A stretch of DNA of 64,000 nucleotides from a virus. The translations under genes and the position numbers were made by a program. The stretch spans positions 5,510 to 69,509 of the IMG/VR virus record IMGVR_UViG_3300030328_002066, one strand, 5' to 3'. This document shows positions 1 through 64,000 of this stretch, piece by piece. The notes under the pieces are model-generated. The model had not been told where the DNA came from and searched no databases. It was given only the letters and a program-made list of their open reading frames with translations. Numbering within the stretch: position 1 is the stretch's first letter; the number at the start of each line of letters is the position of its first letter.

Positions 1-2
1 AC

Positions 3-248
3 ATCGGTGGTAAATACTCCCAATGCGCTGACCTAGAATACTCTAAGCAGGTCTTTCGTGCGTATATGAAACGATACGCAACAAAGAAAAGGCTGGGTAG
101 AACACCTACCCCGGAAGATATGGCTCGGATTTGGAATGGTGGGCCTAACGGATTTAAGAAATCTGCTACCCTAAAGTATTGGAACAAAGTAGAATGTGCG
201 ATGAAGAACGCTACCCTGTCTCCTGTAAAGACTGTAATCAACCAATGA
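3..248 (+). CDS. Lysozyme-like (i-type/destabilase-like) protein, 5' truncated by window edge
   Basis: Frame is open from nt 3; C-terminal motif ARIWNGGPNG-x-KK-x-ATL-x-YW-x-KV resembles destabilase/i-type lysozyme family. Confidence 0.65.
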   Translation: MGGKYSQCADLEYSKQVFRAYMKRYATKKRLGRTPTPEDMARIWNGGPNGFKKSATLKYWNKVECAMKNATLSPVKTVINQ

Positions 249-300
249 TTGATGGAAAACGATGCGATGAATGCCAGGTTTTATTTGATGAGGAAAACAC

Positions 301-846
301 ATGAAAGTTTTAGTTGCTTGTGAATACAGTGGCAGAGTTCGAGATGCTTTTATAAGAGAAGGTCATTACGCTGTTTCTTGTGATCTATTAGAGACTGACG
401 TAGAGGGACCTCACTATAAAGGTGATGTAACAGATATCTTAGATGATAACTGGGATTTAATGATTGCTCATCCTCCTTGTACACATTTAGCTGTATCAGG
501 AGCACGTTGGTTTAAAGATAAACAACAAGAACAAAAAGAAGCTCTTGATTTTGTTAGGCTTCTCTTAGATGCGCCTATTAATAAGATTGCTTTAGAAAAT
601 CCTGTCTCTGTTATTTCTAGTAAGATCCGAAAACCGGATCAAATAATCCAGCCCTGGCAATTCGGTCATGGTGAAACTAAAGCTACTTGTCTCTGGCTTA
701 AGAATCTTCCTAAGCTAGAACCTACAGATATTGTAGATGGACGAGAAGCTCGTGTACATATGTTACCGCCTAGTAAAGATAGGTGGAAACTTCGTTCTAC
801 TACTTATGAAGGTATTGCCGACGCTATGGCAACTCAATGGGGATAA
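301..846 (+). CDS. Phage DNA cytosine methyltransferase-like protein
   Basis: VLVACEYSG (SAM-binding motif I-like), SCD, HPPCT (catalytic PC), ALENP (motif VI); AGGA RBS. Confidence 0.75.
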   Translation: MKVLVACEYSGRVRDAFIREGHYAVSCDLLETDVEGPHYKGDVTDILDDNWDLMIAHPPCTHLAVSGARWFKDKQQEQKEALDFVRLLLDAPINKIALENPVSVISSKIRKPDQIIQPWQFGHGETKATCLWLKNLPKLEPTDIVDGREARVHMLPPSKDRWKLRSTTYEGIADAMATQWG

Positions 847-847
847 A

Positions 848-1015
848 ATGGATATTGATTACACAGAACCGTTTGAAGGTGATGATTACTTTCCAATTGA
901 GGGGATTGATTACCCTGCTTATGACGAACACTCTTTAAATGAACATCTTAAATGGAAACCTATAAGGTTTAACCCTAACTTTTGGGATGCTAATGATGAA
1001 GATATCCCTTTCTAA
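848..1015 (+). CDS. Small acidic hypothetical protein ending in DEDIPF
   Basis: ATG at 848 just after the upstream stop; the track start at 737 overlaps the methyltransferase. Confidence 0.55.
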   Translation: MDIDYTEPFEGDDYFPIEGIDYPAYDEHSLNEHLKWKPIRFNPNFWDANDEDIPF

Positions 1016-1379
1016 TCTTGTTGATCAAGCAAGAAAAATAGCAGAGACATCTAACCAAAGAAAAAAACATGTCTCCGTTATACTAAGAAATAACAAAATC
1101 CTTGCGGCAGAAGCTAATGGTTTTGAAGTACCTAGTTCTTATGCTTACAGAGGATACCGTAGTCTTCATAGCGAAATCCACGCTTTTATGAAAGTAAAAC
1201 AAAGACAGGACTTAGTGCTATATAATTTTAGATTTAACAATCAAGGAAATCTAAGAATAGCAAAACCATGTAAACTTTGTTTGCCCTGGTGTGAGACTAT
1301 CTTTAAAGATATTTATTATTCAACAGATGAAGGCACTGTTGTAAAACTTATTAAGGAAATTTCTAATGTATCATCCTAG
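987..1379 (+). CDS. Zn-dependent cytidine/dCMP deaminase-family protein
   Basis: HSE and PCKLC zinc motifs; start may be 993 or 996. Confidence 0.75.
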   Translation: MLMMKISLSNLVDQARKIAETSNQRKKHVSVILRNNKILAAEANGFEVPSSYAYRGYRSLHSEIHAFMKVKQRQDLVLYNFRFNNQGNLRIAKPCKLCLPWCETIFKDIYYSTDEGTVVKLIKEISNVSS

Positions 1380-1593
1380 TGTTTATGAGATTATTAAAAA
1401 AGAATACGATGTAAGGCTTGATGACGGGACTGTCCTTAATATAACTGCAGACGAGCATGACTTCGGTGTCTTTAAGTTGACCGATACATCAAGTGTGTGG
1501 GAAGAAGTCCCAGCACATTCTTATTTGGAATATTTGGCAAACGTTATCTTTAAGGATATCGAAAGAGGAGAGTACAATGGAACAACTTCTTGA
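1366..1593 (+). CDS. Hypothetical protein
   Basis: AAGGA RBS, tight packing with neighbours. Confidence 0.6.
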   Translation: MYHPSVYEIIKKEYDVRLDDGTVLNITADEHDFGVFKLTDTSSVWEEVPAHSYLEYLANVIFKDIERGEYNGTTS

Positions 1594-1810
1594 TAGAGTT
1601 GACCGCATAACGATTTGGGATGGAATTATTCACGCTAATACTTGGAGTTGTGGGTGTTGTTCTGATACTCTTTCAAGTCATGAAGATGAATATGGATATT
1701 CTGAAGAAATAAACACTCAGTTAGTTTCTGATTATATTACGAGAGAACTAAAACGTTTGTCAAAGCTGCTAGATCAGCTGAAAGAGCTAGAAGATAATGT
1801 ACATGGCTGA
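1577..1810 (+). CDS. Hypothetical protein
   Basis: GAGGAG RBS before ATG 1577; SCGCCS motif. Confidence 0.6.
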   Translation: MEQLLDRVDRITIWDGIIHANTWSCGCCSDTLSSHEDEYGYSEEINTQLVSDYITRELKRLSKLLDQLKELEDNVHG

Positions 1811-2009
1811 TAACAATAAGTCGGACGGGTTTTATGTAAATAACTCTACTGTTTTTATTAAGAAATCTCATGTTCCCTATCCTATGGGAAGCTTGAAACT
1901 TCGATATGAAATAGATCAACACAAGAACCGTCTTGCAGATGAACTTACCGCCTGGATTCAGCTAGGTAAGGAAAACGAAAGGGCTATTAATGATTCTGAG
2001 AGAGACTGA
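1803..2009 (+). CDS. Hypothetical protein
   Basis: Fills the gap between coupled ORFs; start 1797 or 1803. Confidence 0.5.
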   Translation: MADNNKSDGFYVNNSTVFIKKSHVPYPMGSLKLRYEIDQHKNRLADELTAWIQLGKENERAINDSERD

Positions 2010-2673
2010 CGGAAGATTTATCCAAGAATATGAGCCTGTTACTTTCATTGATAAAATGGGAGACGACTATGCTGTATGCAATGCCGCTCGTGTTTCATTC
2101 GATAAGGAAGCGGGGTCTTATACCCCAGAAGCTAACCAAAAGCTTCTTCATTACTTGGCAAATCATGATCATTGGTCCCCTTTTGCCCACGTACATTTCA
2201 AGTTTAAATTCCGAGCCCCTATCTTTATTGCTAGGCAGTTTGTCAAGCACCAAGTAGGATTTGCTTGGAACGAAGTAAGTCGCCGCTATGTATCTGAAGA
2301 TCCTATGTTCTGGATACCAGACGCTTGGAGAAAAAGACCTTCTAATATTAAGCAAGGTTCTACTGAAGAAAACGCGGTTGAAGTTAAAGAAGATTTACTA
2401 ACCGAATACGTAAATCAAATGTACGAACACGCACAAGATTATCGTCTTATGATTAAACAAGGGGTTTGTCCTGAACAAGTCCGAGCTATCATGCCCCAGG
2501 CTATGATGACTGAGTGGATTTGGACGGGATCTCTTCAAGCATGGTGGCGTTTCTTTGAACTAAGAAGCGACAAACATGCTCAAGCTGAGTGTTGGCCCTA
2601 TGCCGATGCTGTTCAAACAGAAATTCTTAAACACTTTCCTATGTCTTGGAAAGCATTACAAGGAACTGACTAA
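1990..2673 (+). CDS. thyX: FAD-dependent thymidylate synthase ThyX
   Basis: NAARVSF, HWSPF, ARQFVKHQVG...WNEVSRRYV, PEQVR, LR-x-DKHAQ-x-E. Confidence 0.95.
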   Translation: MILRETDGRFIQEYEPVTFIDKMGDDYAVCNAARVSFDKEAGSYTPEANQKLLHYLANHDHWSPFAHVHFKFKFRAPIFIARQFVKHQVGFAWNEVSRRYVSEDPMFWIPDAWRKRPSNIKQGSTEENAVEVKEDLLTEYVNQMYEHAQDYRLMIKQGVCPEQVRAIMPQAMMTEWIWTGSLQAWWRFFELRSDKHAQAECWPYADAVQTEILKHFPMSWKALQGTD

Positions 2674-3086
2674 TGCCTAACTGGTGCGAAAACAGAGTAA
2701 CTATTTCGTTTGATGTTATTGAAGATAAAAAGCTCTTCATTAACCGATGTCTTACAGAAGCTGAAGATGAACCCGGCACTTACTTTCTAGATTTTCATAA
2801 GATCCGACCTTTGGGTTTGGGCGAAGATGAGAACGGTGATCCTAAATGGGATTATAATGTAGCTGTAGATCTTTGGGGAACTAAGTGGGAAATCGGAGAC
2901 ACCGTAGTTGATCAAGTTTGGGTAGAAGATGACGAAGATCTCTGGCTCCAAATGTACTTTGAGACAGCTTGGTCTCCTCCAGAAGGAATCTACAACGAGC
3001 TTAATGCTATGTTTGATGATGCTCACATCTCTTGGTTTTATGACGAGCCTGGTATGGAATTTGCTGGGTATCTAAATAACGAATAA
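2673..3086 (+). CDS. DUF1281/YubB ferredoxin-like domain protein
   Basis: MPNWCEN start, WGTKW, FETAWSPP, YDEPGMEFAG. Confidence 0.8.
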   Translation: MPNWCENRVTISFDVIEDKKLFINRCLTEAEDEPGTYFLDFHKIRPLGLGEDENGDPKWDYNVAVDLWGTKWEIGDTVVDQVWVEDDEDLWLQMYFETAWSPPEGIYNELNAMFDDAHISWFYDEPGMEFAGYLNNE

Positions 3087-3092
3087 GGTTTG

Positions 3093-3165
<73 letters not shown>

Positions 3166-3168
3166 TTA

Positions 3169-3248
3169 GCACTGGCTAGCTGCGTTGGCGTGTAGCGGGT
3201 GACTTATAATCGCCGTCATTTCCGCAGGTTCGAATCCTGCCCGGTGCA
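3169..3248 (+). tRNA. tRNA-Ile(UAU), atypical D and variable arms
   Basis: Acceptor GCACTGG/CCGGTGC, anticodon stem GGTGA/TCGCC with loop CTTATAA, T arm GCAGG-TTCGAAT-CCTGC. Confidence 0.8.
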
Positions 3249-3250
3249 TT

Positions 3251-3301
3251 TAGGTTATTGGCAAGGATTCAATCGCGAGTAAGCGCCTTGTCAATAATCT
3301 A
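3251..3301 (+). other. 16-bp RNA hairpin between tRNA genes
   Basis: TAGGTTATTGGCAAGG pairs with CCTTGTCAATAATCTA (two G-U pairs), 19-nt loop. Confidence 0.7.
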
Positions 3302-3303
3302 TA

Positions 3304-3377
3304 GGGCCGATAGCTTAGCGGTCCAAAGCTGTCGACTCATAATCGATAGATCGTCGGTTCGAATCCGACTCGGCCCA
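3304..3377 (+). tRNA. tRNA with CAU anticodon, probably Ile2 (lysidine type) rather than Met
   Basis: Acceptor GGGCCGA/TCGGCCC, anticodon arm GTCGA-CTCATAA-TCGAT resembling ileX; paired 1-72 and no GGG/CCC anticodon stem, so not an initiator. Confidence 0.88.
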
Positions 3378-3389
3378 TTGGAGAATACT

Positions 3390-3530
3390 ATGTCAAAGTT
3401 TTGGGAAGACTTGGCTAAGTACGTTGTAGAAAAACTTGAAAAACAAGAAACATCTAATACAAACGTAACTTTAATAGATAAACTTAAATCTTTTATCAAC
3501 AAGGATAATGATAATGAGAGACAAACCTAA
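3390..3530 (+). CDS. Hypothetical protein
   Basis: GGAG RBS before ATG 3390; the longer track ORF overlaps a tRNA. Confidence 0.5.
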   Translation: MSKFWEDLAKYVVEKLEKQETSNTNVTLIDKLKSFINKDNDNERQT

Positions 3531-3705
3531 TTGGGAATCTATGTGTCGTGCTCTTTGGTGGTGCATTGAACTCGGTGCAGGAGATGACATCGATGAACTT
3601 ATGAGGTATATTGAAAAATTTATTCGTCATGGTGATGCTGAAGTAGATCATTACGAACAAATTAGGTACGAAGAAGATAAGGAACTAAATAATGGCGAAG
3701 AATAG
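3508..3705 (+). CDS. Hypothetical protein
   Basis: AAGGA RBS, operon packing. Confidence 0.6.
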   Translation: MIMRDKPNWESMCRALWWCIELGAGDDIDELMRYIEKFIRHGDAEVDHYEQIRYEEDKELNNGEE

Positions 3706-3829
3706 TTACCAGCTTTCACTAAGCGTAAGAAACTGGACTAAAGTAGGCAAGCCCCGCCGATCAAAGAAAGGTAAGGGAAATGCTCCCTCACGTACTTCTC
3801 GTTCGGGTAACGGAAAAAGGATTCGATAA
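3692..3829 (+). CDS. Small basic hypothetical protein (45 aa, MAKNSYQLSL...GKRIR)
   Basis: Below track cutoff; AAGGA RBS; stop overlaps next start (TAATG). Confidence 0.6.
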   Translation: MAKNSYQLSLSVRNWTKVGKPRRSKKGKGNAPSRTSRSGNGKRIR

Positions 3830-4080
3830 TGAGCGTTTTTAGAGAGATTGAACACGAAGTAGAATGTTGGATAGCAGAATCTGGTCCTAGTTATTACGGA
3901 GCTGATAATAAAACTGAAGCGTGGGAAGATGAAATTGATAACTTTGTAAACGAAGTTGCAAGCGAAATTTACGAAGATCTTGATGCTATGATTGACGATT
4001 GGTGTGAAAGACATCTTCGGGATCGTGTTAATACTTGGATAGATACCTTGCCTGAAAACGAGGAAGAAGATGAAACTTAA
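3829..4080 (+). CDS. Acidic hypothetical protein
   Basis: Translationally coupled ORF, very Asp/Glu-rich. Confidence 0.6.
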   Translation: MSVFREIEHEVECWIAESGPSYYGADNKTEAWEDEIDNFVNEVASEIYEDLDAMIDDWCERHLRDRVNTWIDTLPENEEEDET

Positions 4081-4663
4081 TAAGATACCTGTCTTTATTG
4101 TTTTATTTATAACATCTTGTTTGCTAGCCGATCAACTATGCGCTCCTCCTTTGCCTTTCTTTGAAGTAAACAGAGAAAGTCTAGGTAACGGGTGGGTTCA
4201 TACTACTGGTGAAGTGGTAAGAGAAACAAGAAAAGTTGAAGTAAATTACATTGATAATAGAGAAGATCCAGGGTTGTTGTTTGACTCGCAGGGTTATGTA
4301 ATTCTCACTAATCTTAGTGACTCTCGCTTTAGGCGAATCAAATACCGACATACTGTAGACTTACCAAAAGGTTCTTATATTGTACACCAAGAAAGAGATT
4401 GGTATCAAGTATGCGCTGAAGACGGAGAAGTAATTTTCTTTGTATCTAATCGCGTAGGCTCGTGGCCTATAACACACCACTGGGCTTATAGCGTAGAGAT
4501 TAGTCCTTACGGCGATCTAAACGGAGATGGCTGTGTAGACGGATCTGATCTTGGTCTTGTTATGTCAGCGTGGGGTACAGACCTAGCTGACTTTAATAAT
4601 GATGGAATTACTAACGGTTTAGACGTTGGTATCTTTTTTGAAAACTGGACAGGAAATTGTTAA
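4070..4663 (+). CDS. Secreted protein with C-terminal dockerin/EF-hand-like double repeat
   Basis: N-terminal hydrophobic signal; GDLNGDGCVDGSDLGLVMSAWG and DFNNDGITNGLDVGIFFENW. Confidence 0.8.
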   Translation: MKLNKIPVFIVLFITSCLLADQLCAPPLPFFEVNRESLGNGWVHTTGEVVRETRKVEVNYIDNREDPGLLFDSQGYVILTNLSDSRFRRIKYRHTVDLPKGSYIVHQERDWYQVCAEDGEVIFFVSNRVGSWPITHHWAYSVEISPYGDLNGDGCVDGSDLGLVMSAWGTDLADFNNDGITNGLDVGIFFENWTGNC

Positions 4664-4896
4664 TGGCTAAGCAACTTTATGATATTATTATTGACGTATG
4701 TGAAACTACTTGGTCTACTGCTGAAGTCGTTGTTGAAGCTGAAAGCATGGAAGAAGCTATTGCTGAGTTTAAAGAAGATCCTTGGAACCACGACTGGAGT
4801 AATTGGTCAATTCACGACAGCGAAGTTCAAGACTGGAGTGTTGATGAAGACGAAACCAAAAGAAGTAATCTTTGCCATCTTGACGAGGACGAATGA
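4663..4896 (+). CDS. Acidic hypothetical protein
   Basis: TAATG coupling; VEAESMEEA pattern common in small phage early proteins. Confidence 0.6.
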   Translation: MAKQLYDIIIDVCETTWSTAEVVVEAESMEEAIAEFKEDPWNHDWSNWSIHDSEVQDWSVDEDETKRSNLCHLDEDE

Positions 4897-4999
4897 AACT
4901 AAGAAGGTTATCGCTTTGGATTAAACGATGTAAGAAAAATCCTTACTATATCCTTGAAGTATTCGCAAGATATGATGATTGGAACAGACCCCGGCCTTT

Positions 5000-5073
5000 G
5001 CCCTGATAGCTCAGCTGGATAGAGCAACGGTCTTCTAAACCGTAGGTCGCAGGTTCGAGTCCTGCTCGGGGTG
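5000..5073 (+). tRNA. tRNA-Arg(UCU)
   Basis: Acceptor GCCCTGA/TCGGGGT, D loop AGCTGGATA, anticodon arm ACGGT-CTTCTAA-ACCGT, T loop TTCGAGT. Confidence 0.93.
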
Positions 5074-5078
5074 CTTTT

Positions 5079-5164
5079 GGCTCTGTGGCGGAATTGGCAT
5101 ACGCATTAGACTTAAAATCTAACGCCCTTTAACGGGCTTGGGGGTTCGAGTCCCCCCGGAGCTA
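5079..5164 (+). tRNA. tRNA-Leu(UAA)
   Basis: Acceptor GGCTCTG/CGGAGCT, anticodon arm TTAGA-CTTAAAA-TCTAA, long variable arm GCCC/GGGC. Confidence 0.93.
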
Positions 5165-5167
5165 TTA

Positions 5168-5719
5168 ATGAACAAAGAAAAAATATATAATATCATAGCT
5201 GAGTTTATACCTAAAGCTAAACACCTGGCTCGTTTTACTCCCGATTGGACAGACGAAGATAGGGTTACTATTCTTTGGGTATGGGCTGTAGAAAACTATG
5301 ATCGCTATGACTCAACTAAAGGTAATCTAACACAGTGGCTTAAAGGCTGCTCTCGACGTATTATTGATGTATATCGAAAGGAAAAAGGATCTATGCGTGA
5401 ACAGAGTTATCCAGAAATTTATGATGACAATGGAGAACTAATTGATTTTGCACAGACAATCCCAGACTACCATAATATACATCCTCGCTATGACGAAAGA
5501 GTATGGGCTCTAGTTCAAGAAGCTCTTGAAAACCTGCCTCCGGACAGTCGATGGATTCTTGAGGCTGTAGCTAAAAGAGATAGTTATAAAGAATCTAAAG
5601 GAGCTGAAGATGCTTTAGCTTTTTCTTTAGGTATAACTAAAAATGTAATGAGACACCGTCGAATGCGGGCTAAAGAGTTTATACGTGAATACGTAGAAAG
5701 ATTTAAAAATGGATCTTAA
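5168..5719 (+). CDS. Sigma-70 family (ECF/group 3-like) RNA polymerase sigma factor
   Basis: Region 2-like YDRYDSTKGNLTQWL...IIDVYRKE; region 4-like ALENLPPDSRWILE...LAFSLGIT...RRMRAKEFIRE; the track start lies inside tRNA-Leu. Confidence 0.75.
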   Translation: MNKEKIYNIIAEFIPKAKHLARFTPDWTDEDRVTILWVWAVENYDRYDSTKGNLTQWLKGCSRRIIDVYRKEKGSMREQSYPEIYDDNGELIDFAQTIPDYHNIHPRYDERVWALVQEALENLPPDSRWILEAVAKRDSYKESKGAEDALAFSLGITKNVMRHRRMRAKEFIREYVERFKNGS

Positions 5720-6218
5720 ATATTTAAACAAAATGCATAAGAAACTTGCTAAGAGAGGCAATGCAAGTTCTCAAATCGTAGCCTCAATGGCTTTCTTAGG
5801 TAAGCCTATGTATGAATCCTTTGCATCTGGTTTGCTTAGCATGGGAAATATTCATGCTCCTATTGAAAAAACTTGTAGACTATTTAACAACCCTAAGTGG
5901 CAAGAAGTCATTGATGACTTAGCTATTAGGGGTAAAAGAGTCCCTGGTTTTGGTTCGGCCTTTTGTAAACAAGAAGATCCTATTATTGAAGAAGCTTTGG
6001 GACACCTTCCTAGCGCTATTATTCAAAGAGTAGAGAAAATTACAGAAGCTGTTCAAGTCACTTTTAATCCTAACCTACACCCAAACGCAGCAATGGCAAC
6101 AGCAGCCTATGCGTATGCTAATGATATTCCTCCTACCGAAGCTCAATTTCTGGTATTGCAAGGAAGATTGGGAGTATGGAAAGAAATCTATATAGCTAAC
6201 AGAAAGGATGTACTATGA
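5709..6218 (+). CDS. Compact citrate-synthase-fold protein with degenerate active site
   Basis: Colinear motifs H...GNASS, GNIHAPIE, RVPGFGS...EDP, HPNAA, GRLGVW. Confidence 0.7.
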   Translation: MDLKYLNKMHKKLAKRGNASSQIVASMAFLGKPMYESFASGLLSMGNIHAPIEKTCRLFNNPKWQEVIDDLAIRGKRVPGFGSAFCKQEDPIIEEALGHLPSAIIQRVEKITEAVQVTFNPNLHPNAAMATAAYAYANDIPPTEAQFLVLQGRLGVWKEIYIANRKDVL

Positions 6219-6670
6219 AACTTCACGATGCTTTTATGTCATCTAATGCATACTATGAATTATTTAGTAACACTTATGAATATAAGTGGAGCCCTGACAA
6301 GACACTTAGGATTACTGTCAATGAAAATGACGCTGATCTTAATATTAGTTATCATGACCACGCCGATGGAGATATCCAATATCTCGATGAAACAGACGCT
6401 GACTTTTGGATAGGCGCTGTTCTATATTGGTATGATGCTATGGAACTTAGCGGATTTCATAAGATTCAAATTGACGCTATTGCTCGATTGGCTAAGTGGC
6501 TAAAGTTTGTCCCTCATGAAGAGCTTATTAAAAAATATGCGGTTCCTAATAAAGCTGAGGTTTTGACTTATGACGAACAAATTAATGCCCTGGCTAAGGA
6601 TGAATATGATTTTGCAGTTCGTCTAAAGTCTCATAGAGATTCTTTTAAAAACGCTGAAGGGGCTGACTAA
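6215..6670 (+). CDS. Hypothetical protein
   Basis: ATGA coupling, AAGGA RBS. Confidence 0.65.
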   Translation: MKLHDAFMSSNAYYELFSNTYEYKWSPDKTLRITVNENDADLNISYHDHADGDIQYLDETDADFWIGAVLYWYDAMELSGFHKIQIDAIARLAKWLKFVPHEELIKKYAVPNKAEVLTYDEQINALAKDEYDFAVRLKSHRDSFKNAEGAD

Positions 6671-6671
6671 G

Positions 6672-6851
6672 TTGGCAAAGGAAAAGAAATATGGAATCTG
6701 GTGAAAGGCCGAAAAGACAAACGAAATTTCAACATGGGTCCTCGATGAATTACATGAAGTGGCTCTGTACAAAACAGAAGCCGCCGCAAGAAAAGAAATC
6801 AAACATTTCGTTCATCAAAAAAGATATGAAGTACGGCCCTATCGAAGATAG
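6672..6851 (+). pseudogene. Small gene interrupted by in-frame TGA (6702-6704)
   Basis: GAAGGGG RBS plus TTG; reads MAKEKKYGIW*KAEKTNEISTWVLDELHEVALYKTEAAARKEIKHFVHQKRYEVRPYRR. Confidence 0.35.
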
Positions 6852-6896
6852 AGACTATGAAGATGACGTAGATCCTAACGCTTATGGAGACTGGTA

Positions 6897-7127
6897 ATGC
6901 AAGAAAGTAATTGGGATGCCTATCGTCGTAGAGAAGCTCTTGCCCAATCTGGTGGTAACTACCGGGCTTGGGAAGGTGGCAAAGGCGATATGGATCGGTC
7001 TAGTCACACCACTCCCTTTAAACTTGGGATGGACCTAATAGAAATCGCAGAGTCACATGGAAAAGACTCTAAAGAATACAAGAAATGCCTCGCCGCATGG
7101 CGTAAGGCTGTCCGTGAAAGTCACTGA
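6897..7127 (+). CDS. Hypothetical protein (GKGD motif)
   Basis: GGAG RBS; GGKGDMDR motif. Confidence 0.6.
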   Translation: MQESNWDAYRRREALAQSGGNYRAWEGGKGDMDRSSHTTPFKLGMDLIEIAESHGKDSKEYKKCLAAWRKAVRESH

Positions 7128-7154
7128 TCTTTCACTATCACTAATGGAGAACAC

Positions 7155-8009
7155 ATGTTTACTGTAGAAAAAACTACACCAATTAATGGCCTCGCTCAAT
7201 CAACCCGTGAAATGATTGTTGACCCTAAGCGATGCATCACCTATCGTACCGATACAGGTGAACCTCTTGGGGTCGTGAGTAACGATTATCAAGTCCTCCA
7301 GCCCTCTGAGGCTGAAGAGCTTGTTCGTATTGTAACTAATAACGAGGTTGAGACTCGTTGGAGTGGTACTAAGATGATGTACCAGGCTAAAATCTCAGAT
7401 ATGGATCTTGGAAATGACCCCGTTAATTCCAACTTCCTCCTTGTAAACTCTTTTGATGGCTCATCTTCGGTAATGACGATGGGTAGTACTTTTAGACTTA
7501 ATTGTGCTAATCAACTATCAATGGCCTTTAGGGCGGCTAAGAAGACTCAATCATACTTCCGTATTACTCATAACGGAAACTTTGATGATAAGCTTCGAGA
7601 CCTTAGGCAGCACCTCGATGGTATTCGTATCCAGGAAAATAACTGGCGTAAGGCAGTATCTCCTCTTGTAAACAGAGATATCCGTGGAACAGACCTGGAT
7701 ACTTTGTGGAAGCAAGCAGCTCCTATTGCCTTGGAACTTACCGGAGATCTTCGCAATGCTGATAAGGAATCCCGCAAAATCGGGTCCTATATCGCTTATT
7801 GTAATCAGATCTTTGATATGGAAGTTAACAAGCTGGGATGCCGTCCAACCCTATGGACTGCTGCAAATGCAGTCACCCACTATGTTCAGCACAATCTCTC
7901 TAAGCGTGGTCGTAAGCCTGACATGGATCGACGATACGTCGACTGTGCCATCGGGCTTCGAGCCAGCAAGACCAACAAGGTCATGCAAACGGCTCTAGAG
8001 ATGGTCTGA
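7155..8009 (+). CDS. DUF932/DUF945-family protein
   Basis: RTDT-x-EPLGVVS-x-DYQVLQ, LLVNSFDGSSS, RLNCANQL, TLW-x-A-x-NAVT. Confidence 0.85.
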   Translation: MFTVEKTTPINGLAQSTREMIVDPKRCITYRTDTGEPLGVVSNDYQVLQPSEAEELVRIVTNNEVETRWSGTKMMYQAKISDMDLGNDPVNSNFLLVNSFDGSSSVMTMGSTFRLNCANQLSMAFRAAKKTQSYFRITHNGNFDDKLRDLRQHLDGIRIQENNWRKAVSPLVNRDIRGTDLDTLWKQAAPIALELTGDLRNADKESRKIGSYIAYCNQIFDMEVNKLGCRPTLWTAANAVTHYVQHNLSKRGRKPDMDRRYVDCAIGLRASKTNKVMQTALEMV

Positions 8010-8011
8010 TA

Positions 8012-8055
8012 ATAAGGGCTCTCTTCGTAACGAAAGTATCGTTGAGAGCCCTTAT
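8012..8055 (+). other. Long hairpin before the RNAP gene (RNase III-like processing site or terminator)
   Basis: ATAAGGGCTCTC/GAGAGCCCTTAT 12-bp stem plus inner AACGA/TCGTT stem; no good U tract. Confidence 0.65.
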
Positions 8056-8059
8056 ATTC

Positions 8060-8085
8060 GGGCGTTAACGCCTGAGTCTAAGAGA
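8060..8085 (+). promoter_or_regulatory. Putative phage RNAP promoter, copy 1
   Basis: GGGCGTTAACGCCTGAGTCTAAGAGA, identical to 21106-21131; intergenic, upstream of RNAP. Confidence 0.75.
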
Positions 8086-8115
8086 GACACACACCCTTTA
8101 ACTTTAAGGAGAGCT

Positions 8116-10551
8116 ATGAATAGATGGAATTCTTTAAGTGACCAGAACAAGTCAACTAGATTTACTTATCAGCATCATATTGAAGAAACCCTAACAGATC
8201 AATCCTTAAACAAGTATTGGAAGGGTTATGATAACTGTAAAACAGAGTGTGCAGCAGAGCAAGACTTAATCCAACAGTTTATTAAAGACTGTACGTCTTC
8301 TTTTGAAATGGTTAAAGAAGAAATAAGCAAAGACGGTCGTATGCGCGAATGGGCTCCGGCCCTATTTCTTATTCCTTCTGAAACTTTAGCTGCTATTGTT
8401 ATTTCACAGCTTATTGAAGATCTTGTCGATAGCCGAGATATTAGAAAGAAACTCTATTCTAACGGAGTGGATAACTTTTATTCTGTAGCTTATCGTGTAG
8501 GCAAAGAAGCTAAACTTATTGCGTCTTTTAAACACGCCAAGTTAAATAACTCAGAAGAATACCAATACGTTAACAAATATGTTAAACGTTGGGATAAGAA
8601 AAGATGTATGCGTTTTACAAAAAGATGTGATTCAATTCAATCTTGGAGTAAAAAACAAACGTTATTTCTAGGAACCTGTCTTCTTAACGTAGCCAAAGCT
8701 CACAATGTAATCGAAATTACAAAGCGAAGCTACCGAAAGAATAATAAAACACGAAGCTATAACGAAGTCAGCATGGACCCAAACATCATGCTCGAACTTA
8801 TTAGGCGACATGATTATTATCAATTCCTTCGTATTTTATACAGGCCAATGTTAGTACCTCCTATTCCTCATTCCGAGGAAATACCTGGCGGTTGTCTAAT
8901 GTTAGATCGTAGAAAACCAACGGTGGGGGGAATAAGCAAATCAAGTGAACAAAGCCTTGAGGCTTTAAATGCTTTGCAAACAACAGAATGGTCTGTTAAC
9001 GAACAAGTTTTAGAGGTAATGAATACCATTTACCAACAAAACAGCACCAACTGTAACATGCCCGCTTATAATTTTGAACAGTTTACTTTTCTTAGGCCTT
9101 TTCCTGAGTCTGGTGAACCAGAAGAAAAACTAGCGTGGAAAAAAGAAAAAGAAGAGCAATATAGTCTATGGTACAAAGAGGTTCAAAAACGAGCCCAAAT
9201 GGAAATTAGACTTAACTTAGCTAAAAAGTTAGTTTCTGCTCAATTCTTTTATCATGCTTACACAATGGATTTTCGTGGCAGAGCTTATACAGTTACTGAA
9301 ATGCTAAGTCCTCAAAGCGGTGACTTTGATAAGGGACTGCTTCAGTTTGCCTTAAAAGTAAAAGTGACAAAAGAGGGCATGTACTGGTTAATGGTGCATG
9401 TAGCTAATTGTTTTGATGGAGTCGATTTTGGTTCTGGCCCCGCCAGTGACAAGGTCTCTTTTGACGACCGTGTCTTGTGGGTCAAAAACCATATCGACGA
9501 CATCAGAGCAATTGCTAAAGATCCTTATAGTAATGATATTTGGATGGATAACGAAACTACTAAGAAAAATCCTAGCTTTCAAAGATTGGCTTCAGCCTTT
9601 GGTTTAGTCCAAGCTTTAGATACAGGTTATTCTCAGTTGCCCGTCCAATTAGATGGGTCTTGTAATGGTAGCCAGCATTGGTCTGCTATTATGAGAGATA
9701 AAGAACTTGCCTTACAAGTAAACGTAGCTCCTACTGAAGTACCTGGTGATTTATACCAGTTAGTAGCTGATGTAGCTACTAATGTTTGTAGTCAAGGTCT
9801 AACCAAATGGCAGGAAATTTTCTACGAGCATTGGGAAAAAAACATACCTCGTAAAGTAGTTAAACGTTCTACAATGTGTGATGCTTACGGTATTACAGAT
9901 CATGGAATTCGTCGTTACTGTAGAGAAGAAGGTCATCTTAATTGGATTGAAGATCCTACTGATAAAACACAAGCTGTTAACGAGCTTTCTTTAATCATTA
10001 GAAACTCTTTAGACGGTGCGCTTAGTTCTGCTAATGAAGGTAAGATTTTTCTTCAAGACCTTACTGAGTTATGTGCCGCTCATGGAAAACATGCTTCTTG
10101 GTATACACCAACTGGTTTTAAAGTAATCAATCGATATACACAAGAGAGAGTGAAAGTTCTTGATACTCACTTATATAGAAATTCAAGGCTTCAGCTTAGT
10201 ATTGTAGAAGATACCAAAAACCCTTCTCCAATCATGGCTATTCAAGCAATTCCTCCAAATTATATTCATAGTATTGACGCTGCTCATATGGTGTTAACTA
10301 TACTTAGAATGTTGATTTATAATATACCTAGTTTTTCTATGGTACATGATTCATTTGGTTGCCATTGCTCTTACGTACCTTTAATGAGAAAGTCTTTAAT
10401 AGAAACATTTTATGAGATACACAAAGAACCCTTACTCGAAAAATTCAAAAATGACATCGAAAATGTCGTCGGTCCCGTTGGGAGAAAGCTCCCCAATCCA
10501 GGATCATTCAACATCCAAGATGTTAGAAACTCCGAATACCTTTTCGGATAA
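8116..10551 (+). CDS. T7-like single-subunit DNA-directed RNA polymerase
   Basis: DFRGRAY, motif A LDGSCNGSQH, motif B RKVVKRSTMCDAYG, PNYIHSIDAAH, motif C VHDSF, C-terminal YLFG. Confidence 0.98.
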   Translation: MNRWNSLSDQNKSTRFTYQHHIEETLTDQSLNKYWKGYDNCKTECAAEQDLIQQFIKDCTSSFEMVKEEISKDGRMREWAPALFLIPSETLAAIVISQLIEDLVDSRDIRKKLYSNGVDNFYSVAYRVGKEAKLIASFKHAKLNNSEEYQYVNKYVKRWDKKRCMRFTKRCDSIQSWSKKQTLFLGTCLLNVAKAHNVIEITKRSYRKNNKTRSYNEVSMDPNIMLELIRRHDYYQFLRILYRPMLVPPIPHSEEIPGGCLMLDRRKPTVGGISKSSEQSLEALNALQTTEWSVNEQVLEVMNTIYQQNSTNCNMPAYNFEQFTFLRPFPESGEPEEKLAWKKEKEEQYSLWYKEVQKRAQMEIRLNLAKKLVSAQFFYHAYTMDFRGRAYTVTEMLSPQSGDFDKGLLQFALKVKVTKEGMYWLMVHVANCFDGVDFGSGPASDKVSFDDRVLWVKNHIDDIRAIAKDPYSNDIWMDNETTKKNPSFQRLASAFGLVQALDTGYSQLPVQLDGSCNGSQHWSAIMRDKELALQVNVAPTEVPGDLYQLVADVATNVCSQGLTKWQEIFYEHWEKNIPRKVVKRSTMCDAYGITDHGIRRYCREEGHLNWIEDPTDKTQAVNELSLIIRNSLDGALSSANEGKIFLQDLTELCAAHGKHASWYTPTGFKVINRYTQERVKVLDTHLYRNSRLQLSIVEDTKNPSPIMAIQAIPPNYIHSIDAAHMVLTILRMLIYNIPSFSMVHDSFGCHCSYVPLMRKSLIETFYEIHKEPLLEKFKNDIENVVGPVGRKLPNPGSFNIQDVRNSEYLFG

Positions 10552-10807
10552 CTTAGAACAACTGCCTATTGTCTGCATAGACTGGTATGATGCCGTATGT
10601 AGCGGAGGGTCAGATTGGCAAACGTTTGAAGAAATAGAAGAGGCTATAAACAACGGCCCGTCTAAAGTACGGACTGTTGGTATGATGTTAAAACAAACAG
10701 AAGAGTATATAGCTATTTGCGATACTATTATTTTAGACGGTGAATCGGGTGGTTACGTACATGTTATTCCTTCCGGTATGATTATTTCCTCAAAGGTTTT
10801 ACAATGA
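10520..10807 (+). CDS. Hypothetical phage protein
   Basis: IVCIDWYDA...TVG...IP-x-GMI pattern; start uncertain. Confidence 0.6.
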   Translation: MLETPNTFSDNLEQLPIVCIDWYDAVCSGGSDWQTFEEIEEAINNGPSKVRTVGMMLKQTEEYIAICDTIILDGESGGYVHVIPSGMIISSKVLQ

Positions 10808-11184
10808 AAAACAACTTTAGTATTAAAAGCGAAGCTGATTGTGAGCGAGTCGCAAAAGTTTTTGTTAGTTGGCTAAGGAATAAAAGTCCTCAGTTAAACA
10901 AGCGTCAAATTATTAAGGCTCCAAGCGAAATGTGGGCGCATTATTTTTCAGATATCTACACAGATGAGCTTTTAAATAACCATTTAGAAGAAACCGCTGA
11001 AAAGAATATTATCCATGTTGAGTTTAACGTTATTAACCCTAATAAGACTGGGTTAGAAAACATCAGTAACTCTGATTTAATGGGCCTTCTTCAAGAATTC
11101 TTAGATAACATAGAAAAGCATGAAGAAGAACCCTACGAGTTTAATGATGATGATTTTGATTTAGAAAGCGAAGATAATGAGTAA
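10804..11184 (+). CDS. Hypothetical protein
   Basis: ATGA coupling, acidic tail. Confidence 0.6.
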   Translation: MKNNFSIKSEADCERVAKVFVSWLRNKSPQLNKRQIIKAPSEMWAHYFSDIYTDELLNNHLEETAEKNIIHVEFNVINPNKTGLENISNSDLMGLLQEFLDNIEKHEEEPYEFNDDDFDLESEDNE

Positions 11185-11494
11185 AGAACGTAGATTTATT
11201 AGTGGCCCTATTAAGGGGACTAAACTAGAAATCATGCCTAGCAAAGCAGCTACGCATCTTTCTAATGGTACTCCAATTCTAGAGCGATGCCTTGAAGATA
11301 AAAACCCATCGCTCTTATCTAGTACCCAACAAGCCGCACTTGCTGGCAAAGTTAATGTACATGAACCACAAGAGTACGTGATTAAAGAAAAGAACAAATC
11401 TACTCGATATGTAGGTCCTTCGATTGCCCAAGAATGGAAGATTCTTTATCAAGGTAAACGTCCCTTCTATCAGGCAGTACAGGAGCGTTCATGA
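11177..11494 (+). CDS. Hypothetical protein
   Basis: Coupled on both sides. Confidence 0.6.
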   Translation: MSKERRFISGPIKGTKLEIMPSKAATHLSNGTPILERCLEDKNPSLLSSTQQAALAGKVNVHEPQEYVIKEKNKSTRYVGPSIAQEWKILYQGKRPFYQAVQERS

Positions 11495-12183
11495 GTAATG
11501 TTCTTGTAATTGGAGATACACACTGTCCTGCAATGTTAGATTCTTATCCAGATTTTTTAAAGGATATCTATGATTCTTGGAACTGCGATAGAGTCGTGCA
11601 TATTGGCGATCTTGTCGATTTTCATGGTATTAGTTTCCATGCTAAAGAAATAGGAATGCCTAACATTGAAGAAGAGCTAGAAGAAGCTAAGCGCCAGGTA
11701 AAAAACCTAACGAAAATTTTTCCTAAGGTTGATTACTTAACCGGAAACCACTCTGCTCTCCCCGCTAGACAAGCGCAGGAAGCAGGGCTGCCTCCTTCAA
11801 TGCTCTTATCACTATCACAGATCCTAGATCTCCCTGATACATGGAACGTACTTCCTCGTTACACAGATTTAATCATTGACGGTGTAATCTATAGACACGG
11901 TGACAAGGGGCGCTCAAATCAAGCAAACGCTGCTTTTTTAAACGCTCAAATCGAATTTATGTCCGTCGTGCAAGGACACTTCCACGCTCAAGGTGGAGTA
12001 TTGTACGGAGCTAACCAGGCCTCAAGATACTTTGGTATGCAAACTGGTTGCGGGGTAGATCCTAGATCTCCCTACCTTAATTATAGTAAGATCTATAGTA
12101 AACGTCCTATTCTAGGATGTGGTGTAGTTCTAAATGGTGAAAGCGCTGTCTTCGAGCCCCTATTTTTAGAAGACTGGCGTTAA
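11491..12183 (+). CDS. Calcineurin-like metallophosphoesterase
   Basis: GDTH, GDLVD, GNH, HGD and GHFH motifs. Confidence 0.9.
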   Translation: MSNVLVIGDTHCPAMLDSYPDFLKDIYDSWNCDRVVHIGDLVDFHGISFHAKEIGMPNIEEELEEAKRQVKNLTKIFPKVDYLTGNHSALPARQAQEAGLPPSMLLSLSQILDLPDTWNVLPRYTDLIIDGVIYRHGDKGRSNQANAAFLNAQIEFMSVVQGHFHAQGGVLYGANQASRYFGMQTGCGVDPRSPYLNYSKIYSKRPILGCGVVLNGESAVFEPLFLEDWR

Positions 12184-12234
12184 TATTGGGCGTAGTCCCA
12201 TCAAGTAAGTTGTGTAATATAAAGGAAAGACACA

Positions 12235-12786
12235 ATGGCAAATCGTAACAATGAACTTTATTCTCCGGTAGTAGAAATCGCATGGGCAAACCTTCGTAAG
12301 CCTGACGAATTCCGGGGTAGCAAGAAGCACGACGTTCAGGTCGTAGTCAATGAGGAATTCCAGGCTCAAATTGATAAGCTTGGTATGCCCCTCAACGGCA
12401 CTTATACTGGCAAAGAATCTGGCGATACTATCGTTAAGGTCAAGACCACCGAGTTCACTAAGAAGGACAAGGAAGAATATGGTCGGATTGTAGATTCTCG
12501 TGGTGTAAAGACTGACTATTTCCCTCAAAAGGGTGACAAGGTCCGTCTTAAGATCTGGACCCGTGAGTGGGAAGGTAAGATGAGTCTCTTCCTCTCAGGT
12601 GTACAAGTCATTGAAGCCAATGGCTCAATGAGCAGTGGCTGGGAAAGCCACGATGATGGCTTTGTAACTGAGAAGTCTGAAGATTCTAAGGAAGGAACTC
12701 CCAAGGATGATTGTTGTGGAGATCCTGCAACATGTGAGACTCCTTGTGAAACCGCTGCAAGTGGTGGAGAGGATCTACCGTTCTGA
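12235..12786 (+). CDS. ssb: Single-stranded DNA-binding protein (T7 gp2.5-like)
   Basis: WANLRKPDEF, LSGVQVIE, acidic tail ending EDLPF; position in replication module. Confidence 0.8.
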   Translation: MANRNNELYSPVVEIAWANLRKPDEFRGSKKHDVQVVVNEEFQAQIDKLGMPLNGTYTGKESGDTIVKVKTTEFTKKDKEEYGRIVDSRGVKTDYFPQKGDKVRLKIWTREWEGKMSLFLSGVQVIEANGSMSSGWESHDDGFVTEKSEDSKEGTPKDDCCGDPATCETPCETAASGGEDLPF

Positions 12787-13181
12787 TGCTAAAGCAATGG
12801 AGGTTTAATATTAATCCCATTGCTGCATCCAGACCGCGTGTAACAAGAGCGGGACATACGTACTATGCCGGTCCGTATAAAAGATTCCGTGAAGACATGA
12901 TTCTGCTAAAAGAAGAGCAGCTAGGAGGCTTTGAGCCTCTTAGCTCTCTACTTTTAGTGGAGATTGAGTGTTACATAACAAAACCCAAAACAACCAAACT
13001 GCTTACTCCACGAGCCGATGTCGATAATTATGCCAAAAGCATAATGGATCAGTTCAATGGCTGGTTATGGGATGATGATAGGCAGGTTATAAACCTATCT
13101 ATCAGCAAAGCGTGGTGTGAAGATGAGATCAATGCGGGTTATTTTACAATATCTATAGAGGAGTATCCTACAGATGAGTGA
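12786..13181 (+). CDS. rusA: RusA-like Holliday junction resolvase
   Basis: ASRPRV, DVDNYAKSIMD, DDRQV. Confidence 0.9.
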   Translation: MLKQWRFNINPIAASRPRVTRAGHTYYAGPYKRFREDMILLKEEQLGGFEPLSSLLLVEIECYITKPKTTKLLTPRADVDNYAKSIMDQFNGWLWDDDRQVINLSISKAWCEDEINAGYFTISIEEYPTDE

Positions 13182-14877
13182 GTCTTTTGTGACTAACCGA
13201 GAGCAATGCCCTAAGTGTGCTGCTGAAGGACATGATAACTCAGAGGATAATTTAGCAAGATACAACGATGGACATGCTTATTGCTATCGTTGTAAATATT
13301 ATGAAAAAGGCAATAACGTGATCGAACAACGTAAACCAATAGGTGACTGGAAGCCTTTGTATGGTGAGTATAAAGATTTATCAGATCGTAGATTACAAGA
13401 AGCTACTCTTAGAAAGTTTAGCTATCAATTAATCGACCATCCTGAAAAGGGCTGCGTACACGTAGCTAACTTTTATGTAAATAGTTCTCTCGCTGCACAA
13501 AAGTTTCGCGGACCTGATAAACAATTTAAATGGCGAGGCGAATCTAGAAGTGCTGGCTTGTTTGGTCAACATCTATTTGACGGAAGCAATAGCCGTAGAC
13601 TTGTGATTACGGAAGGCGAAATTGATGCTATGTCCGTTTACCAAGCTAACGGAGGTTGGCCTGTAGTTTCTCTTAATGGAGGAACTGGTAACGCTATTAA
13701 CAACATTAAAGACAATCTTGAATGGATTTCAAAATTCCCTGAGATTATTCTTATGTTTGACAGCGATGATGTAGGCAGAGAGACTGCTTTGAATTGCGCT
13801 CAGCTTCTTCCACCAGGAAGAGTTAAAATTGCTACGCTACCTCGTAAAGACGCAAACGAATGTTTGAAGTCTAATGACAGCAAATCAATTGTTAATGCAA
13901 TCTTTCAAGCTAAAGTCTACAGCCCCGATGAAATCTTACACGTAGCTGACATTGCAGAATCCTTTTCTGAGGATACGATGGAAGTGTATGCTTACCCCTG
14001 GGATAACCTATCTGAGTTTTTACTTGGACAACGTAGTGGAGAAGTTTCTCTATGGTGTTCTGGCACAGGCTCTGGTAAGTCTACTATTCTAAGAGAAGTT
14101 GCACACCACCATCTTGAAGAAGGTCGTTCCGTTGGAATGATCATGCTTGAAGAATCCCCAGAAGAAACACGCGATGACATGATTTCGTTGCTTATCAATA
14201 AACCTGTAAGGGCTATTAGAGCAACTAAGATTATGAACAACCTGCGTAAGAAGATGGGCAAAGAGCCTATTAGTATCGAATTCTTTGATGATCTTAGCGA
14301 CGAAGAGTATTCAGAAGCTAAGAAATCATTAGAAGATACTAATCTTTACATCTACGATCACTTAGGTAATAGCGCAATGACTAACATCATAGCGCGTATG
14401 GAATACATGGCTGTTTCTTTGGGCGTAGATACAATCATTCTAGACCACATTACTGCTCTTGCAGCAGGTATGATGGTTAGCAAGGATGACGAAAGTACCA
14501 ATGAGCGTATCTTAATTGATACTGTAATGAAACAATTACGTGCATTAGCTGTACGTACAGGTGTTCACATTGATATTGTATCCCAGCTTAAGAAAACTGA
14601 CAAGGCTTTTGAAGAAGGTACTCGTATTACTCTCCAGGATCTAAGAGGTTCTGGTAGCCTGGCTTCTGTTCCAAACACAATCATTGCGCTTGAACGTGAT
14701 CGTCAAGCTGATTGTGAATACGAAGCTAATACAACTACTGTAAGAGTTCTTAAGAATCGTCTTACGGGAAGATCTGGAGTAGCTTCATGTTTATATTATA
14801 ATAGAAACGCTGGTAGACTTAAAGAAGTTGATTTTCAACTGTCCGAAGGTCAGGTGGTTCTTAACCCTAACACATAG
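13174..14877 (+). CDS. DNA primase-helicase (T7 gp4-like)
   Basis: Zn finger CPKC...CYRC, TOPRIM TEGEID and FDSD, Walker A GTGSGKST, ILDH, DLRGSG, KNR. Confidence 0.97.
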   Translation: MSESFVTNREQCPKCAAEGHDNSEDNLARYNDGHAYCYRCKYYEKGNNVIEQRKPIGDWKPLYGEYKDLSDRRLQEATLRKFSYQLIDHPEKGCVHVANFYVNSSLAAQKFRGPDKQFKWRGESRSAGLFGQHLFDGSNSRRLVITEGEIDAMSVYQANGGWPVVSLNGGTGNAINNIKDNLEWISKFPEIILMFDSDDVGRETALNCAQLLPPGRVKIATLPRKDANECLKSNDSKSIVNAIFQAKVYSPDEILHVADIAESFSEDTMEVYAYPWDNLSEFLLGQRSGEVSLWCSGTGSGKSTILREVAHHHLEEGRSVGMIMLEESPEETRDDMISLLINKPVRAIRATKIMNNLRKKMGKEPISIEFFDDLSDEEYSEAKKSLEDTNLYIYDHLGNSAMTNIIARMEYMAVSLGVDTIILDHITALAAGMMVSKDDESTNERILIDTVMKQLRALAVRTGVHIDIVSQLKKTDKAFEEGTRITLQDLRGSGSLASVPNTIIALERDRQADCEYEANTTTVRVLKNRLTGRSGVASCLYYNRNAGRLKEVDFQLSEGQVVLNPNT

Positions 14878-14885
14878 GAAAAAAC

Positions 14886-16580
14886 GTGCGACTAGTATTC
14901 GACATCGAGGCTAACGGCCTATACTGGGATGTAACGGAGATTTACTGTTTAGTAGCTTACGACATTGATACAAAGAAAACTTATAAATTTACTGCGGATA
15001 GTATCCGAAGTACTATTGAAGAAGGCGTTAAATTTGTGTTTAAAGCTGATACGCTTATTGGACACAACATTACAACGTATGATATCCCTGTCATAGAAAA
15101 ACTATATAATATTAAATTCACCGGGAAAATCTTAGATACTCTTATTACATCTCGTTTAATGTACCCAGATATTAGGCAACATCCTTTTGGAGGCAACGGT
15201 CTAAAAAACTGGGGTGAGCACTTGGGAAATGCTAAAATTGAGTTCGAAGATTGGACACATTTCTCCGACGATATGCTAACATATTGTGTGCAGGATGTCA
15301 TGCTAAACTATGATATCTTGCAAGCTCAAAAAGAGTTTATTAAAGAAAACGAAAAAATAATTAAGTTTGAAACTTTAGTAGCTCAGATTTGTTTTAAGCA
15401 GCATCAAAAAGGATTTGGTTATGATCTTGAAAAAGGCGTTGATTTAGAACAGGTTTTAGCTATTGAACGAGCTACTTATTTAGATAATCTCCAAACAACC
15501 TTTCCTGATACTATTGAAGAACGCTGGTCTGAAAAAACAGGTAAGCAACTTAAATCAAAAATTACAGCCTTTAATCCGCAAAGTAATCTACAAGTTTATC
15601 AAAGATTTGTAGAAAAGTATCCTGGTATTGATAAAGCAATTCCTCGTACTGAAAAAGGTAATCCTCAGATTGATTCGTTAGTCTTAAAGGATTTAGATAA
15701 AAGAGGTGTAAAAGAAGCTAATTCAATTTTACAATACCGAGACACTCTAAAACTAGAGGGTCAGATAAAGGATTGGAATGATAAAGCTTCTAAGTCTTTG
15801 GACGGTCGCATCCACGGAGAAGTTAACACACAAGGAGCTGGAACAGGTCGTTGTACTCACGCTAATCCAAATGTTGCTCAAGTAGCTAAAGACAAAAGAA
15901 TGCGTGCGTTATGGGTTCCAGGTATTAAAGATTATGTACAAGTAGGATGCGATTTATCTGGGTTAGAGTTAAGAATGTTAGCTCATTACATGCATAAGCA
16001 TGATGATGGAGCCTATGCTGACGTAATTTTGAACGGTGATGTTCATAGTATGAATCAAGAAGCTGCTGGTTTATCTACACGAGACCAAGCTAAGACATTT
16101 ATTTATGGATTCCTTTATGGAGCAGGTGACACTAAGATTGGTACAATCGTAGGTGGAAGCCGAAACAAAGGCAAAGAACTAAAAGAAAAGTTCTTAGCTC
16201 AGCTCCCTGCTTTGAAGAAAGTAATTGAAGAAGTCCAGTGGTCTTTTCTAGAGCGTGGCGAAGTTCAACTGCCTGATGGTAGATGGGTTCGTTGTAGATC
16301 AGAACATGCAGCTCTAAATACTATGCTTCAAGGCGCTGGAGCAATCGTCTCTAAATACTGGATGGCGGTTGCTAATCTACGTCTACAGCATTTAGGATCA
16401 AAAGTATTTCAAATGGCCTATGTCCACGATGAGTTGCAGTTTGCTGCTCATAAAGACGTAGCTGACGAAGTATGTAAGATCCTAGAAGCTGCTAGTCTAG
16501 AAGCCGGAGAACGCCTTGGAATTAACATGCCGATTCATTCTGAAGCGTGCATTGGTTCAAACTGGCAGGAAACACATTAA
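14886..16580 (+). CDS. polA: DNA polymerase family A with 3'-5' exonuclease (T7 gp5-like)
   Basis: FDIE, HN...YD, YC-x-QDV, DLSGLELR, AKTFIYGFLYG, VHDE; GTG start. Confidence 0.97.
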   Translation: MRLVFDIEANGLYWDVTEIYCLVAYDIDTKKTYKFTADSIRSTIEEGVKFVFKADTLIGHNITTYDIPVIEKLYNIKFTGKILDTLITSRLMYPDIRQHPFGGNGLKNWGEHLGNAKIEFEDWTHFSDDMLTYCVQDVMLNYDILQAQKEFIKENEKIIKFETLVAQICFKQHQKGFGYDLEKGVDLEQVLAIERATYLDNLQTTFPDTIEERWSEKTGKQLKSKITAFNPQSNLQVYQRFVEKYPGIDKAIPRTEKGNPQIDSLVLKDLDKRGVKEANSILQYRDTLKLEGQIKDWNDKASKSLDGRIHGEVNTQGAGTGRCTHANPNVAQVAKDKRMRALWVPGIKDYVQVGCDLSGLELRMLAHYMHKHDDGAYADVILNGDVHSMNQEAAGLSTRDQAKTFIYGFLYGAGDTKIGTIVGGSRNKGKELKEKFLAQLPALKKVIEEVQWSFLERGEVQLPDGRWVRCRSEHAALNTMLQGAGAIVSKYWMAVANLRLQHLGSKVFQMAYVHDELQFAAHKDVADEVCKILEAASLEAGERLGINMPIHSEACIGSNWQETH

Positions 16581-19130
16581 ATGGCACGTACCCCAACTTG
16601 GTATTCAATACGAAAGAGACTAGAAGCGGGGGAAGTTAAGGCTAACAACGAACTTGAAAGGTTCTTAACTTCTCTAGCTTCCTTTTTTAATTGTATTGAC
16701 ATATGGTATCAAACATCTGAAGAAGACTCTAATATAATAGAGTGTCAGATTATATATTTACAAGCAGATTCTACTTTTACAGCATCAAAATCTTGGGAAG
16801 AGAACGGAGAACGTCCTAAGTTTTGGATGCAGTTAAAAGGAACTGTGGCAGAAATTAGAGCAACTTTTATTTCTTTATTACCTAGACTATCTAGACTACA
16901 TAGCGAAAAAAGACACGGTGAATGGAACTTTGGTTCTACTCAACCTTACGAAGGTCAAGGCGCTATTCAAACTGTAGATGGTAGCGGTAATGTAATTCTT
17001 AGCGGTCGCTTTGGTGACTTAACTGTATACGATAATAAAGCTGACGAAATAGACTGGGAAACGATAACGTGGGCTTTTGATGTTTGCTCAGTTCAAGCTA
17101 ACGTAGGACCAAACGCTGGACTATGTATAGAACAGCCTGGTATGACTGAAAGAATCTGCAATTGTTTATCTGGATCTAGTTGTGGTACGTGTCTTTTAGG
17201 CGGCTGTGGTGACGTATGGGATGCTCAATGGCCTTATACTGAGGCCCAATGTAATAGCGACAGCGGTACTTTTATTCCTTGTTTAACGGGAACGTCTACA
17301 GATCCCTGGCCTTGTGGCGTAGATTATTCCCAATATCCTCAAAGTTATTGGGAACAGACTCAAAAATGTGATCCGTGCGATGCATGTGATGCCAGTAATC
17401 CATGTACTGTCGAGGGCGAAGAATGTCTAGATGGTTGCTGTGGAACTCCTGGAGGAGGAGGAAGTGCTACAGAAGGACAGTCCTGTGCTACTACATCTGA
17501 ATGTAAAAGCGGTCTTAGTTGCTGTGGAGATGTCGGTAGAAAAGTATGTGTATCCAACACTTCAGTAGGAACTTGTTTTACGTCAAGTGATATTTGTACT
17601 GCTGGTAATGTATGTGCTGAAGATATATCTGAATGCGCTTGTACAGGAGCGAATAAGTATTTTGCTAAAGGTGATTTATCTTGTGATAACTATTCTTTAG
17701 AAGGGTGGCGAAATTTCTTTGGTTGTTCAACAGGATGTTGTGTAATTATACCTTCAAGCGGGCCTTGTGCTGGTAAGGTTTATTCTATTATTACTCCCGG
17801 TGAATGTACAGCCAAATGTGCTGGCGGGGGTTGTACAGCAAAGTTTTATCCCGCTGTATCAGATTCTTGTAAGTGTTTAACTTTATTAGCTAACATACAA
17901 AAGGCTTGCGTAGATTGCGACACAGACGACGTTTGTACTGATGATACAGATTGTTCTACTGGATATAGTTGTGTAAATGAATGTTGTGTCGAAGATGATC
18001 CAGCATGTAATCCACTGGGTTTAGACGCAAGTACCGTAGCAGCACCAACTACTATAAACGTTACTGTTACATGGAAGTACACCTCAGGTACTCACATGTC
18101 TCCCGGATATGTCGATGGCTCTAAAAATGAGGATTGGAATAGTTTGTTTTGGTGGTATCCTACAAGTAACGTAGGTAGCACTTGGATTGCTGCGCTTACT
18201 GCTGGTAATTCTTTTGCTCATGCCAATTTCTATAACCAAGACAATGGGTCTTGTACTGAAACTTGTAGTCCTCCTGCTAACTCTTGCGACTGTGATTCAG
18301 AAGTATGTAAAACAGTAACCTGGACTGAAGGAAATAATACCCGAGTCGGTAAGTATGGAGATATAGCTTTAAGTGGCTATAGTAATACTGCTTCAGTAGG
18401 CGCTGGAACGTGTGCTGTAACTTATAGTTTTACTAAAGATAGCGGAAACAATATCGAAGATATTTACACTATTAAGAGTGCAACTATAGATGTTCCTCAT
18501 TTTCGTAACGAGTTTTCTACTACTACACTTACAAAGAAATGTTGTAACAGAAACTGTTTTAGAAAATGTAGCTGTAGAGACGTAGCTACAGATTGCTCTA
18601 GTGAAAAATCAGAATACTCTGACACACAGTATTGGAGACAAGGAAAACCTGTAGTTGAAAAGCTTTCGGTTCCCTTTAATTCTGCTGTTCTTAAAAGAAA
18701 GAGGGTAAGTGATACCGAGGCTAAATGGGAATACGATATAAACATCGAAGGCTTAGCTAATGGTAATTCCTATAGTATAGCTCTTAATTCTACTGCCGAA
18801 GCGTCAGGAGGATCTTTAACAACTGTTTTCCCTGATTCTATAAAACACCATAATGACGCTTACAATGCTGGCTATTATTCATCAAAGAATTATCATCAGT
18901 ATTGTGGACAACAACCTAGAGCTAAAGATTTAAAAGCGACGTTTTGGAAGCCCCTCTCTTTTACTCTACCATCTCCTTATAATAACGATACATCTAAAGT
19001 ATCTACTTGGGGTATTAATAGCGCAGCGGTTCTTGCAACAGCTGAGCAGGGTAAAGGTTATTTATGGACTCCGACAACGGGTCAAATAGATTCACATCAA
19101 GCTACTGTAGTAGTAGCGGAGGTAACTTAA
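16581..19130 (+). CDS. Large cysteine-rich hypothetical protein
   Basis: 849 aa, about 60 Cys by hand count, knottin-like spacing C-x5-C-x4/5-C-x3-CC. Confidence 0.8.
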   Translation: MARTPTWYSIRKRLEAGEVKANNELERFLTSLASFFNCIDIWYQTSEEDSNIIECQIIYLQADSTFTASKSWEENGERPKFWMQLKGTVAEIRATFISLLPRLSRLHSEKRHGEWNFGSTQPYEGQGAIQTVDGSGNVILSGRFGDLTVYDNKADEIDWETITWAFDVCSVQANVGPNAGLCIEQPGMTERICNCLSGSSCGTCLLGGCGDVWDAQWPYTEAQCNSDSGTFIPCLTGTSTDPWPCGVDYSQYPQSYWEQTQKCDPCDACDASNPCTVEGEECLDGCCGTPGGGGSATEGQSCATTSECKSGLSCCGDVGRKVCVSNTSVGTCFTSSDICTAGNVCAEDISECACTGANKYFAKGDLSCDNYSLEGWRNFFGCSTGCCVIIPSSGPCAGKVYSIITPGECTAKCAGGGCTAKFYPAVSDSCKCLTLLANIQKACVDCDTDDVCTDDTDCSTGYSCVNECCVEDDPACNPLGLDASTVAAPTTINVTVTWKYTSGTHMSPGYVDGSKNEDWNSLFWWYPTSNVGSTWIAALTAGNSFAHANFYNQDNGSCTETCSPPANSCDCDSEVCKTVTWTEGNNTRVGKYGDIALSGYSNTASVGAGTCAVTYSFTKDSGNNIEDIYTIKSATIDVPHFRNEFSTTTLTKKCCNRNCFRKCSCRDVATDCSSEKSEYSDTQYWRQGKPVVEKLSVPFNSAVLKRKRVSDTEAKWEYDINIEGLANGNSYSIALNSTAEASGGSLTTVFPDSIKHHNDAYNAGYYSSKNYHQYCGQQPRAKDLKATFWKPLSFTLPSPYNNDTSKVSTWGINSAAVLATAEQGKGYLWTPTTGQIDSHQATVVVAEVT

Positions 19131-19282
19131 TGATAGGATTAGGAGATATAATCTTTTATATTACTAAATTTACAGGCATAGCCTGGTTAACTCATAAATT
19201 ACATATGTTAACTGGGTTTGAGTGCAACTGTATGAAAAGACGTAAGTACTTAAACAAATTCGCAATTAAATGGCGGACGTAA
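19130..19282 (+). CDS. Small GLGD...CxC..R...LN phage protein
   Basis: TAATG coupling; MIGLGDII...ECNCMKRRKYLN. Confidence 0.65.
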   Translation: MIGLGDIIFYITKFTGIAWLTHKLHMLTGFECNCMKRRKYLNKFAIKWRT

Positions 19283-19707
19283 CTCTTACTCTTTGGAAAG
19301 ATTCCAGTACTGGTTGGAGATCTCGTTGGATAAGATTAGGGACTGGATCGTCATTAACTCACTGTACAGTTACAATAGGAGATAGAACTCTTCACATGGA
19401 CCCTAAAGTCCAAGGTTGGTTTCGTACAGATCTTTTATTTAGGACGTATAAAAGAACCTATTCTCATACACCAGAAAATAAAATTTATATTGGCTCAGTG
19501 GAAAATCCAGTCTATAAAAAACTGAAGAAACCAAAAAGTGGGGCTACTTGGTCCGTTATAAGATGGAAATACTTATACGGACCTCGTCCCTACTGTTGCA
19601 GCGTCGGTTGTATAGACGCTCTTAGAGACAACGGTTTTTATTGCCCTGAGCTTATTGTCCCAGAAAAATTAATAGGATACTTTAAACATGCTTATAATAG
19701 GCCTTAG
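19270..19707 (+). CDS. Putative permuted papain-like (NlpC/P60, YiiX-like) protein
   Basis: His (THCTV) precedes Cys (YCCS...DAL...G...IVPEKL), the permuted order. Confidence 0.45.
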   Translation: MADVTLTLWKDSSTGWRSRWIRLGTGSSLTHCTVTIGDRTLHMDPKVQGWFRTDLLFRTYKRTYSHTPENKIYIGSVENPVYKKLKKPKSGATWSVIRWKYLYGPRPYCCSVGCIDALRDNGFYCPELIVPEKLIGYFKHAYNRP

Positions 19708-20398
19708 CGGCAAAGCTCGCGCAGGGAAATCAAGGTTATGTAAAGAGTTATACGATGCAGCTGAAAAGCTAGGCTGGGATGTGTTTGTAAAGCCCTTTGC
19801 GGGGCCTTTGAAAAAGTACGTGTCTGAAGAGCTAGGGTTTACTAAGAAAGAAAACCCAAAAGAGTACCGAGAAAATTGTCAGCGTATTGGCGCAGAAAAA
19901 AGACAAGCAGATAAAGATCATTGGGTTTCATTGTGGTATAAAGATATGCTTGAAGAGCATTCTGATGAAATGGTAAACGCCGAAAGACCAGCTTTATACC
20001 TGGTTGATGATGTTCGTTATGCTAATGAAATAAAGATTTTGAAATCTTCAAAGGTAAACGCAACTCTTTTGTTTGTAAAACACCAAGGTAGGACTATTGA
20101 AGATCCAACAGGTGAATGGCGTTCTCATGAATCTGAAAAAATTGCTAACAAGTTTGAAGAAACAGAAGACTCTGTTCTTAAAACTAAGTATAATTACGAT
20201 TTTGTTATATACAATGATAAGCCAGAAGAGCAACTTCAACAGTGGGCTCTAAACTTTATTACATTCTTGTCTTCAAATGATCCGTGTTTATGCGAAGCTT
20301 GTACTTCAAACTATGAAATGCGGCAGCCAGACGGGGATAAAATAGATAAAGAGTTAAAAGAATTTCTTGAGGACATGCCAGGAGAAGACGATGAATGA
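19688..20398 (+). CDS. Deoxynucleoside monophosphate kinase
   Basis: IIGLSGKARAGKS, FAGPLK, Q-x-IG, DDVRY-x-NE, HESE. Confidence 0.88.
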   Translation: MLIIGLSGKARAGKSRLCKELYDAAEKLGWDVFVKPFAGPLKKYVSEELGFTKKENPKEYRENCQRIGAEKRQADKDHWVSLWYKDMLEEHSDEMVNAERPALYLVDDVRYANEIKILKSSKVNATLLFVKHQGRTIEDPTGEWRSHESEKIANKFEETEDSVLKTKYNYDFVIYNDKPEEQLQQWALNFITFLSSNDPCLCEACTSNYEMRQPDGDKIDKELKEFLEDMPGEDDE

Positions 20399-21137
20399 AG
20401 TACCCGACATAGCTATTTTAGATGCTGATATTATAGCGTACAAAGCAGCTTGTTGGGCTGAGTCAAATAATGCATCTCTTTCTGCTCTTTCAGATAGATT
20501 AGAATTTGATGTAAATTATTGGACTCCACCTGGTTTAAGTAGAAAGATACTTGCGTTTTCTTGTCCAAGAAAAGATAACTTTAGGAAAAAGATATGGCCT
20601 TCGTACAAAGACAATAGGAAAGGCAAACCAAGTCCTAAGTTTTTACCTATATGTAAAAAGATTCTGTGTTCTAATAACATAGCTACTGAACGTCCTACGT
20701 TAGAAGCAGATGATATTATCGGGTTGGGTATGGGGTCTATGAAAATGATAGGCGTTAGCTTAGACAAGGATCTTATGACTTGTCCTGGCTGGTTTTGGAA
20801 TCCAGAAAAGATGGACTTTCCAAAACTCATCTCAGTTGAGACTGCTGATTATTGGTTTCATAGACAATGGCTTATGGGGGATAGCACGGATAATATCCCA
20901 GGTATTCCAAAGATAGGTAAAGTAAAGTCTGAGAATCTTCTTAAAGATGTTTCTCCGGCGAACAGAACCCCCACTGTCCTGAAATTATATGAGGATAGAG
21001 GGCTTGATTTAGATTATTGTTTATCCCAAGCTCGTTGTGTTCGTATTCTACGTCATGGCGAATGGAATAAAGAAACCAAAGAAATATCTCTATGGTCTCC
21101 TAGCTGGGCGTTAACGCCTGAGTCTAAGAGAAACTAA
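20391..21137 (+). CDS. 5'-3' exonuclease (T7 gp6-like)
   Basis: DADIIAY, YKDNR, LEADD, DKDL, GDSTDNIPG; GGAG RBS before ATG 20391. Confidence 0.93.
   Translation: MNEVPDIAILDADIIAYKAACWAESNNASLSALSDRLEFDVNYWTPPGLSRKILAFSCPRKDNFRKKIWPSYKDNRKGKPSPKFLPICKKILCSNNIATERPTLEADDIIGLGMGSMKMIGVSLDKDLMTCPGWFWNPEKMDFPKLISVETADYWFHRQWLMGDSTDNIPGIPKIGKVKSENLLKDVSPANRTPTVLKLYEDRGLDLDYCLSQARCVRILRHGEWNKETKEISLWSPSWALTPESKRN
21106..21131 (+). promoter_or_regulatory. Putative phage RNAP promoter, copy 2
   Basis: 26/26 identical to 8060-8085; at the end of the exonuclease gene, upstream of dut. Confidence 0.75.
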
Positions 21138-21154
21138 GAGCTAAGATACTAAGA
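21124..21154 (+). repeat. Four CTAAGA iterons
   Basis: ctaagagaaa ctaagag ctaagata ctaaga. Confidence 0.6.
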
Positions 21155-21170
21155 AAACAAGGAGAGAACT

Positions 21171-21674
21171 ATGAATAAAGTAAATATTACTGAACACGAA
21201 CTAGACAACCATAAAGAATCTGTTGCGCATTCTTATATTGGAAACATCCCAAGAATTCGCTTTTGGACTAACCCAGGATCGCCAGAGCCCACTATTTCAA
21301 CTGCTGGGTCTGGTGGCTTAGATCTATTTGTGGATAATTTTCACGTTGAAGATAATCAACTTAAGATCCATACAGGTCTTTATATGGAAATTCCTAGAGG
21401 TCATGTTGGGCTTCTATTGCCCCGGTCCAGTACAGGATTAAAGGGCCTTCGCCTTAAGAATACGGTCGGTGTTATTGATTCCGATTACCGTGGCGAAATC
21501 CTTCTTATGGCTGATCGATTTGACGCAGAAGAAGAGCTTGTTGATATTGGCAAGAAAATTGCCCAGCTTATTATTGTCCCCGTATGTCCATTTCCAATGG
21601 AACAGGTAGGCAACTTTGAAGACCTTACTGTGACATCCCGCAATGCGGGGGGATTTGGTTCAACCGGAGAGTAG
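21171..21674 (+). CDS. dut: Trimeric dUTPase
   Basis: GSGGLDL, PRSS, GVIDSDYRGE, IAQ, RNAGGFGSTG. Confidence 0.96.
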   Translation: MNKVNITEHELDNHKESVAHSYIGNIPRIRFWTNPGSPEPTISTAGSGGLDLFVDNFHVEDNQLKIHTGLYMEIPRGHVGLLLPRSSTGLKGLRLKNTVGVIDSDYRGEILLMADRFDAEEELVDIGKKIAQLIIVPVCPFPMEQVGNFEDLTVTSRNAGGFGSTGE

Positions 21675-21675
21675 A

Positions 21676-23571
21676 ATGTATCCAGATACTTGGTCTGAAT
21701 TTAGTAGTTTCATACACCTTTCGAAATACAGCAGGTGGAATGAAGAACTTGGGCGAAGGGAAACATGGGAAGAAACCGTTGATCGGTGGTGGGCTTGGTT
21801 TACCAAGCAAGCCGCTGACAATGGTTTAATTCTTGATGACCCTTCCATTAAACAAGCTGTATTTGATAGACAAATAATGCCATCCATGCGTTCAATGATG
21901 ACAGCTGGTAAAGCTGCAGATAGAGATAATACATGTATCTTTAACTGCTCTTACTTAGAGCTAGATTCGCCTATCGCTATGGCTGAATTATTATATATTC
22001 TTATGAACGGTACTGGTGTAGGCTACTCAGTCGAACACCGTGTTGTTGATAAATGGCCCGCAGTTCCTCAAGTTATTACTAGGGACGAGGAAAAATTCCT
22101 TGTTCCCTCTGATAGCAAAGGGGGCTGGGCCGATGTAGTCAAATGGCTGCTTACGGATCTTTTAAACGGTCGTCACCCTACGTGGGAGCTTCATATGATC
22201 CGTCCGGCAGGAGCTAGGCTTAAGACCTTCGGAGGGCGTGCCTCTGGTCCTGAGCCCTTAGAAGATTGTTTACGTTTTATTACTAAGACAATCTACGGAG
22301 CAAGAGGACGAAAGCTTCGTCCTATTGAAATACACGACATAGCTTGCGTAATTGCCAATGCTGTCATTGTAGGTGGTGTAAGAAGATCAGCAATGATTTC
22401 TTTATCTGACCTGGATGATTCAGAAATGGCTAGGGCCAAGTCTGGAAACTGGTTTGAAACTAAGGGGTATAGAGCCTTAGCTAATAACTCAGCGGTCTAT
22501 GAACAGACTCCTGAGGTAGATAAGTTTATGGAGGAGTGGCTAACTATTTATAGAAGCTACTCAGGTGAGCGAGGTATCTTTAATCGCCAAGCTGCTAGAG
22601 TTTGCAGCGATATCATTGATAGGGATTCTAATCATTACTTTGGTACTAATCCTTGTGGTGAAATAACGCTTCGTCCTATGCAGTTCTGTAACTTAACGGA
22701 AGTTGTTATTCGTCCTGACATGAGCAGAGAAGAATTAGGTACACTCGTAGAACAAGCTACTCTAATAGGAGCAGTGCAAGCTACTTGTACTAAGTTTCCT
22801 TATCTTAGAAAAGGTTGGCATGATAACACAGCAGAAGAAAGCCTTCTTGGTGTTTCTTTAACAGGTATGTGTGACAACCCTGAGTTAGCGTTTAACCCAG
22901 ATGTTTTAGAAGAGATGCGTAGTCGAGCAAATAACTCGTCTAAGGCTTATTCAAATACATTGGGTATAAACGCGCCAGCTGCTGTAACTACTGTTAAACC
23001 TTCTGGTACAGTGAGTTGTTTAGTTGATTGCGCTTCAGGGATTCATGAACGCTGGAGCCAGCATTATATTAGACGAGCTAGGATGGATCTCAAAGATCCT
23101 CTTTGTAAACTAATGAAAGATGCTGGTGTTTTAGGCGCTCCTTGTATTAACAACCCTGGAAATACTTATGTATTTGATTTTCCTGTAGGCATAGATAGAG
23201 AAGTTCCTCGCGTAACTGCAATGGAACAACTTGAAAAATGGGCTTTAGTTAAGTTACATTGGACAGATCATAATCCATCCGTTACAATTAACTATAGACC
23301 TTATGAATACATGGAACTAGGTGCTAAGCTTTATTCAGAATATTGGGAATATGCTCAAGGTTTGAGCTTCTTGCCTAAATCTGATCATGTATATGCTCAA
23401 GCTCCTTATGAATCTATTACTAAGGAACAATACGATTGGCTAGTAGAAACTATGCCTAAAGTTCCTTGGGAAAAACTAAGTGAATATGAACTCGAAGATA
23501 ATACAAAGTCAGGGCAAGCCTTTGCTTGTACTGGCGGGTCTTGTGAGATCGTAGACACTACAGAAAATTAA
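21676..23571 (+). CDS. nrdJ: Class II (B12-dependent) ribonucleotide reductase
   Basis: FNCS, GGRASGPEPL, GGVRRSA, TNPCGEI, KPSGT, C-terminal CTGGSCEI; no small subunit gene nearby. Confidence 0.93.
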   Translation: MYPDTWSEFSSFIHLSKYSRWNEELGRRETWEETVDRWWAWFTKQAADNGLILDDPSIKQAVFDRQIMPSMRSMMTAGKAADRDNTCIFNCSYLELDSPIAMAELLYILMNGTGVGYSVEHRVVDKWPAVPQVITRDEEKFLVPSDSKGGWADVVKWLLTDLLNGRHPTWELHMIRPAGARLKTFGGRASGPEPLEDCLRFITKTIYGARGRKLRPIEIHDIACVIANAVIVGGVRRSAMISLSDLDDSEMARAKSGNWFETKGYRALANNSAVYEQTPEVDKFMEEWLTIYRSYSGERGIFNRQAARVCSDIIDRDSNHYFGTNPCGEITLRPMQFCNLTEVVIRPDMSREELGTLVEQATLIGAVQATCTKFPYLRKGWHDNTAEESLLGVSLTGMCDNPELAFNPDVLEEMRSRANNSSKAYSNTLGINAPAAVTTVKPSGTVSCLVDCASGIHERWSQHYIRRARMDLKDPLCKLMKDAGVLGAPCINNPGNTYVFDFPVGIDREVPRVTAMEQLEKWALVKLHWTDHNPSVTINYRPYEYMELGAKLYSEYWEYAQGLSFLPKSDHVYAQAPYESITKEQYDWLVETMPKVPWEKLSEYELEDNTKSGQAFACTGGSCEIVDTTEN

Positions 23572-23575
23572 TATG

Positions 23576-23611
23576 TAGCTAGGTCCTCGAAAGAGGATCT
23601 AGTTATTTTTT
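23576..23611 (+). terminator. Intrinsic terminator after nrdJ
   Basis: TAGCTAGGTCCTC-GAAA-GAGGATCTAGTTA followed by T6. Confidence 0.85.
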
Positions 23612-23631
23612 GATCTAATCTGGAGAACATA

Positions 23632-23886
23632 ATGTCTTATTTAAAATTAGACGCTATCTTACAGCGTCTTCGTAATGGTGTAACTATGCTGTCACCTGGA
23701 GAACAGCGAACAATTCTAAATCATTTAGTGGATCAAGTAGATGAGCTTAAAGGACAAATTGAAAGCCTTCGTCGACCCGAATCTACCGGCAGTTCTGAAA
23801 AAGAGGATGCCGGAAATAGAGTACGTCGAGGAAGAAAACCCAAGCAGAACCAGGGAGAAATTAGCTCGACGACAGGGGATGATTGA
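23632..23886 (+). CDS. Hypothetical coiled-coil protein
   Basis: GGAG RBS; 3' half overlaps the next ORF. Confidence 0.55.
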   Translation: MSYLKLDAILQRLRNGVTMLSPGEQRTILNHLVDQVDELKGQIESLRRPESTGSSEKEDAGNRVRRGRKPKQNQGEISSTTGDD

Positions 23887-23935
23887 TTTAATCGTCATCC
23901 TTGAGGCCATGATCCGCGAGCAGGAGAGAAAATAA
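23741..23935 (+). CDS. Hypothetical protein preceding head module
   Basis: TAATG-coupled to next gene; LKKRMP...QGMIDLI pattern like small pre-portal proteins of T7-like phages. Confidence 0.55.
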   Translation: MSLKDKLKAFVDPNLPAVLKKRMPEIEYVEEENPSRTREKLARRQGMIDLIVILEAMIREQERK

Positions 23936-25011
23936 TGGCTATATTTACAAGCGCTATTAATCAACGCGATCTTTATAGAGGATACGGCGATCGGCGTGGA
24001 AGTCAAAGAAGAGCTAATTTATTTTCAGCTAGGCTTGGTTCTAGGATGAAACAGTGGGGAGAACTTAGTAAAACTAATACTATGGAATTAACCTCTGATT
24101 TTGCTAATCCCAATTTTAGAGACATTAGAGAAGAGCGAGATGTAGCTGGAATAAGACAAGCTGAAAAGTTTTCAGAAAAAGCCGTAGCAAATCTTCAAAA
24201 ATCTAAGCTAACTGCTCCGGCATTAAGCGAAGGTTCTTATATTAAAAAAACTATGGAACGAAGACAGGCTTTACAGCAATCTAAAAGAGCTTTAGAAAAA
24301 GCTAATGAGTTTTACTCAAATATAGGCTCTACTTTTAGATTTGATGAGACAGGCTATACTCGTTTAGACCCTAGTGCAGATAAGTTTTACACTGAGTTTG
24401 ATGAAGCTGTTGAAAGACGTAAACAAGAATACGCTGAGATGTATGGTGCAGAATCTTTTGACGATTTAGGCGACTCTTATGCTCAATTTGGCAGTGACCG
24501 ATGGAATCAAATGGGTGAAGTCGGTCAACGTGATATTATGGATATGGTTATGTCAGATATTACAGGAATGTCTTATGAGGATTTAGTCGAACTAAATGCA
24601 TACCACGTTGCCGCAGAAGGTCATTACAACGAAGATTCTCGAAACAGACTGGATATGCGGGTTCGTTATGATACAAGCAGACTTGAAGATTATACTAGCG
24701 AACAACTAGAAGGTTTAAGAGAGTTTTATGCTTCATCAGGCGCACAGGGTATAAAAGCCGCTAATAAATTAGCTGCTGCAGAAGATGAATCCAGACGAGA
24801 GTCTGCTATAGCGTCTCAAAGAGCTACAATAGCTAGTCAACAAAAACGAAAGAAAACAGCTTCAGAAGAGTTATCAAAATCATCTGAAGAAATTCAACTT
24901 CAACTAAGAGAATTAGATGAAGATTTTATGAAAAACATCGGCTCGTTTAGAAGCGCGCCTAAAAAACGAAAAGTGCCTAAGGTTTCTTTTACAGAAGGCA
25001 GGCCTATTTAG
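23935..25011 (+). CDS. Hypothetical helical protein, possibly virion-associated
   Basis: 358-aa ORF, GGAG RBS. Confidence 0.7.
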   Translation: MAIFTSAINQRDLYRGYGDRRGSQRRANLFSARLGSRMKQWGELSKTNTMELTSDFANPNFRDIREERDVAGIRQAEKFSEKAVANLQKSKLTAPALSEGSYIKKTMERRQALQQSKRALEKANEFYSNIGSTFRFDETGYTRLDPSADKFYTEFDEAVERRKQEYAEMYGAESFDDLGDSYAQFGSDRWNQMGEVGQRDIMDMVMSDITGMSYEDLVELNAYHVAAEGHYNEDSRNRLDMRVRYDTSRLEDYTSEQLEGLREFYASSGAQGIKAANKLAAAEDESRRESAIASQRATIASQQKRKKTASEELSKSSEEIQLQLRELDEDFMKNIGSFRSAPKKRKVPKVSFTEGRPI

Positions 25012-25020
25012 GAGATAGTT

Positions 25021-25515
25021 ATGGGTGGCGCACCAACCGTTGATGGTGGAATGACTGAAGAACAATATAGAAAACTGCAGATGGAAGAGCGTCAGTTTAT
25101 GTCCGAACAAGAAGAGCGTCAGATGATGCTTATGAATGAGATGGAAGATAAACGAGTTCAACGCGAACAAGCAGAAAAGAAACGCCAAGAAAGGCTACGC
25201 TCTAAAGAAGAAGAAGCGTTAACCGATCTTGAAAATACTATTAGCGATGAAGTTAAGGGCTTAGACGAAGTCGCAAAAGGCGAAGATAAAGATATTGTTA
25301 TGGACTTCTATGGAAGTCTTGCTAAAAATACGCCAGGCGCTGAAGGTCCTTATAGATTACCAGACGGAACTGTGGCAAGCGGAAACGAAGGTGGAGCTGG
25401 AATGGGCGGGGCTGGAAAAGGCCGGGGTAGTAAGGGTGGCGGAAAGCCTTCTCGCATACCTGGGCAAGGTAAGTCAAAGACATCGGGCGGAAAACCAGGA
25501 GATAGGCCAAAATGA
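25021..25515 (+). CDS. Putative virion assembly protein (T7 gp7.3-like position)
   Basis: MGGAP start, coiled coil, Gly/Lys-rich tail, directly upstream of portal. Confidence 0.6.
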   Translation: MGGAPTVDGGMTEEQYRKLQMEERQFMSEQEERQMMLMNEMEDKRVQREQAEKKRQERLRSKEEEALTDLENTISDEVKGLDEVAKGEDKDIVMDFYGSLAKNTPGAEGPYRLPDGTVASGNEGGAGMGGAGKGRGSKGGGKPSRIPGQGKSKTSGGKPGDRPK

Positions 25516-27128
25516 ATTTAGCTAATGAACTCGAAGGCACTATCGCTGACCGTTTTTCTGAGCTAGATTCAAGACGTAGGTCGAAACTTGACAGAGCAAG
25601 AGAATGTGCTTTGTTAACACTCCCTAATCTATTACCCCCTGAAAATTGGTCTGAAGAATATGAATTATATCAGCCCTTTTCTTCTGTAGGCGCTCGTGGT
25701 GTTACAGCTTTAGCATCAAGAATGTTATCTGCGTTAATCCCTTTAAACGATCTTCCTTTTTTTACCTTTAGTTTAAAATCAGGCGTTGATCCAGAAGTAG
25801 ATACTAGTAATCTATTAAATACTATGTCTATGCAAGTCTATGAAAAGATGCGTAGTAAGAATATTAGAGAGTCTTTTTTTCAAGCTCTTCAAAGTCTTAT
25901 CGTAGTAGGTGATATTGCAGTTAAACTAGAAGAAGATTTTACAATTAGATGTATTCGCTTTGATCACTACGTTTCTATTAGAGATGTAGTAGGAGACTTA
26001 ATTGAGTTTATACATCTTGAGTTTGTCCCTGATGAAACGCCTTTACCTACTAACTCTCAAGAAACTTATGGGCATGGTATATGGAATCGCACTGGATTTA
26101 AAACTATTTTTTGTCGTTATGTATTAGATGAAGAAGGTAACTGGCATGGTCGAAAAGAAGATGACGAAGGTAACTTGATTGATGAAGGAGTCTTTGAAGT
26201 ATTTCCCTACGCTGTTCTTAGATGGAACTCTGTTGTAAGTGAAAACTACGGTCGGTCTAAGTGTGAAGAAATTTACGGAGACTTAAAGACTTTAGAAGCT
26301 TATACAGAAAGTTTAATTAACAGCATGGCTGCAGCCTCTACGTTCTTTATGGGCGTATCTCCTACGGGAGTTACAGAACTAACTGATTTAGCTTCAGCTC
26401 AAAATGGCGAATGGGTAGCTGCTAGGCAAGAAGATCTATATGTTCTTTCTCCTGCACAAACAATGAACCCTCAGATTCAACAAACTCAGAACAGCGTTGA
26501 GATGATGCGCCGAGAAATTGGCGAAGCTTTCTTAATGAACAGAGGCTCTATCAGAAACGCAGAAAGAGTTACTGCAACTGAAGTTCGAATGATTGGGCAA
26601 GAATTAGAACAGGTCTTAGGCGGCGCTTTTAGTGCAATTGCACGAGACTTGCTTGTTCCTATCATTAAACGAACTGTATACCTTATGGTAGAAGAAGGTG
26701 ATATCGATACTAGATTGGCTAAGGATTTCTTTGATTCCGATGGCCGACTATCTTTTGATATTATTACTGGACTCCAGGCCTTAAGTAGAGATACAGAGCT
26801 ACAAAAGCTTATGCAAATGGGTGAAATGGTTCGCAATCTTCCTGAACAAGCTGTTCAACATTTTAAGTTTGACGAATATGGCCGAGCTTTAATCTCTGCT
26901 CTTGGCTTTGATCCTAGTAATTGGGTTAAAGATCCTGCTGAGCTTGAAAAAGAAAAGCAAAAAGCTATGCTTGAACAACAACAAATGCAAATTGCTGGTA
27001 GCGCTGGTCAAGGCGTTGCTCAAGGCGTTGGCCAAGCAGCTGGAGCTGCTACAGAACAGATGGCTCCTCAGGTTATGGAACAAATCATGGCAGGTGGAGC
27101 GGCTCCTGTACAAGGAGGTCCAATGTGA
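25512..27128 (+). CDS. Head-tail connector (portal) protein (T7 gp8-like)
   Basis: SVGARGV-x-x-LAS, ENYGRS, AERVTATEVR, ELEQVLGG, TGLQALSR. Confidence 0.96.
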   Translation: MNLANELEGTIADRFSELDSRRRSKLDRARECALLTLPNLLPPENWSEEYELYQPFSSVGARGVTALASRMLSALIPLNDLPFFTFSLKSGVDPEVDTSNLLNTMSMQVYEKMRSKNIRESFFQALQSLIVVGDIAVKLEEDFTIRCIRFDHYVSIRDVVGDLIEFIHLEFVPDETPLPTNSQETYGHGIWNRTGFKTIFCRYVLDEEGNWHGRKEDDEGNLIDEGVFEVFPYAVLRWNSVVSENYGRSKCEEIYGDLKTLEAYTESLINSMAAASTFFMGVSPTGVTELTDLASAQNGEWVAARQEDLYVLSPAQTMNPQIQQTQNSVEMMRREIGEAFLMNRGSIRNAERVTATEVRMIGQELEQVLGGAFSAIARDLLVPIIKRTVYLMVEEGDIDTRLAKDFFDSDGRLSFDIITGLQALSRDTELQKLMQMGEMVRNLPEQAVQHFKFDEYGRALISALGFDPSNWVKDPAELEKEKQKAMLEQQQMQIAGSAGQGVAQGVGQAAGAATEQMAPQVMEQIMAGGAAPVQGGPM

Positions 27129-27388
27129 CTCTTAGTAAAAGCGCTCTATATTATAGAAAAAATAAATCAGCGCGAGATAAGAAAAAGAAATATGATACTA
27201 AGTATCATAAGACTGCATCGCGCCGTAAATATCGTTCTGAATTAAACGAAGAAAATCGCCGTCGCGGTACTTATGGAAACGGCGATGGTAAAGATGTCTC
27301 GCACACAAGACGGGGCGGTATGACTTTAGAATCTATGTCTAAAAACAGAGCCCGGCAAGGTGCGGGTGGAAAAAGAAAAAGGAAATAA
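27125..27388 (+). CDS. Small basic protein, degenerate HNH-like
   Basis: GNGDGKDVSH...NRAR; very K/R-rich; GTG start. Confidence 0.6.
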   Translation: MTLSKSALYYRKNKSARDKKKKYDTKYHKTASRRKYRSELNEENRRRGTYGNGDGKDVSHTRRGGMTLESMSKNRARQGAGGKRKRK

Positions 27389-27390
27389 AA

Positions 27391-28140
27391 ATGGCTTTCA
27401 CAATAGATAGCAGCGTGAATGACGATCAATTAGGAAAATCTAGAATAAAATTTCAACTTCAAACACCAAATAATACAGCTGGGTTCGAGCCTGGAGATTG
27501 GATTGAGCTAACTAGACGAGGTGGTCTAGTAAGAACATTTGTTTTTTGTGAGGCTGGTCACGATGTAGCATCTGGCGATACTATTGTAGCTACAGATCGA
27601 ATTTCAGATGCTGGATCAAATAATACAGCAGCCGATATTCTTGGAGCTACTTTTACTACGGATCGTACTTGTATTGCTGTAGTCGGAAATCTTGCTGGCG
27701 CTGCGGATAAAAACTATGTACTAGGTAACGCATTTAAAACTACAGTTCTTGCTACACCTGGTTTTGAAACCGGCTGGATAGGTACTTTCGGTACTTTTTC
27801 GGATACGGCCTCAGTGGAGGCCATCCTTTTTCGAGAAGAAAGCGACGGTTATGTACCTGTTCGGGCTAATATAGCGCAGAACGGTTTAGAGCAATCTGGA
27901 TCGGGAGATACTGTCGTTCTTTGTTCGGTAGTAAATAATGCTGTTAATAATCACGCTCTTTGGAATCAATATGCTACTGACATATCTCCCGGATCTGGTG
28001 ATAAGCATCAGCTCCTTATTATTGAGCTAATGCAGCAAAGTATGCTTCCTGCAAATAGTACTAATACTACTATTTTAGAAGCAGAATATGAAGCTAACTT
28101 TCTCCCTGCTTTAAGATCTTATAAGAAAAAGGTAAAGTGA
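27391..28140 (+). CDS. Hypothetical protein, probably structural
   Basis: Between portal and scaffold genes; Ala/Gly/Thr-rich. Confidence 0.65.
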   Translation: MAFTIDSSVNDDQLGKSRIKFQLQTPNNTAGFEPGDWIELTRRGGLVRTFVFCEAGHDVASGDTIVATDRISDAGSNNTAADILGATFTTDRTCIAVVGNLAGAADKNYVLGNAFKTTVLATPGFETGWIGTFGTFSDTASVEAILFREESDGYVPVRANIAQNGLEQSGSGDTVVLCSVVNNAVNNHALWNQYATDISPGSGDKHQLLIIELMQQSMLPANSTNTTILEAEYEANFLPALRSYKKKVK

Positions 28141-28141
28141 A

Positions 28142-29029
28142 ATGAATGAAGAGAACACACAGAATACTGAATCTATTGAAACCGAAGCACCTGTTACTCC
28201 TGCAGCTCCTGAACCTGGTTCTGATGAGTATAATGCTCGTATGGCTGCTGAAGGATCTGTAGCATTAGGAAATGTACCTGATAAGTTTAAAAACGAAGAC
28301 GGTACAGTTAACATGGAAGCGTTTTCCCAGTCTTATATGGAACTAGAAAAACAATTCCATGCTCCAAAAGAAGAACCCGCTGTTGAAGAAGCTTCTGACA
28401 CCGAGGTTCTTGACGGACCCGATGCTATTGTTGATGAGTTACGTGTCCCAGACGTTGATGAAACCGCTGAAAGTATCCAAGAACAAGCTCAGAGTGTTGG
28501 AATTACTCCTGAAGATTTAGGAGATATGACCAAAGAACTTATGCGAACTGGAGAAATCACTGAAGATCAACGTGGTGCTTTAAATAATAAGGGTGTTGAT
28601 GATCGAGTCATTGATGCTGTTATTGAAGGACAAAGAGCGCGTATGCGTCAGCAATATACAACCGCTGCAGAGTATGTAGGCGGTTCAGATAGATTATCAA
28701 AAATTTTTGGATGGGCTGCTCATAACCTCGACGAAGGACAGAGAGCCCACATTAACGCTGGCTTAGCTGGCGATGCAAGTGAAATTACGTTAAGAGGGCT
28801 TGCTTCTATGTACGACAAAGCAGTAGAAAATTCTCCTGCTCAAACGGAAATGCGGTCGGCTACTAAGCCGTCTCAAAACCCTGTCGGCAGAGAAGTAGTT
28901 CAAGGTTTTTCTACTAAGGCAGATTACTATGCTGCTTATGATCAACTTATGAAAAACCCTCACGATATAAACCTACGTAATGGTATTGAAGAACGTATGA
29001 GAAAAACTGATTGGACGACAATTGCCTAG
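28142..29029 (+). CDS. Capsid assembly scaffolding protein (T7 gp9-like)
   Basis: VPDKFK, SYMELEK, VGG...WA; acidic; upstream of capsid gene. Confidence 0.9.
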   Translation: MNEENTQNTESIETEAPVTPAAPEPGSDEYNARMAAEGSVALGNVPDKFKNEDGTVNMEAFSQSYMELEKQFHAPKEEPAVEEASDTEVLDGPDAIVDELRVPDVDETAESIQEQAQSVGITPEDLGDMTKELMRTGEITEDQRGALNNKGVDDRVIDAVIEGQRARMRQQYTTAAEYVGGSDRLSKIFGWAAHNLDEGQRAHINAGLAGDASEITLRGLASMYDKAVENSPAQTEMRSATKPSQNPVGREVVQGFSTKADYYAAYDQLMKNPHDINLRNGIEERMRKTDWTTIA

Positions 29030-29058
29030 CTACTCTAAGGATATAGCAAATCAATTTA

Positions 29059-29088
29059 AATCAACGGCCCGCAAGGATAACCGTGATT
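29059..29088 (+). promoter_or_regulatory. Structured element in capsid 5' leader
   Basis: AATC-A-ACGG / CCGT-GATT stem, asymmetric internal loop, CC-GCAA-GG GNRA hairpin. Confidence 0.5.
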
Positions 29089-29153
29089 AGTTAGAAGTAT
29101 AATCTTTATACAAACTTGTAAACTTTCAATTAACTAACAAAAGGATTAAAACA

Positions 29154-30497
29154 ATGCCAGGAACAGGCACAAACGTTAACTATGCTACGCCAGGTACTAT
29201 GTACGGGCGTACTGCTGCAGCTCAGACCACCGCTACTACTGGTGGTGCTGAGGGTACTAACAAACTATGGCTTCCTATTTGGAGTGGCGAAGTACTTCGT
29301 GCTTATGATCACTACCGCGTATTCGAGCCAATGGTAGAATCTCGAACAATTTCTTCTGGTCGACAGATGGAATTCCCAATCACTGGTACTGTTGCTATGA
29401 ACGAAGCATGGGGCGCTGGTGAAGAACTCGTCGGTAACGTCGAAGATCACGTTTCAAAAACCATTGCTGTTCAGCTTGATTCTAGACCCATCGCTGCTCA
29501 CTTTGAAATTGATAACATTGACCTTATGATTAGTCAGTGGGAGTTCCGTTCGGAACTAGCCCGCCAGGCTGGTCAAACTTTAGCTAACGCAAGAGACTTA
29601 CAGGTCGGTGCATATCTTGTTCGCGCTGGTTGCGAAGATTTGTTAGCCGCCGATCCTAGACTTGCTCAGTCAGGTGATTTATCTGACTGGCGACATAGTC
29701 TTGGAGGTGCTCCTCTTTTCCACATTGGTGGCGAAACTAGTGGAGTAAACCCAGTAAGAGGCAAAGCTAACTTAACTAACCTTTACTCAACAAGTGCATC
29801 TGCAGCAGCAGGCGGAGCTTTAGCTCTTCTAGAGTGCATCGAAGACTTTATGGTTCACCTTCAGGAAATTAATGCACCTACTACTGGTGTTTACTGCGCT
29901 GTTACTCCTCAGGTGTTCCACAACATTAGGGCTCTTGGTGTTGCTCGTGATACCACAGACTTGGCTGGTGGTGCTGGTCGTCCCATGTTTGGTGGCGTAG
30001 CTGAAGCTGGTGGCCTTGGCTCCGGTCTTAGTGACGGTATGATGGCTATCAGTGACTCTCTTGAGTACATGGGTTGTCGTATTGTTAAGACTAACCACTT
30101 ACCTAACTTTGATGCAACCCTTGCCACTGCAAAGATTGGTGAAACTAAGTACAATCTTAACTTCTCTTCGACCGCGCATACTGGATCTGGCAGCGATGCA
30201 GTTGACGGTCTTGGCGTAGGCGCTGTTATTTGGCAATCAGGTGCTGTTGCCTCTATTAGCAAGACTGGACTTAAGGTTGATACTGTTGATGATGTTCGTC
30301 GTAACACCGTCTTTACTGTAGCTTCAATGATGTCTGGTACTGGTGTTCTTAAGCCAGAACTTTGTTCGGTAGTTTCTACTATTGACATTGGAGAGCAAAC
30401 CGGATCTACCGTCGCTGATACTAAGGCATCTGCTCGTGGCCTACTTGGTATGGCTGCTCATTACGGCGTTGCCGCCGGTGGCGTAGCAAATAGCTGA
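29154..30497 (+). CDS. Major capsid protein (T7 gp10-like)
   Basis: LWLPIWSGEVL-x-AY, RTISSG...FP-x-TG, G-x-x-LA...D, IVKTNHLP, G-x-GVLKPE. Confidence 0.95.
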   Translation: MPGTGTNVNYATPGTMYGRTAAAQTTATTGGAEGTNKLWLPIWSGEVLRAYDHYRVFEPMVESRTISSGRQMEFPITGTVAMNEAWGAGEELVGNVEDHVSKTIAVQLDSRPIAAHFEIDNIDLMISQWEFRSELARQAGQTLANARDLQVGAYLVRAGCEDLLAADPRLAQSGDLSDWRHSLGGAPLFHIGGETSGVNPVRGKANLTNLYSTSASAAAGGALALLECIEDFMVHLQEINAPTTGVYCAVTPQVFHNIRALGVARDTTDLAGGAGRPMFGGVAEAGGLGSGLSDGMMAISDSLEYMGCRIVKTNHLPNFDATLATAKIGETKYNLNFSSTAHTGSGSDAVDGLGVGAVIWQSGAVASISKTGLKVDTVDDVRRNTVFTVASMMSGTGVLKPELCSVVSTIDIGEQTGSTVADTKASARGLLGMAAHYGVAAGGVANS

Positions 30498-30503
30498 TAA
30501 ATT

Positions 30504-30583
30504 AGACTGAAAGGAACCTTTATGGTTTTAGTTATCTCCGTACAAAGGGGGTGATTCAGTCTCGCCAGTGGTATTGAATGGCG
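30504..30583 (+). ncRNA. Putative structured RNA in capsid 3' UTR with 16S-complementary tract
   Basis: AGACTGAA/TTCAGTCT closing stem with two inner hairpins, then a CGCCA/TGGCG hairpin. Confidence 0.45.
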
Positions 30584-30600
30584 TTAAATCCACAATTAAC

Positions 30601-30643
30601 CCGGTCTCTAAGGGAAACCTTAGGGACCGGCTTTTTTTGTTTT
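30601..30643 (+). terminator. T-phi-like terminator after capsid gene
   Basis: CCGGTCTCTAAGG-GAAA-CCTTAGGGACCGG then CTTTTTTTGTTTT. Confidence 0.9.
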
Positions 30644-30665
30644 ACTATATATATAGGAGAAATCT

Positions 30666-31319
30666 ATGGGAGCTTATACAAAACTCCAAGCGATAAATGA
30701 AATGCTTCTGTTCTCCGGAGAAACGCCTGTAAGCGACTTGTCTGGGAACTCTGGAGTAGATACATCTATTGCAGAATCTATTTTAAACCAGAAGACTACG
30801 GATGCACAGGCACGAGGGTTAGCTGACAACATTACTATTAGAGATTTTACTATCGCTAGCGATGGTCGGATTGAGTTACCGTCTGATCTTTTATCAGCAA
30901 ATATGTTAAGTAATGTATCAGCTTCTCATAACGATGTTACATATGCTAGGGTTGTAACCAGGGGGTGGGAAAGTGGAACACCTTATTTTTATAACCTTAC
31001 AGATAATACTGACGTATTTACAGCAGGTACTTATACAGCAGAAATCATTTTAAGCGTAGCTTGGGACGACCTTATTACATCTGTCCAAAAAGACATTATG
31101 ATGCAAGCTTCTAGGCAATATCAAATGCTTACTCAAGGTGATGGAGCGGTTGATAATTACCTTGCTCAATTAGAACTTTATTACGGGGCTAAATCTAAAG
31201 GCGCTGATACTAGAAACAAAGGTTACAACATACTTAATCTAAATACAGCTGCTCGCAAAGCTTCGGAAAGACAAAATAGACAAGATCCAGATAGATTTCG
31301 TTATTGGAAAACTTCTTAA
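30666..31319 (+). CDS. Tail tubular protein A (T7 gp11-like)
   Basis: TKLQAINEML...GETPV, YNLTDNT; position after capsid. Confidence 0.9.
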   Translation: MGAYTKLQAINEMLLFSGETPVSDLSGNSGVDTSIAESILNQKTTDAQARGLADNITIRDFTIASDGRIELPSDLLSANMLSNVSASHNDVTYARVVTRGWESGTPYFYNLTDNTDVFTAGTYTAEIILSVAWDDLITSVQKDIMMQASRQYQMLTQGDGAVDNYLAQLELYYGAKSKGADTRNKGYNILNLNTAARKASERQNRQDPDRFRYWKTS

Positions 31320-31332
31320 TAAAGGGATATAA

Positions 31333-34300
31333 ATGCCAACTTTAAATAAAAATGCTAGATATCCTAGTACTAATAATAGAATTGCGATTCCTACGTTATC
31401 TGGTGGTGTTGGCAGACAAGCTCCTCCTAAAAGAGCTATCAATGAGGCTCAAAACTTAGATAACATTTTAGTAACCTTAGAAAGATCTGTTGAAAAAAGA
31501 GCAGGTACTAATTTTATTAGGCGATATAATAACGCTGCTATGACTACTATTGATAATGTTTTAGACGATGGAGTTCCTACTTCTGATCCCAGAAACTTTG
31601 GAGCTTTAAGTCTAAACGATAGAACTACGTCAGCAGATTATAAATTCTTTTGGTTTCAAATAGCTGAAGATCAGAGGTATTTAATTGCGGTTAATTTTAG
31701 AGACGCTGCTAGCGTAGGCGCTCCTACGTCAACAGAAAAGTCTAATTACATGCAGATTTTTAAGGTTACTAAGACTGGCTTTATTGCGTGTAATTTATCT
31801 GGACATAATACAGACGCTATGTTTAACTACTTCACCTATAAAGACGGTGATACTACACTAACAAGCGATGATTCATTATCGTCCATTACACTTGGTCCTC
31901 AGATGCTTTTTAATAACAAGCACGTTAAAGCTGGTTATACAAGCAAGCTAAAAACTTTTGTTCAAACCGATGTAGATGCTGGTGTTCGTTTGGAAACCAA
32001 AGAAAACATTAGCAGTGGAGTTCCAGGCGATGGTACGCAAGCTGGTGTTGCCGTTACGTTAAACCAGACTGCTTGGTGTACTGTAGGTTTAGACGGGGAG
32101 TTTGACACTTATACAAGCGCTGCATCTGGCTCTTCGAAAACACACTATGTCGAAGACACTAAAGGAAGAAAATTAGTATACTTTAGCACTACTCCAGTAG
32201 ACACTGAAGGTCAAGCAAGTGTATATGTTGACGGTAAGTTTTATGTGAAAAACGATCAGGTTTTTGTTTCGGTTCCTGCGGGAACTGATTTAAGTCCTTA
32301 TCTATTAAACGATGTAAGTGGTTCAGGTAATCTTAAATTTAGTACTAATGTTGATGACGCTGATACTTACAAATCTGTTCAAATTGATATACCTACGTCT
32401 TTACGTGATATAGGTGTTACAGAAATACAAGCAGATGAAAACGGGACTGGCAATGAGTCGGTTACATTTATAATTAATGACGAAGATAAACAAAAAGCTT
32501 TTAAAACCTTAGATCGTTTTATTATAAACGGAACAGACCTTGAACCAGATAGAGCAAGCCTTACAGGAGATGGAAGTGCTTCTACTCCGTGGAAAGCTAC
32601 TTTTACAACTGGTGTGGGTTATACAGCTCCCGCTACTATTCTTACAGATATAGAATCTGCCTGGGATTCTGCTGACGATTCAGATAACGATGATAACGGT
32701 TCATTTCCTTTTAACATATCTTACGATTTCGCAGGATCTATTAACTTAGGCCTGACTATGCCAGCTTCTTTAAGCGATTATATTGACTCTGATAATATAA
32801 CAAATAATACCTACGGATCTAGTTACACTTTAGTATTTACATGTCTTCGAGACGGTAGTTCTAATGGAGCTTTATCTCTCGGTTCTGTTATACCAGCGTA
32901 TGCTACAGAAGCTTCTAGTACAGAGTCTTACTTTGGCCTTAGATCAGATGACGATGGTGGTCCTTTAGCTAAGTTTATTCCAGTACAAGACTGGCAATAC
33001 CCAGACGCTACTAGAAGATATCTAGGAAACCAATTAGCTGATTTTTCAGAGTTTAATTTTCCCCCTAGATCTAACGAAACGACTCTTGAAAGTGACGGGT
33101 CTCCTGAAAAAGAAGGTAGTACTGTAATCTATACAAGATTCAATCAACCGCCTACTTTAATGGAAGACCGTGTAGAAAACACTTTAAAAGAACTTTACAC
33201 AGATCTTTCTAACGGAAAAGGAAAAATTTATTATGTTGAAAACTCGTATGCGGGTGAAGTGCCGGGTTACTACATAATTAAAAGCGCATCAGAAACCCCT
33301 TATTCGCTTCTTGTACGAACACCGGAAGAATACTCTGTTTTTGACGCGGATCGTTTTCCTAAAATACTTAAACTAGATAGTACAACTCCTTTTGACGGTA
33401 ATAATATTGAAAACTTTGTTGTTGAAAACATGGCTCTTGAAGAGCGTAGATCTGGAAATTTAAATACTAACCCAGGACCTGAAGCTTTTAAAGATGGAAA
33501 ACAAACCCAGATTAAAAGCTTAGCCTTTTTTAGAGATAGGCTGTTCTTATCTGCTGGAGATACAGTATTTTCTTCTCGCACCGGAGATTTTTCTGACCTG
33601 TGGGCTCAGAATCCCGGCGTTGTAGCAGACACCGATCCTATTGATGTTCGTTTATCTACTAATAAGTATGCGGAAGTAGAGTCTATGACTCCATTCGCTT
33701 CTAGTTTATTTATCAATACGGGTTCAGATATTCAGTTTAGTTTAAAGGGATCAGAAAACAACATTACTCCCTTTACGGCTGAGGTAAGTCCAACAGCTTT
33801 TTATTCTACGTCTCCTTTAGTAGATCCTGTTTTGTTGGGCTCTCAGATTTATTTCTTTGCGCCTAAGAGAGCGTACATTTACTTTAACGATGCAACTGTT
33901 TCAGTTAACCAGGCTATAGAAGTTAGCCTTAATTGTCCTAACTATTTACCATCTAATTATGGAGACGTTACATCTATACCTGGCTATGATTCCTTATGTA
34001 TGATTGACAAAGATAATAGAAAATTTCTTTATGTATATACTAATAGATATCAAGGCGCTGACGTAGTTCAAAACGCTTTCTTTAGATATATATACGATGA
34101 AGATTTAATGTCAGTTAATTCGTATGATAACGATTTATACTTTGTTAGTCGACAAGAAAACCTGGCAGAGCCTACGAATAAATACAAGTATTTCTTAGGT
34201 TATCAGAAATTCTATGAGAATAATAATGCTATTCCTAGATTAGATCATATGATTACTTTTGATGAGTCGTTAACAGATGGAAGCGGAGAACACGCTACTG

Positions 34301-34917
34301 GATCTATTGTATATGCTGGTAGTAATACTACTATAAAAGTAAAGTTTTATGGTAACGCTGCTCCAGATACAATGTACATAGCTACAGGCGATTCAAGAGA
34401 GTCTAGAGCGGGTGAGGTTTATAACCTATCTGAATATTCGACCACTCTTAGTAATGGCGTGCTTCAGGTAGTAATACCAGAAAATCTTACAACTACTGGA
34501 AAGTTCCGTAAGTTTATTTTTGGTACTTCTTTTAATAGCACTATTGAGCTTTCTCCTCAGTTTATCAGAGATGAAAGAAATAACGTAGTTGAAGGTGTGT
34601 TATCCCTTAGGACTCTACACTTACAACATCATAATACGGGTACTTATAGGATTGAAAAATCTACAAGAGGACGAAGAGCTGAGGCTCTTGTATTTAGTCC
34701 ATCTGAATTAGATGGGTATACTTCCGATGGTATATTCGATCCTGACGACGCTCCTTTACCTTTCTATGAAAAGCAGGGAGAAACCTATACAAAAATTATG
34801 GGATACGCGGCTGAGACTGGCATCTTTATTGTTTCAGATTATCCTAATCCTATGAATATTGCACAAATAGAACTCAAGGGCAAGTTCACGAATAGAACTT
34901 CGGGATTTGTCCGTTAG
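31333..34917 (+). CDS. Tail tubular protein B (T7 gp12-like), enlarged
   Basis: IPTLSGGVGRQ, KRAGT, RRSG...NP-x-P-x-F, FFRDRL, SRTGDF, DTDPID. Confidence 0.9.
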   Translation: MPTLNKNARYPSTNNRIAIPTLSGGVGRQAPPKRAINEAQNLDNILVTLERSVEKRAGTNFIRRYNNAAMTTIDNVLDDGVPTSDPRNFGALSLNDRTTSADYKFFWFQIAEDQRYLIAVNFRDAASVGAPTSTEKSNYMQIFKVTKTGFIACNLSGHNTDAMFNYFTYKDGDTTLTSDDSLSSITLGPQMLFNNKHVKAGYTSKLKTFVQTDVDAGVRLETKENISSGVPGDGTQAGVAVTLNQTAWCTVGLDGEFDTYTSAASGSSKTHYVEDTKGRKLVYFSTTPVDTEGQASVYVDGKFYVKNDQVFVSVPAGTDLSPYLLNDVSGSGNLKFSTNVDDADTYKSVQIDIPTSLRDIGVTEIQADENGTGNESVTFIINDEDKQKAFKTLDRFIINGTDLEPDRASLTGDGSASTPWKATFTTGVGYTAPATILTDIESAWDSADDSDNDDNGSFPFNISYDFAGSINLGLTMPASLSDYIDSDNITNNTYGSSYTLVFTCLRDGSSNGALSLGSVIPAYATEASSTESYFGLRSDDDGGPLAKFIPVQDWQYPDATRRYLGNQLADFSEFNFPPRSNETTLESDGSPEKEGSTVIYTRFNQPPTLMEDRVENTLKELYTDLSNGKGKIYYVENSYAGEVPGYYIIKSASETPYSLLVRTPEEYSVFDADRFPKILKLDSTTPFDGNNIENFVVENMALEERRSGNLNTNPGPEAFKDGKQTQIKSLAFFRDRLFLSAGDTVFSSRTGDFSDLWAQNPGVVADTDPIDVRLSTNKYAEVESMTPFASSLFINTGSDIQFSLKGSENNITPFTAEVSPTAFYSTSPLVDPVLLGSQIYFFAPKRAYIYFNDATVSVNQAIEVSLNCPNYLPSNYGDVTSIPGYDSLCMIDKDNRKFLYVYTNRYQGADVVQNAFFRYIYDEDLMSVNSYDNDLYFVSRQENLAEPTNKYKYFLGYQKFYENNNAIPRLDHMITFDESLTDGSGEHATGSIVYAGSNTTIKVKFYGNAAPDTMYIATGDSRESRAGEVYNLSEYSTTLSNGVLQVVIPENLTTTGKFRKFIFGTSFNSTIELSPQFIRDERNNVVEGVLSLRTLHLQHHNTGTYRIEKSTRGRRAEALVFSPSELDGYTSDGIFDPDDAPLPFYEKQGETYTKIMGYAAETGIFIVSDYPNPMNIAQIELKGKFTNRTSGFVR

Positions 34918-34932
34918 TGTTCTCTCTTTTAG

Positions 34933-34972
34933 CTCTCGGCTTTCCTTCGGGAAAGTCGGGGGTTTTCTTTTT
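34933..34972 (+). terminator. Intrinsic terminator
   Basis: CTCTCGGCTTTCC-TTCG-GGAAAGTCGGGGG then TTTTCTTTTT. Confidence 0.85.
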
Positions 34973-34983
34973 ACGGAGATATT

Positions 34984-36933
34984 ATGGCTTATGATAGCAC
35001 AATCGCTGGTTACGCAGTAGATAGAGACTACTCTAGAACGGTGAACATAGGATCTTGTAACATTCCTTTTGTCAGATCTTTTAGAATACGAGAAACATCG
35101 TTTGACTCTCATACTCTTACTATTAACCAGACTAAATTAATAGGTACTTATCCTACAAGAGCCGCCGCTTTTGGCGCTCTTGTAGGGTGTGTTAAAGCAG
35201 CAGGCGGCGGAGAAGATTCCGCTATCAAATCTATTGAAAATATGATTGACAATAATCGCGGTATATTTGAAGCGGGTATTGTTGATCGAGTAGGATCTTA
35301 CGGATTAAACCGAGTAGCAGGTCTTTTAATGGAAGGTTGCAATGCTCTTGTTTTTGGTGACTCTTATTCGTACGCGTACATGAATATTGGTAGGCCAAAA
35401 TCATGGCGACCTAAGAATTGGGTAGGCGGCCTAGTAATGGGAGCTAACTCATCTGGTATGCCTTCATCAGATGGACCTTATGCTACAGGAGCTACTAGTG
35501 GAGGTAGTGGTGATCCGCCTGCTTATAACTACGCTGGTAACACAACAACTTTTATTTCTGATACCGATGCAACTGAATCCGACCCGGCAACTATAACAAG
35601 TACAGCCTGGGGAAAAACTAAATATTATAAAATTACGGGGACTATTGGTGAAAACCCTAAGATGTGGAACGGTTGGTTTAATAAAGGCGGTTTTTCAACA
35701 AACGGTGGTTTTAGCGCTGGTGTATATTTAAACGAAGACGGAACCCAAAATTACTTCTTTCCAAACGGATATACAGCTTCTGTAATTCTTGAGCAAAACC
35801 TTAATACAATAACATCGTTTAATTTGTTTCAAGGTAGTAATCAATGGCATTCTGGTAGCGGAACTCCTAACTGGTATAGAGAAATTACTTGTACTGAGAC
35901 TAATCCTGCTGATTGGACAGTTACGGCACACGGTAGCGCGGATTCTAATGGACCGATTTTTAAATCATCAGCTTCTTCAGGCACTCCAGAATTCGGCGCT
36001 ATTGAACTAACAAACCCAAGTTTCACCGCTTCCCCTCTTAATGATGACGTATATTTGTCTTTACAGTCAACTGGAGATGCTCATACTAACGAGCTTATAG
36101 GCGCTTACTCTTTTGCGTTTAAATCAACAGAATCTACTAAAGGACTTTGGTTAGGCCATATAGGGTTTGGTGGTAAAAGAGCAACTGATTTTACGGCTAA
36201 AGTTAGTAACGAATATCTAAAGTTTCTAATAGATACAATGTACGATGTTGATGTATGCATTCTTCAGTTTGCTCATAATGATTTTGCTTCAGCTGTTACT
36301 GGAGCGGGTTTAAAGACTAATATAGAAGGCGCTATTAATAAAATAAGAGCCGCTGTTGCTAAAAAGGATTTACGATTCTTAGTTATTCTTACGCAAGAAA
36401 CGTCTTCTGGCGCTATTCCCTCTTCAAGTAGATCATCTGGTGTGACCGGCATTCCTGATGGAAAAATACTGAAGGGTAATTTCTACGATAAATATAGAGA
36501 TGCTTCAATAGAGCTTAGAAAACTTGTAGATGAATATAGCGATGTAGCTTTCTTAGACGATTATCAACTGCTGAAACAAACTTATTCTTATACCGTCGAT
36601 GCCGATGCCGCTGGCACAGGCACTCCAGCAACAGCCGAAGATTGGGGATCTTTTGGTGCTTTAAAATCGTTCCAACTTACCTGGAACGACACTACTGTCA
36701 CTAATCCCTTTGGAACAGGATCTGCTGCTCTTCCTTTCTATAAACCAGAATCCTCAGACACAGTACCCGCCGCTGATCAAGGTATTCATCCTCTTATTGA
36801 TACAACTGCCGAATCCGACGAAACTGACCCTGGAACCGGAACTCCAATAGTAACTGATCCAACCGTCCATGATGGTGTTAGTTTAGTAGGTAATTATGAG
36901 TGGACTGAAATTAAAGCTGTCTATGAGCTATAA
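34984..36933 (+). CDS. Tail-associated SGNH/GDSL hydrolase-like protein
   Basis: Block I VFGDSY, block II GFGG, block III FAHND, block V QGIHP. Confidence 0.65.
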   Translation: MAYDSTIAGYAVDRDYSRTVNIGSCNIPFVRSFRIRETSFDSHTLTINQTKLIGTYPTRAAAFGALVGCVKAAGGGEDSAIKSIENMIDNNRGIFEAGIVDRVGSYGLNRVAGLLMEGCNALVFGDSYSYAYMNIGRPKSWRPKNWVGGLVMGANSSGMPSSDGPYATGATSGGSGDPPAYNYAGNTTTFISDTDATESDPATITSTAWGKTKYYKITGTIGENPKMWNGWFNKGGFSTNGGFSAGVYLNEDGTQNYFFPNGYTASVILEQNLNTITSFNLFQGSNQWHSGSGTPNWYREITCTETNPADWTVTAHGSADSNGPIFKSSASSGTPEFGAIELTNPSFTASPLNDDVYLSLQSTGDAHTNELIGAYSFAFKSTESTKGLWLGHIGFGGKRATDFTAKVSNEYLKFLIDTMYDVDVCILQFAHNDFASAVTGAGLKTNIEGAINKIRAAVAKKDLRFLVILTQETSSGAIPSSSRSSGVTGIPDGKILKGNFYDKYRDASIELRKLVDEYSDVAFLDDYQLLKQTYSYTVDADAAGTGTPATAEDWGSFGALKSFQLTWNDTTVTNPFGTGSAALPFYKPESSDTVPAADQGIHPLIDTTAESDETDPGTGTPIVTDPTVHDGVSLVGNYEWTEIKAVYEL

Positions 36934-36945
36934 AAAGGAATAAAA

Positions 36946-38727
36946 ATGCCTATTCAAAGAACAAACACAAATAGGGATACTGGACAAATAGATCCCGGAA
37001 GTGGAACATATAACTTAAGTGATAAATCGCTTAGTTGGGATACTTCAAAATCCATAAGTTCTCAGTTCATTATACTAGGTTACTTTACTACGTTTAGTGG
37101 TGGACAAAACGTAAGCGCGTATAACTATACTAATTGGTACGATCCATATTTAATTCCTTTGTCTGAAGGAGGAACTGATTTAGTAACGTTTAACGACGCT
37201 ACAGGAGCTATTAGCTTAAACAAAGCTATTAACTTAGGTACTTTTACTGTAGGTAGTACTTCTTTAACAAGACCTAAGTTTGCTGATTTAACAAAAGTAA
37301 GAATCATAAGAGCTACTGATATTGATTCAAAAGCAAGAACCTACGCTGCTGGAACTAGAATTACTTCTGAAGGTTTAAATAATAGCTTTGACCAGGTCTT
37401 TAATTCTGTTGCTGAATTAGAAGAAAGGCTTGTTCAAGTAGAGGGCTCTAGTTTTGAGGACACCCTTTCTTTAACGGATTTATCAGATATACCTACTGTT
37501 GAAGTAGGAGATCGAATTTTAAAATTTAACGGAACTACTTTTGAATGGATACCTACTCCTTCTGGTAGTTCTGGTGTAAGCGGCGGCGATATAACTGGAG
37601 TCGATCTTACTGGTGGCAATGGTATTACTATAGGAAGCGAAGCAAATACCACAAGCGGTGACTACTCAGCTACAATATCTGCGGATATAAAAACTAATGG
37701 CGGCCTTGTAATTGAGTCTAATAAGTTAGCTGTGGATTTAGCAGGTAGTTCTATAACTAATACATTAGGTATTTCTGATGGCGGTACTGGAGCTACAACA
37801 GCCTCTGCTGCTAGAACAGCTTTAGGTGTTGCTATTGGATCAAATGTACAAGCTTATGATGCCGACCTTTTAGCGCTTGCCGGATTAACTTCAGCAGCTG
37901 ATAAAGGCATTCAGTTTACTGGATCTGGTACAGCTGCTACGTATACTTTAACAGCAGCAGGTAAAGCTTTACTAGATGATGCAGATGCAGCAGCACAGCG
38001 AACTACTCTTGGCTTAGGTACTGCTGCTCTTGTTGATACGGGAACAGGGGCTTCAAACGCTATTCTGGGAAACGATGCTCGTCTTACAGACGCTCGTACT
38101 CCCGCAGATCACTCAGCAGCTAAGATTACAAGTGGTACTCTTCCAGTTGCTCGCGGAGGAACTGGGGTAACGTCTCTTCCTATGATTGCAGTAGTTACTG
38201 CCGCCGATGCTGCAGCAGCTAGAACTGTTTTAGGCGTAAGACCTGGCACTGAGGTTCAAGCATACGATGCTGACCTAGCAGCTATAGCTGGATTAACTTC
38301 AGCAGCTGACAAAGGCATTCAGTTTACAGGCTCAGGAACAGCAGGCGTTTATACTTTAACAACAGCAGGTAAAGCTTTGTTAGATGACGCAGATGCAGCA
38401 GCTCAACGTACTACTCTAGGTGTTACAAACGTTGGTTCTTATACTGGTCAAATTGAAACGGCCTCAGATAAGACCTATACAATAGACCCCGGAGCTGCTA
38501 CAGCTAGAACCATTACTGGTTTCTATATTAAGAGTGCTTCTGGTACTGTTACAGCAACGCTTAAAGTCGGAACTGATGTCGTTAAGGCTGCAAGTGTTTC
38601 TAGTTCAAGCGGAGACCAGTCTTCATTGGCTAATACAGGCGTAGCTGTTAATGAAGTTATTACTATCGTTACTTCTTCTAACTCTTCAGCAACCGACGTA
38701 ATCTTTGCGGTGGAGTATACAGAATGA
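36946..38727 (+). CDS. Tail fiber protein
   Basis: gp17-like adaptor remnant (VRIIRATD...LN-x-x-FDQ...ELE), GGTGATTA-x-x-ARTALG fiber repeats. Confidence 0.85.
   Translation: MPIQRTNTNRDTGQIDPGSGTYNLSDKSLSWDTSKSISSQFIILGYFTTFSGGQNVSAYNYTNWYDPYLIPLSEGGTDLVTFNDATGAISLNKAINLGTFTVGSTSLTRPKFADLTKVRIIRATDIDSKARTYAAGTRITSEGLNNSFDQVFNSVAELEERLVQVEGSSFEDTLSLTDLSDIPTVEVGDRILKFNGTTFEWIPTPSGSSGVSGGDITGVDLTGGNGITIGSEANTTSGDYSATISADIKTNGGLVIESNKLAVDLAGSSITNTLGISDGGTGATTASAARTALGVAIGSNVQAYDADLLALAGLTSAADKGIQFTGSGTAATYTLTAAGKALLDDADAAAQRTTLGLGTAALVDTGTGASNAILGNDARLTDARTPADHSAAKITSGTLPVARGGTGVTSLPMIAVVTAADAAAARTVLGVRPGTEVQAYDADLAAIAGLTSAADKGIQFTGSGTAGVYTLTTAGKALLDDADAAAQRTTLGVTNVGSYTGQIETASDKTYTIDPGAATARTITGFYIKSASGTVTATLKVGTDVVKAASVSSSSGDQSSLANTGVAVNEVITIVTSSNSSATDVIFAVEYTE
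37846..38421 (+). repeat. 168-nt (56-aa) internal duplication in tail fiber (37846-38013 and 38254-38421)
   Basis: VQAYDADL...AGLTSAADKGIQFTGSGTA...AGKALLDDADAAAQRTTLG occurs twice. Confidence 0.9.
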
Positions 38728-39221
38728 GTAACAAATGGTTATTTTTTCCTACTCAATCATCTGGGCCACTTCAGACAATTACATTCAATATGTCTGGTGC
38801 GCAAAACGCTTCTTCAATTTCAAGTAGTGGCCAGGAAATTATTTCGGTACTCAAAGTATCGGAATTACGTGCAGGTGGGGGTAGTGCAGCGGGCAAGCTA
38901 AGAATCTGGAATGGATCAGAAGCTGCTAATGGAGCTAACTTTTCGGGGACTGCTGGGTCGGGTGCAAATATCCAATATAAGTTTACAAGTACAACAACTT
39001 GTCGTCAGTGGTGGCATAATTATTCTGTCTCTGCAACCTTAAACGGGGGTTCACCTATTAGTCTGAACGCCGTCAGTAGTGGGGGCAGCGGAGGCAGTGA
39101 AGACGTTGTAGGTTCTTTGGATGGCGCATGTCAGCCGGGATACTGTAATACTACAACAGCCATTAAAGGATCAGATTTTTCAAGCGGGGATGTAATAGTC
39201 CTTACCATTACGGCTGTTTAA
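38724..39221 (+). CDS. Hypothetical tail-fiber-associated protein
   Basis: ATGA-coupled to fiber gene; Gly/Ser-rich. Confidence 0.65.
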   Translation: MSNKWLFFPTQSSGPLQTITFNMSGAQNASSISSSGQEIISVLKVSELRAGGGSAAGKLRIWNGSEAANGANFSGTAGSGANIQYKFTSTTTCRQWWHNYSVSATLNGGSPISLNAVSSGGSGGSEDVVGSLDGACQPGYCNTTTAIKGSDFSSGDVIVLTITAV

Positions 39222-39250
39222 GCCATTACTATTTAATCAAGGAAATCTAA

Positions 39251-39475
39251 ATGAATACTTTGCCTTATTACGCCGCAATTCTCGGTCACATAAACTCTAT
39301 GAAAAGCTGTTTATCAGCTGTAGCTTATGATTTTAAAGAAACTGCTCCTCGTAATGCTTTGGATGAACAGCTAATTGATGCGCTTATCGCTACTTCTAAT
39401 GAAATGTTAGCAGAAGCTGCGGCGCTTAAAACTATTAGTTACGATCCAACGCCAGAAGAGCCCGTTGATCCTTGA
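39251..39475 (+). CDS. Hypothetical protein
   Basis: AAGGA RBS. Confidence 0.65.
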   Translation: MNTLPYYAAILGHINSMKSCLSAVAYDFKETAPRNALDEQLIDALIATSNEMLAEAAALKTISYDPTPEEPVDP

Positions 39476-39484
39476 ACCTTAGGA

Positions 39485-39565
39485 CCGTTTGCTGCTGTTG
39501 CAGCTGAAGTCGGACGTACTTGGTTACGCCATTCAGTGCAGCTAGCCCTCGGGTAGCAGCGTCGG
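39485..39565 (+). ncRNA. Putative structured intergenic RNA
   Basis: GC-rich multi-stem fold: GCTGCT/AGCAGC, GTTGCA-G-CTGAA/TTCAG-TGCAGC, CGTA/TACG, GCCC/GGGT. Confidence 0.4.
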
Positions 39566-39577
39566 ACTTATCATAGT

Positions 39578-39617
39578 GGCGTTAGGGGCCTCTGTGTCCC
39601 CTAACGTCTATTTTGTT
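39578..39617 (+). terminator. Probable terminator hairpin
   Basis: GGCGTTAGGGG/CCCCTAACGTC stem then TATTTTGTT. Confidence 0.65.
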
Positions 39618-39645
39618 ATAAGAGAAAGATATTAAAAAGGATTGC

Positions 39646-40056
39646 ATGATGAGCATGGAATTAATTTCAATGTTAGGAGGAGGCCTTGCAGGTTTCATAT
39701 TCCGATTTATGGCAATGTCCGTGGAAAATCAGCAAAAAACTACGGAGATGCTTTTACAAAAACAAGCAGCGGCAGATGACTCAGCTGATAGGGCTGCTAA
39801 GCGTGGTACTCATCTCGGTAGGCGGGTGCTCGTCTTCACCGTCTTATGGGTCCTTGCTATCGCCCCGTTCCTTGGAGCCCTCCTCGGAATCGACACCTGG
39901 GTCGAAAGCGAACGAGCCCCCTGGGACCTCTTTGGCATCTTCACAGGCGGCTGGGTGGATCTCAAAGGAATCATCGTGTTACCTGAGCTTCGCGCTGCTC
40001 TTCTTGCCGCCGTTGGTTTTTACCTTGGCGGTTCTTCCATTGCGAGAGGTAAATAA
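39646..40056 (+). CDS. Membrane protein, holin-like
   Basis: Three hydrophobic segments, C-terminal VGFYLG; lysis-module position. Confidence 0.6.
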   Translation: MMSMELISMLGGGLAGFIFRFMAMSVENQQKTTEMLLQKQAAADDSADRAAKRGTHLGRRVLVFTVLWVLAIAPFLGALLGIDTWVESERAPWDLFGIFTGGWVDLKGIIVLPELRAALLAAVGFYLGGSSIARGK

Positions 40057-40061
40057 GAAAA

Positions 40062-40298
40062 ATGAATGAATCACAGATGTTTGATTTACTTCTCCTAGCT
40101 ATTGGCATTGTTGCTGCTATGGTAGGAGCTGTTTTATACCGCGTGTGGGCAATACCCGCTATGCAACAAAAGATAGAGATATTGGACGAGGAACAATCTA
40201 AGGCTCGTCAACATATACACGATATGAGAAATACGCTACATGAACATGGTACAAGGATCACTGTTCTTGAGGAAACAAAGCAAGAAGCCTCTTCGTGA
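40062..40298 (+). CDS. Small membrane protein with coiled coil
   Basis: One TM segment then HEHGTRITVLE. Confidence 0.6.
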   Translation: MNESQMFDLLLLAIGIVAAMVGAVLYRVWAIPAMQQKIEILDEEQSKARQHIHDMRNTLHEHGTRITVLEETKQEASS

Positions 40299-40357
40299 AA
40301 ATCAGCTTCCTCGGTTGAGGTTAGCTTCAGTTAAACTAGAAAAAAGGAAACGATACG

Positions 40358-40483
40358 ATGCCAACCGTAAAAGGTAAAAAATTCGCCTATACAAAAAAAG
40401 GTAAGGCTGCTGCAAAAAGATATGCAAGAAAAACAGGAAAGCCTTCAACTAAACGTAAGACTGGTATGAAAAAGGGTTATTGA
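40358..40483 (+). CDS. Small very basic protein (41 aa, MPTVKGKKFAYTKKGKAAAKRYA...)
   Basis: Below track cutoff; AAGGA RBS; resembles small Lys-rich proteins of marine phages. Confidence 0.7.
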   Translation: MPTVKGKKFAYTKKGKAAAKRYARKTGKPSTKRKTGMKKGY

Positions 40484-40508
40484 TATTTAACTATAGGAGG
40501 GTGCTCCG

Positions 40509-41183
40509 TTGTCCGATAGATGTCCTTATTGTTCAGATTACGAAAGTATAAAAGAGGAACTAAAAGAGACAAAACGGAACGCAGAAAAGGTAGTAAAAGA
40601 CTCCCTTGAAAACTGCGAACGCGAAAGAAGAAAGATTAAAAAGCAGTTAATGAGTATAGGTATTGTTGTTGTTGTAGCAGGGACGCTACTTGGTAAAGAG
40701 TTTGTGGATAAAGTAGCCGAATATTTAGAGAGTTTTAATTCTGTTAAGGATGCTGGATCTGATTTGATTTCAGAAGCTTTACCTAAAAACTCTAAGAATT
40801 CTTCTATACCAGGACCTTCTTTTGCCGCTAAGCCAAACGGATTTACTATAGATAATTACCACGTTTTAAAATCTACAAACATACAGCTTTACCAAGCAGA
40901 TTTAGATTTAATGTCAAATAATATGTCAATCGTCGATATAGGTTTTGACGCTTCTAGTTTTTTGGATGTTTCTACTAGACCAGATTCGCCTATAAAACCA
41001 TTTTATACCGACTGGTCATATTTTATGTTAGACGAAAAACCCAAACAAATATTACCTCAAGGTCCTTTTCAATTTGAAGGTCCTTTAGACATAGAATTAT
41101 ATAATACTTCTTCCGTTCCCGGGCCTGGGGTGTTAATGTGCTTTGCACTAGGGTTACTTTTTTATAAAAGAAAACAACGATGA
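40509..41183 (+). CDS. Membrane protein with C-terminal PEP-CTERM-like sorting signal
   Basis: GGAGG RBS plus TTG; C terminus VPGPG-VLMCFALGLLFY-KRKQR; additional internal TM segment. Confidence 0.75.
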   Translation: MSDRCPYCSDYESIKEELKETKRNAEKVVKDSLENCERERRKIKKQLMSIGIVVVVAGTLLGKEFVDKVAEYLESFNSVKDAGSDLISEALPKNSKNSSIPGPSFAAKPNGFTIDNYHVLKSTNIQLYQADLDLMSNNMSIVDIGFDASSFLDVSTRPDSPIKPFYTDWSYFMLDEKPKQILPQGPFQFEGPLDIELYNTSSVPGPGVLMCFALGLLFYKRKQR

Positions 41184-41380
41184 ATTATAAAACACTTAAC
41201 GAAAAACTGTATTGGTCGTTAATGAATGATCTTGAAGACTCTGAGCGGAGAAATCCTCAGCTTTACAAAGTTGTATTAGACGTTCTTAAGGAAAATAGAG
41301 ATCAATTAGAGCTTACAGAAAGAAATATTGAGCAAGTTATTGAAGAGAAGATCGATCTTCCCTTTAAGTTTGGCTCTTAG
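41180..41380 (+). CDS. Terminase small subunit (T7 gp18-like)
   Basis: DLEDSERRNPQLY resembles the gp18 DL-x-D-x-ERR-x-PQLY motif; directly upstream of large subunit. Confidence 0.8.
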   Translation: MNYKTLNEKLYWSLMNDLEDSERRNPQLYKVVLDVLKENRDQLELTERNIEQVIEEKIDLPFKFGS

Positions 41381-41404
41381 GCGCTAACGCCTGAGTCTAA
41401 GAGA
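41379..41404 (+). promoter_or_regulatory. Putative phage RNAP promoter, copy 3
   Basis: AGGCGCTAACGCCTGAGTCTAAGAGA, 2 mismatches to copies 1 and 2. Confidence 0.72.
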
Positions 41405-41432
41405 GAGAATAATCAAATAGGAGAATACTATT

Positions 41433-43160
41433 ATGCCTCTACCAGATATAAATGAGGATCTTATTCCAAAGAATATTCCAAAGGATATCTTAGATGACTT
41501 TCGTAACCATCTTCATCAATGTATGAAGTACTTGGGACTAGGAGAACCTACTCCACTCCAGTACATGATGGCAGAAAGGCTTCAGACAGGCTCTGACGAG
41601 TTCCAGCTTCAGGCTGGGCGAGGAGCTGGAAAGTCTGTGCTAACGTCTATGTTCGCTTCTTGGCTACTCTTGAGAGATCCTGATCACGTTATCATGGTTT
41701 TATCTGCTACGGCGATTAAAAGTACTGAGTTTATAAGCATGACAAGGAAGATTTTAACTCTTGTCCCTTACATGAAACACCTTGAACCGGGTCCCAATAC
41801 TAGGGACTCTGCGTTTGGCTTTAATGTAGAATGTAGACAAACTACTGGACAGGATTTGTCAGTGTTTTCTAGAGGTATTTCATCTCAGATTACTGGATCT
41901 CACGCCGATACGGTTATTCTTGATGACGTTGAAATTGAAAAGAATTCAGAAACAGCAGAGGCAAGAGAGAAACTACTAAATAAGGTATGGGAAATTGAAC
42001 AAATCAGAAATCCCGGCAAAGGACTTATTAGAATTTTGGGAACTCCTCAAAGTTCAGAATCCATCTATAACAAGTTGCGTGATGCGTACCCATGTTTTAA
42101 ATTCCCGGCGCTCTTCCCAGATCCGGATATGCCGGGGCAAACTAGCGATGTGGATGCTTCGATTCTTGAGTTGGATCTCGAAGTTGGTGAATCGACGCAA
42201 CCAGAGCGGTTTCCGGATGACTTGCTCGCTGAGCGAAAAGCTCGAATCGGGCCAAAACTCTTCAGCTTACATTATCACCTGGACACCTCGCTTGCTGACC
42301 AAGATCGTTACCCGTTACGGCTTAACGATCTTATCGTGCTGGACCTTGACCACGAAGTCCACCCCGATAAAATAGTGTGGTGTTCAGAGCCTGCTAAGGA
42401 TCTTCCTTCGTTTGGTCTTAATGGAGACGTAATATCGAAGCCTATGTGGGTAGCTGATTCTTATACTCCATATAAGCATACAGTAATGCATATAGACCCT
42501 TCAGGAAGAGGTAACGACGAAACTTCTGTTTGTGTCTCATCATTTGGTAATGGTTATATTTGGATACATGAACTGTGGGGTTTCGACGGCGGTTATGAAG
42601 ACGCTCTTTTAGAGAAAATCGTAAAGCTGGCTCTTGATTATCCTGGTTTGAATTTAATTAGATACGAGGAAAACTATGGTGATGGTATGTTTGGCTCTCT
42701 TCTTATGCCTCATATCGGTCGATTAGCTGGTACTAAAATCGGTATTGAAGGCTATCGTGTTAGCGGTATGAAGGAAGCACGTATCATTAAAAGCTTAGAG
42801 CCTGTCATGGCTCAGCATCGCCTTTGTATTGATAAGAAGGCTATCCGTCAAGAAGAAACCCAGAGGCAGCTAACAAGGCTGTACGAGCGCAGAGGGGCTT
42901 TAAAACACGACGACCGTGTAGATGTTTTAGCAGCTTCTGTGGAATACTTTGAAGATACTCTTGGCGTAGACGTTGATGAGATGATTGCTAAGAATGAGTA
43001 TGCAGAACAAATGAAAATAATAAAAAGCTGGGAAGATGACAAAAGACGCGCAGATCTTCTAATAGGAAATCGAACATCCGGGGCTGTGCGTCTTAAAACT
43101 CTTAAACCCCAGGAAGTTAATAAAACTATTTTTGGCCAAAGGAAAAAATCGTGGCGTTAA
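41433..43160 (+). CDS. Terminase large subunit (T7 gp19-like)
   Basis: QAGRGAGKS, ITGSHAD...LDDVE, GTPQ, IDPSGRG-x-DET, HDDRVD. Confidence 0.96.
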   Translation: MPLPDINEDLIPKNIPKDILDDFRNHLHQCMKYLGLGEPTPLQYMMAERLQTGSDEFQLQAGRGAGKSVLTSMFASWLLLRDPDHVIMVLSATAIKSTEFISMTRKILTLVPYMKHLEPGPNTRDSAFGFNVECRQTTGQDLSVFSRGISSQITGSHADTVILDDVEIEKNSETAEAREKLLNKVWEIEQIRNPGKGLIRILGTPQSSESIYNKLRDAYPCFKFPALFPDPDMPGQTSDVDASILELDLEVGESTQPERFPDDLLAERKARIGPKLFSLHYHLDTSLADQDRYPLRLNDLIVLDLDHEVHPDKIVWCSEPAKDLPSFGLNGDVISKPMWVADSYTPYKHTVMHIDPSGRGNDETSVCVSSFGNGYIWIHELWGFDGGYEDALLEKIVKLALDYPGLNLIRYEENYGDGMFGSLLMPHIGRLAGTKIGIEGYRVSGMKEARIIKSLEPVMAQHRLCIDKKAIRQEETQRQLTRLYERRGALKHDDRVDVLAASVEYFEDTLGVDVDEMIAKNEYAEQMKIIKSWEDDKRRADLLIGNRTSGAVRLKTLKPQEVNKTIFGQRKKSWR

Positions 43161-43615
43161 ACATAGTCACTGGTATAGGACCAAGAGTAGGCTCTTCGTT
43201 TGTCATGCAGCAGTGCAAGGCAAACGGTTTATTAGTAAATGGCGATAAGTTTTTACAAGGTTTGCTTCCTACAGAAGGAAACCCCTTAGGATATTACGAT
43301 CTGTTTCCGTGGGATGTATCTACTCTTCACCAAGGTATAGCAAAGGTATGGCCGGTACAACTACATTCTATTTCTGCCCCCGTCAATAGAATGGTCATCC
43401 TGCAACGAAGAGATCTCACGGAACAGATCAAATCCTGTAAAAGACAAATAGAACGGGAGCCCTTTAATATAGATATGCCTCCAGAAGAAATTATAGAGAT
43501 GTCTAAAGAAAGGCTGCAAAAGTGGCTATTTGATACCAAAACAATTCATAATACGTACTATACTGAAGACTTAGATTCTTGTATAGACGATATTGTACAA
43601 TTCTTAGGAGAATAA
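43151..43615 (+). CDS. Sulfotransferase-like P-loop protein
   Basis: IVTG-x-GPRVGSSFVMQ (PAPS-binding-like loop), NPLGYYD, R-D...S 3'-phosphate-like motif; GTG start. Confidence 0.6.
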   Translation: MALNIVTGIGPRVGSSFVMQQCKANGLLVNGDKFLQGLLPTEGNPLGYYDLFPWDVSTLHQGIAKVWPVQLHSISAPVNRMVILQRRDLTEQIKSCKRQIEREPFNIDMPPEEIIEMSKERLQKWLFDTKTIHNTYYTEDLDSCIDDIVQFLGE

Positions 43616-43616
43616 C

Positions 43617-44261
43617 ATGGGAGCTGTATTAGCCGTAGGCGGCGTAATGGCTGGCTTAGGTGCTTTAGGTGGTGCGTTGGGTGCTATTGGCGGTCAACAA
43701 AACGCGGAAGCTCAGTACTTAGCTGGAAAAATCGAAACCGAACGAAGCAATTTTCAAAACGCTTTAAAAAACGATAAACAAAATATGGCAATGGCTAGAG
43801 CAAACGCACAACGCCAGTGGAATAATGTTAAAATTGGGGAAACTGCGTTAAGTAACTATACAGAAAGTTTACGTAATAATAGAGAAGCGTTTCAAGCTAA
43901 TTCACAAAACTATGCTAGAAGCATGGTTCAAAACCATGCCGCTATGAAGGCTAGAGCAACCGGGAAAAACCTTCGCGGTGGAATGCAAAATAGATTAAAA
44001 GCGTTAGCTGATTCAAATTTTACAAAGCAACGAGGTGCTATGCGTATTCAGAAATTTAGAGCTGATACTAGTGCCGAAAACGTTTATCAAAACCAACTAG
44101 CAAAAAGAGATATGCTATCTAAAAGCGAGGCTAGTATTTATATGCCCGGTTCCACTGGTGTTGAACCTGGTTCTGGAACGCTAAATTTAATTGCGGGTAT
44201 TCTCGGTGGAGGAGCTAGCGGTTTTGCATCTGGTGTTTCAACAGGGAAGGCTTTAAGCTAA
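43617..44261 (+). CDS. Internal virion protein (T7 gp14-like)
   Basis: Gly/Ala hydrophobic termini, Gln/Asn-rich helical core; first of three genes of increasing size. Confidence 0.65.
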   Translation: MGAVLAVGGVMAGLGALGGALGAIGGQQNAEAQYLAGKIETERSNFQNALKNDKQNMAMARANAQRQWNNVKIGETALSNYTESLRNNREAFQANSQNYARSMVQNHAAMKARATGKNLRGGMQNRLKALADSNFTKQRGAMRIQKFRADTSAENVYQNQLAKRDMLSKSEASIYMPGSTGVEPGSGTLNLIAGILGGGASGFASGVSTGKALS

Positions 44262-44270
44262 GGAATAACT

Positions 44271-47200
44271 ATGCCAAGACGAGATATACCTAGTGCCAAA
44301 AGCACTGAAGGACGCGGACGACAAAAAGATGCCTATGGTTTTCTTCAAGAATACACAGAACCTGATTTAGGAAGTATTGCTCCTTTAGATCCGGTTTTAC
44401 AGAATAACCAAACAACAGGCGGAGAAGTCGTATTTGGCCGAGGAAGTAATCAAATAGGTGGAACAAATACTTCACAAGAATTAGCTAATTTGTTGTTTAC
44501 TGGCATAGAAGCAACTCAACAGTTTGCTGAAGGTTATAAAGAAATATCTGTTAAACACGATAGCGATGTTTTGGATGGTGCTCAAGAAGAGTGGGATCGA
44601 CGAAAGCTTCAAAAAGGAACTGAAGACTCTAACGGTATGTTGACAGAAGACGGTAAGCCTGTATGGTCTACTCTTACTCCAGAACAACGACTTTTAGAAG
44701 AAAGATCTTTTTTAAAAGAAACAAAGAAAAAGCTATGGCGAAGAGATAACAAACTTGCTTTAAGACAGGACATTGTAAAAAATAAAATGACCTTAAACCC
44801 CTTAAAGCTAGAAAGTAAAATTGAGGATATCCGTTTAGAACGTATGCGTCTTTTAGCCTCACCTCTTTCTGCTGATGAGCTTCAAAAAAGACTAGAAGAA
44901 CAAACTAAAATTTACCAAGACTGGGTTGACTCAAACGAATTTATTCAAAAGGATCCTGTTCTTAAAGCAACGGCTGATGCAGCTTTATACGGACTTCAAG
45001 AAAAGGATTTCTCTACTGCAGAAGCAGCTATGGATTCTTTTATGTCAGAGCAAAAACCTGTTTTAGAAGGTCTTCTTGTTAAATGGGAAGGACATCTTTT
45101 AGATCAAGGTATTGAATACGGTCCCGAGGAAGATCAGTTTCAGGGGTTTATTGAATTTGCAAAAACCCAACAAAATGCTACTGCGTTAGTAAGTGTTTTA
45201 GAAAGCAACGACGCTTTTTCTATGCGCTTTGGAGAACGCCTTGCTCCGATTTATACTCAATGGAGAGAATCGTTTGAAGAAACGGCTGCAGAAAACACAA
45301 GATTAACGCTTATTCAAAGGGGCGTAGAAGATTCTAGTTTATGGCTAGCTGACGTATACGATGAAAAAACAGGAAGTTTTAAAGCGCGCCCAGGAGAAGG
45401 TACAGTTTTTGACAACCCCAGCCGTTTTGCGTCTTTCAGCGTTCACTTAAGCCAAATACAAGAAAATAGTAAAAGTTCTCGATCAGCTAATATAAGCCAA
45501 GAATTTGGCGTTACTGTAACGACTTTTTCGCGTTTAGCGCAGGCTAGAGCTAAGCAATTATTTGTTCAAAACGGCGGGTCTATGGATGACGCTGTTCAAG
45601 CTGCTCTTGAAGACGTAACTAAAGCCCTTGAACATACCGCGGAATTAGGTGGTTTAAATTGGAATGAAGCTTCAATACGGTCTCGTGCAAACGCTATTGA
45701 AAAAGAGTTACGAAAGATTCATGCTCAAGACGGATTAAATATAGCAGAAAGCAATAACGGAGTAATAAGCAAGACAAACCCAGTAACAGAAGAACAGGAA
45801 GTTTCTTTTAATCTAAATTCTTCAGTAAATGTAGCTACTAATTACCCCAACGGTATTCCTCCAGAGATACAAGCTGTAATGCTCGACACATATCAATATG
45901 CAGTTGCGCAGCGCCTTACAACATATGCTTTAGAAAGCGAAGAAAACGGGGGTAGTTTAAATCGAATAGTAAGTAAAATACAAAATGTCGCGCCTGAGAA
46001 TTTAAATCGCCATCAGTTAAGTAGACGGCTTTATGACTCTATCGCTGAAGTCACGGGGGATTTAAATATTCCCGAAGAAAATCGAGCTGAGGAAGCTGCA
46101 AAAAGATTTATAGCAGGCCTCAGACCAAGTACGAAAGCTTTAGAAAGTACAGAAAACGGACAACGCTATTTAAAAACAATATCAGAAATTGAAGCTTATG
46201 TTCTCGAACACTTAACAACTTTTATGTCTGGGTTTTCTTTAGATCATGGTCTCCAGGTTTTACATTCGTTTGCCGATGCTTTTAATCAAGATACTAGGGA
46301 GGGTCAACAAAACGCTATAGGAGATCTTTCGGAATTTCCTTTAAACCTAGATTGGTTAAATAACTACGGGCTAACCGTTAGTGAAGATGGTGATGTAACT
46401 TTATCAAGTATCCCCGATGCAAGGATGCTTCAAAAAGAAGCGTTTTTAAGCAAAGATCCGGATAAAATTATAGCGGCTTTAGATCAAGTAGCTCCTATTC
46501 CTTCTATTGGTTTTACACCAGGTAGAATAACAAGACCAGAGGATATTGATCAGGCTGCTACCGTATTAACTGGAGCTTTAATTACAACCTCTGATGCTTT
46601 AGAGGCTTTGGGTATAAGAAGAAATAGCCGGACATATAAGCAGGTACTTGACATCCAGGTTGACAGACTTGTACCCCCTGTTTTAGAAGGTAATTCAAAC
46701 ATAGGTGATCAACGCACCTATAGAATGCGGTTAACAAGTCTTATTCACAAATTACACGAAATTCCTCAAATGATTGACGAGGGTGAAGTAAACCCAGAAT
46801 ATAAAGAGGTTGCTAGGAATCTTAGAGAATCATATGCTAAATACGCAGAAATAAGGGATTTTGAAGTACGAGCGGCGGTTGCTGGCCCGTTTGACTCTAG
46901 CGGGATAAATGATTGGGCAAGACAAAATACAAATAATCCTAACAGTCCTATGTCTACTTTTGATGAAGGATGGTGGGACGGTAATAAAACTAATTCGTTT
47001 ACAACCTATTTGCAAAAGATAGCCCCACAGGATTTTAGTGGGTTTTTACAAGATTTAAGAATAAACGCTATGGCTGGAGATGGAGCATCTTTTGCTAATA
47101 GCTATTACGCATCTATTGGCTATAATACACCTACTTTTGAAAACTTTATGGCTTTCTGTATGGAGAATAATTTAAGTCTACAGGCTAGAAAAGATGAGTC

Positions 47201-48515
47201 TGACAAGATAATTGGTTATGAGGCTGTTGATCGACCTAGAGTTTCTTCAGATCAGACTCGGATTTTTCAGGCTGCTCCAAACGGCCTTGTTTCAGCTTTT
47301 TCTCCTGAAGACGGTATTACAAGCCTTACGACTATGCAGTCTCTTCAAGGTATTTCTGATTCGTACAGAACTGGAGAATTAACCGAGCGAAACTATCAAG
47401 CCTTTAGCGCGCTTATTTATTTTCTTTCAAACACAAAGTCTACTGAAGGTCTTAAAGTAGACCGTCTTCTTCGTGATGATGAACTTGATTTTAGCGTTAG
47501 GCCTGACGATGATCGTAGTTTCAAGCTGCTTCGTTTATTTACGCCTCCTGAAGATATTAGAGAACAATCTCAAGTTCAAGGCCAGTGGAATGAAGAAAAC
47601 CAGGCTCAAATTGCAAATGATGCTTTAGCGCTTCTTAGGGGTTTATACGCTTCTCCTTACGACAGAGCGCGTAGAGATGGCAAAGATCCTAACGCTTATG
47701 GCTTAGACGGAAGTTATAAGATTTTTATTAACTTAGCTTCTTTACATAATCTAGAGGCTTATCTAAAAGACGCTACTACTTTATCAGATCCTCATAGTTT
47801 CTACGACGATCCAACATTGCAACTGCCTAATACTGAAATTTATAAAGATACTACTTTTAGAACTCCTAGCGGTCAACGTGGTTTGGTTAGAAGAACGCAA
47901 GTGGAGCGTTTAGACGGCGAGTTTGAAACCAAAGTTTCAACTGTAAGTTCAATGCCTGTTTCTTTACCTAGAAGCCTTGAAGTAGAAAATGCCGAAGACT
48001 TCACCGATGAAGAGGTTGTAAGGTTTAATAGGCGTGAATCTGAAATATTCAAGGCTAGTAAAACCATTGAAGAACTTGAGAAATCGTTAGAGACTAGTAT
48101 ACAGCAAGATACTAACTTTGGGGACTTTATAACCGAAGATTCGCCGAAAACTTTAAGGCTAAGAGAACAACTTAAGAACGCAAAAAGTATATTAGAGGGC
48201 TTAGAACAAACAACCCCTGAAGTTTTTAAGGCTAAAAAGTCTTTTAAAAGAGAGAGAGTGCTCACGTCAAAGGAGCAAGTGGAATGGAAGGCTCAGTCTT
48301 ATCCCAATACTATACTAGAAGATCCTAGATATATTTCGTTATCAGAAGAAAAACGAGAAAGAATAAAAACGTTATTAGAAATATATCAAATTCAAGATCG
48401 AAGCTTAGAGACGGGTAAAGTTGAATCTTTCAATATTCAAGACAGAATTGCAGATATGTTAGACCGTGAAGATGAAAAACCTAATTATGTTTTTAAAAAT
48501 GTGCAGTGGAAATAA
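44271..48515 (+). CDS. Large internal virion protein (gp15-like position)
   Basis: 1414-aa helical ORF between the gp14-like gene and the giant gene. Confidence 0.6.
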   Translation: MPRRDIPSAKSTEGRGRQKDAYGFLQEYTEPDLGSIAPLDPVLQNNQTTGGEVVFGRGSNQIGGTNTSQELANLLFTGIEATQQFAEGYKEISVKHDSDVLDGAQEEWDRRKLQKGTEDSNGMLTEDGKPVWSTLTPEQRLLEERSFLKETKKKLWRRDNKLALRQDIVKNKMTLNPLKLESKIEDIRLERMRLLASPLSADELQKRLEEQTKIYQDWVDSNEFIQKDPVLKATADAALYGLQEKDFSTAEAAMDSFMSEQKPVLEGLLVKWEGHLLDQGIEYGPEEDQFQGFIEFAKTQQNATALVSVLESNDAFSMRFGERLAPIYTQWRESFEETAAENTRLTLIQRGVEDSSLWLADVYDEKTGSFKARPGEGTVFDNPSRFASFSVHLSQIQENSKSSRSANISQEFGVTVTTFSRLAQARAKQLFVQNGGSMDDAVQAALEDVTKALEHTAELGGLNWNEASIRSRANAIEKELRKIHAQDGLNIAESNNGVISKTNPVTEEQEVSFNLNSSVNVATNYPNGIPPEIQAVMLDTYQYAVAQRLTTYALESEENGGSLNRIVSKIQNVAPENLNRHQLSRRLYDSIAEVTGDLNIPEENRAEEAAKRFIAGLRPSTKALESTENGQRYLKTISEIEAYVLEHLTTFMSGFSLDHGLQVLHSFADAFNQDTREGQQNAIGDLSEFPLNLDWLNNYGLTVSEDGDVTLSSIPDARMLQKEAFLSKDPDKIIAALDQVAPIPSIGFTPGRITRPEDIDQAATVLTGALITTSDALEALGIRRNSRTYKQVLDIQVDRLVPPVLEGNSNIGDQRTYRMRLTSLIHKLHEIPQMIDEGEVNPEYKEVARNLRESYAKYAEIRDFEVRAAVAGPFDSSGINDWARQNTNNPNSPMSTFDEGWWDGNKTNSFTTYLQKIAPQDFSGFLQDLRINAMAGDGASFANSYYASIGYNTPTFENFMAFCMENNLSLQARKDESDKIIGYEAVDRPRVSSDQTRIFQAAPNGLVSAFSPEDGITSLTTMQSLQGISDSYRTGELTERNYQAFSALIYFLSNTKSTEGLKVDRLLRDDELDFSVRPDDDRSFKLLRLFTPPEDIREQSQVQGQWNEENQAQIANDALALLRGLYASPYDRARRDGKDPNAYGLDGSYKIFINLASLHNLEAYLKDATTLSDPHSFYDDPTLQLPNTEIYKDTTFRTPSGQRGLVRRTQVERLDGEFETKVSTVSSMPVSLPRSLEVENAEDFTDEEVVRFNRRESEIFKASKTIEELEKSLETSIQQDTNFGDFITEDSPKTLRLREQLKNAKSILEGLEQTTPEVFKAKKSFKRERVLTSKEQVEWKAQSYPNTILEDPRYISLSEEKRERIKTLLEIYQIQDRSLETGKVESFNIQDRIADMLDREDEKPNYVFKNVQWK

Positions 48516-48541
48516 TAATCCCCCTACGGGCAGGAGAATAA

Positions 48542-51500
48542 ATGACACAAGAAACTACCAATAATTTTTCTTTTAATCCAACAAATGTTAGACAAGAAGA
48601 TCTATTAAACTCTCAGACTTTCAGTAGATTTGTAAATAGAGATACTGCTTTAATTAAGTCTTTTTCTCAAATAGAAGAGCAAAAAAGATACGACGATTAC
48701 TTATTTAATAATTCAAATCGAATAGATCAGATTTTAAAAGACATTGAAACCGCGTCTTCTAAAAATGACGGCTTTTTAAAAGCTCTTTTTGACCGGAAGT
48801 TTGATCCAGATGAACCAGTTGTTGAGGGTATTAAAGCCACTGATAGCGGTTACATTAGAGACTGGATGAATGCCGGTGATCGTTCTAATTGGCAAGCTTA
48901 TAGCCAAAGAAGCGCAGCTACAGATCCAGGAACTTTGTTTGGATATTCTGGTAGAGCTGTTGATGCTAAGTTTGCTGGAAGCTATACAGCTATTGACGGA
49001 GAGTACGAAAAACTTTCTCCCGATGCAAAGGCTTTAATTGATCGTTCTAAAAGCTATGCTGAGTCGCAAGGGCTTCGTTTAAATAGAAACAATTGGGGAG
49101 GTCTTGAGGGTGTTGGTGAAACAGTTTCAGGGATTTACTCATTCTTCGCTGCTCCTTGGTCTGAATCAGCTGAAGGTTTAGGCGCAAGAAAATTAAATGA
49201 AGGTACAGAATTATGGTATCGTTTGTACGAGGGAGATCCAGAGTGGAAGGCAAATTCTAAGGCTAGAAAAGAAATTGCTAATGCTATTGTAAACGGAGAT
49301 CAGAAATTCGTATTTGAGTTAATTGGGTTGACAGAAAAAGATATCGAAGACGCTCCGTCTTTAACAGCAGCTATGGAAAGAGTAAACCAAAGAGTCTTAG
49401 CTTTTCAAGAAGGACAAGCAATGGCTCATGCTGGCACAACGGAGTTAGTTTTTAGAGATACTTGGGAAATGCTTAAAGCTATGCCTTCTGATCCTGATTC
49501 TGTTTTTGAATTAGGAGCTGCTGTAGCTTTTGGTGTAGCTACGGGTGGTATTAGCCTTGCGGCATATGGCACAAGATTAACACAACGGGCTACTGCTAGA
49601 GCAGCTGGACGAGTCTTGTTTAACGGCCCAGTTTTACGAAGAGCCGCAAAAACAGCAGAGAATTGGAGGCGGTTATCTGAAGCAGCCTCAACAACGGCTG
49701 GTTGGTTAGAATCTGCAGCTAAAGCTTCTAACGTTACACGAAAGTTTTTAACTCCTACTACGTGGTCAGAAGAAATTCTTGTTCCTACTGTTAAACAAGC
49801 TTGGTGGATTTCTAGAGAAGCCTCTAAAGAAACCGCTGAAGCTTTGGCAATTAAAGAACTAAGTAGAGGAAGCGTTTTTGGAATTGCCCTTCGTAATTCT
49901 TTGTTTGACATGGATGCTCCAGGTGGTCTTACTGGACTAGCTGCTAACATGGCAGATGGAGCGTGGAGTGAGCTTTTAGCCTACGCTGCTACTAGAGACG
50001 AAGAAGCAGACTATGCTCGTTTTATTTACGGAGATGACGTTAACCCAGAAGATTATGCCTTTAGTCTCCACGGTGCTTTACAGTCTATGGGCTATGGTGC
50101 TATGTACGGAGCAATTCTTGGTGGAGCTATTCGAACCGCTACAGGTATCTTAACTTCTCCTGGTAGTTATGCAAAGGATGATTTTAAAGTAGGTGATATT
50201 AAAGACTTAGTTAAAAACATCAGGCAAAAAAGAACAGATCGAAAAAACGGTGTATTAGCTAGTACTATGTATGATTTAGCTAGCGGCGGTATTAGATCTA
50301 AACGCGTTATTCTAGAAAACGTAAAATCTAGTGCTGTTTCTAGAGGTTTTATACACGCTGATGATGCTGAGGCTATGAGCCGATTAGAGGTTGTTGTTGA
50401 TACAGGTATTGCTAATGGTGTTGATATGGCTAAGGCCGTTAAAGAATCCGGAGGCAATCCTGTTGAGTTAAATAAAATTATACAGAGAGAATCGAAAACA
50501 ACTAAAGCTCAAAGTAAACGAGACGCACAAAGAAGAGCAAATGAGCATTCGCCCGAAAAACGCCGTACAAGTACTAAAGCAGCAGTGGCTTTAAATACAG
50601 CTGTTGTTGAAAAAGCTGCCGATAATGGTACGGGGACTGAAGCAGTAAATCGTGGAGAAGTAGTTCGTGAGCTTATAGATGACCCTAATACAGATCCAGA
50701 AATAAAAGCTACTCTTATTGAAATAGAAGAGGGAGTCAAAGAGGCTTCTAATTTTCAAGTATATGAGACTATGCGGCAAATTGATGAAGCTATTGAAGGC
50801 GGTCTTAGTGAGGTAGATGATGAGTTACAAGACGATCTAATAAACACAGTTGCTGTAAACTCAGGTCTTAATCCTATGGCCGAAGGCACTGTTACGACAG
50901 AAGATACTGGCAGAGCTATAGAAAAGGAGGTAGCTAGAAGACAAGAGGAATATGAAAGTCAGCTAGCTGAAACTCAAGCAAGACAAGAACAGGTTAATAA
51001 AGAAGCCTTAGAAGAAGAAAGACAAAAGCTTTTAGTAGATGGTCGAAAAAAGGGTGGCTATAGTTTAGCTGCGCTAAAGAAAATGGCTGAAGGGTTAGGG
51101 ATTACTTTCGGTAAAAACGGAGATCTTCCTGCAAAGCCTGGACGAGAAGCTCTTGTAAACGCTATTATGGAACGACGATCCGGTGAGGCTACTACTGTAG
51201 GCGCAGCTGTTGTTCCTCCTCAGCCTCCTCAGGCTGTAAAACCCGAAGACGTTACTAAGGAAGCACGCCAGGAAAGTCAACGTCGTAGACTACAGCAAAA
51301 TAACGGTTCTGAAGAGATACTTAAAAGTATTACTGATTCTACCGATGTACTTATGGTTACAGAGGGGACTCTTACTGAGGCTGTTACAATACAAGCACAA
51401 GTAGGAGTTGAACGAGGAATCACTTCTTTTATTATGCAACAAGGTGATAGGGCTGCTGATGCTCGAAACAAAGCGAGTGTTTATAGTCCTATCCAAATGG

Positions 51501-54500
51501 CTAAAGTTACTAAAGAGCGTTATGATTCTATCAAAGAAGCAGGACTAAAACTTCCTCCAGAAACTCGAAAAACTGTAGCTAAGAAAATTAAAGCTTTAAG
51601 AGATAAAGAGGGTCTTACTAAAAAAGACATAGAAAAAGCTGTTTATAGAGAATATGGTATTAACGTAGGCGTTAACTTTGAGATTTCAGATAAAAAAGCT
51701 GAGGTTGATGAATCTGGAAAAGATATTATTCCGGAGAAAGTCGAAGTTGATGGGGAAGAAAAAGCTTACCTGACAAAAGAAGAAGTCCTCAGTCTTTACG
51801 AACAACTTACTTGGATTGCTGCTATTAGCGATGCTTTTGAAAGCGATGCTTTAGGAGATTGGTCTCCTACCGAAACTCAAAAGTTTTGGTTAGGTGATCC
51901 TACTACCCAAAATAGAGTAGCTCGTCAAGCTTTAGCTTCTATTATGGCTATTGAATCTAAATATGCTAAAGAGGGTAAAGACGCTCAATACGTGACTTAT
52001 AGAGAATTAATAGAGGCTGGCTGGCCTATTGGACATGAAAACCTTCTTCACTCGGCTTTTGGCGAAGCTGAGGCGCTCGAATCTAACAATGCTGGGAACT
52101 CTTTATTTCATATTGTTCTTCTTAGATCAATGGTTGAAGAAAGAGTTGCGCGATCAGCAGAAGATAGCGAGTTTACGTCTGCTTATAGACAAGAACAACA
52201 AGCTCGTATTGATCGGATTGAAGAAGGCTTAGAGGGCGATGTCCCTGATAGAATCCGCAATAAACTAATTAAATATCGCTCTCAAGCAATGATTGAACTA
52301 ACTGTTGTAAACTTTATTGCAAATGCTGGAGTAAACACTTCAGTTACTCAGTCTAGAGTAAACGAGGTTATTAATAGCCCCGCTTATGGTAATAAAGATA
52401 CCTCTTTTGCTGATAGAAAAGCAAAGTATATGCGGAGACAGGAAACTAAGTTTGTTGAAGGTGTAATGCACGCTCTAAGCAGACTTCCTGACGATAGTCC
52501 CGCTTTTCATACCATGCTTAAGAAAATGGGTCTTCAAGAATTTATTAGAAGGAAGTTAATCTTTACTCCAGATAAAGATCTAAGACCAAACCAAAAAGCC
52601 CAGGCAATTAGAGAACGTAAAGAATTAGCAGAAGGGATTGCGAGATGGGCTGTAAGCCAGTCTCCAGATTTGTTTGGTAATGTAACTGACGCTAATACGT
52701 TTGGTGGTTTATCTAAATTATGGGATGGTTCTTTAGATGCTGTAGATGGCTTTACCGCCGGTAACGCTCTTATTGAAGCCGTCTTTAATTTTAGAAACTT
52801 TGGGACAAGTAAAGGGGATTCTCTTGCTGCAGGAGTTAATACAAAAGAAGATGAACATGGTTATCTTGGTCAATTAAGTAATCGTGGCTTTATGTTAACT
52901 TTTGAACGCCACGTTCAAGATAAAACTAATGAGCATATTCTTTTTGACACTAACCCTGAAACAGGAGAGCAAAAAAGAAAATTTTATACTGAAGCAGATG
53001 TAGAAGAACGTTTAGCTTACTACGAAAGAATTGAAAGTCTAATAAATCTTGAGCAGTGGGATAAACTTTCAGAGTTTGTTCAGAATACCCCCTACGCCGC
53101 TGATCTACGAAGAGGTATTGCTCCTCAACAGTTAATCACTGAATTGCAAGGAGAGATTCAAAATTTCCGCGACAAGTACGAAAGTCGCGTTGAATGGGCT
53201 CGTATAACCCCTCCTTCTGTTATTCATACGTTACATGACCAGGCTTTAAGCATGAGAAACTCTTCGGCAGCTTACCATGTATTTGGTAGCCTTCCTGAAA
53301 CTCCCGAGCTAAAGCCTTTAAAAGCGATGATAAACGCAAAGGGGGATACTGGACTAAAGACAGGAACCTTTAATGCTGGTTCTTTTAAAGATGCTTGGGC
53401 TGTTAAGTCAAGCCGCATCTGGGGAACGGCTTCTGGTATGGCTAGTTTTGCTAGAGCTTCTGGACGACATCACTTAGCTGCTCTTATGTCTTCTTTAGAA
53501 GATAATCCTATTCAACTGCTAAGTGCTTTACACGAAGCTAAAGATGGCACAGTAGTTGTTGATAATGGTAAAGTAAAGGTTACTATTGATAATGATGAAG
53601 ATGCTTCTGCTCAAGCTGTTGAAGTTGCTCAGTCTATCTATGACGACTTCCATGCTGGTGTAGTTCATTTGTTTCTGGAGAGGAACAAAACATCTTTAGA
53701 GACTTGGGAAAAAGCATACAAAGAAGCTAAGCTTGACTACGACGGTATTAAAGGCAACTACAATAGGGCTGATCCAGAACATGCTAAAATCTATGCTGTT
53801 TATAAAAACGCACAAGAAAAAAGAAACCACCACAAAGCTATATCTAAGGTTAAGATAACTACTAAGCCAGCTTCAAAAGATATCAAAGATAGGACTGGAC
53901 AAGATGTAGTTATTACTGAAGTAGACTATAGCAAAGTCCCTATTAATAAAAAAACCGGCAAACCTGAGATTGGGCCTAAAGATATTCCTGGTTTAAACCA
54001 AGCGGTTTTTAGAGATTTTCTTGCTCAAGAGTTAAACACAATTAAAACTGTGGGTGGAGGAGAACAAGTTGCTTCCGCTTTGGCTCAATACCAAGATAAA
54101 TTCGTAGCTGAAAAAGGAGCTGATAACTATTCTTTAGTGGGTGTAGCTACCTTAGAAAATGAAAATTTAACTCATAGAGGATGGACTATTTTATCTCAAG
54201 TAGCTGAAATAGCTTCTCTTAAAGAAGGCCAAGGCTTTAAAGATTTAAGTAGTCCTATTGCTTCTTGGTTCCGGAGTGATGTTTTTAAACCACCAGTGAT
54301 GACAAAGGTATACTCTGCTGGTAAAAAGGCTTTTAGAAACAATACTATTAAAGTATTAAACGAATTGGATCTAGAAGACATTTCCGATTTAGCTTTAAGA
54401 GAAGAGTTTAAAAAGCTTAGGGATGAGGGCGCTGTAACTGAAATGGCTAATGAACTTGTGTTTGTTCTTGTAGGAGATAAGGATACTAAAGGAACGATTG

Positions 54501-57500
54501 AAACTGTTTTAGGGCTTCCTAATACAGACGTTCTTATCGAACAGTTAAACGCTCGTATGGCTTATGATAGCTTAGTTGTGTATGTTCCTGACGGACAAGG
54601 CGGAGAAAAACGAGTTGATTTAGAAGATGTCCTTGATAGAAAAATTACTCAAGAAGAGCTAACACAGCTTCGTAAATATAAAGAAGTGGGCGATAGTAAA
54701 TTTACACCTGCTATTCCTGCAGATGATGTAGTTCAAGATGCTGATGTAGATCAGGATATTTATGATCGTAGGACTCAATCTACTGATAAAGATATGCTAC
54801 GAGCTATTAGAACAATAGGAGAACGTGTCTTTGGCGGTATTGCTGATGATAGTTCTTTTCCTATGCTTGGTCTTTGGGTCGCTCGCCTAGAAATGGGACA
54901 ACGCAGCGGCAACATAACTCAAAAAGCTAAAGACGCGGCTATTCGTCGTATGTTTGAGTTTATCCAAGATGCTAAAGCAACTAGTGCTCAAAAAGGAATT
55001 CCTTTTGATGAAGCTCTTCGTCGAATAGTAAAACCCGTTAGTTCTTACTTACAGAGCGTTGAACATCTAAACCGAACTTCGGTGGTTGCTAATAATCCAA
55101 TTATTATGGATTACATGGAAGATATGAGTCTAACGGTTGAAGACCTAGATTCTATTTCTAGGGCTCAGCTAGGAGAAAACGCTTTACCGATGTATGCCCG
55201 TAACAGGGTATCTACTGGTCGTTCATTTAAGTTTACAGATACTTCTGCTATGGGTAGACCTATGAGCGGAGAAAGTAGCACAGAAGAAACTTTGGGAATC
55301 GGAGACGAACAAGTAGGAACTCTTGTTATAGGCGATGCGTTTGCTAGTCTTATGGAAGGCCAGGAAACCGAAACAGACGCTCTTAGGTCCACTGTTCTTC
55401 AAGACATGGAAATGGAGTTAGGTGGTATTCTTAAACCCCTTGGTTTTACTGATCCAAACGAAAAAGACTTTGTTGAAACGGCTCGTAAAAATTCTTACGA
55501 TCCAGAAAAAAAGAAAAGGTCTAAAAACCGCAACGCTCGCTTAAAAGAAATTGACGGCGAAATTGCAGCTTTGAAGAAGAAAGAAAGAGAAGAAGGTTCT
55601 GAGTTAACTGAAGAAGAAATTTATAGAATGGGGCGTTTAACGGAGTTAAGAAAAGTTGTTATTAAAATAGATGATGACGGAAAAACAACAGAGCAAGCGG
55701 ATCGGACTTTAATCCCTGTTTCAGTTAGTCCTCAGAATCGCCTAACAACCCCAGACGTTTCTAATGTTTCTATGCCTAACTCAGCTGTTCAACCAACCGC
55801 TTTGGGCGTACCTTCTTTAAGGGCTTTACGCACTAAACTTCATAGCCGTCAATTGCAAGACGCTGAGGCAGCTAAGAAAAATCTTCAATCAGAGCAAAGA
55901 TCTACCTTTAGTATTCAAGAGATGGCAACAGCTTCGCCAATTTCTCCTGCTTATACTGAAGCTGTACGCGCTGAAAGTTCTCAAAACCCTGTTGAATTAT
56001 CAGATGCTGAATACATTGCTGGTATTCGTACCGAAGATCAAAGAAGTAAAGAAGAAATTAAGCAGGAAGTAGAAGGAGAAAACTTATCGTCTAAAGAGCA
56101 TTTTGGCGATAGTTTAACTTCTGAAGAAAGAATAGCTGGTGTTCGTTCTTTACGTCTAGCTCATCGTTTAGCAGAAACTCGTCGAAGAGAAAAACCAAGA
56201 GGAGAAACAAAGTCTGATAGAAAAGCTGCACAAAGAGCACGAATGAGACAGCATAGTATGGATGCTCTTAATCTTACTCACGGAGCTATCTCTGTTTCTG
56301 CAGCAGACGCTGGAAAAAGGAAACACGATCTAGACAGAGGAGAAGTAGCCCCAGGTCGTAGATCTTCTACTAGGTTTAAACAAATAGTAGATAAAGACGG
56401 TAAGCCTAAAGTTGTCCGTGTTGAAGGAGAACAAGAAGGCGATTACCTTAAAACTTTTGGGGAGATGTTAGTTAATTATGCATTTAGAAATCAATTAACT
56501 GGCATGGCCGGTCTTATGGTAGGTCCTGTTGATGCTACGGGTGTTCTTTTAAGAAGGCCTGATATGAGACCTGGAAAAGATCCTAGAAAAGCTATGGAAG
56601 AAATTGTACCTAAGTTAACGAGCAGAGGTCCTACTTCGGTGTTCTTCTTAGACTTTATGCTTATGGGCGGAGCTAATAAAGAGTTTACTATGAAAGCTCT
56701 TGCTGCTATGTATATGGATAGAACGAAGTTAGCTCCTGATAACGCTGAAGTTGCAGCTATGTCTCCTACTGAGTTTGTAGCGTGGGTTAATGCAGATGGG
56801 TTTTTAAAAAATTATACTGAATGGAACAACGTTAAATTCGGTTTAAAAAACGAAACTGTTCAGTCTATTCCAGATGCAGACGCTAAGTCTAAAATAATTA
56901 CTAGAGATTTAGCCGAAGAAAAACAAAAGTTCTGGGATGATTTCGAAGACTATGAAGACGGAAAAGATGTGACTTCGGATAATGATTTTCAAACCGTGGT
57001 GTCTGAATTTTACGACTCTATGTTTGAGGAAATGGCAACAGAGTTTCCTGAACTACCTCGTTTAAAACTAGACGAAGATACTAAAATGTTCTTTTACGGT
57101 ATCTATGAAATGTTAGAGAACGAGCCTCAGTATAGAGAGTTTCTTTTTCAAGTTTTAGGTCTTGATGCTGACGATCCTAATATTACTAATTTAGACGTAG
57201 CAGCTGGCTTTACTTTAGCTTTAGATGATGTAGATAATAACTTTTTTGTTCCTTTGTTAGAAAAAATCAAAAACGGCCCAGATGAAGTAATTAGACCTAC
57301 TCAATTCGGCGCTAGGTATAATAGTATGGAAGTTAGCGATCCTACTTTACCTTCCGGAGCACGTCCTACGTTTACCGCAATGGAACAGCTCCATATATTA
57401 AACCTTAGTCGTAATAAAGAGATTGTTCATAAGCTTTTAGTAGCTTCTATGTTTGGCGTTGATATAGAACTAGACTTAGAAATGAGCAGCAAGCTCCGAG

Positions 57501-60500
57501 AAAAGAGTGATCGATTTGATACTTCGTTTGCTCCTGCTCATGGTTTTGCTAGAACACCCTTAACAGAACGAAACGCTGAACAATTAAGAGTTGAAGGGGA
57601 TACTAATGCCGGATGGAAACCAGAAGCTTTAGGAGCTGTCTTATGGCATGACATGCGAGATACTATCGATCCAGATAGTGTTTTTGGAAAAGCTAAGGGT
57701 ACAGACATAAACTCTGCACAAAAAGGTAAACTTGGTTTAGCTTACTTTTTATTAAACGCAGGGCTTGTAGATAAAAACGGAACTGTTCATATTGAAGCTG
57801 AGAAGTTTTTAAGCGGGCATAGTTTTGATGTAAGTAAAGAAGACATCTCAAAGATTGTTCCAGATTTAGCTAAAGAAATGGCTAAGAAACAAGAACAGCC
57901 TGACTTAGAAAGTACTTCTAGTCAATTAGAAGACAATGCTGTTATTGACGATGACTTTGATCTACCAACAGGTACTGTATCTAGATCAGATACCACAAAG
58001 GCAGATGATGACTTTGATCTACCAACAGGTACTGTATCTAGAAAAGCTACTAAAAAGGCAGATGATGACTTCGATCTACCAACAGGTACTGTATCTAGAA
58101 AAGCTACTAAAAAGGCGGATGATAAATCAACTGATTCTAAAGTTGATCCCAATTACAAAGAACATGATCTTGACCGGCTATATAAAACTATGGATGAGCT
58201 GAACGAGATATTAGATCAAGCTGAAAACGAATTTTCTGAGATTGGAGCTAAGTTCGTCGATCTTGAAGGCCCTGCCGGGCCGTCTAGACTTGTAAACTTT
58301 TCTGCTCGTAATATGGTCGCAGTAGAAGTTAATGGAGAAGTCTTTGTTTTTTACCAGTCTTCTGGGTTGGCAGGCAAAGAAAAAGTACCACGCGGCGTAT
58401 GGTATGTTATTGGCGGAATAAGGCCTGATGGTAGTTGGATAGCTAAAACCTCAGATGGAATGATGAGTAACTATGGTTCCCCTCAACTTAAGAAAATTGG
58501 AGATATTCTTACTAGAGCTACAATGAAAGACGGGGAAGTAACTAATATTAAAACAACCAAAAATAACATTAAAGACCAAATATATCTTAAAACTGCGGAA
58601 GATGATGCTAAGTTTGCTAAACAGGTAAATAATTTAATAGGTATTGATGAATCTGCTGATTGGGAGTCTGTTTGGGAATCTAATCTTAATGAAAAAGTTA
58701 AGCGGATAGAAACTGAACCCGAGGCGGATCTTGACGATGACTTCGATCTACCAACAGGTACTGTATCTAGACAACCGTCTTCCACAGTTGTAGCAGGAGA
58801 TCCTGAAACAGGTTATGACGGATCTGTAAAACCAGTTACTCCAGAAGAACGTAACGAAGCTGCTCGTAATGTTACTAAGCGTCTTCATATTACAAGAACA
58901 ACGCAAACAAATACTCCTGAAGGCGATGCTTTCTTATTAGCTTTACAGAGTAGTGTTTTTAGGGGACAACCTGGTGCTCAAAACGCAGCTACCTTATTTA
59001 AGCTTTTGACTGGAAGAGATAAAGGAGTCGATAAACCAGTTTCTGACTTTGAAGCTATGCAGTTAATTCAAACAGCTTTAGTAGACTCTGAGCTAGGGTT
59101 CAGTCTTTTTGGAGGAAATCTTAGATTTAACCCAGACGGCGAAATTAGTACTGACATTCAAGTTGAAAAGAGCGTTACAAACCAACAACGAATGACTAAA
59201 CTAATACGTACTATGAATGGTGTTAACGAAATTTCTGAATTACTAGGAAAGGGTCAAGCAAGCGCTGCTCTTGCTTTTGTCTTGCACGAATTAAGTGATT
59301 CTAATTTATATGTAGCAGATCGAGGCGAGGCTAGAGACTTATCTAAAATATCGACTTCTCGTCAACGGACTGGTAATACAAAAGCAATGAGAAACACGTT
59401 CTTACGAGATTTTGTAACTGTAGAAGGTATTTCAAAGTTTGAAGAACTAGTAGATGCTTTAGGTATTCGTATTCCAAGAATAGATAAGTTTATTTCTGAG
59501 TTAAAACGAATTCAGAAAACTTACAACATTACTTTAGAAAACCTGGTTAAAGCTCAGCCTCAAAATGTTTTTATTCTAGAATTAGAACAAAACGAACCTG
59601 AGTTTTTAGAGTTAGTTAGAGAAGCTTATGCTTGGACTATGACTGGCGTTCTTTTAACAAAGGCTGGTAAAGTAGACCTAGATAAATACGTTTCTCATGA
59701 AAGCGGTTTTAAAGATATGGTTACTTTAGCTGCTACTAGAATCCGTAATCTTCTTAAGGATATACAGGAGTATACAAGAGAGTTTGGCGTTGCTAGAAAA
59801 CCTGATAAAGATCCTAAACAAGTAAGGATTAGCTCTTGGGGTTGGTTAAACAAAGAAGATGAGACTTTCTTTAATACTCAATGGAAAACTATTACAGCTA
59901 TGTCTGCAAGAGCAGATGAAGCTCATACCATTAGTTCCAAGGGTCTTTTAAATATTACTAAGGGAGTTGGTCGAGACGGGACTCTTAAAACCGTTTACGC
60001 TGGAGGTGAGCTTGGTCCTGCCGATAGTGCGACAGCCTTAGAAATGCGTTTAGCCGATGTAGAAAGAAGACTTCGAGAAGAAACAAGTACTATAGAAAAA
60101 CATAGACTTTTAGCTGAACGAACTTCTTTACAAGAAAAACAAAGGATTATTAGATCTAGCGTAGAAGCTCCTTCTAGGCAAGCGCGTATTGCAGAGCTAA
60201 GAGCTAAAGGTCTTGATCCCGAGTTAGGTATTCCTATTAAAGAAAACCTAACTGACGAAGAGTGGTTAGAGTTACGTGATTATGAAGCAGAGACAGCCTT
60301 AAAAGCTTTTAGAGCTACTCAGTCTATGGGAGTAGGTTCTAAAGTTAGTTCGGCTGCAAGTCTTATGACTTTTGCTAGAGGTTTATCCACTCTTCCTTCG
60401 TCACCTTTTGACGATATTCGTGGTCTAACTGTTGCTGGTAATCCTAATGCAATTAATGCAACAACATCCCTTAATGGCTGGGTTCCTCAGCAATTCTTAG

Positions 60501-63500
60501 CTGATAAGATGTCTAGAGATTTACAAAGGTTCTATAATAGAGCTAGTAGATACTTTAAGATTTTTAATAAATTCGCTAAAGCGTCTGATCCAGCTACGCA
60601 AAATGTTGGTTTAGATATGCAGCGTCGTGTTCATAAATCTTTAAACAATCCGAACGAATCTGCTAGACAAAGGGCTATTTCTAATTTAGATCTAAGTCCT
60701 TTAAAGCTATCTTCTAAAGAAGAAGGGCGCTTTCGGGATGACTTACTGGCAATGGGTGAATTGGTTTTTAATCCAGAGTCTGGATTGATCCACCGTATTG
60801 TAGAACAATCTTATAGAGCAGGTGTTTTATCTAAAACGCAAAGAGACAAGATTAGAAAAAGCCCCAGACTTCCTTATTTACTTAGGCAAGAGCATGTTAG
60901 TAAAGAAGTTGGCGTAGACTCCTTACGGGAAAAACTTGTTAACCGGGCCTTTAAAGAGTTAAAAGATCGTTACGATGGCTCTGCTAAAGGCGCGGAAAGA
61001 GGAGGACCAGTCTTTGTTAATAGAGATGCTTTAGTTGGGATTGGAAGCATTATGACTGAAGAAGTCGGCACAGATGCCGCTCGTCTTCAGTTTAATGAAA
61101 TGCCAGAGCATCTTCAAAACGCGTTATTAGAGTTAGCTGAAAAATATCACGAAAAGAAACCCGAAGATTATTCTACTTGGGAACCGGCTGATAAAGCTGC
61201 CTGGGCTAGTAAGCTCTATGCTGAAGAGTTGGTTCTTCCTGTAAAACTTAGAACTGAAGAAACGCTTTTAACCCCGGATAATCCTATTCTTATTCACTAC
61301 AGAAAAAGCCTTGATACTAGAGAAGAGGCTTCTTGGAATGGAGAACGAGGAGAACGGGGAGTTTTAACTGGACGTTCTAAAGCTTCGGCTATGTATGATA
61401 AATGGGCTAACTCTAGAGATGGACGCGATGCTGTTCGTGTACCAGAAGATTTAGGTTTACTGGAAAACTTTGCCTTAAAAGAGGCTATTGTTCTAAAAAA
61501 CTCTGGTCACTTAAATCCAGACCATAGTATGTTTGGTCGCTGGGAAGACTTCTTTTCTGGAAATGCTAGAAAAGCCGGTCGTGAAGATGGGTCTGCTGAT
61601 CCGGATATTTCTTTGTATCAAAGCGTAGACCTTCTTCAGATTATACCATCTTTGTTTAAAGGCCGAACTGGCGATTCTTATGGCACAGTAGTACAACAAA
61701 ACGCTCTTGGTTTACAGGGGATGGATTTCTTAGATCTTGTCTACTACTTAAAAGATAAGTTAAAAGATCCTGGAGCCTTGTTTTCAGTAAACGGGGAAAT
61801 GCGTCAGCTTACTTCTTTAGAACGTAAGCGTATGGGAAATGAGCTTACTGTTATTGAAGAGCAGAATGACACTTTGTTTTTAAGAAAACCTAGAACTTTA
61901 GACGAAACAGACGACGCACTAGAAGGTATCTTCCACGATCTTTCAACTGTTGGTATTGGTATTGCTTCGGCAGGTAACTGGACTACGTCTGTTTTAGCTG
62001 AGGTTACTAGTGGTTTTGCTAGAACTATTGCTAATATGATTCGAGGAGACTTACAAGCTCCTCTAGATTATATTAAAGGATTTAGCCCAGCTAAAAGACA
62101 AAGGGTTTTAGAATCTGTTAATGCTCATGAATTTTCTTTGCATAAAATAGGTCAAATCTCCCAGTTAGGTGATATTGGTTTTGATGCAGTATCAGATGGT
62201 AATATTTCCAGCGAATCTATTTCTCCGCTGCGTCGTTTAGGCAGAGGAATTAGAAGTGTTTCTACTTACGGGTTCAGTGGTATTAACACGTATACTAGAT
62301 ATGTTTCTAGTGTTCAAGGTATTAGACAGATCCAAAAAATGGTACACAAAGATCGTTTTGTGGAACTGGGAGAATTATTTGAAGAGTTGCCTGAAGAGCC
62401 TACAAGAAAAGATATTTCAGCCGCTGCTAGAAAAGCAGGGGTTCCTGATGACGTAGCAGCTCAGCTATTTTACGGAGGCGCTAATAACCTCTCTATGCTG
62501 ATGAAAGTACAAGATGCTGTTAAGGCTTATTTAAAAGAAGATGGTTTTGATTTTGATGGGTTTCATACAGAAATGTTAGCTCATGAAAATACAGCCGATG
62601 CCGCAGATGGGCAAGCTGCTGTAGGCCATGTTTTAGGAATGGTTAATGCGTTTAATAGAAGGAATAACTTAGATCCAACTTTTGGCAATCGACAAGTTCC
62701 TCGAAATATGATGGAACGGTTGTTAGCTTCTTTAGGACAATATCCTATTCTTGCTTATTCTCGTATGCGTCAGCATATGTGGCAGGGTGGTATTACTGGA
62801 GTAGCTTCATTTATAGTTCCTTTAATTATGGGTGAAATTACATATACAACCATTATGCAGGCAGCTAAGGGCGAAGATCCTGAGGAGATTCTAGAACGCT
62901 GGGAAAACGATCCCGAAGGGGCTCTATTAAAAGTGTTAGAAAATCTTCCTGTATTTGGACGACTTCAAACCTTGCAGCCAATGCTTATGGGACTATTTGT
63001 AAAATTTGTAAATAGCTTAGATCAAGACTTTGCGGCGGGATATAAAGATCAGACTCTACGATACAACATGGTATCTTTGCCTGGTCTAGAAATGTTTATC
63101 TCATCGTTATCAGCTTTAGACCGAGCTACTGAGCAGATCTATAATGGAGACTATGAAAAAGGTGTAGCTAACTTAGGACGGGTCGCCCCGGTTCCTTTTA
63201 AACCAGCTATGAGAATTTTCTTAAATTACCTTTTCCAAAGCGATCCTTTGTTACGAGATTCTAACGGAGGAAGTACATATAATCCTACTAGGCATCAGAC
63301 AAAGACGACTCCTATGAAGGTTTGGTCTGAATCTGAGGAAGGTATAAAAGCTCGTACTAGAAAGGCGGAGGATTCTCCTGCTGGTCCTGATTTAGTTCAA
63401 ACGGACCCAATGCCCGTAAAAGCTCAAGGCCCTGACAAGGCTTCTGAGGGGGTTACAACGGATCCTGTTGTTAAGTCTCCTCCAGAACAGCCTAAGGTTC

Positions 63501-63586
63501 CGGTTAAGCCAGAGCCTGAAGGGCTTGATAAGGCTGGAGCTAGTCCAGAATTAGCTGACTTAGCTGACAAAGGGTTAAACAAGTAA
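48542..63586 (+). CDS. Giant internal virion (ejection) protein with putative degenerate single-subunit RNAP domain
   Basis: 5014-aa uninterrupted ORF, AGGAG RBS; Gly/Ala hydrophobic helices near both ends as in gp16-type proteins; motif-B-like RSDVFKPPVMTKVYSAG. Confidence 0.75.
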   Translation: MTQETTNNFSFNPTNVRQEDLLNSQTFSRFVNRDTALIKSFSQIEEQKRYDDYLFNNSNRIDQILKDIETASSKNDGFLKALFDRKFDPDEPVVEGIKATDSGYIRDWMNAGDRSNWQAYSQRSAATDPGTLFGYSGRAVDAKFAGSYTAIDGEYEKLSPDAKALIDRSKSYAESQGLRLNRNNWGGLEGVGETVSGIYSFFAAPWSESAEGLGARKLNEGTELWYRLYEGDPEWKANSKARKEIANAIVNGDQKFVFELIGLTEKDIEDAPSLTAAMERVNQRVLAFQEGQAMAHAGTTELVFRDTWEMLKAMPSDPDSVFELGAAVAFGVATGGISLAAYGTRLTQRATARAAGRVLFNGPVLRRAAKTAENWRRLSEAASTTAGWLESAAKASNVTRKFLTPTTWSEEILVPTVKQAWWISREASKETAEALAIKELSRGSVFGIALRNSLFDMDAPGGLTGLAANMADGAWSELLAYAATRDEEADYARFIYGDDVNPEDYAFSLHGALQSMGYGAMYGAILGGAIRTATGILTSPGSYAKDDFKVGDIKDLVKNIRQKRTDRKNGVLASTMYDLASGGIRSKRVILENVKSSAVSRGFIHADDAEAMSRLEVVVDTGIANGVDMAKAVKESGGNPVELNKIIQRESKTTKAQSKRDAQRRANEHSPEKRRTSTKAAVALNTAVVEKAADNGTGTEAVNRGEVVRELIDDPNTDPEIKATLIEIEEGVKEASNFQVYETMRQIDEAIEGGLSEVDDELQDDLINTVAVNSGLNPMAEGTVTTEDTGRAIEKEVARRQEEYESQLAETQARQEQVNKEALEEERQKLLVDGRKKGGYSLAALKKMAEGLGITFGKNGDLPAKPGREALVNAIMERRSGEATTVGAAVVPPQPPQAVKPEDVTKEARQESQRRRLQQNNGSEEILKSITDSTDVLMVTEGTLTEAVTIQAQVGVERGITSFIMQQGDRAADARNKASVYSPIQMAKVTKERYDSIKEAGLKLPPETRKTVAKKIKALRDKEGLTKKDIEKAVYREYGINVGVNFEISDKKAEVDESGKDIIPEKVEVDGEEKAYLTKEEVLSLYEQLTWIAAISDAFESDALGDWSPTETQKFWLGDPTTQNRVARQALASIMAIESKYAKEGKDAQYVTYRELIEAGWPIGHENLLHSAFGEAEALESNNAGNSLFHIVLLRSMVEERVARSAEDSEFTSAYRQEQQARIDRIEEGLEGDVPDRIRNKLIKYRSQAMIELTVVNFIANAGVNTSVTQSRVNEVINSPAYGNKDTSFADRKAKYMRRQETKFVEGVMHALSRLPDDSPAFHTMLKKMGLQEFIRRKLIFTPDKDLRPNQKAQAIRERKELAEGIARWAVSQSPDLFGNVTDANTFGGLSKLWDGSLDAVDGFTAGNALIEAVFNFRNFGTSKGDSLAAGVNTKEDEHGYLGQLSNRGFMLTFERHVQDKTNEHILFDTNPETGEQKRKFYTEADVEERLAYYERIESLINLEQWDKLSEFVQNTPYAADLRRGIAPQQLITELQGEIQNFRDKYESRVEWARITPPSVIHTLHDQALSMRNSSAAYHVFGSLPETPELKPLKAMINAKGDTGLKTGTFNAGSFKDAWAVKSSRIWGTASGMASFARASGRHHLAALMSSLEDNPIQLLSALHEAKDGTVVVDNGKVKVTIDNDEDASAQAVEVAQSIYDDFHAGVVHLFLERNKTSLETWEKAYKEAKLDYDGIKGNYNRADPEHAKIYAVYKNAQEKRNHHKAISKVKITTKPASKDIKDRTGQDVVITEVDYSKVPINKKTGKPEIGPKDIPGLNQAVFRDFLAQELNTIKTVGGGEQVASALAQYQDKFVAEKGADNYSLVGVATLENENLTHRGWTILSQVAEIASLKEGQGFKDLSSPIASWFRSDVFKPPVMTKVYSAGKKAFRNNTIKVLNELDLEDISDLALREEFKKLRDEGAVTEMANELVFVLVGDKDTKGTIETVLGLPNTDVLIEQLNARMAYDSLVVYVPDGQGGEKRVDLEDVLDRKITQEELTQLRKYKEVGDSKFTPAIPADDVVQDADVDQDIYDRRTQSTDKDMLRAIRTIGERVFGGIADDSSFPMLGLWVARLEMGQRSGNITQKAKDAAIRRMFEFIQDAKATSAQKGIPFDEALRRIVKPVSSYLQSVEHLNRTSVVANNPIIMDYMEDMSLTVEDLDSISRAQLGENALPMYARNRVSTGRSFKFTDTSAMGRPMSGESSTEETLGIGDEQVGTLVIGDAFASLMEGQETETDALRSTVLQDMEMELGGILKPLGFTDPNEKDFVETARKNSYDPEKKKRSKNRNARLKEIDGEIAALKKKEREEGSELTEEEIYRMGRLTELRKVVIKIDDDGKTTEQADRTLIPVSVSPQNRLTTPDVSNVSMPNSAVQPTALGVPSLRALRTKLHSRQLQDAEAAKKNLQSEQRSTFSIQEMATASPISPAYTEAVRAESSQNPVELSDAEYIAGIRTEDQRSKEEIKQEVEGENLSSKEHFGDSLTSEERIAGVRSLRLAHRLAETRRREKPRGETKSDRKAAQRARMRQHSMDALNLTHGAISVSAADAGKRKHDLDRGEVAPGRRSSTRFKQIVDKDGKPKVVRVEGEQEGDYLKTFGEMLVNYAFRNQLTGMAGLMVGPVDATGVLLRRPDMRPGKDPRKAMEEIVPKLTSRGPTSVFFLDFMLMGGANKEFTMKALAAMYMDRTKLAPDNAEVAAMSPTEFVAWVNADGFLKNYTEWNNVKFGLKNETVQSIPDADAKSKIITRDLAEEKQKFWDDFEDYEDGKDVTSDNDFQTVVSEFYDSMFEEMATEFPELPRLKLDEDTKMFFYGIYEMLENEPQYREFLFQVLGLDADDPNITNLDVAAGFTLALDDVDNNFFVPLLEKIKNGPDEVIRPTQFGARYNSMEVSDPTLPSGARPTFTAMEQLHILNLSRNKEIVHKLLVASMFGVDIELDLEMSSKLREKSDRFDTSFAPAHGFARTPLTERNAEQLRVEGDTNAGWKPEALGAVLWHDMRDTIDPDSVFGKAKGTDINSAQKGKLGLAYFLLNAGLVDKNGTVHIEAEKFLSGHSFDVSKEDISKIVPDLAKEMAKKQEQPDLESTSSQLEDNAVIDDDFDLPTGTVSRSDTTKADDDFDLPTGTVSRKATKKADDDFDLPTGTVSRKATKKADDKSTDSKVDPNYKEHDLDRLYKTMDELNEILDQAENEFSEIGAKFVDLEGPAGPSRLVNFSARNMVAVEVNGEVFVFYQSSGLAGKEKVPRGVWYVIGGIRPDGSWIAKTSDGMMSNYGSPQLKKIGDILTRATMKDGEVTNIKTTKNNIKDQIYLKTAEDDAKFAKQVNNLIGIDESADWESVWESNLNEKVKRIETEPEADLDDDFDLPTGTVSRQPSSTVVAGDPETGYDGSVKPVTPEERNEAARNVTKRLHITRTTQTNTPEGDAFLLALQSSVFRGQPGAQNAATLFKLLTGRDKGVDKPVSDFEAMQLIQTALVDSELGFSLFGGNLRFNPDGEISTDIQVEKSVTNQQRMTKLIRTMNGVNEISELLGKGQASAALAFVLHELSDSNLYVADRGEARDLSKISTSRQRTGNTKAMRNTFLRDFVTVEGISKFEELVDALGIRIPRIDKFISELKRIQKTYNITLENLVKAQPQNVFILELEQNEPEFLELVREAYAWTMTGVLLTKAGKVDLDKYVSHESGFKDMVTLAATRIRNLLKDIQEYTREFGVARKPDKDPKQVRISSWGWLNKEDETFFNTQWKTITAMSARADEAHTISSKGLLNITKGVGRDGTLKTVYAGGELGPADSATALEMRLADVERRLREETSTIEKHRLLAERTSLQEKQRIIRSSVEAPSRQARIAELRAKGLDPELGIPIKENLTDEEWLELRDYEAETALKAFRATQSMGVGSKVSSAASLMTFARGLSTLPSSPFDDIRGLTVAGNPNAINATTSLNGWVPQQFLADKMSRDLQRFYNRASRYFKIFNKFAKASDPATQNVGLDMQRRVHKSLNNPNESARQRAISNLDLSPLKLSSKEEGRFRDDLLAMGELVFNPESGLIHRIVEQSYRAGVLSKTQRDKIRKSPRLPYLLRQEHVSKEVGVDSLREKLVNRAFKELKDRYDGSAKGAERGGPVFVNRDALVGIGSIMTEEVGTDAARLQFNEMPEHLQNALLELAEKYHEKKPEDYSTWEPADKAAWASKLYAEELVLPVKLRTEETLLTPDNPILIHYRKSLDTREEASWNGERGERGVLTGRSKASAMYDKWANSRDGRDAVRVPEDLGLLENFALKEAIVLKNSGHLNPDHSMFGRWEDFFSGNARKAGREDGSADPDISLYQSVDLLQIIPSLFKGRTGDSYGTVVQQNALGLQGMDFLDLVYYLKDKLKDPGALFSVNGEMRQLTSLERKRMGNELTVIEEQNDTLFLRKPRTLDETDDALEGIFHDLSTVGIGIASAGNWTTSVLAEVTSGFARTIANMIRGDLQAPLDYIKGFSPAKRQRVLESVNAHEFSLHKIGQISQLGDIGFDAVSDGNISSESISPLRRLGRGIRSVSTYGFSGINTYTRYVSSVQGIRQIQKMVHKDRFVELGELFEELPEEPTRKDISAAARKAGVPDDVAAQLFYGGANNLSMLMKVQDAVKAYLKEDGFDFDGFHTEMLAHENTADAADGQAAVGHVLGMVNAFNRRNNLDPTFGNRQVPRNMMERLLASLGQYPILAYSRMRQHMWQGGITGVASFIVPLIMGEITYTTIMQAAKGEDPEEILERWENDPEGALLKVLENLPVFGRLQTLQPMLMGLFVKFVNSLDQDFAAGYKDQTLRYNMVSLPGLEMFISSLSALDRATEQIYNGDYEKGVANLGRVAPVPFKPAMRIFLNYLFQSDPLLRDSNGGSTYNPTRHQTKTTPMKVWSESEEGIKARTRKAEDSPAGPDLVQTDPMPVKAQGPDKASEGVTTDPVVKSPPEQPKVPVKPEPEGLDKAGASPELADLADKGLNK
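57947..58771 (+). repeat. 57-nt coding tandem repeat x3 plus a distal fourth copy (DDDFDLPTGTVSR)
   Basis: Copies begin at 57947, 58004, 58061 and 58733. Confidence 0.92.
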
Positions 63587-63596
63587 TATAGTCTAA

Positions 63597-63626
63597 AGGG
63601 GGCTCCCAGATCGTTGGGAGCCCCCT
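63597..63626 (+). terminator. GC-rich hairpin after the giant gene
   Basis: AGGGGGCTCCCA-GATCGT-TGGGAGCCCCCT; weak U tract. Confidence 0.65.
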
Positions 63627-63634
63627 GTTGCTGT

Positions 63635-63659
63635 GGGCATTAACGCCTTAGTCTAAGAG
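63635..63659 (+). promoter_or_regulatory. Putative phage RNAP promoter, copy 4 (right-end, phiOR-like)
   Basis: GGGCATTAACGCCTTAGTCTAAGAG, 2 mismatches to consensus; no ORF downstream. Confidence 0.65.
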
Positions 63660-63675
63660 GGGAACAAAGTTACTA

Positions 63676-63728
63676 CTTAGTTCTAGGGTACTTAGCGTCT
63701 TTAGCGCTTAGCGCAAAGCTAGACTTAG
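63676..63728 (+). repeat. Short CTTAG/TTAGCG repeats in non-coding end region
   Basis: cttag..cttagcg..ttagcg.cttagcg..cttag. Confidence 0.5.
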
Positions 63729-64000
63729 AGGTTATTCTATTTTACATACCAAACGACAGCGCAATGCTGGGACTAGAGTCATCCCCTCCCCTCCAAAGGG
63801 ACCATACCTTTGGTACGAGCGGGAGATCGCTCCTATTCCAGTCGTTGCTCTCGACACAACGTTCATACATAGCAACGCACCCCGACCCCCGCAGGGTTTA
63901 TACCCTAAGCTACGAGCGGAGGGTCGCTAAGAAAAAGGGGTCAGAAATTTACAGAGGGATGCCAACAAAGTTGGCCTGGGCTTTCCCCCCAGGACCCCCC

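Follow-up and report, generated by a model that had tools for sequence, protein, structure and literature searches.

Does a phage that already encodes a canonical RNA polymerase (RNAP) carry another one, hidden inside its largest protein? The question is raised by the last large gene of the genome, which lies in a window of 64,000 nucleotides (the whole stretch of DNA analysed here; positions 5,510 to 69,509 of IMG/VR record IMGVR_UViG_3300030328_002066). The initial annotation had proposed a second, virion-packaged RNAP domain in the 5014-aa product of this gene, based on six segments that occur in the same order as in the phage's canonical RNAP. The open reading frame (ORF) and all six segments are present where claimed (SNRGF at aa 1446, VEERLAY at 1487, FARASGRHHLAALM at 1636, QSIYDDF at 1697, RSDVFKPPVMTKVYSAG at 1911-1927, and LVIGDAF at 2261), and their partner strings were found in the canonical 811-aa RNAP. 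Statistical support was obtained for the fifth segment only, the motif B-like block. The preferred reading, at close to even odds, is that the core of the protein (aa ~1290-2330) descends from a single-subunit (T7/N4-type) RNAP and forms a very diverged module within a giant presumed virion protein. Of the proposed hidden domain, motif B is supported by conservation and profiles, while a complete palm/fingers fold is not supported by the models or Foldseek.

The giant gene, its family and its genomic setting

The following features define the setting:

8116..10551, + strand: canonical T7-like RNAP, 811 aa (PF00940, 1.3e-77; PHROG 414, 1e-156)
14886-16580: family A DNA polymerase gene of the phage
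43617-44261: 214-aa ORF, candidate gp15/gp14-like partner by order and size only
44271..48515, + strand: 1414-aa ORF immediately upstream of the giant ORF, candidate gp15/gp14-like partner by order and size only
48542..63586, + strand: giant ORF P0001, 5014 aa
52409..55531, + strand: conserved core, aa 1290-2330
53654..53971, + strand: clade-specific helical insertion, aa ~1705-1810

The phage genome comprises T7-like replication and structural genes together with the full-length T7-like RNAP, and a second canonical RNAP gene (484 aa) is located outside the window, 5' of it, which contradicts the earlier premise of one non-virion RNAP. In its first 13 kb, the genome contains tRNAs and both the 484-aa and the 811-aa RNAP genes; this stretch is free of the phage's promoter-like element. 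The terminase gene is followed by ORFs of 154, 214, and 1414 aa and then by the giant ORF, an order that differs from that of T7. The "gp16 position" assigned to the giant gene is only loosely true. Three consecutive ORFs increase in size (214, 1414, and 5014 aa); they stand after the terminase gene and not in T7 gene order. Neither the 1414-aa nor the 214-aa ORF matched a family in Pfam or PHROGs, and the product of the latter has a hydrophobic segment at its N-terminal end. On gene position and size only, the giant protein is a presumed virion component.

The carriers of this protein family are uncultured marine T7-like podoviruses of ~58-70 kb. A profile search with the core against 1.84e9 representatives found 22 proteins at E<=1e-3. 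The family of giant homologues is small (4192-5382 aa, with identity down to 19-27%), and the protein is homologous and collinear over almost its full length to eight distant giant proteins. Conservation peaks at aa 1401-1700 and 2201-2300 of the core, which formed the basis of alignments A1-A3 and contains every candidate polymerase motif. The insertion at aa ~1705-1810, modelled by AlphaFold as long helices (pLDDT 82-93), is missing from the alignment of distant homologues, which skip profile positions 411-496.

The motif B-like block and its profile matches

Two features carry the similarity to RNAPs:

54272..54322, + strand: motif B-like block RSDVFKPPVMTKVYSAG, aa 1911-1927, R-x4-K-PP-VMT-x2-Y-x-AG
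54914..55084, + strand: helical segment, aa 2125-2181, aligned past motif B to fingers helices of both RNAP profiles

Sequence comparison supports an RNAP-type motif B in that part of the giant protein where conservation is highest. F1915, K1916, P1918, V, M, T1921, Y1924, A1926, and G1927 are invariant among 13 giant homologues (12/12 in A2), in which R1911 is kept at >=90%; in the full rows, K1916, Y1924, and D2265 occur in 19/19, while R1911 and G1927 occur in 18/19. The initial annotation, which had called this a strong motif B, let its claim hinge on conservation in homologues, and the block is indeed invariant across the family and gives the top profile match to RNAP motif B. The single-subunit RNAP pattern of motif B/O-helix, R-x3-K-x7-Y-G, is present save for one residue more between R and K than in T7-like RNAPs, and the K-x7-Y spacing is identical to that of N4 and T7-like enzymes. 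In T7 RNAP, the R, K, Y, and G of this motif contact the incoming NTP. Since an RNAP-like nucleotide-binding motif occupies the most conserved stretch, the protein may hold a very diverged polymerase module.

An unbiased scan, run at two window lengths, compared the family's 14 best-conserved windows with T7-like and N4-like RNAP profiles. The motif B window fell on motif B of the two profiles with z of 6.1/6.4 and 5.1/5.6 (5.1-7.0 across window scans), while all other windows gave scattered matches at z 2.7-4.3. In hhalign, the single top match of the giant family to an 11-sequence N4-like vRNAP profile was again N4 motif B (R666-Y678), with P of 0.003 (13 sequences), 0.01 (A3), and 0.012 (12 full-length rows), and with P 8.9e-4 for 29 sequences, where the alignment covered 158 columns and extended into the next fingers helices. 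Four reversed controls gave P 0.24-0.81. The hhalign probability for family versus N4 was only 4-23%, compared with 92% (P 6e-7, 390 columns) in the positive control of T7-like versus N4. The helical segment at aa 2125-2181, aligned with restricted sub-alignments, matched T7-like positions 611-668 (P 0.016) and N4 ~776-860 (P 0.06), collinear with motif B. When matches were chained over long gaps, the real score was reached by 0-1/100 column-permuted and 7-42/100 block-shuffled profiles; because block-shuffled profiles were not beaten, collinearity contributes little. All significant signal comes from one region of ~100 residues.

Whole-library scans of 26 family members pointed to the same family. 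PF00940 was matched in Pfam by 5/26 members (best E 9.9e-4) and PHROG 414 in PHROGs by 12/26 (best 3.3e-4), the next families being matched by <=2 members in each, so that RNAP was the family matched by most members in both. These homologue matches fall on the motif B region, and in P0009 and P0017 they start at the D.Y motif and continue past motif B (profile positions 121-192 of 448 and 539-626 of 816). The best member scored 18.5 bits for PF00940, below the curated cut-off of 22, and the window's own giant protein had no RNAP match at E<=1 in Pfam or PHROGs. Among the domains specific to N4 mini-vRNAP (PF21867, PF21894, and PF21624), PF21894 was matched by 1/26 members at E 0.089. The PDB gave 0 matches by profile or phmmer at E<=10, and BLASTP of aa 1301-2500 against the 811-aa RNAP gave nothing, the best E being 1.4. 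In a language-model comparison, PF00940 clusters took ranks 9 and 17 around the window core and, around a relative ~25% identical to it (L017, the same as P0013), ranks 1, 9, and 28 among named neighbours, where the domain families of N4 vRNAP stood at rank 8 (score 0.86); all scores were 0.85-0.88, so these neighbours serve as leads only. Three independent profile sets read the motif B region as RNAP.

Other candidate motifs and predicted structures

Further candidates lie on both sides of motif B:

53231..53239, + strand: L-H-D, aa 1564-1566, invariant strand-Asp block, upstream
53447..53488, + strand: FARASGRHHLAALM, motif A of the initial annotation, not a conserved motif
53591..53620, + strand: NDEDASAQAV, aa 1684-1693, invariant N..DAS.QA, candidate motif A with Asp 1687
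54122..54133, + strand: D-N-Y-S, aa 1861-1864, invariant D.YS ~50 aa before motif B
55211..55240, + strand: STGRSFKFTD, aa 2224-2233, invariant G/x-R...D block
55322..55342, + strand: LVIGDAF, aa 2261-2267, hydrophobic strand with invariant Asp 2265, candidate motif C

The D.YS motif (D572, Y574, and S575 invariant in A2) is a candidate counterpart of the RNAP "DLY" helix, with targeted windows at rank 1-8, close to noise. Motifs A, C, and T/DxxGR were not recovered in the unbiased window scan. The block first proposed as motif A, FARASGRHHL, reads IASLAGAKRM, AASYYGMNQL, or similar in distant homologues, and no RNAP motif A was among its top window matches. A homologue alignment meant to trace the motif A Asp accordingly meets an unconserved block, and the deduction that the enzyme is dead because its catalytic Asp is Phe fails. 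The R of SNRGF and that of VEERLAY are likewise not conserved in distant homologues, whereas I1699 and D1702 of QSIYDDF are invariant and the rest of that segment is not.

N..DAS.QA is invariant in 12/12 rows and also in P0021, and precedes motif B by 122-224 aa. Against T7-like motif A, the 16-column window around D1687 ranked 1/797 and other sizes 4-32, and against N4 the rank was 62-239; the unbiased scan placed this block elsewhere, not on motif A. In compact homologues, the strands preceding DAS are deleted, which is odd for a motif A. In LVIGDAF, the block earlier assigned to motif C, D2265 is invariant and the profile match is low in specificity: short windows took rank 1 for motif C in either RNAP profile and wider windows ranked 9-51, and the upstream LHD block also scored top against motif C, so "strand + Asp" matches are non-specific. 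AlphaFold model 2 predicted a strand at aa 2261-2265. The distance from D1687 to R1911 is 122-151 aa in distant homologues (measured from the column before D1687) and 107 in N4, and D2265 follows R1911 by 278-354 aa, compared with 285 in N4. The two invariant Asp residues hence flank the putative motif B at N4-like spacing, with matches to motifs A and C at noise level. The only block resembling T/DxxGR, with the R of SNRGF not conserved upstream of motif A, is STGRSFKFTD (R2227 and D2233 invariant), whose top T7-like match was the DFRGR motif (z 3.9); it was treated as noise because it lies after motif B, the wrong order for an RNAP.

The structure comparison suggested by the initial annotation found no RNAP fold. 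AlphaFold models 1 and 2 were of low to medium confidence (pLDDT 54.1 and 68.8, pTM 0.28 and 0.39) and mostly helical, with the putative active-site segments below pLDDT 50-55. Foldseek searches with the models, two in PDB and one in BFVD, returned 0 matches at E<=0.001, and the top rows among the matches listed were long helical proteins, with no RNAP among them.

Competing explanations and known systems

The helical Foldseek rows count in favour of a protein without any polymerase, and this explanation is a serious possibility, though held at below even odds. The region would then belong to an ejection or scaffold-like protein of great length and mostly helical structure; its conserved motif B-like block would resemble RNAP by chance or convergence and serve an unrelated function, e.g., DNA, portal, or membrane contact. 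It accommodates the single short significant region, the insignificance of collinearity against block shuffles, and the lack of any match above a curated threshold; moreover, conserved windows of the family matched various RNAP motifs at z 3-4 without a consistent order, which indicates that high-information columns easily match each other. Chance would nevertheless have to explain why two independent whole-library scans name RNAP as most recurrent, why the match falls on functional residues with exact K-x7-Y-x2-G spacing and in several homologues reaches the D.Y motif and the following helix, and why RNAP clusters neighbour two sequences only 25% identical to each other in the language model.

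The diverged RNAP module remains the preferred reading, and its fingers element is recognisable in the D.Y helix, motif B/O-helix, and following helix, with R, K, Y, and G invariant. Such a module would still bind NTPs, with D1687 and D2265 as the putative catalytic pair flanking motif B. The giant protein would be packaged in the capsid and then ejected in the manner of T7 gp16 or N4 gp50, and the module may transcribe, or at least track along, the leading 13 kb; transcription there would aid DNA pull-in and start the programme, like N4 vRNAP. The stronger version, that the clade injects a third, active, extremely diverged single-subunit RNAP within its ejection protein to transcribe the promoter-element-free left 13 kb, is unlikely on present evidence; if true, it would imply a three-polymerase cascade without need for host RNAP and a new virion RNAP lineage beside the N4 and crAss types.

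Still less probable is the version of the initial annotation, in which a domain of RNAP origin is no longer catalytic and works during genome entry as a clamp or ratchet on DNA or as a factor that binds promoters. An RNAP-like fingers element without significant matches to motifs A, C, and T/DxxGR would suit it, and with two canonical RNAPs already encoded the need for a further catalytic one is not obvious. Its Phe-for-Asp argument, however, rests on an unconserved block, and strict invariance over 19-27% identity, seen in the two flanking Asp as well as in the R, K, Y, and G that contact the NTP, is expected of a working nucleotide site and not of a relic. That the module is instead a DNA polymerase or a primer-extending enzyme, from elsewhere in the Pol A superfamily, is very improbable: DAS.Q looks similar to D-[YA]-S-Q, the form of motif A in family A DNA polymerases, but in Pfam at E<=1 the 26 members matched PF00940 and no DNA polymerase family, K-x2-VMT-x2-Y-G is the RNAP form of motif B, and a family A DNA polymerase is already encoded by the phage.

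Among known systems, T7 gp16 is comparable in that the giant ORF is the largest of three rising consecutive ORFs and its product is mostly helical in models. The giant protein is ~4x the size of T7 gp16, and the four segments of it that were searched matched no internal-virion-protein family in Pfam or PHROGs, with no transglycosylase domain found. T7-like RNAPs (PF00940 and PHROG 414) share the D.Y helix and motif B, matched by both models in homologues, and differ in that all homologue matches stay below the curated cut-off.

A homologue of T7 internal virion protein D is the protein within which N4 vRNAP resides (PMC4819975), and N4 gp50 is described as a beads-on-a-string ejection protein (PMC13434306). 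N4 gp50 (Schitoviridae; 3022-3523 aa in 10 fetched sequences) is a giant protein with a mid-chain polymerase module, as proposed here, and N4 vRNAP is the best profile-profile match of the giant family, with R-x3-K-N-P-x5-Y-G-S-G in motif B against R-x4-K-P-P-x5-Y-S-A-G and with flanking Asp residues similarly far from motif B. The differences from N4 gp50 are that no alignment was obtained for motifs A, C, and TxxGR, that the giant protein is ~1500 aa longer, and that the phage has T7-like genes and a full-length T7-like RNAP. In the comparison for a C-terminal domain shared with gp50 and T7 gp16, aa ~3579-3740 aligned with N4 ~2225-2345 at P 0.0029, the best of 28 block pairs and not significant after correction (best reversed control, P 0.071).

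The phi14:2 gp66-type giant virion RNAP of crAss-like phages is an ejected two-barrel enzyme of double-psi beta-barrel fold. It differs from the proposed module in this fold class, to which nothing in the present data points, and shares with it the concept of a giant ejected protein whose cryptic polymerase is missed by sequence searches.

Genome, RNAP genes and a promoter-like element

The source record comprises 69,509 bases and is rated complete, the window being its bases 5510-69509. Judged from gene content, the phage is a T7-like podovirus, encoding a primase-helicase, a family A DNA polymerase and a ribonucleotide reductase, together with a portal, scaffold, capsid, tail tube A, nozzle, fibre and large terminase (Pfam/PHROGs). 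On the 3' side of the terminase gene are ORFs of 154, 214 and 1414 aa, followed by the 5014-aa ORF of the giant protein (48542-63586). Between nozzle and fibre lies an ORF of 649 aa (window 34984-36933, +) with a GDSL-lipase-like match that is faint and falls below the cut-off (E 0.0084), and the early region holds five tRNA genes (window 3093-3377 and 5000-5165, +), namely Lys-TTT, Ile-TAT, Met-CAT, Arg-TCT and Leu-TAA. The RNA polymerase (RNAP) genes and a repeated element are located as follows:

Window 8116-10551 (+): RNAP gene, 811 aa; PF00940 1.3e-77, PHROG 414 1e-156
Genome 2933-4387 (+), outside the window: compact single-subunit RNAP gene, 484 aa; PF00940 6.3e-21
Window 8061-8086, 21107-21132, 41380-41405 and 63636-63661 (+): 26-nt element GGCGTTAACGCCTGAGTCTAAGAGAG with a palindromic GGCGTTAACGCC head

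Among the matches listed, no deposited phage RNAP exceeds 29% identity to the 811-aa RNAP, which shares 24% identity with the 484-aa protein (E 1e-14). The latter lacks the N-terminal domain and keeps intact motifs A (DATCSGFQH), DLY, B (RQFAKVIVMLTGYGSG) and C (VVHDAF); its gene is thus, given the PF00940 match, a second canonical RNAP gene of the phage. No relatives of the 484-aa RNAP were found in IMG/VR.

The 26-nt element occurs in four copies, all on the + strand, chance alone predicting 0. Three copies precede the 811-aa RNAP gene (by 30 nt), ORF 21171 and the terminase gene, and the fourth directly follows the giant gene. A role as phage promoter or RNA-processing site is probable. The leftmost 13.5 kb of the genome, 1-5600 included, has zero copies; therefore, host RNAP or an injected enzyme would be needed there, which fits the idea of a virion polymerase without proving it.

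The giant protein family

A word-index search returned four homologues of the giant protein at 43-47% identity and one fragment of the window's own protein, and searching 1.84 billion representatives by profile gave 22 proteins at E<=1e-3, including eight more giants of 4192-5243 aa. A metagenome scan contributed seven more loci, four of them non-redundant, and a further homologue search at 'longer' lengths with A2, a 12-row family core alignment, found only three members, all known already. The core gave no tblastn match in 50,697 deposited phage records, and two IMG/VR scans, one with protein patterns and one with a degenerate FKPPVMT..Y.AG DNA pattern, returned 0 relatives, records akin to that of the window having possibly been excluded. 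Members of the family occur in uncultured marine phages only, and a literature search listed no paper on them. Three pairs of contigs equal in length (66853, 65558 and 58547) only suggest that contigs with giant homologues also encode a T7-like RNAP.

The giants are collinear and homologous across nearly their whole length; therefore, domain borders are not set by homology. In the 5-sequence alignment, the most conserved bins are aa 1601-1700 and 2201-2300, tied with 4701-4800. Invariant blocks of the 13-sequence alignment comprise LHD (1564-1566), N..DAS.QA (1684-1692) and D.YS (1861-1864), followed by FKPPVMT..Y.AG (1915-1927), R2227/D2233 and D2265. Four copies of the peptide repeat DDDFDLPTGTVSR(K/Q), at aa ~3136-3194 and 3398-3418 (window 57947-58123 and 58733-58795), may serve in docking or processing. 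Pfam matches below threshold to Rho_N (E 1.8e-4; aa 879-912 of homologue P0010) and Sigma70_r3 (E 1e-3; aa 2592-2627 of homologue P0013) hint at nucleic-acid-binding modules.

An RNAP-type motif B in the core

The initial annotation had proposed a second, possibly dead, RNAP domain from six motif-like strings in the giant protein. All six sit at the residues assigned to them and have counterparts in the 811-aa RNAP. Direct searches were silent on RNAP: BLASTP of the region against the 811-aa RNAP gave nothing (best E 1.4), Pfam and PHROGs made no RNAP call on the window's giant protein, with DUF7432 as the only weak item (aa ~1658-1702, E 4e-4, below the cut-off), and PDB sequence searches with the 5-sequence profile and both protein halves had 0 matches at E<=10. 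In distant homologues, the key residues of the SNRGF, VEERLAY and FARASGRHHLAALM blocks are not retained. The motif B-like segment (aa 1911-1927) fared differently, being invariant in the 13-sequence alignment.

This segment was recovered by profile comparison (hhalign) with N4-like vRNAPs (11 sequences) and T7-like RNAPs (41 of 120 listed homologues). As a positive control, the two RNAP profiles matched each other with 92% probability (P 6e-7) over 390 columns, through TxxGR and motifs A, B and C. The single top match of the family to the N4-like profile fell exactly on N4 motif B (R666...K670...Y678), with probabilities of 4-23% and, according to which family alignment was compared, P 0.003, 0.01, 8.9e-4 or 0.012; the P values of reversed controls were 0.24-0.81. 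The 29-sequence alignment lengthens the match to 158 columns, so that it reaches the next fingers helices. Motif B was the top match to the T7-like profile with the 13-sequence alignment only (P 0.078), and a bridging profile from the 484-aa RNAP also matched motif B only (P 0.39 alone, 0.03 merged).

Whole-library scans of the 26 members of the core alignment A3, independent of these profiles, pointed the same way. PF00940 was the Pfam entry matching most members (5/26, best E 9.9e-4), and PHROG 414 'RNA polymerase' matched 12/26 (best 3.3e-4), other families reaching at most two members in either scan. The matching members were identified in 2/5 cases for Pfam and 3/12 for PHROG. At the coordinates retrieved, matches in P0015 and L014 cover motif B, and those in P0009 (Pfam positions 121-192 of 448) and P0017 (PHROG positions 539-626 of 816) run from the D.Y motif through motif B. 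PF00940 was not listed in whole-length Pfam scans of homologues P0010, P0011, P0012 and P0013. Language-model neighbours, with scores below 0.9, also point to RNAP. When the 14 family windows of highest conservation were scanned without bias, at two lengths, motif B alone rose above noise (z 5.1-6.4).

For the remaining windows, the best matches had z 2.7-4.3; several fell on RNAP motifs, their order being inconsistent (DGFTAG with N4 motif A, STGRSF with DFRGR, NDEDAS with the HSIDAAH block). Targeted windows at D1687, D1861 and D2265 can be brought to rank 1 for motifs A, DLY and C, with ranks varying with window size; the unbiased scan shows these rank-1 values to be at noise level, and the LHD block matches motif C as well as the D2265 window does. 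A long-gap chaining score was reached by 0-1 of 100 column-permuted nulls and did not exceed block-shuffled nulls, 7-42 of 100 of which reached it. Restricted N-terminal and C-terminal sub-alignments left motifs A and C unsupported in hhalign (P 0.043-0.13). A MAC realignment at low mact produced a 718-column N4 alignment of no confidence and was discarded. With only motif B above noise, the sequence evidence therefore amounts to one fingers segment of ~100 residues.

AlphaFold2 with 5 sequences gave a model too poor for use (pLDDT 54.1, pTM 0.28), and with 26 sequences one of pLDDT 68.8 and pTM 0.39. The latter is mostly helical, with short strands at aa ~2179-2183, 2217-2220, 2227-2230 and 2261-2265, and its confidence is low precisely at LHD to PGSFKDAW, at DEDAS and ahead of D2265. 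Foldseek, one of the checks proposed with the initial annotation, found nothing at E<=0.001 for either model in PDB or for the second in BFVD, and the rows listed contain no RNAP; a polymerase fold is neither shown nor excluded.

Proposed RNAP ancestry and comparison with N4

The giant protein family of marine T7-like phages carries a real, conserved RNAP-type motif B. The invariant R, K, Y and G (R1911, K1916, Y1924, G1927) with exact K-x7-Y spacing are most readily explained if the segment descends from a single-subunit RNAP and has retained the nucleotide site, and the RNAP-type rather than DNA-polymerase-type form of the motif, repeatedly recognised by independent family models, is likewise best explained by RNAP descent. 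RNAP ancestry is given a probability of about 0.6. Likeness of motif B by chance or convergence, with which the noise-level results for the other motifs would be compatible, is the less probable account while keeping a substantial share. RNAP ancestry with a working nucleotide or polymerase site has, overall, slightly below even odds, and RNAP ancestry with a dead site is unlikely. The argument for a dead enzyme was built on a misaligned block unconserved in the family. The proposal is overall partly right and of interest, a complete or active polymerase domain being unproven.

The giant protein would be packaged and ejected, as suggested by gene order, size, helical character and N4 precedent (PMC4819975, PMC13434306). 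A diverged RNAP module in a T7-like ejection protein would connect the entry strategies of T7 and N4; internal virion proteins would then carry polymerase cargo more widely than family models detect, and the family would offer a test case for how far single-subunit RNAPs can diverge with the nucleotide site kept. To our knowledge, virion-delivered RNA polymerases belong to N4-like and crAss-like phages only.

The full-length family was compared with N4 gp50 in 7 x 4 blocks (28 tests), which gave weak similarity in one further region:

Window ~59276-59761, aa ~3579-3740: HEL-centred region aligned over 120 columns with the N4 gp50 C-terminal domain, where N4 reads HELVH

The two lowest block P values were 0.012 for the core against the N4 RNAP domain and 0.0029 for aa ~3579-3740 against the beginning of the gp50 C-terminal domain. 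The two matches are collinear, neither being significant after 28 tests (best reversed control 0.071). As compared with gp50, D1687 and D2265 flank motif B at N4-like distances, which, together with their invariance, would make them the natural candidates for a catalytic pair.
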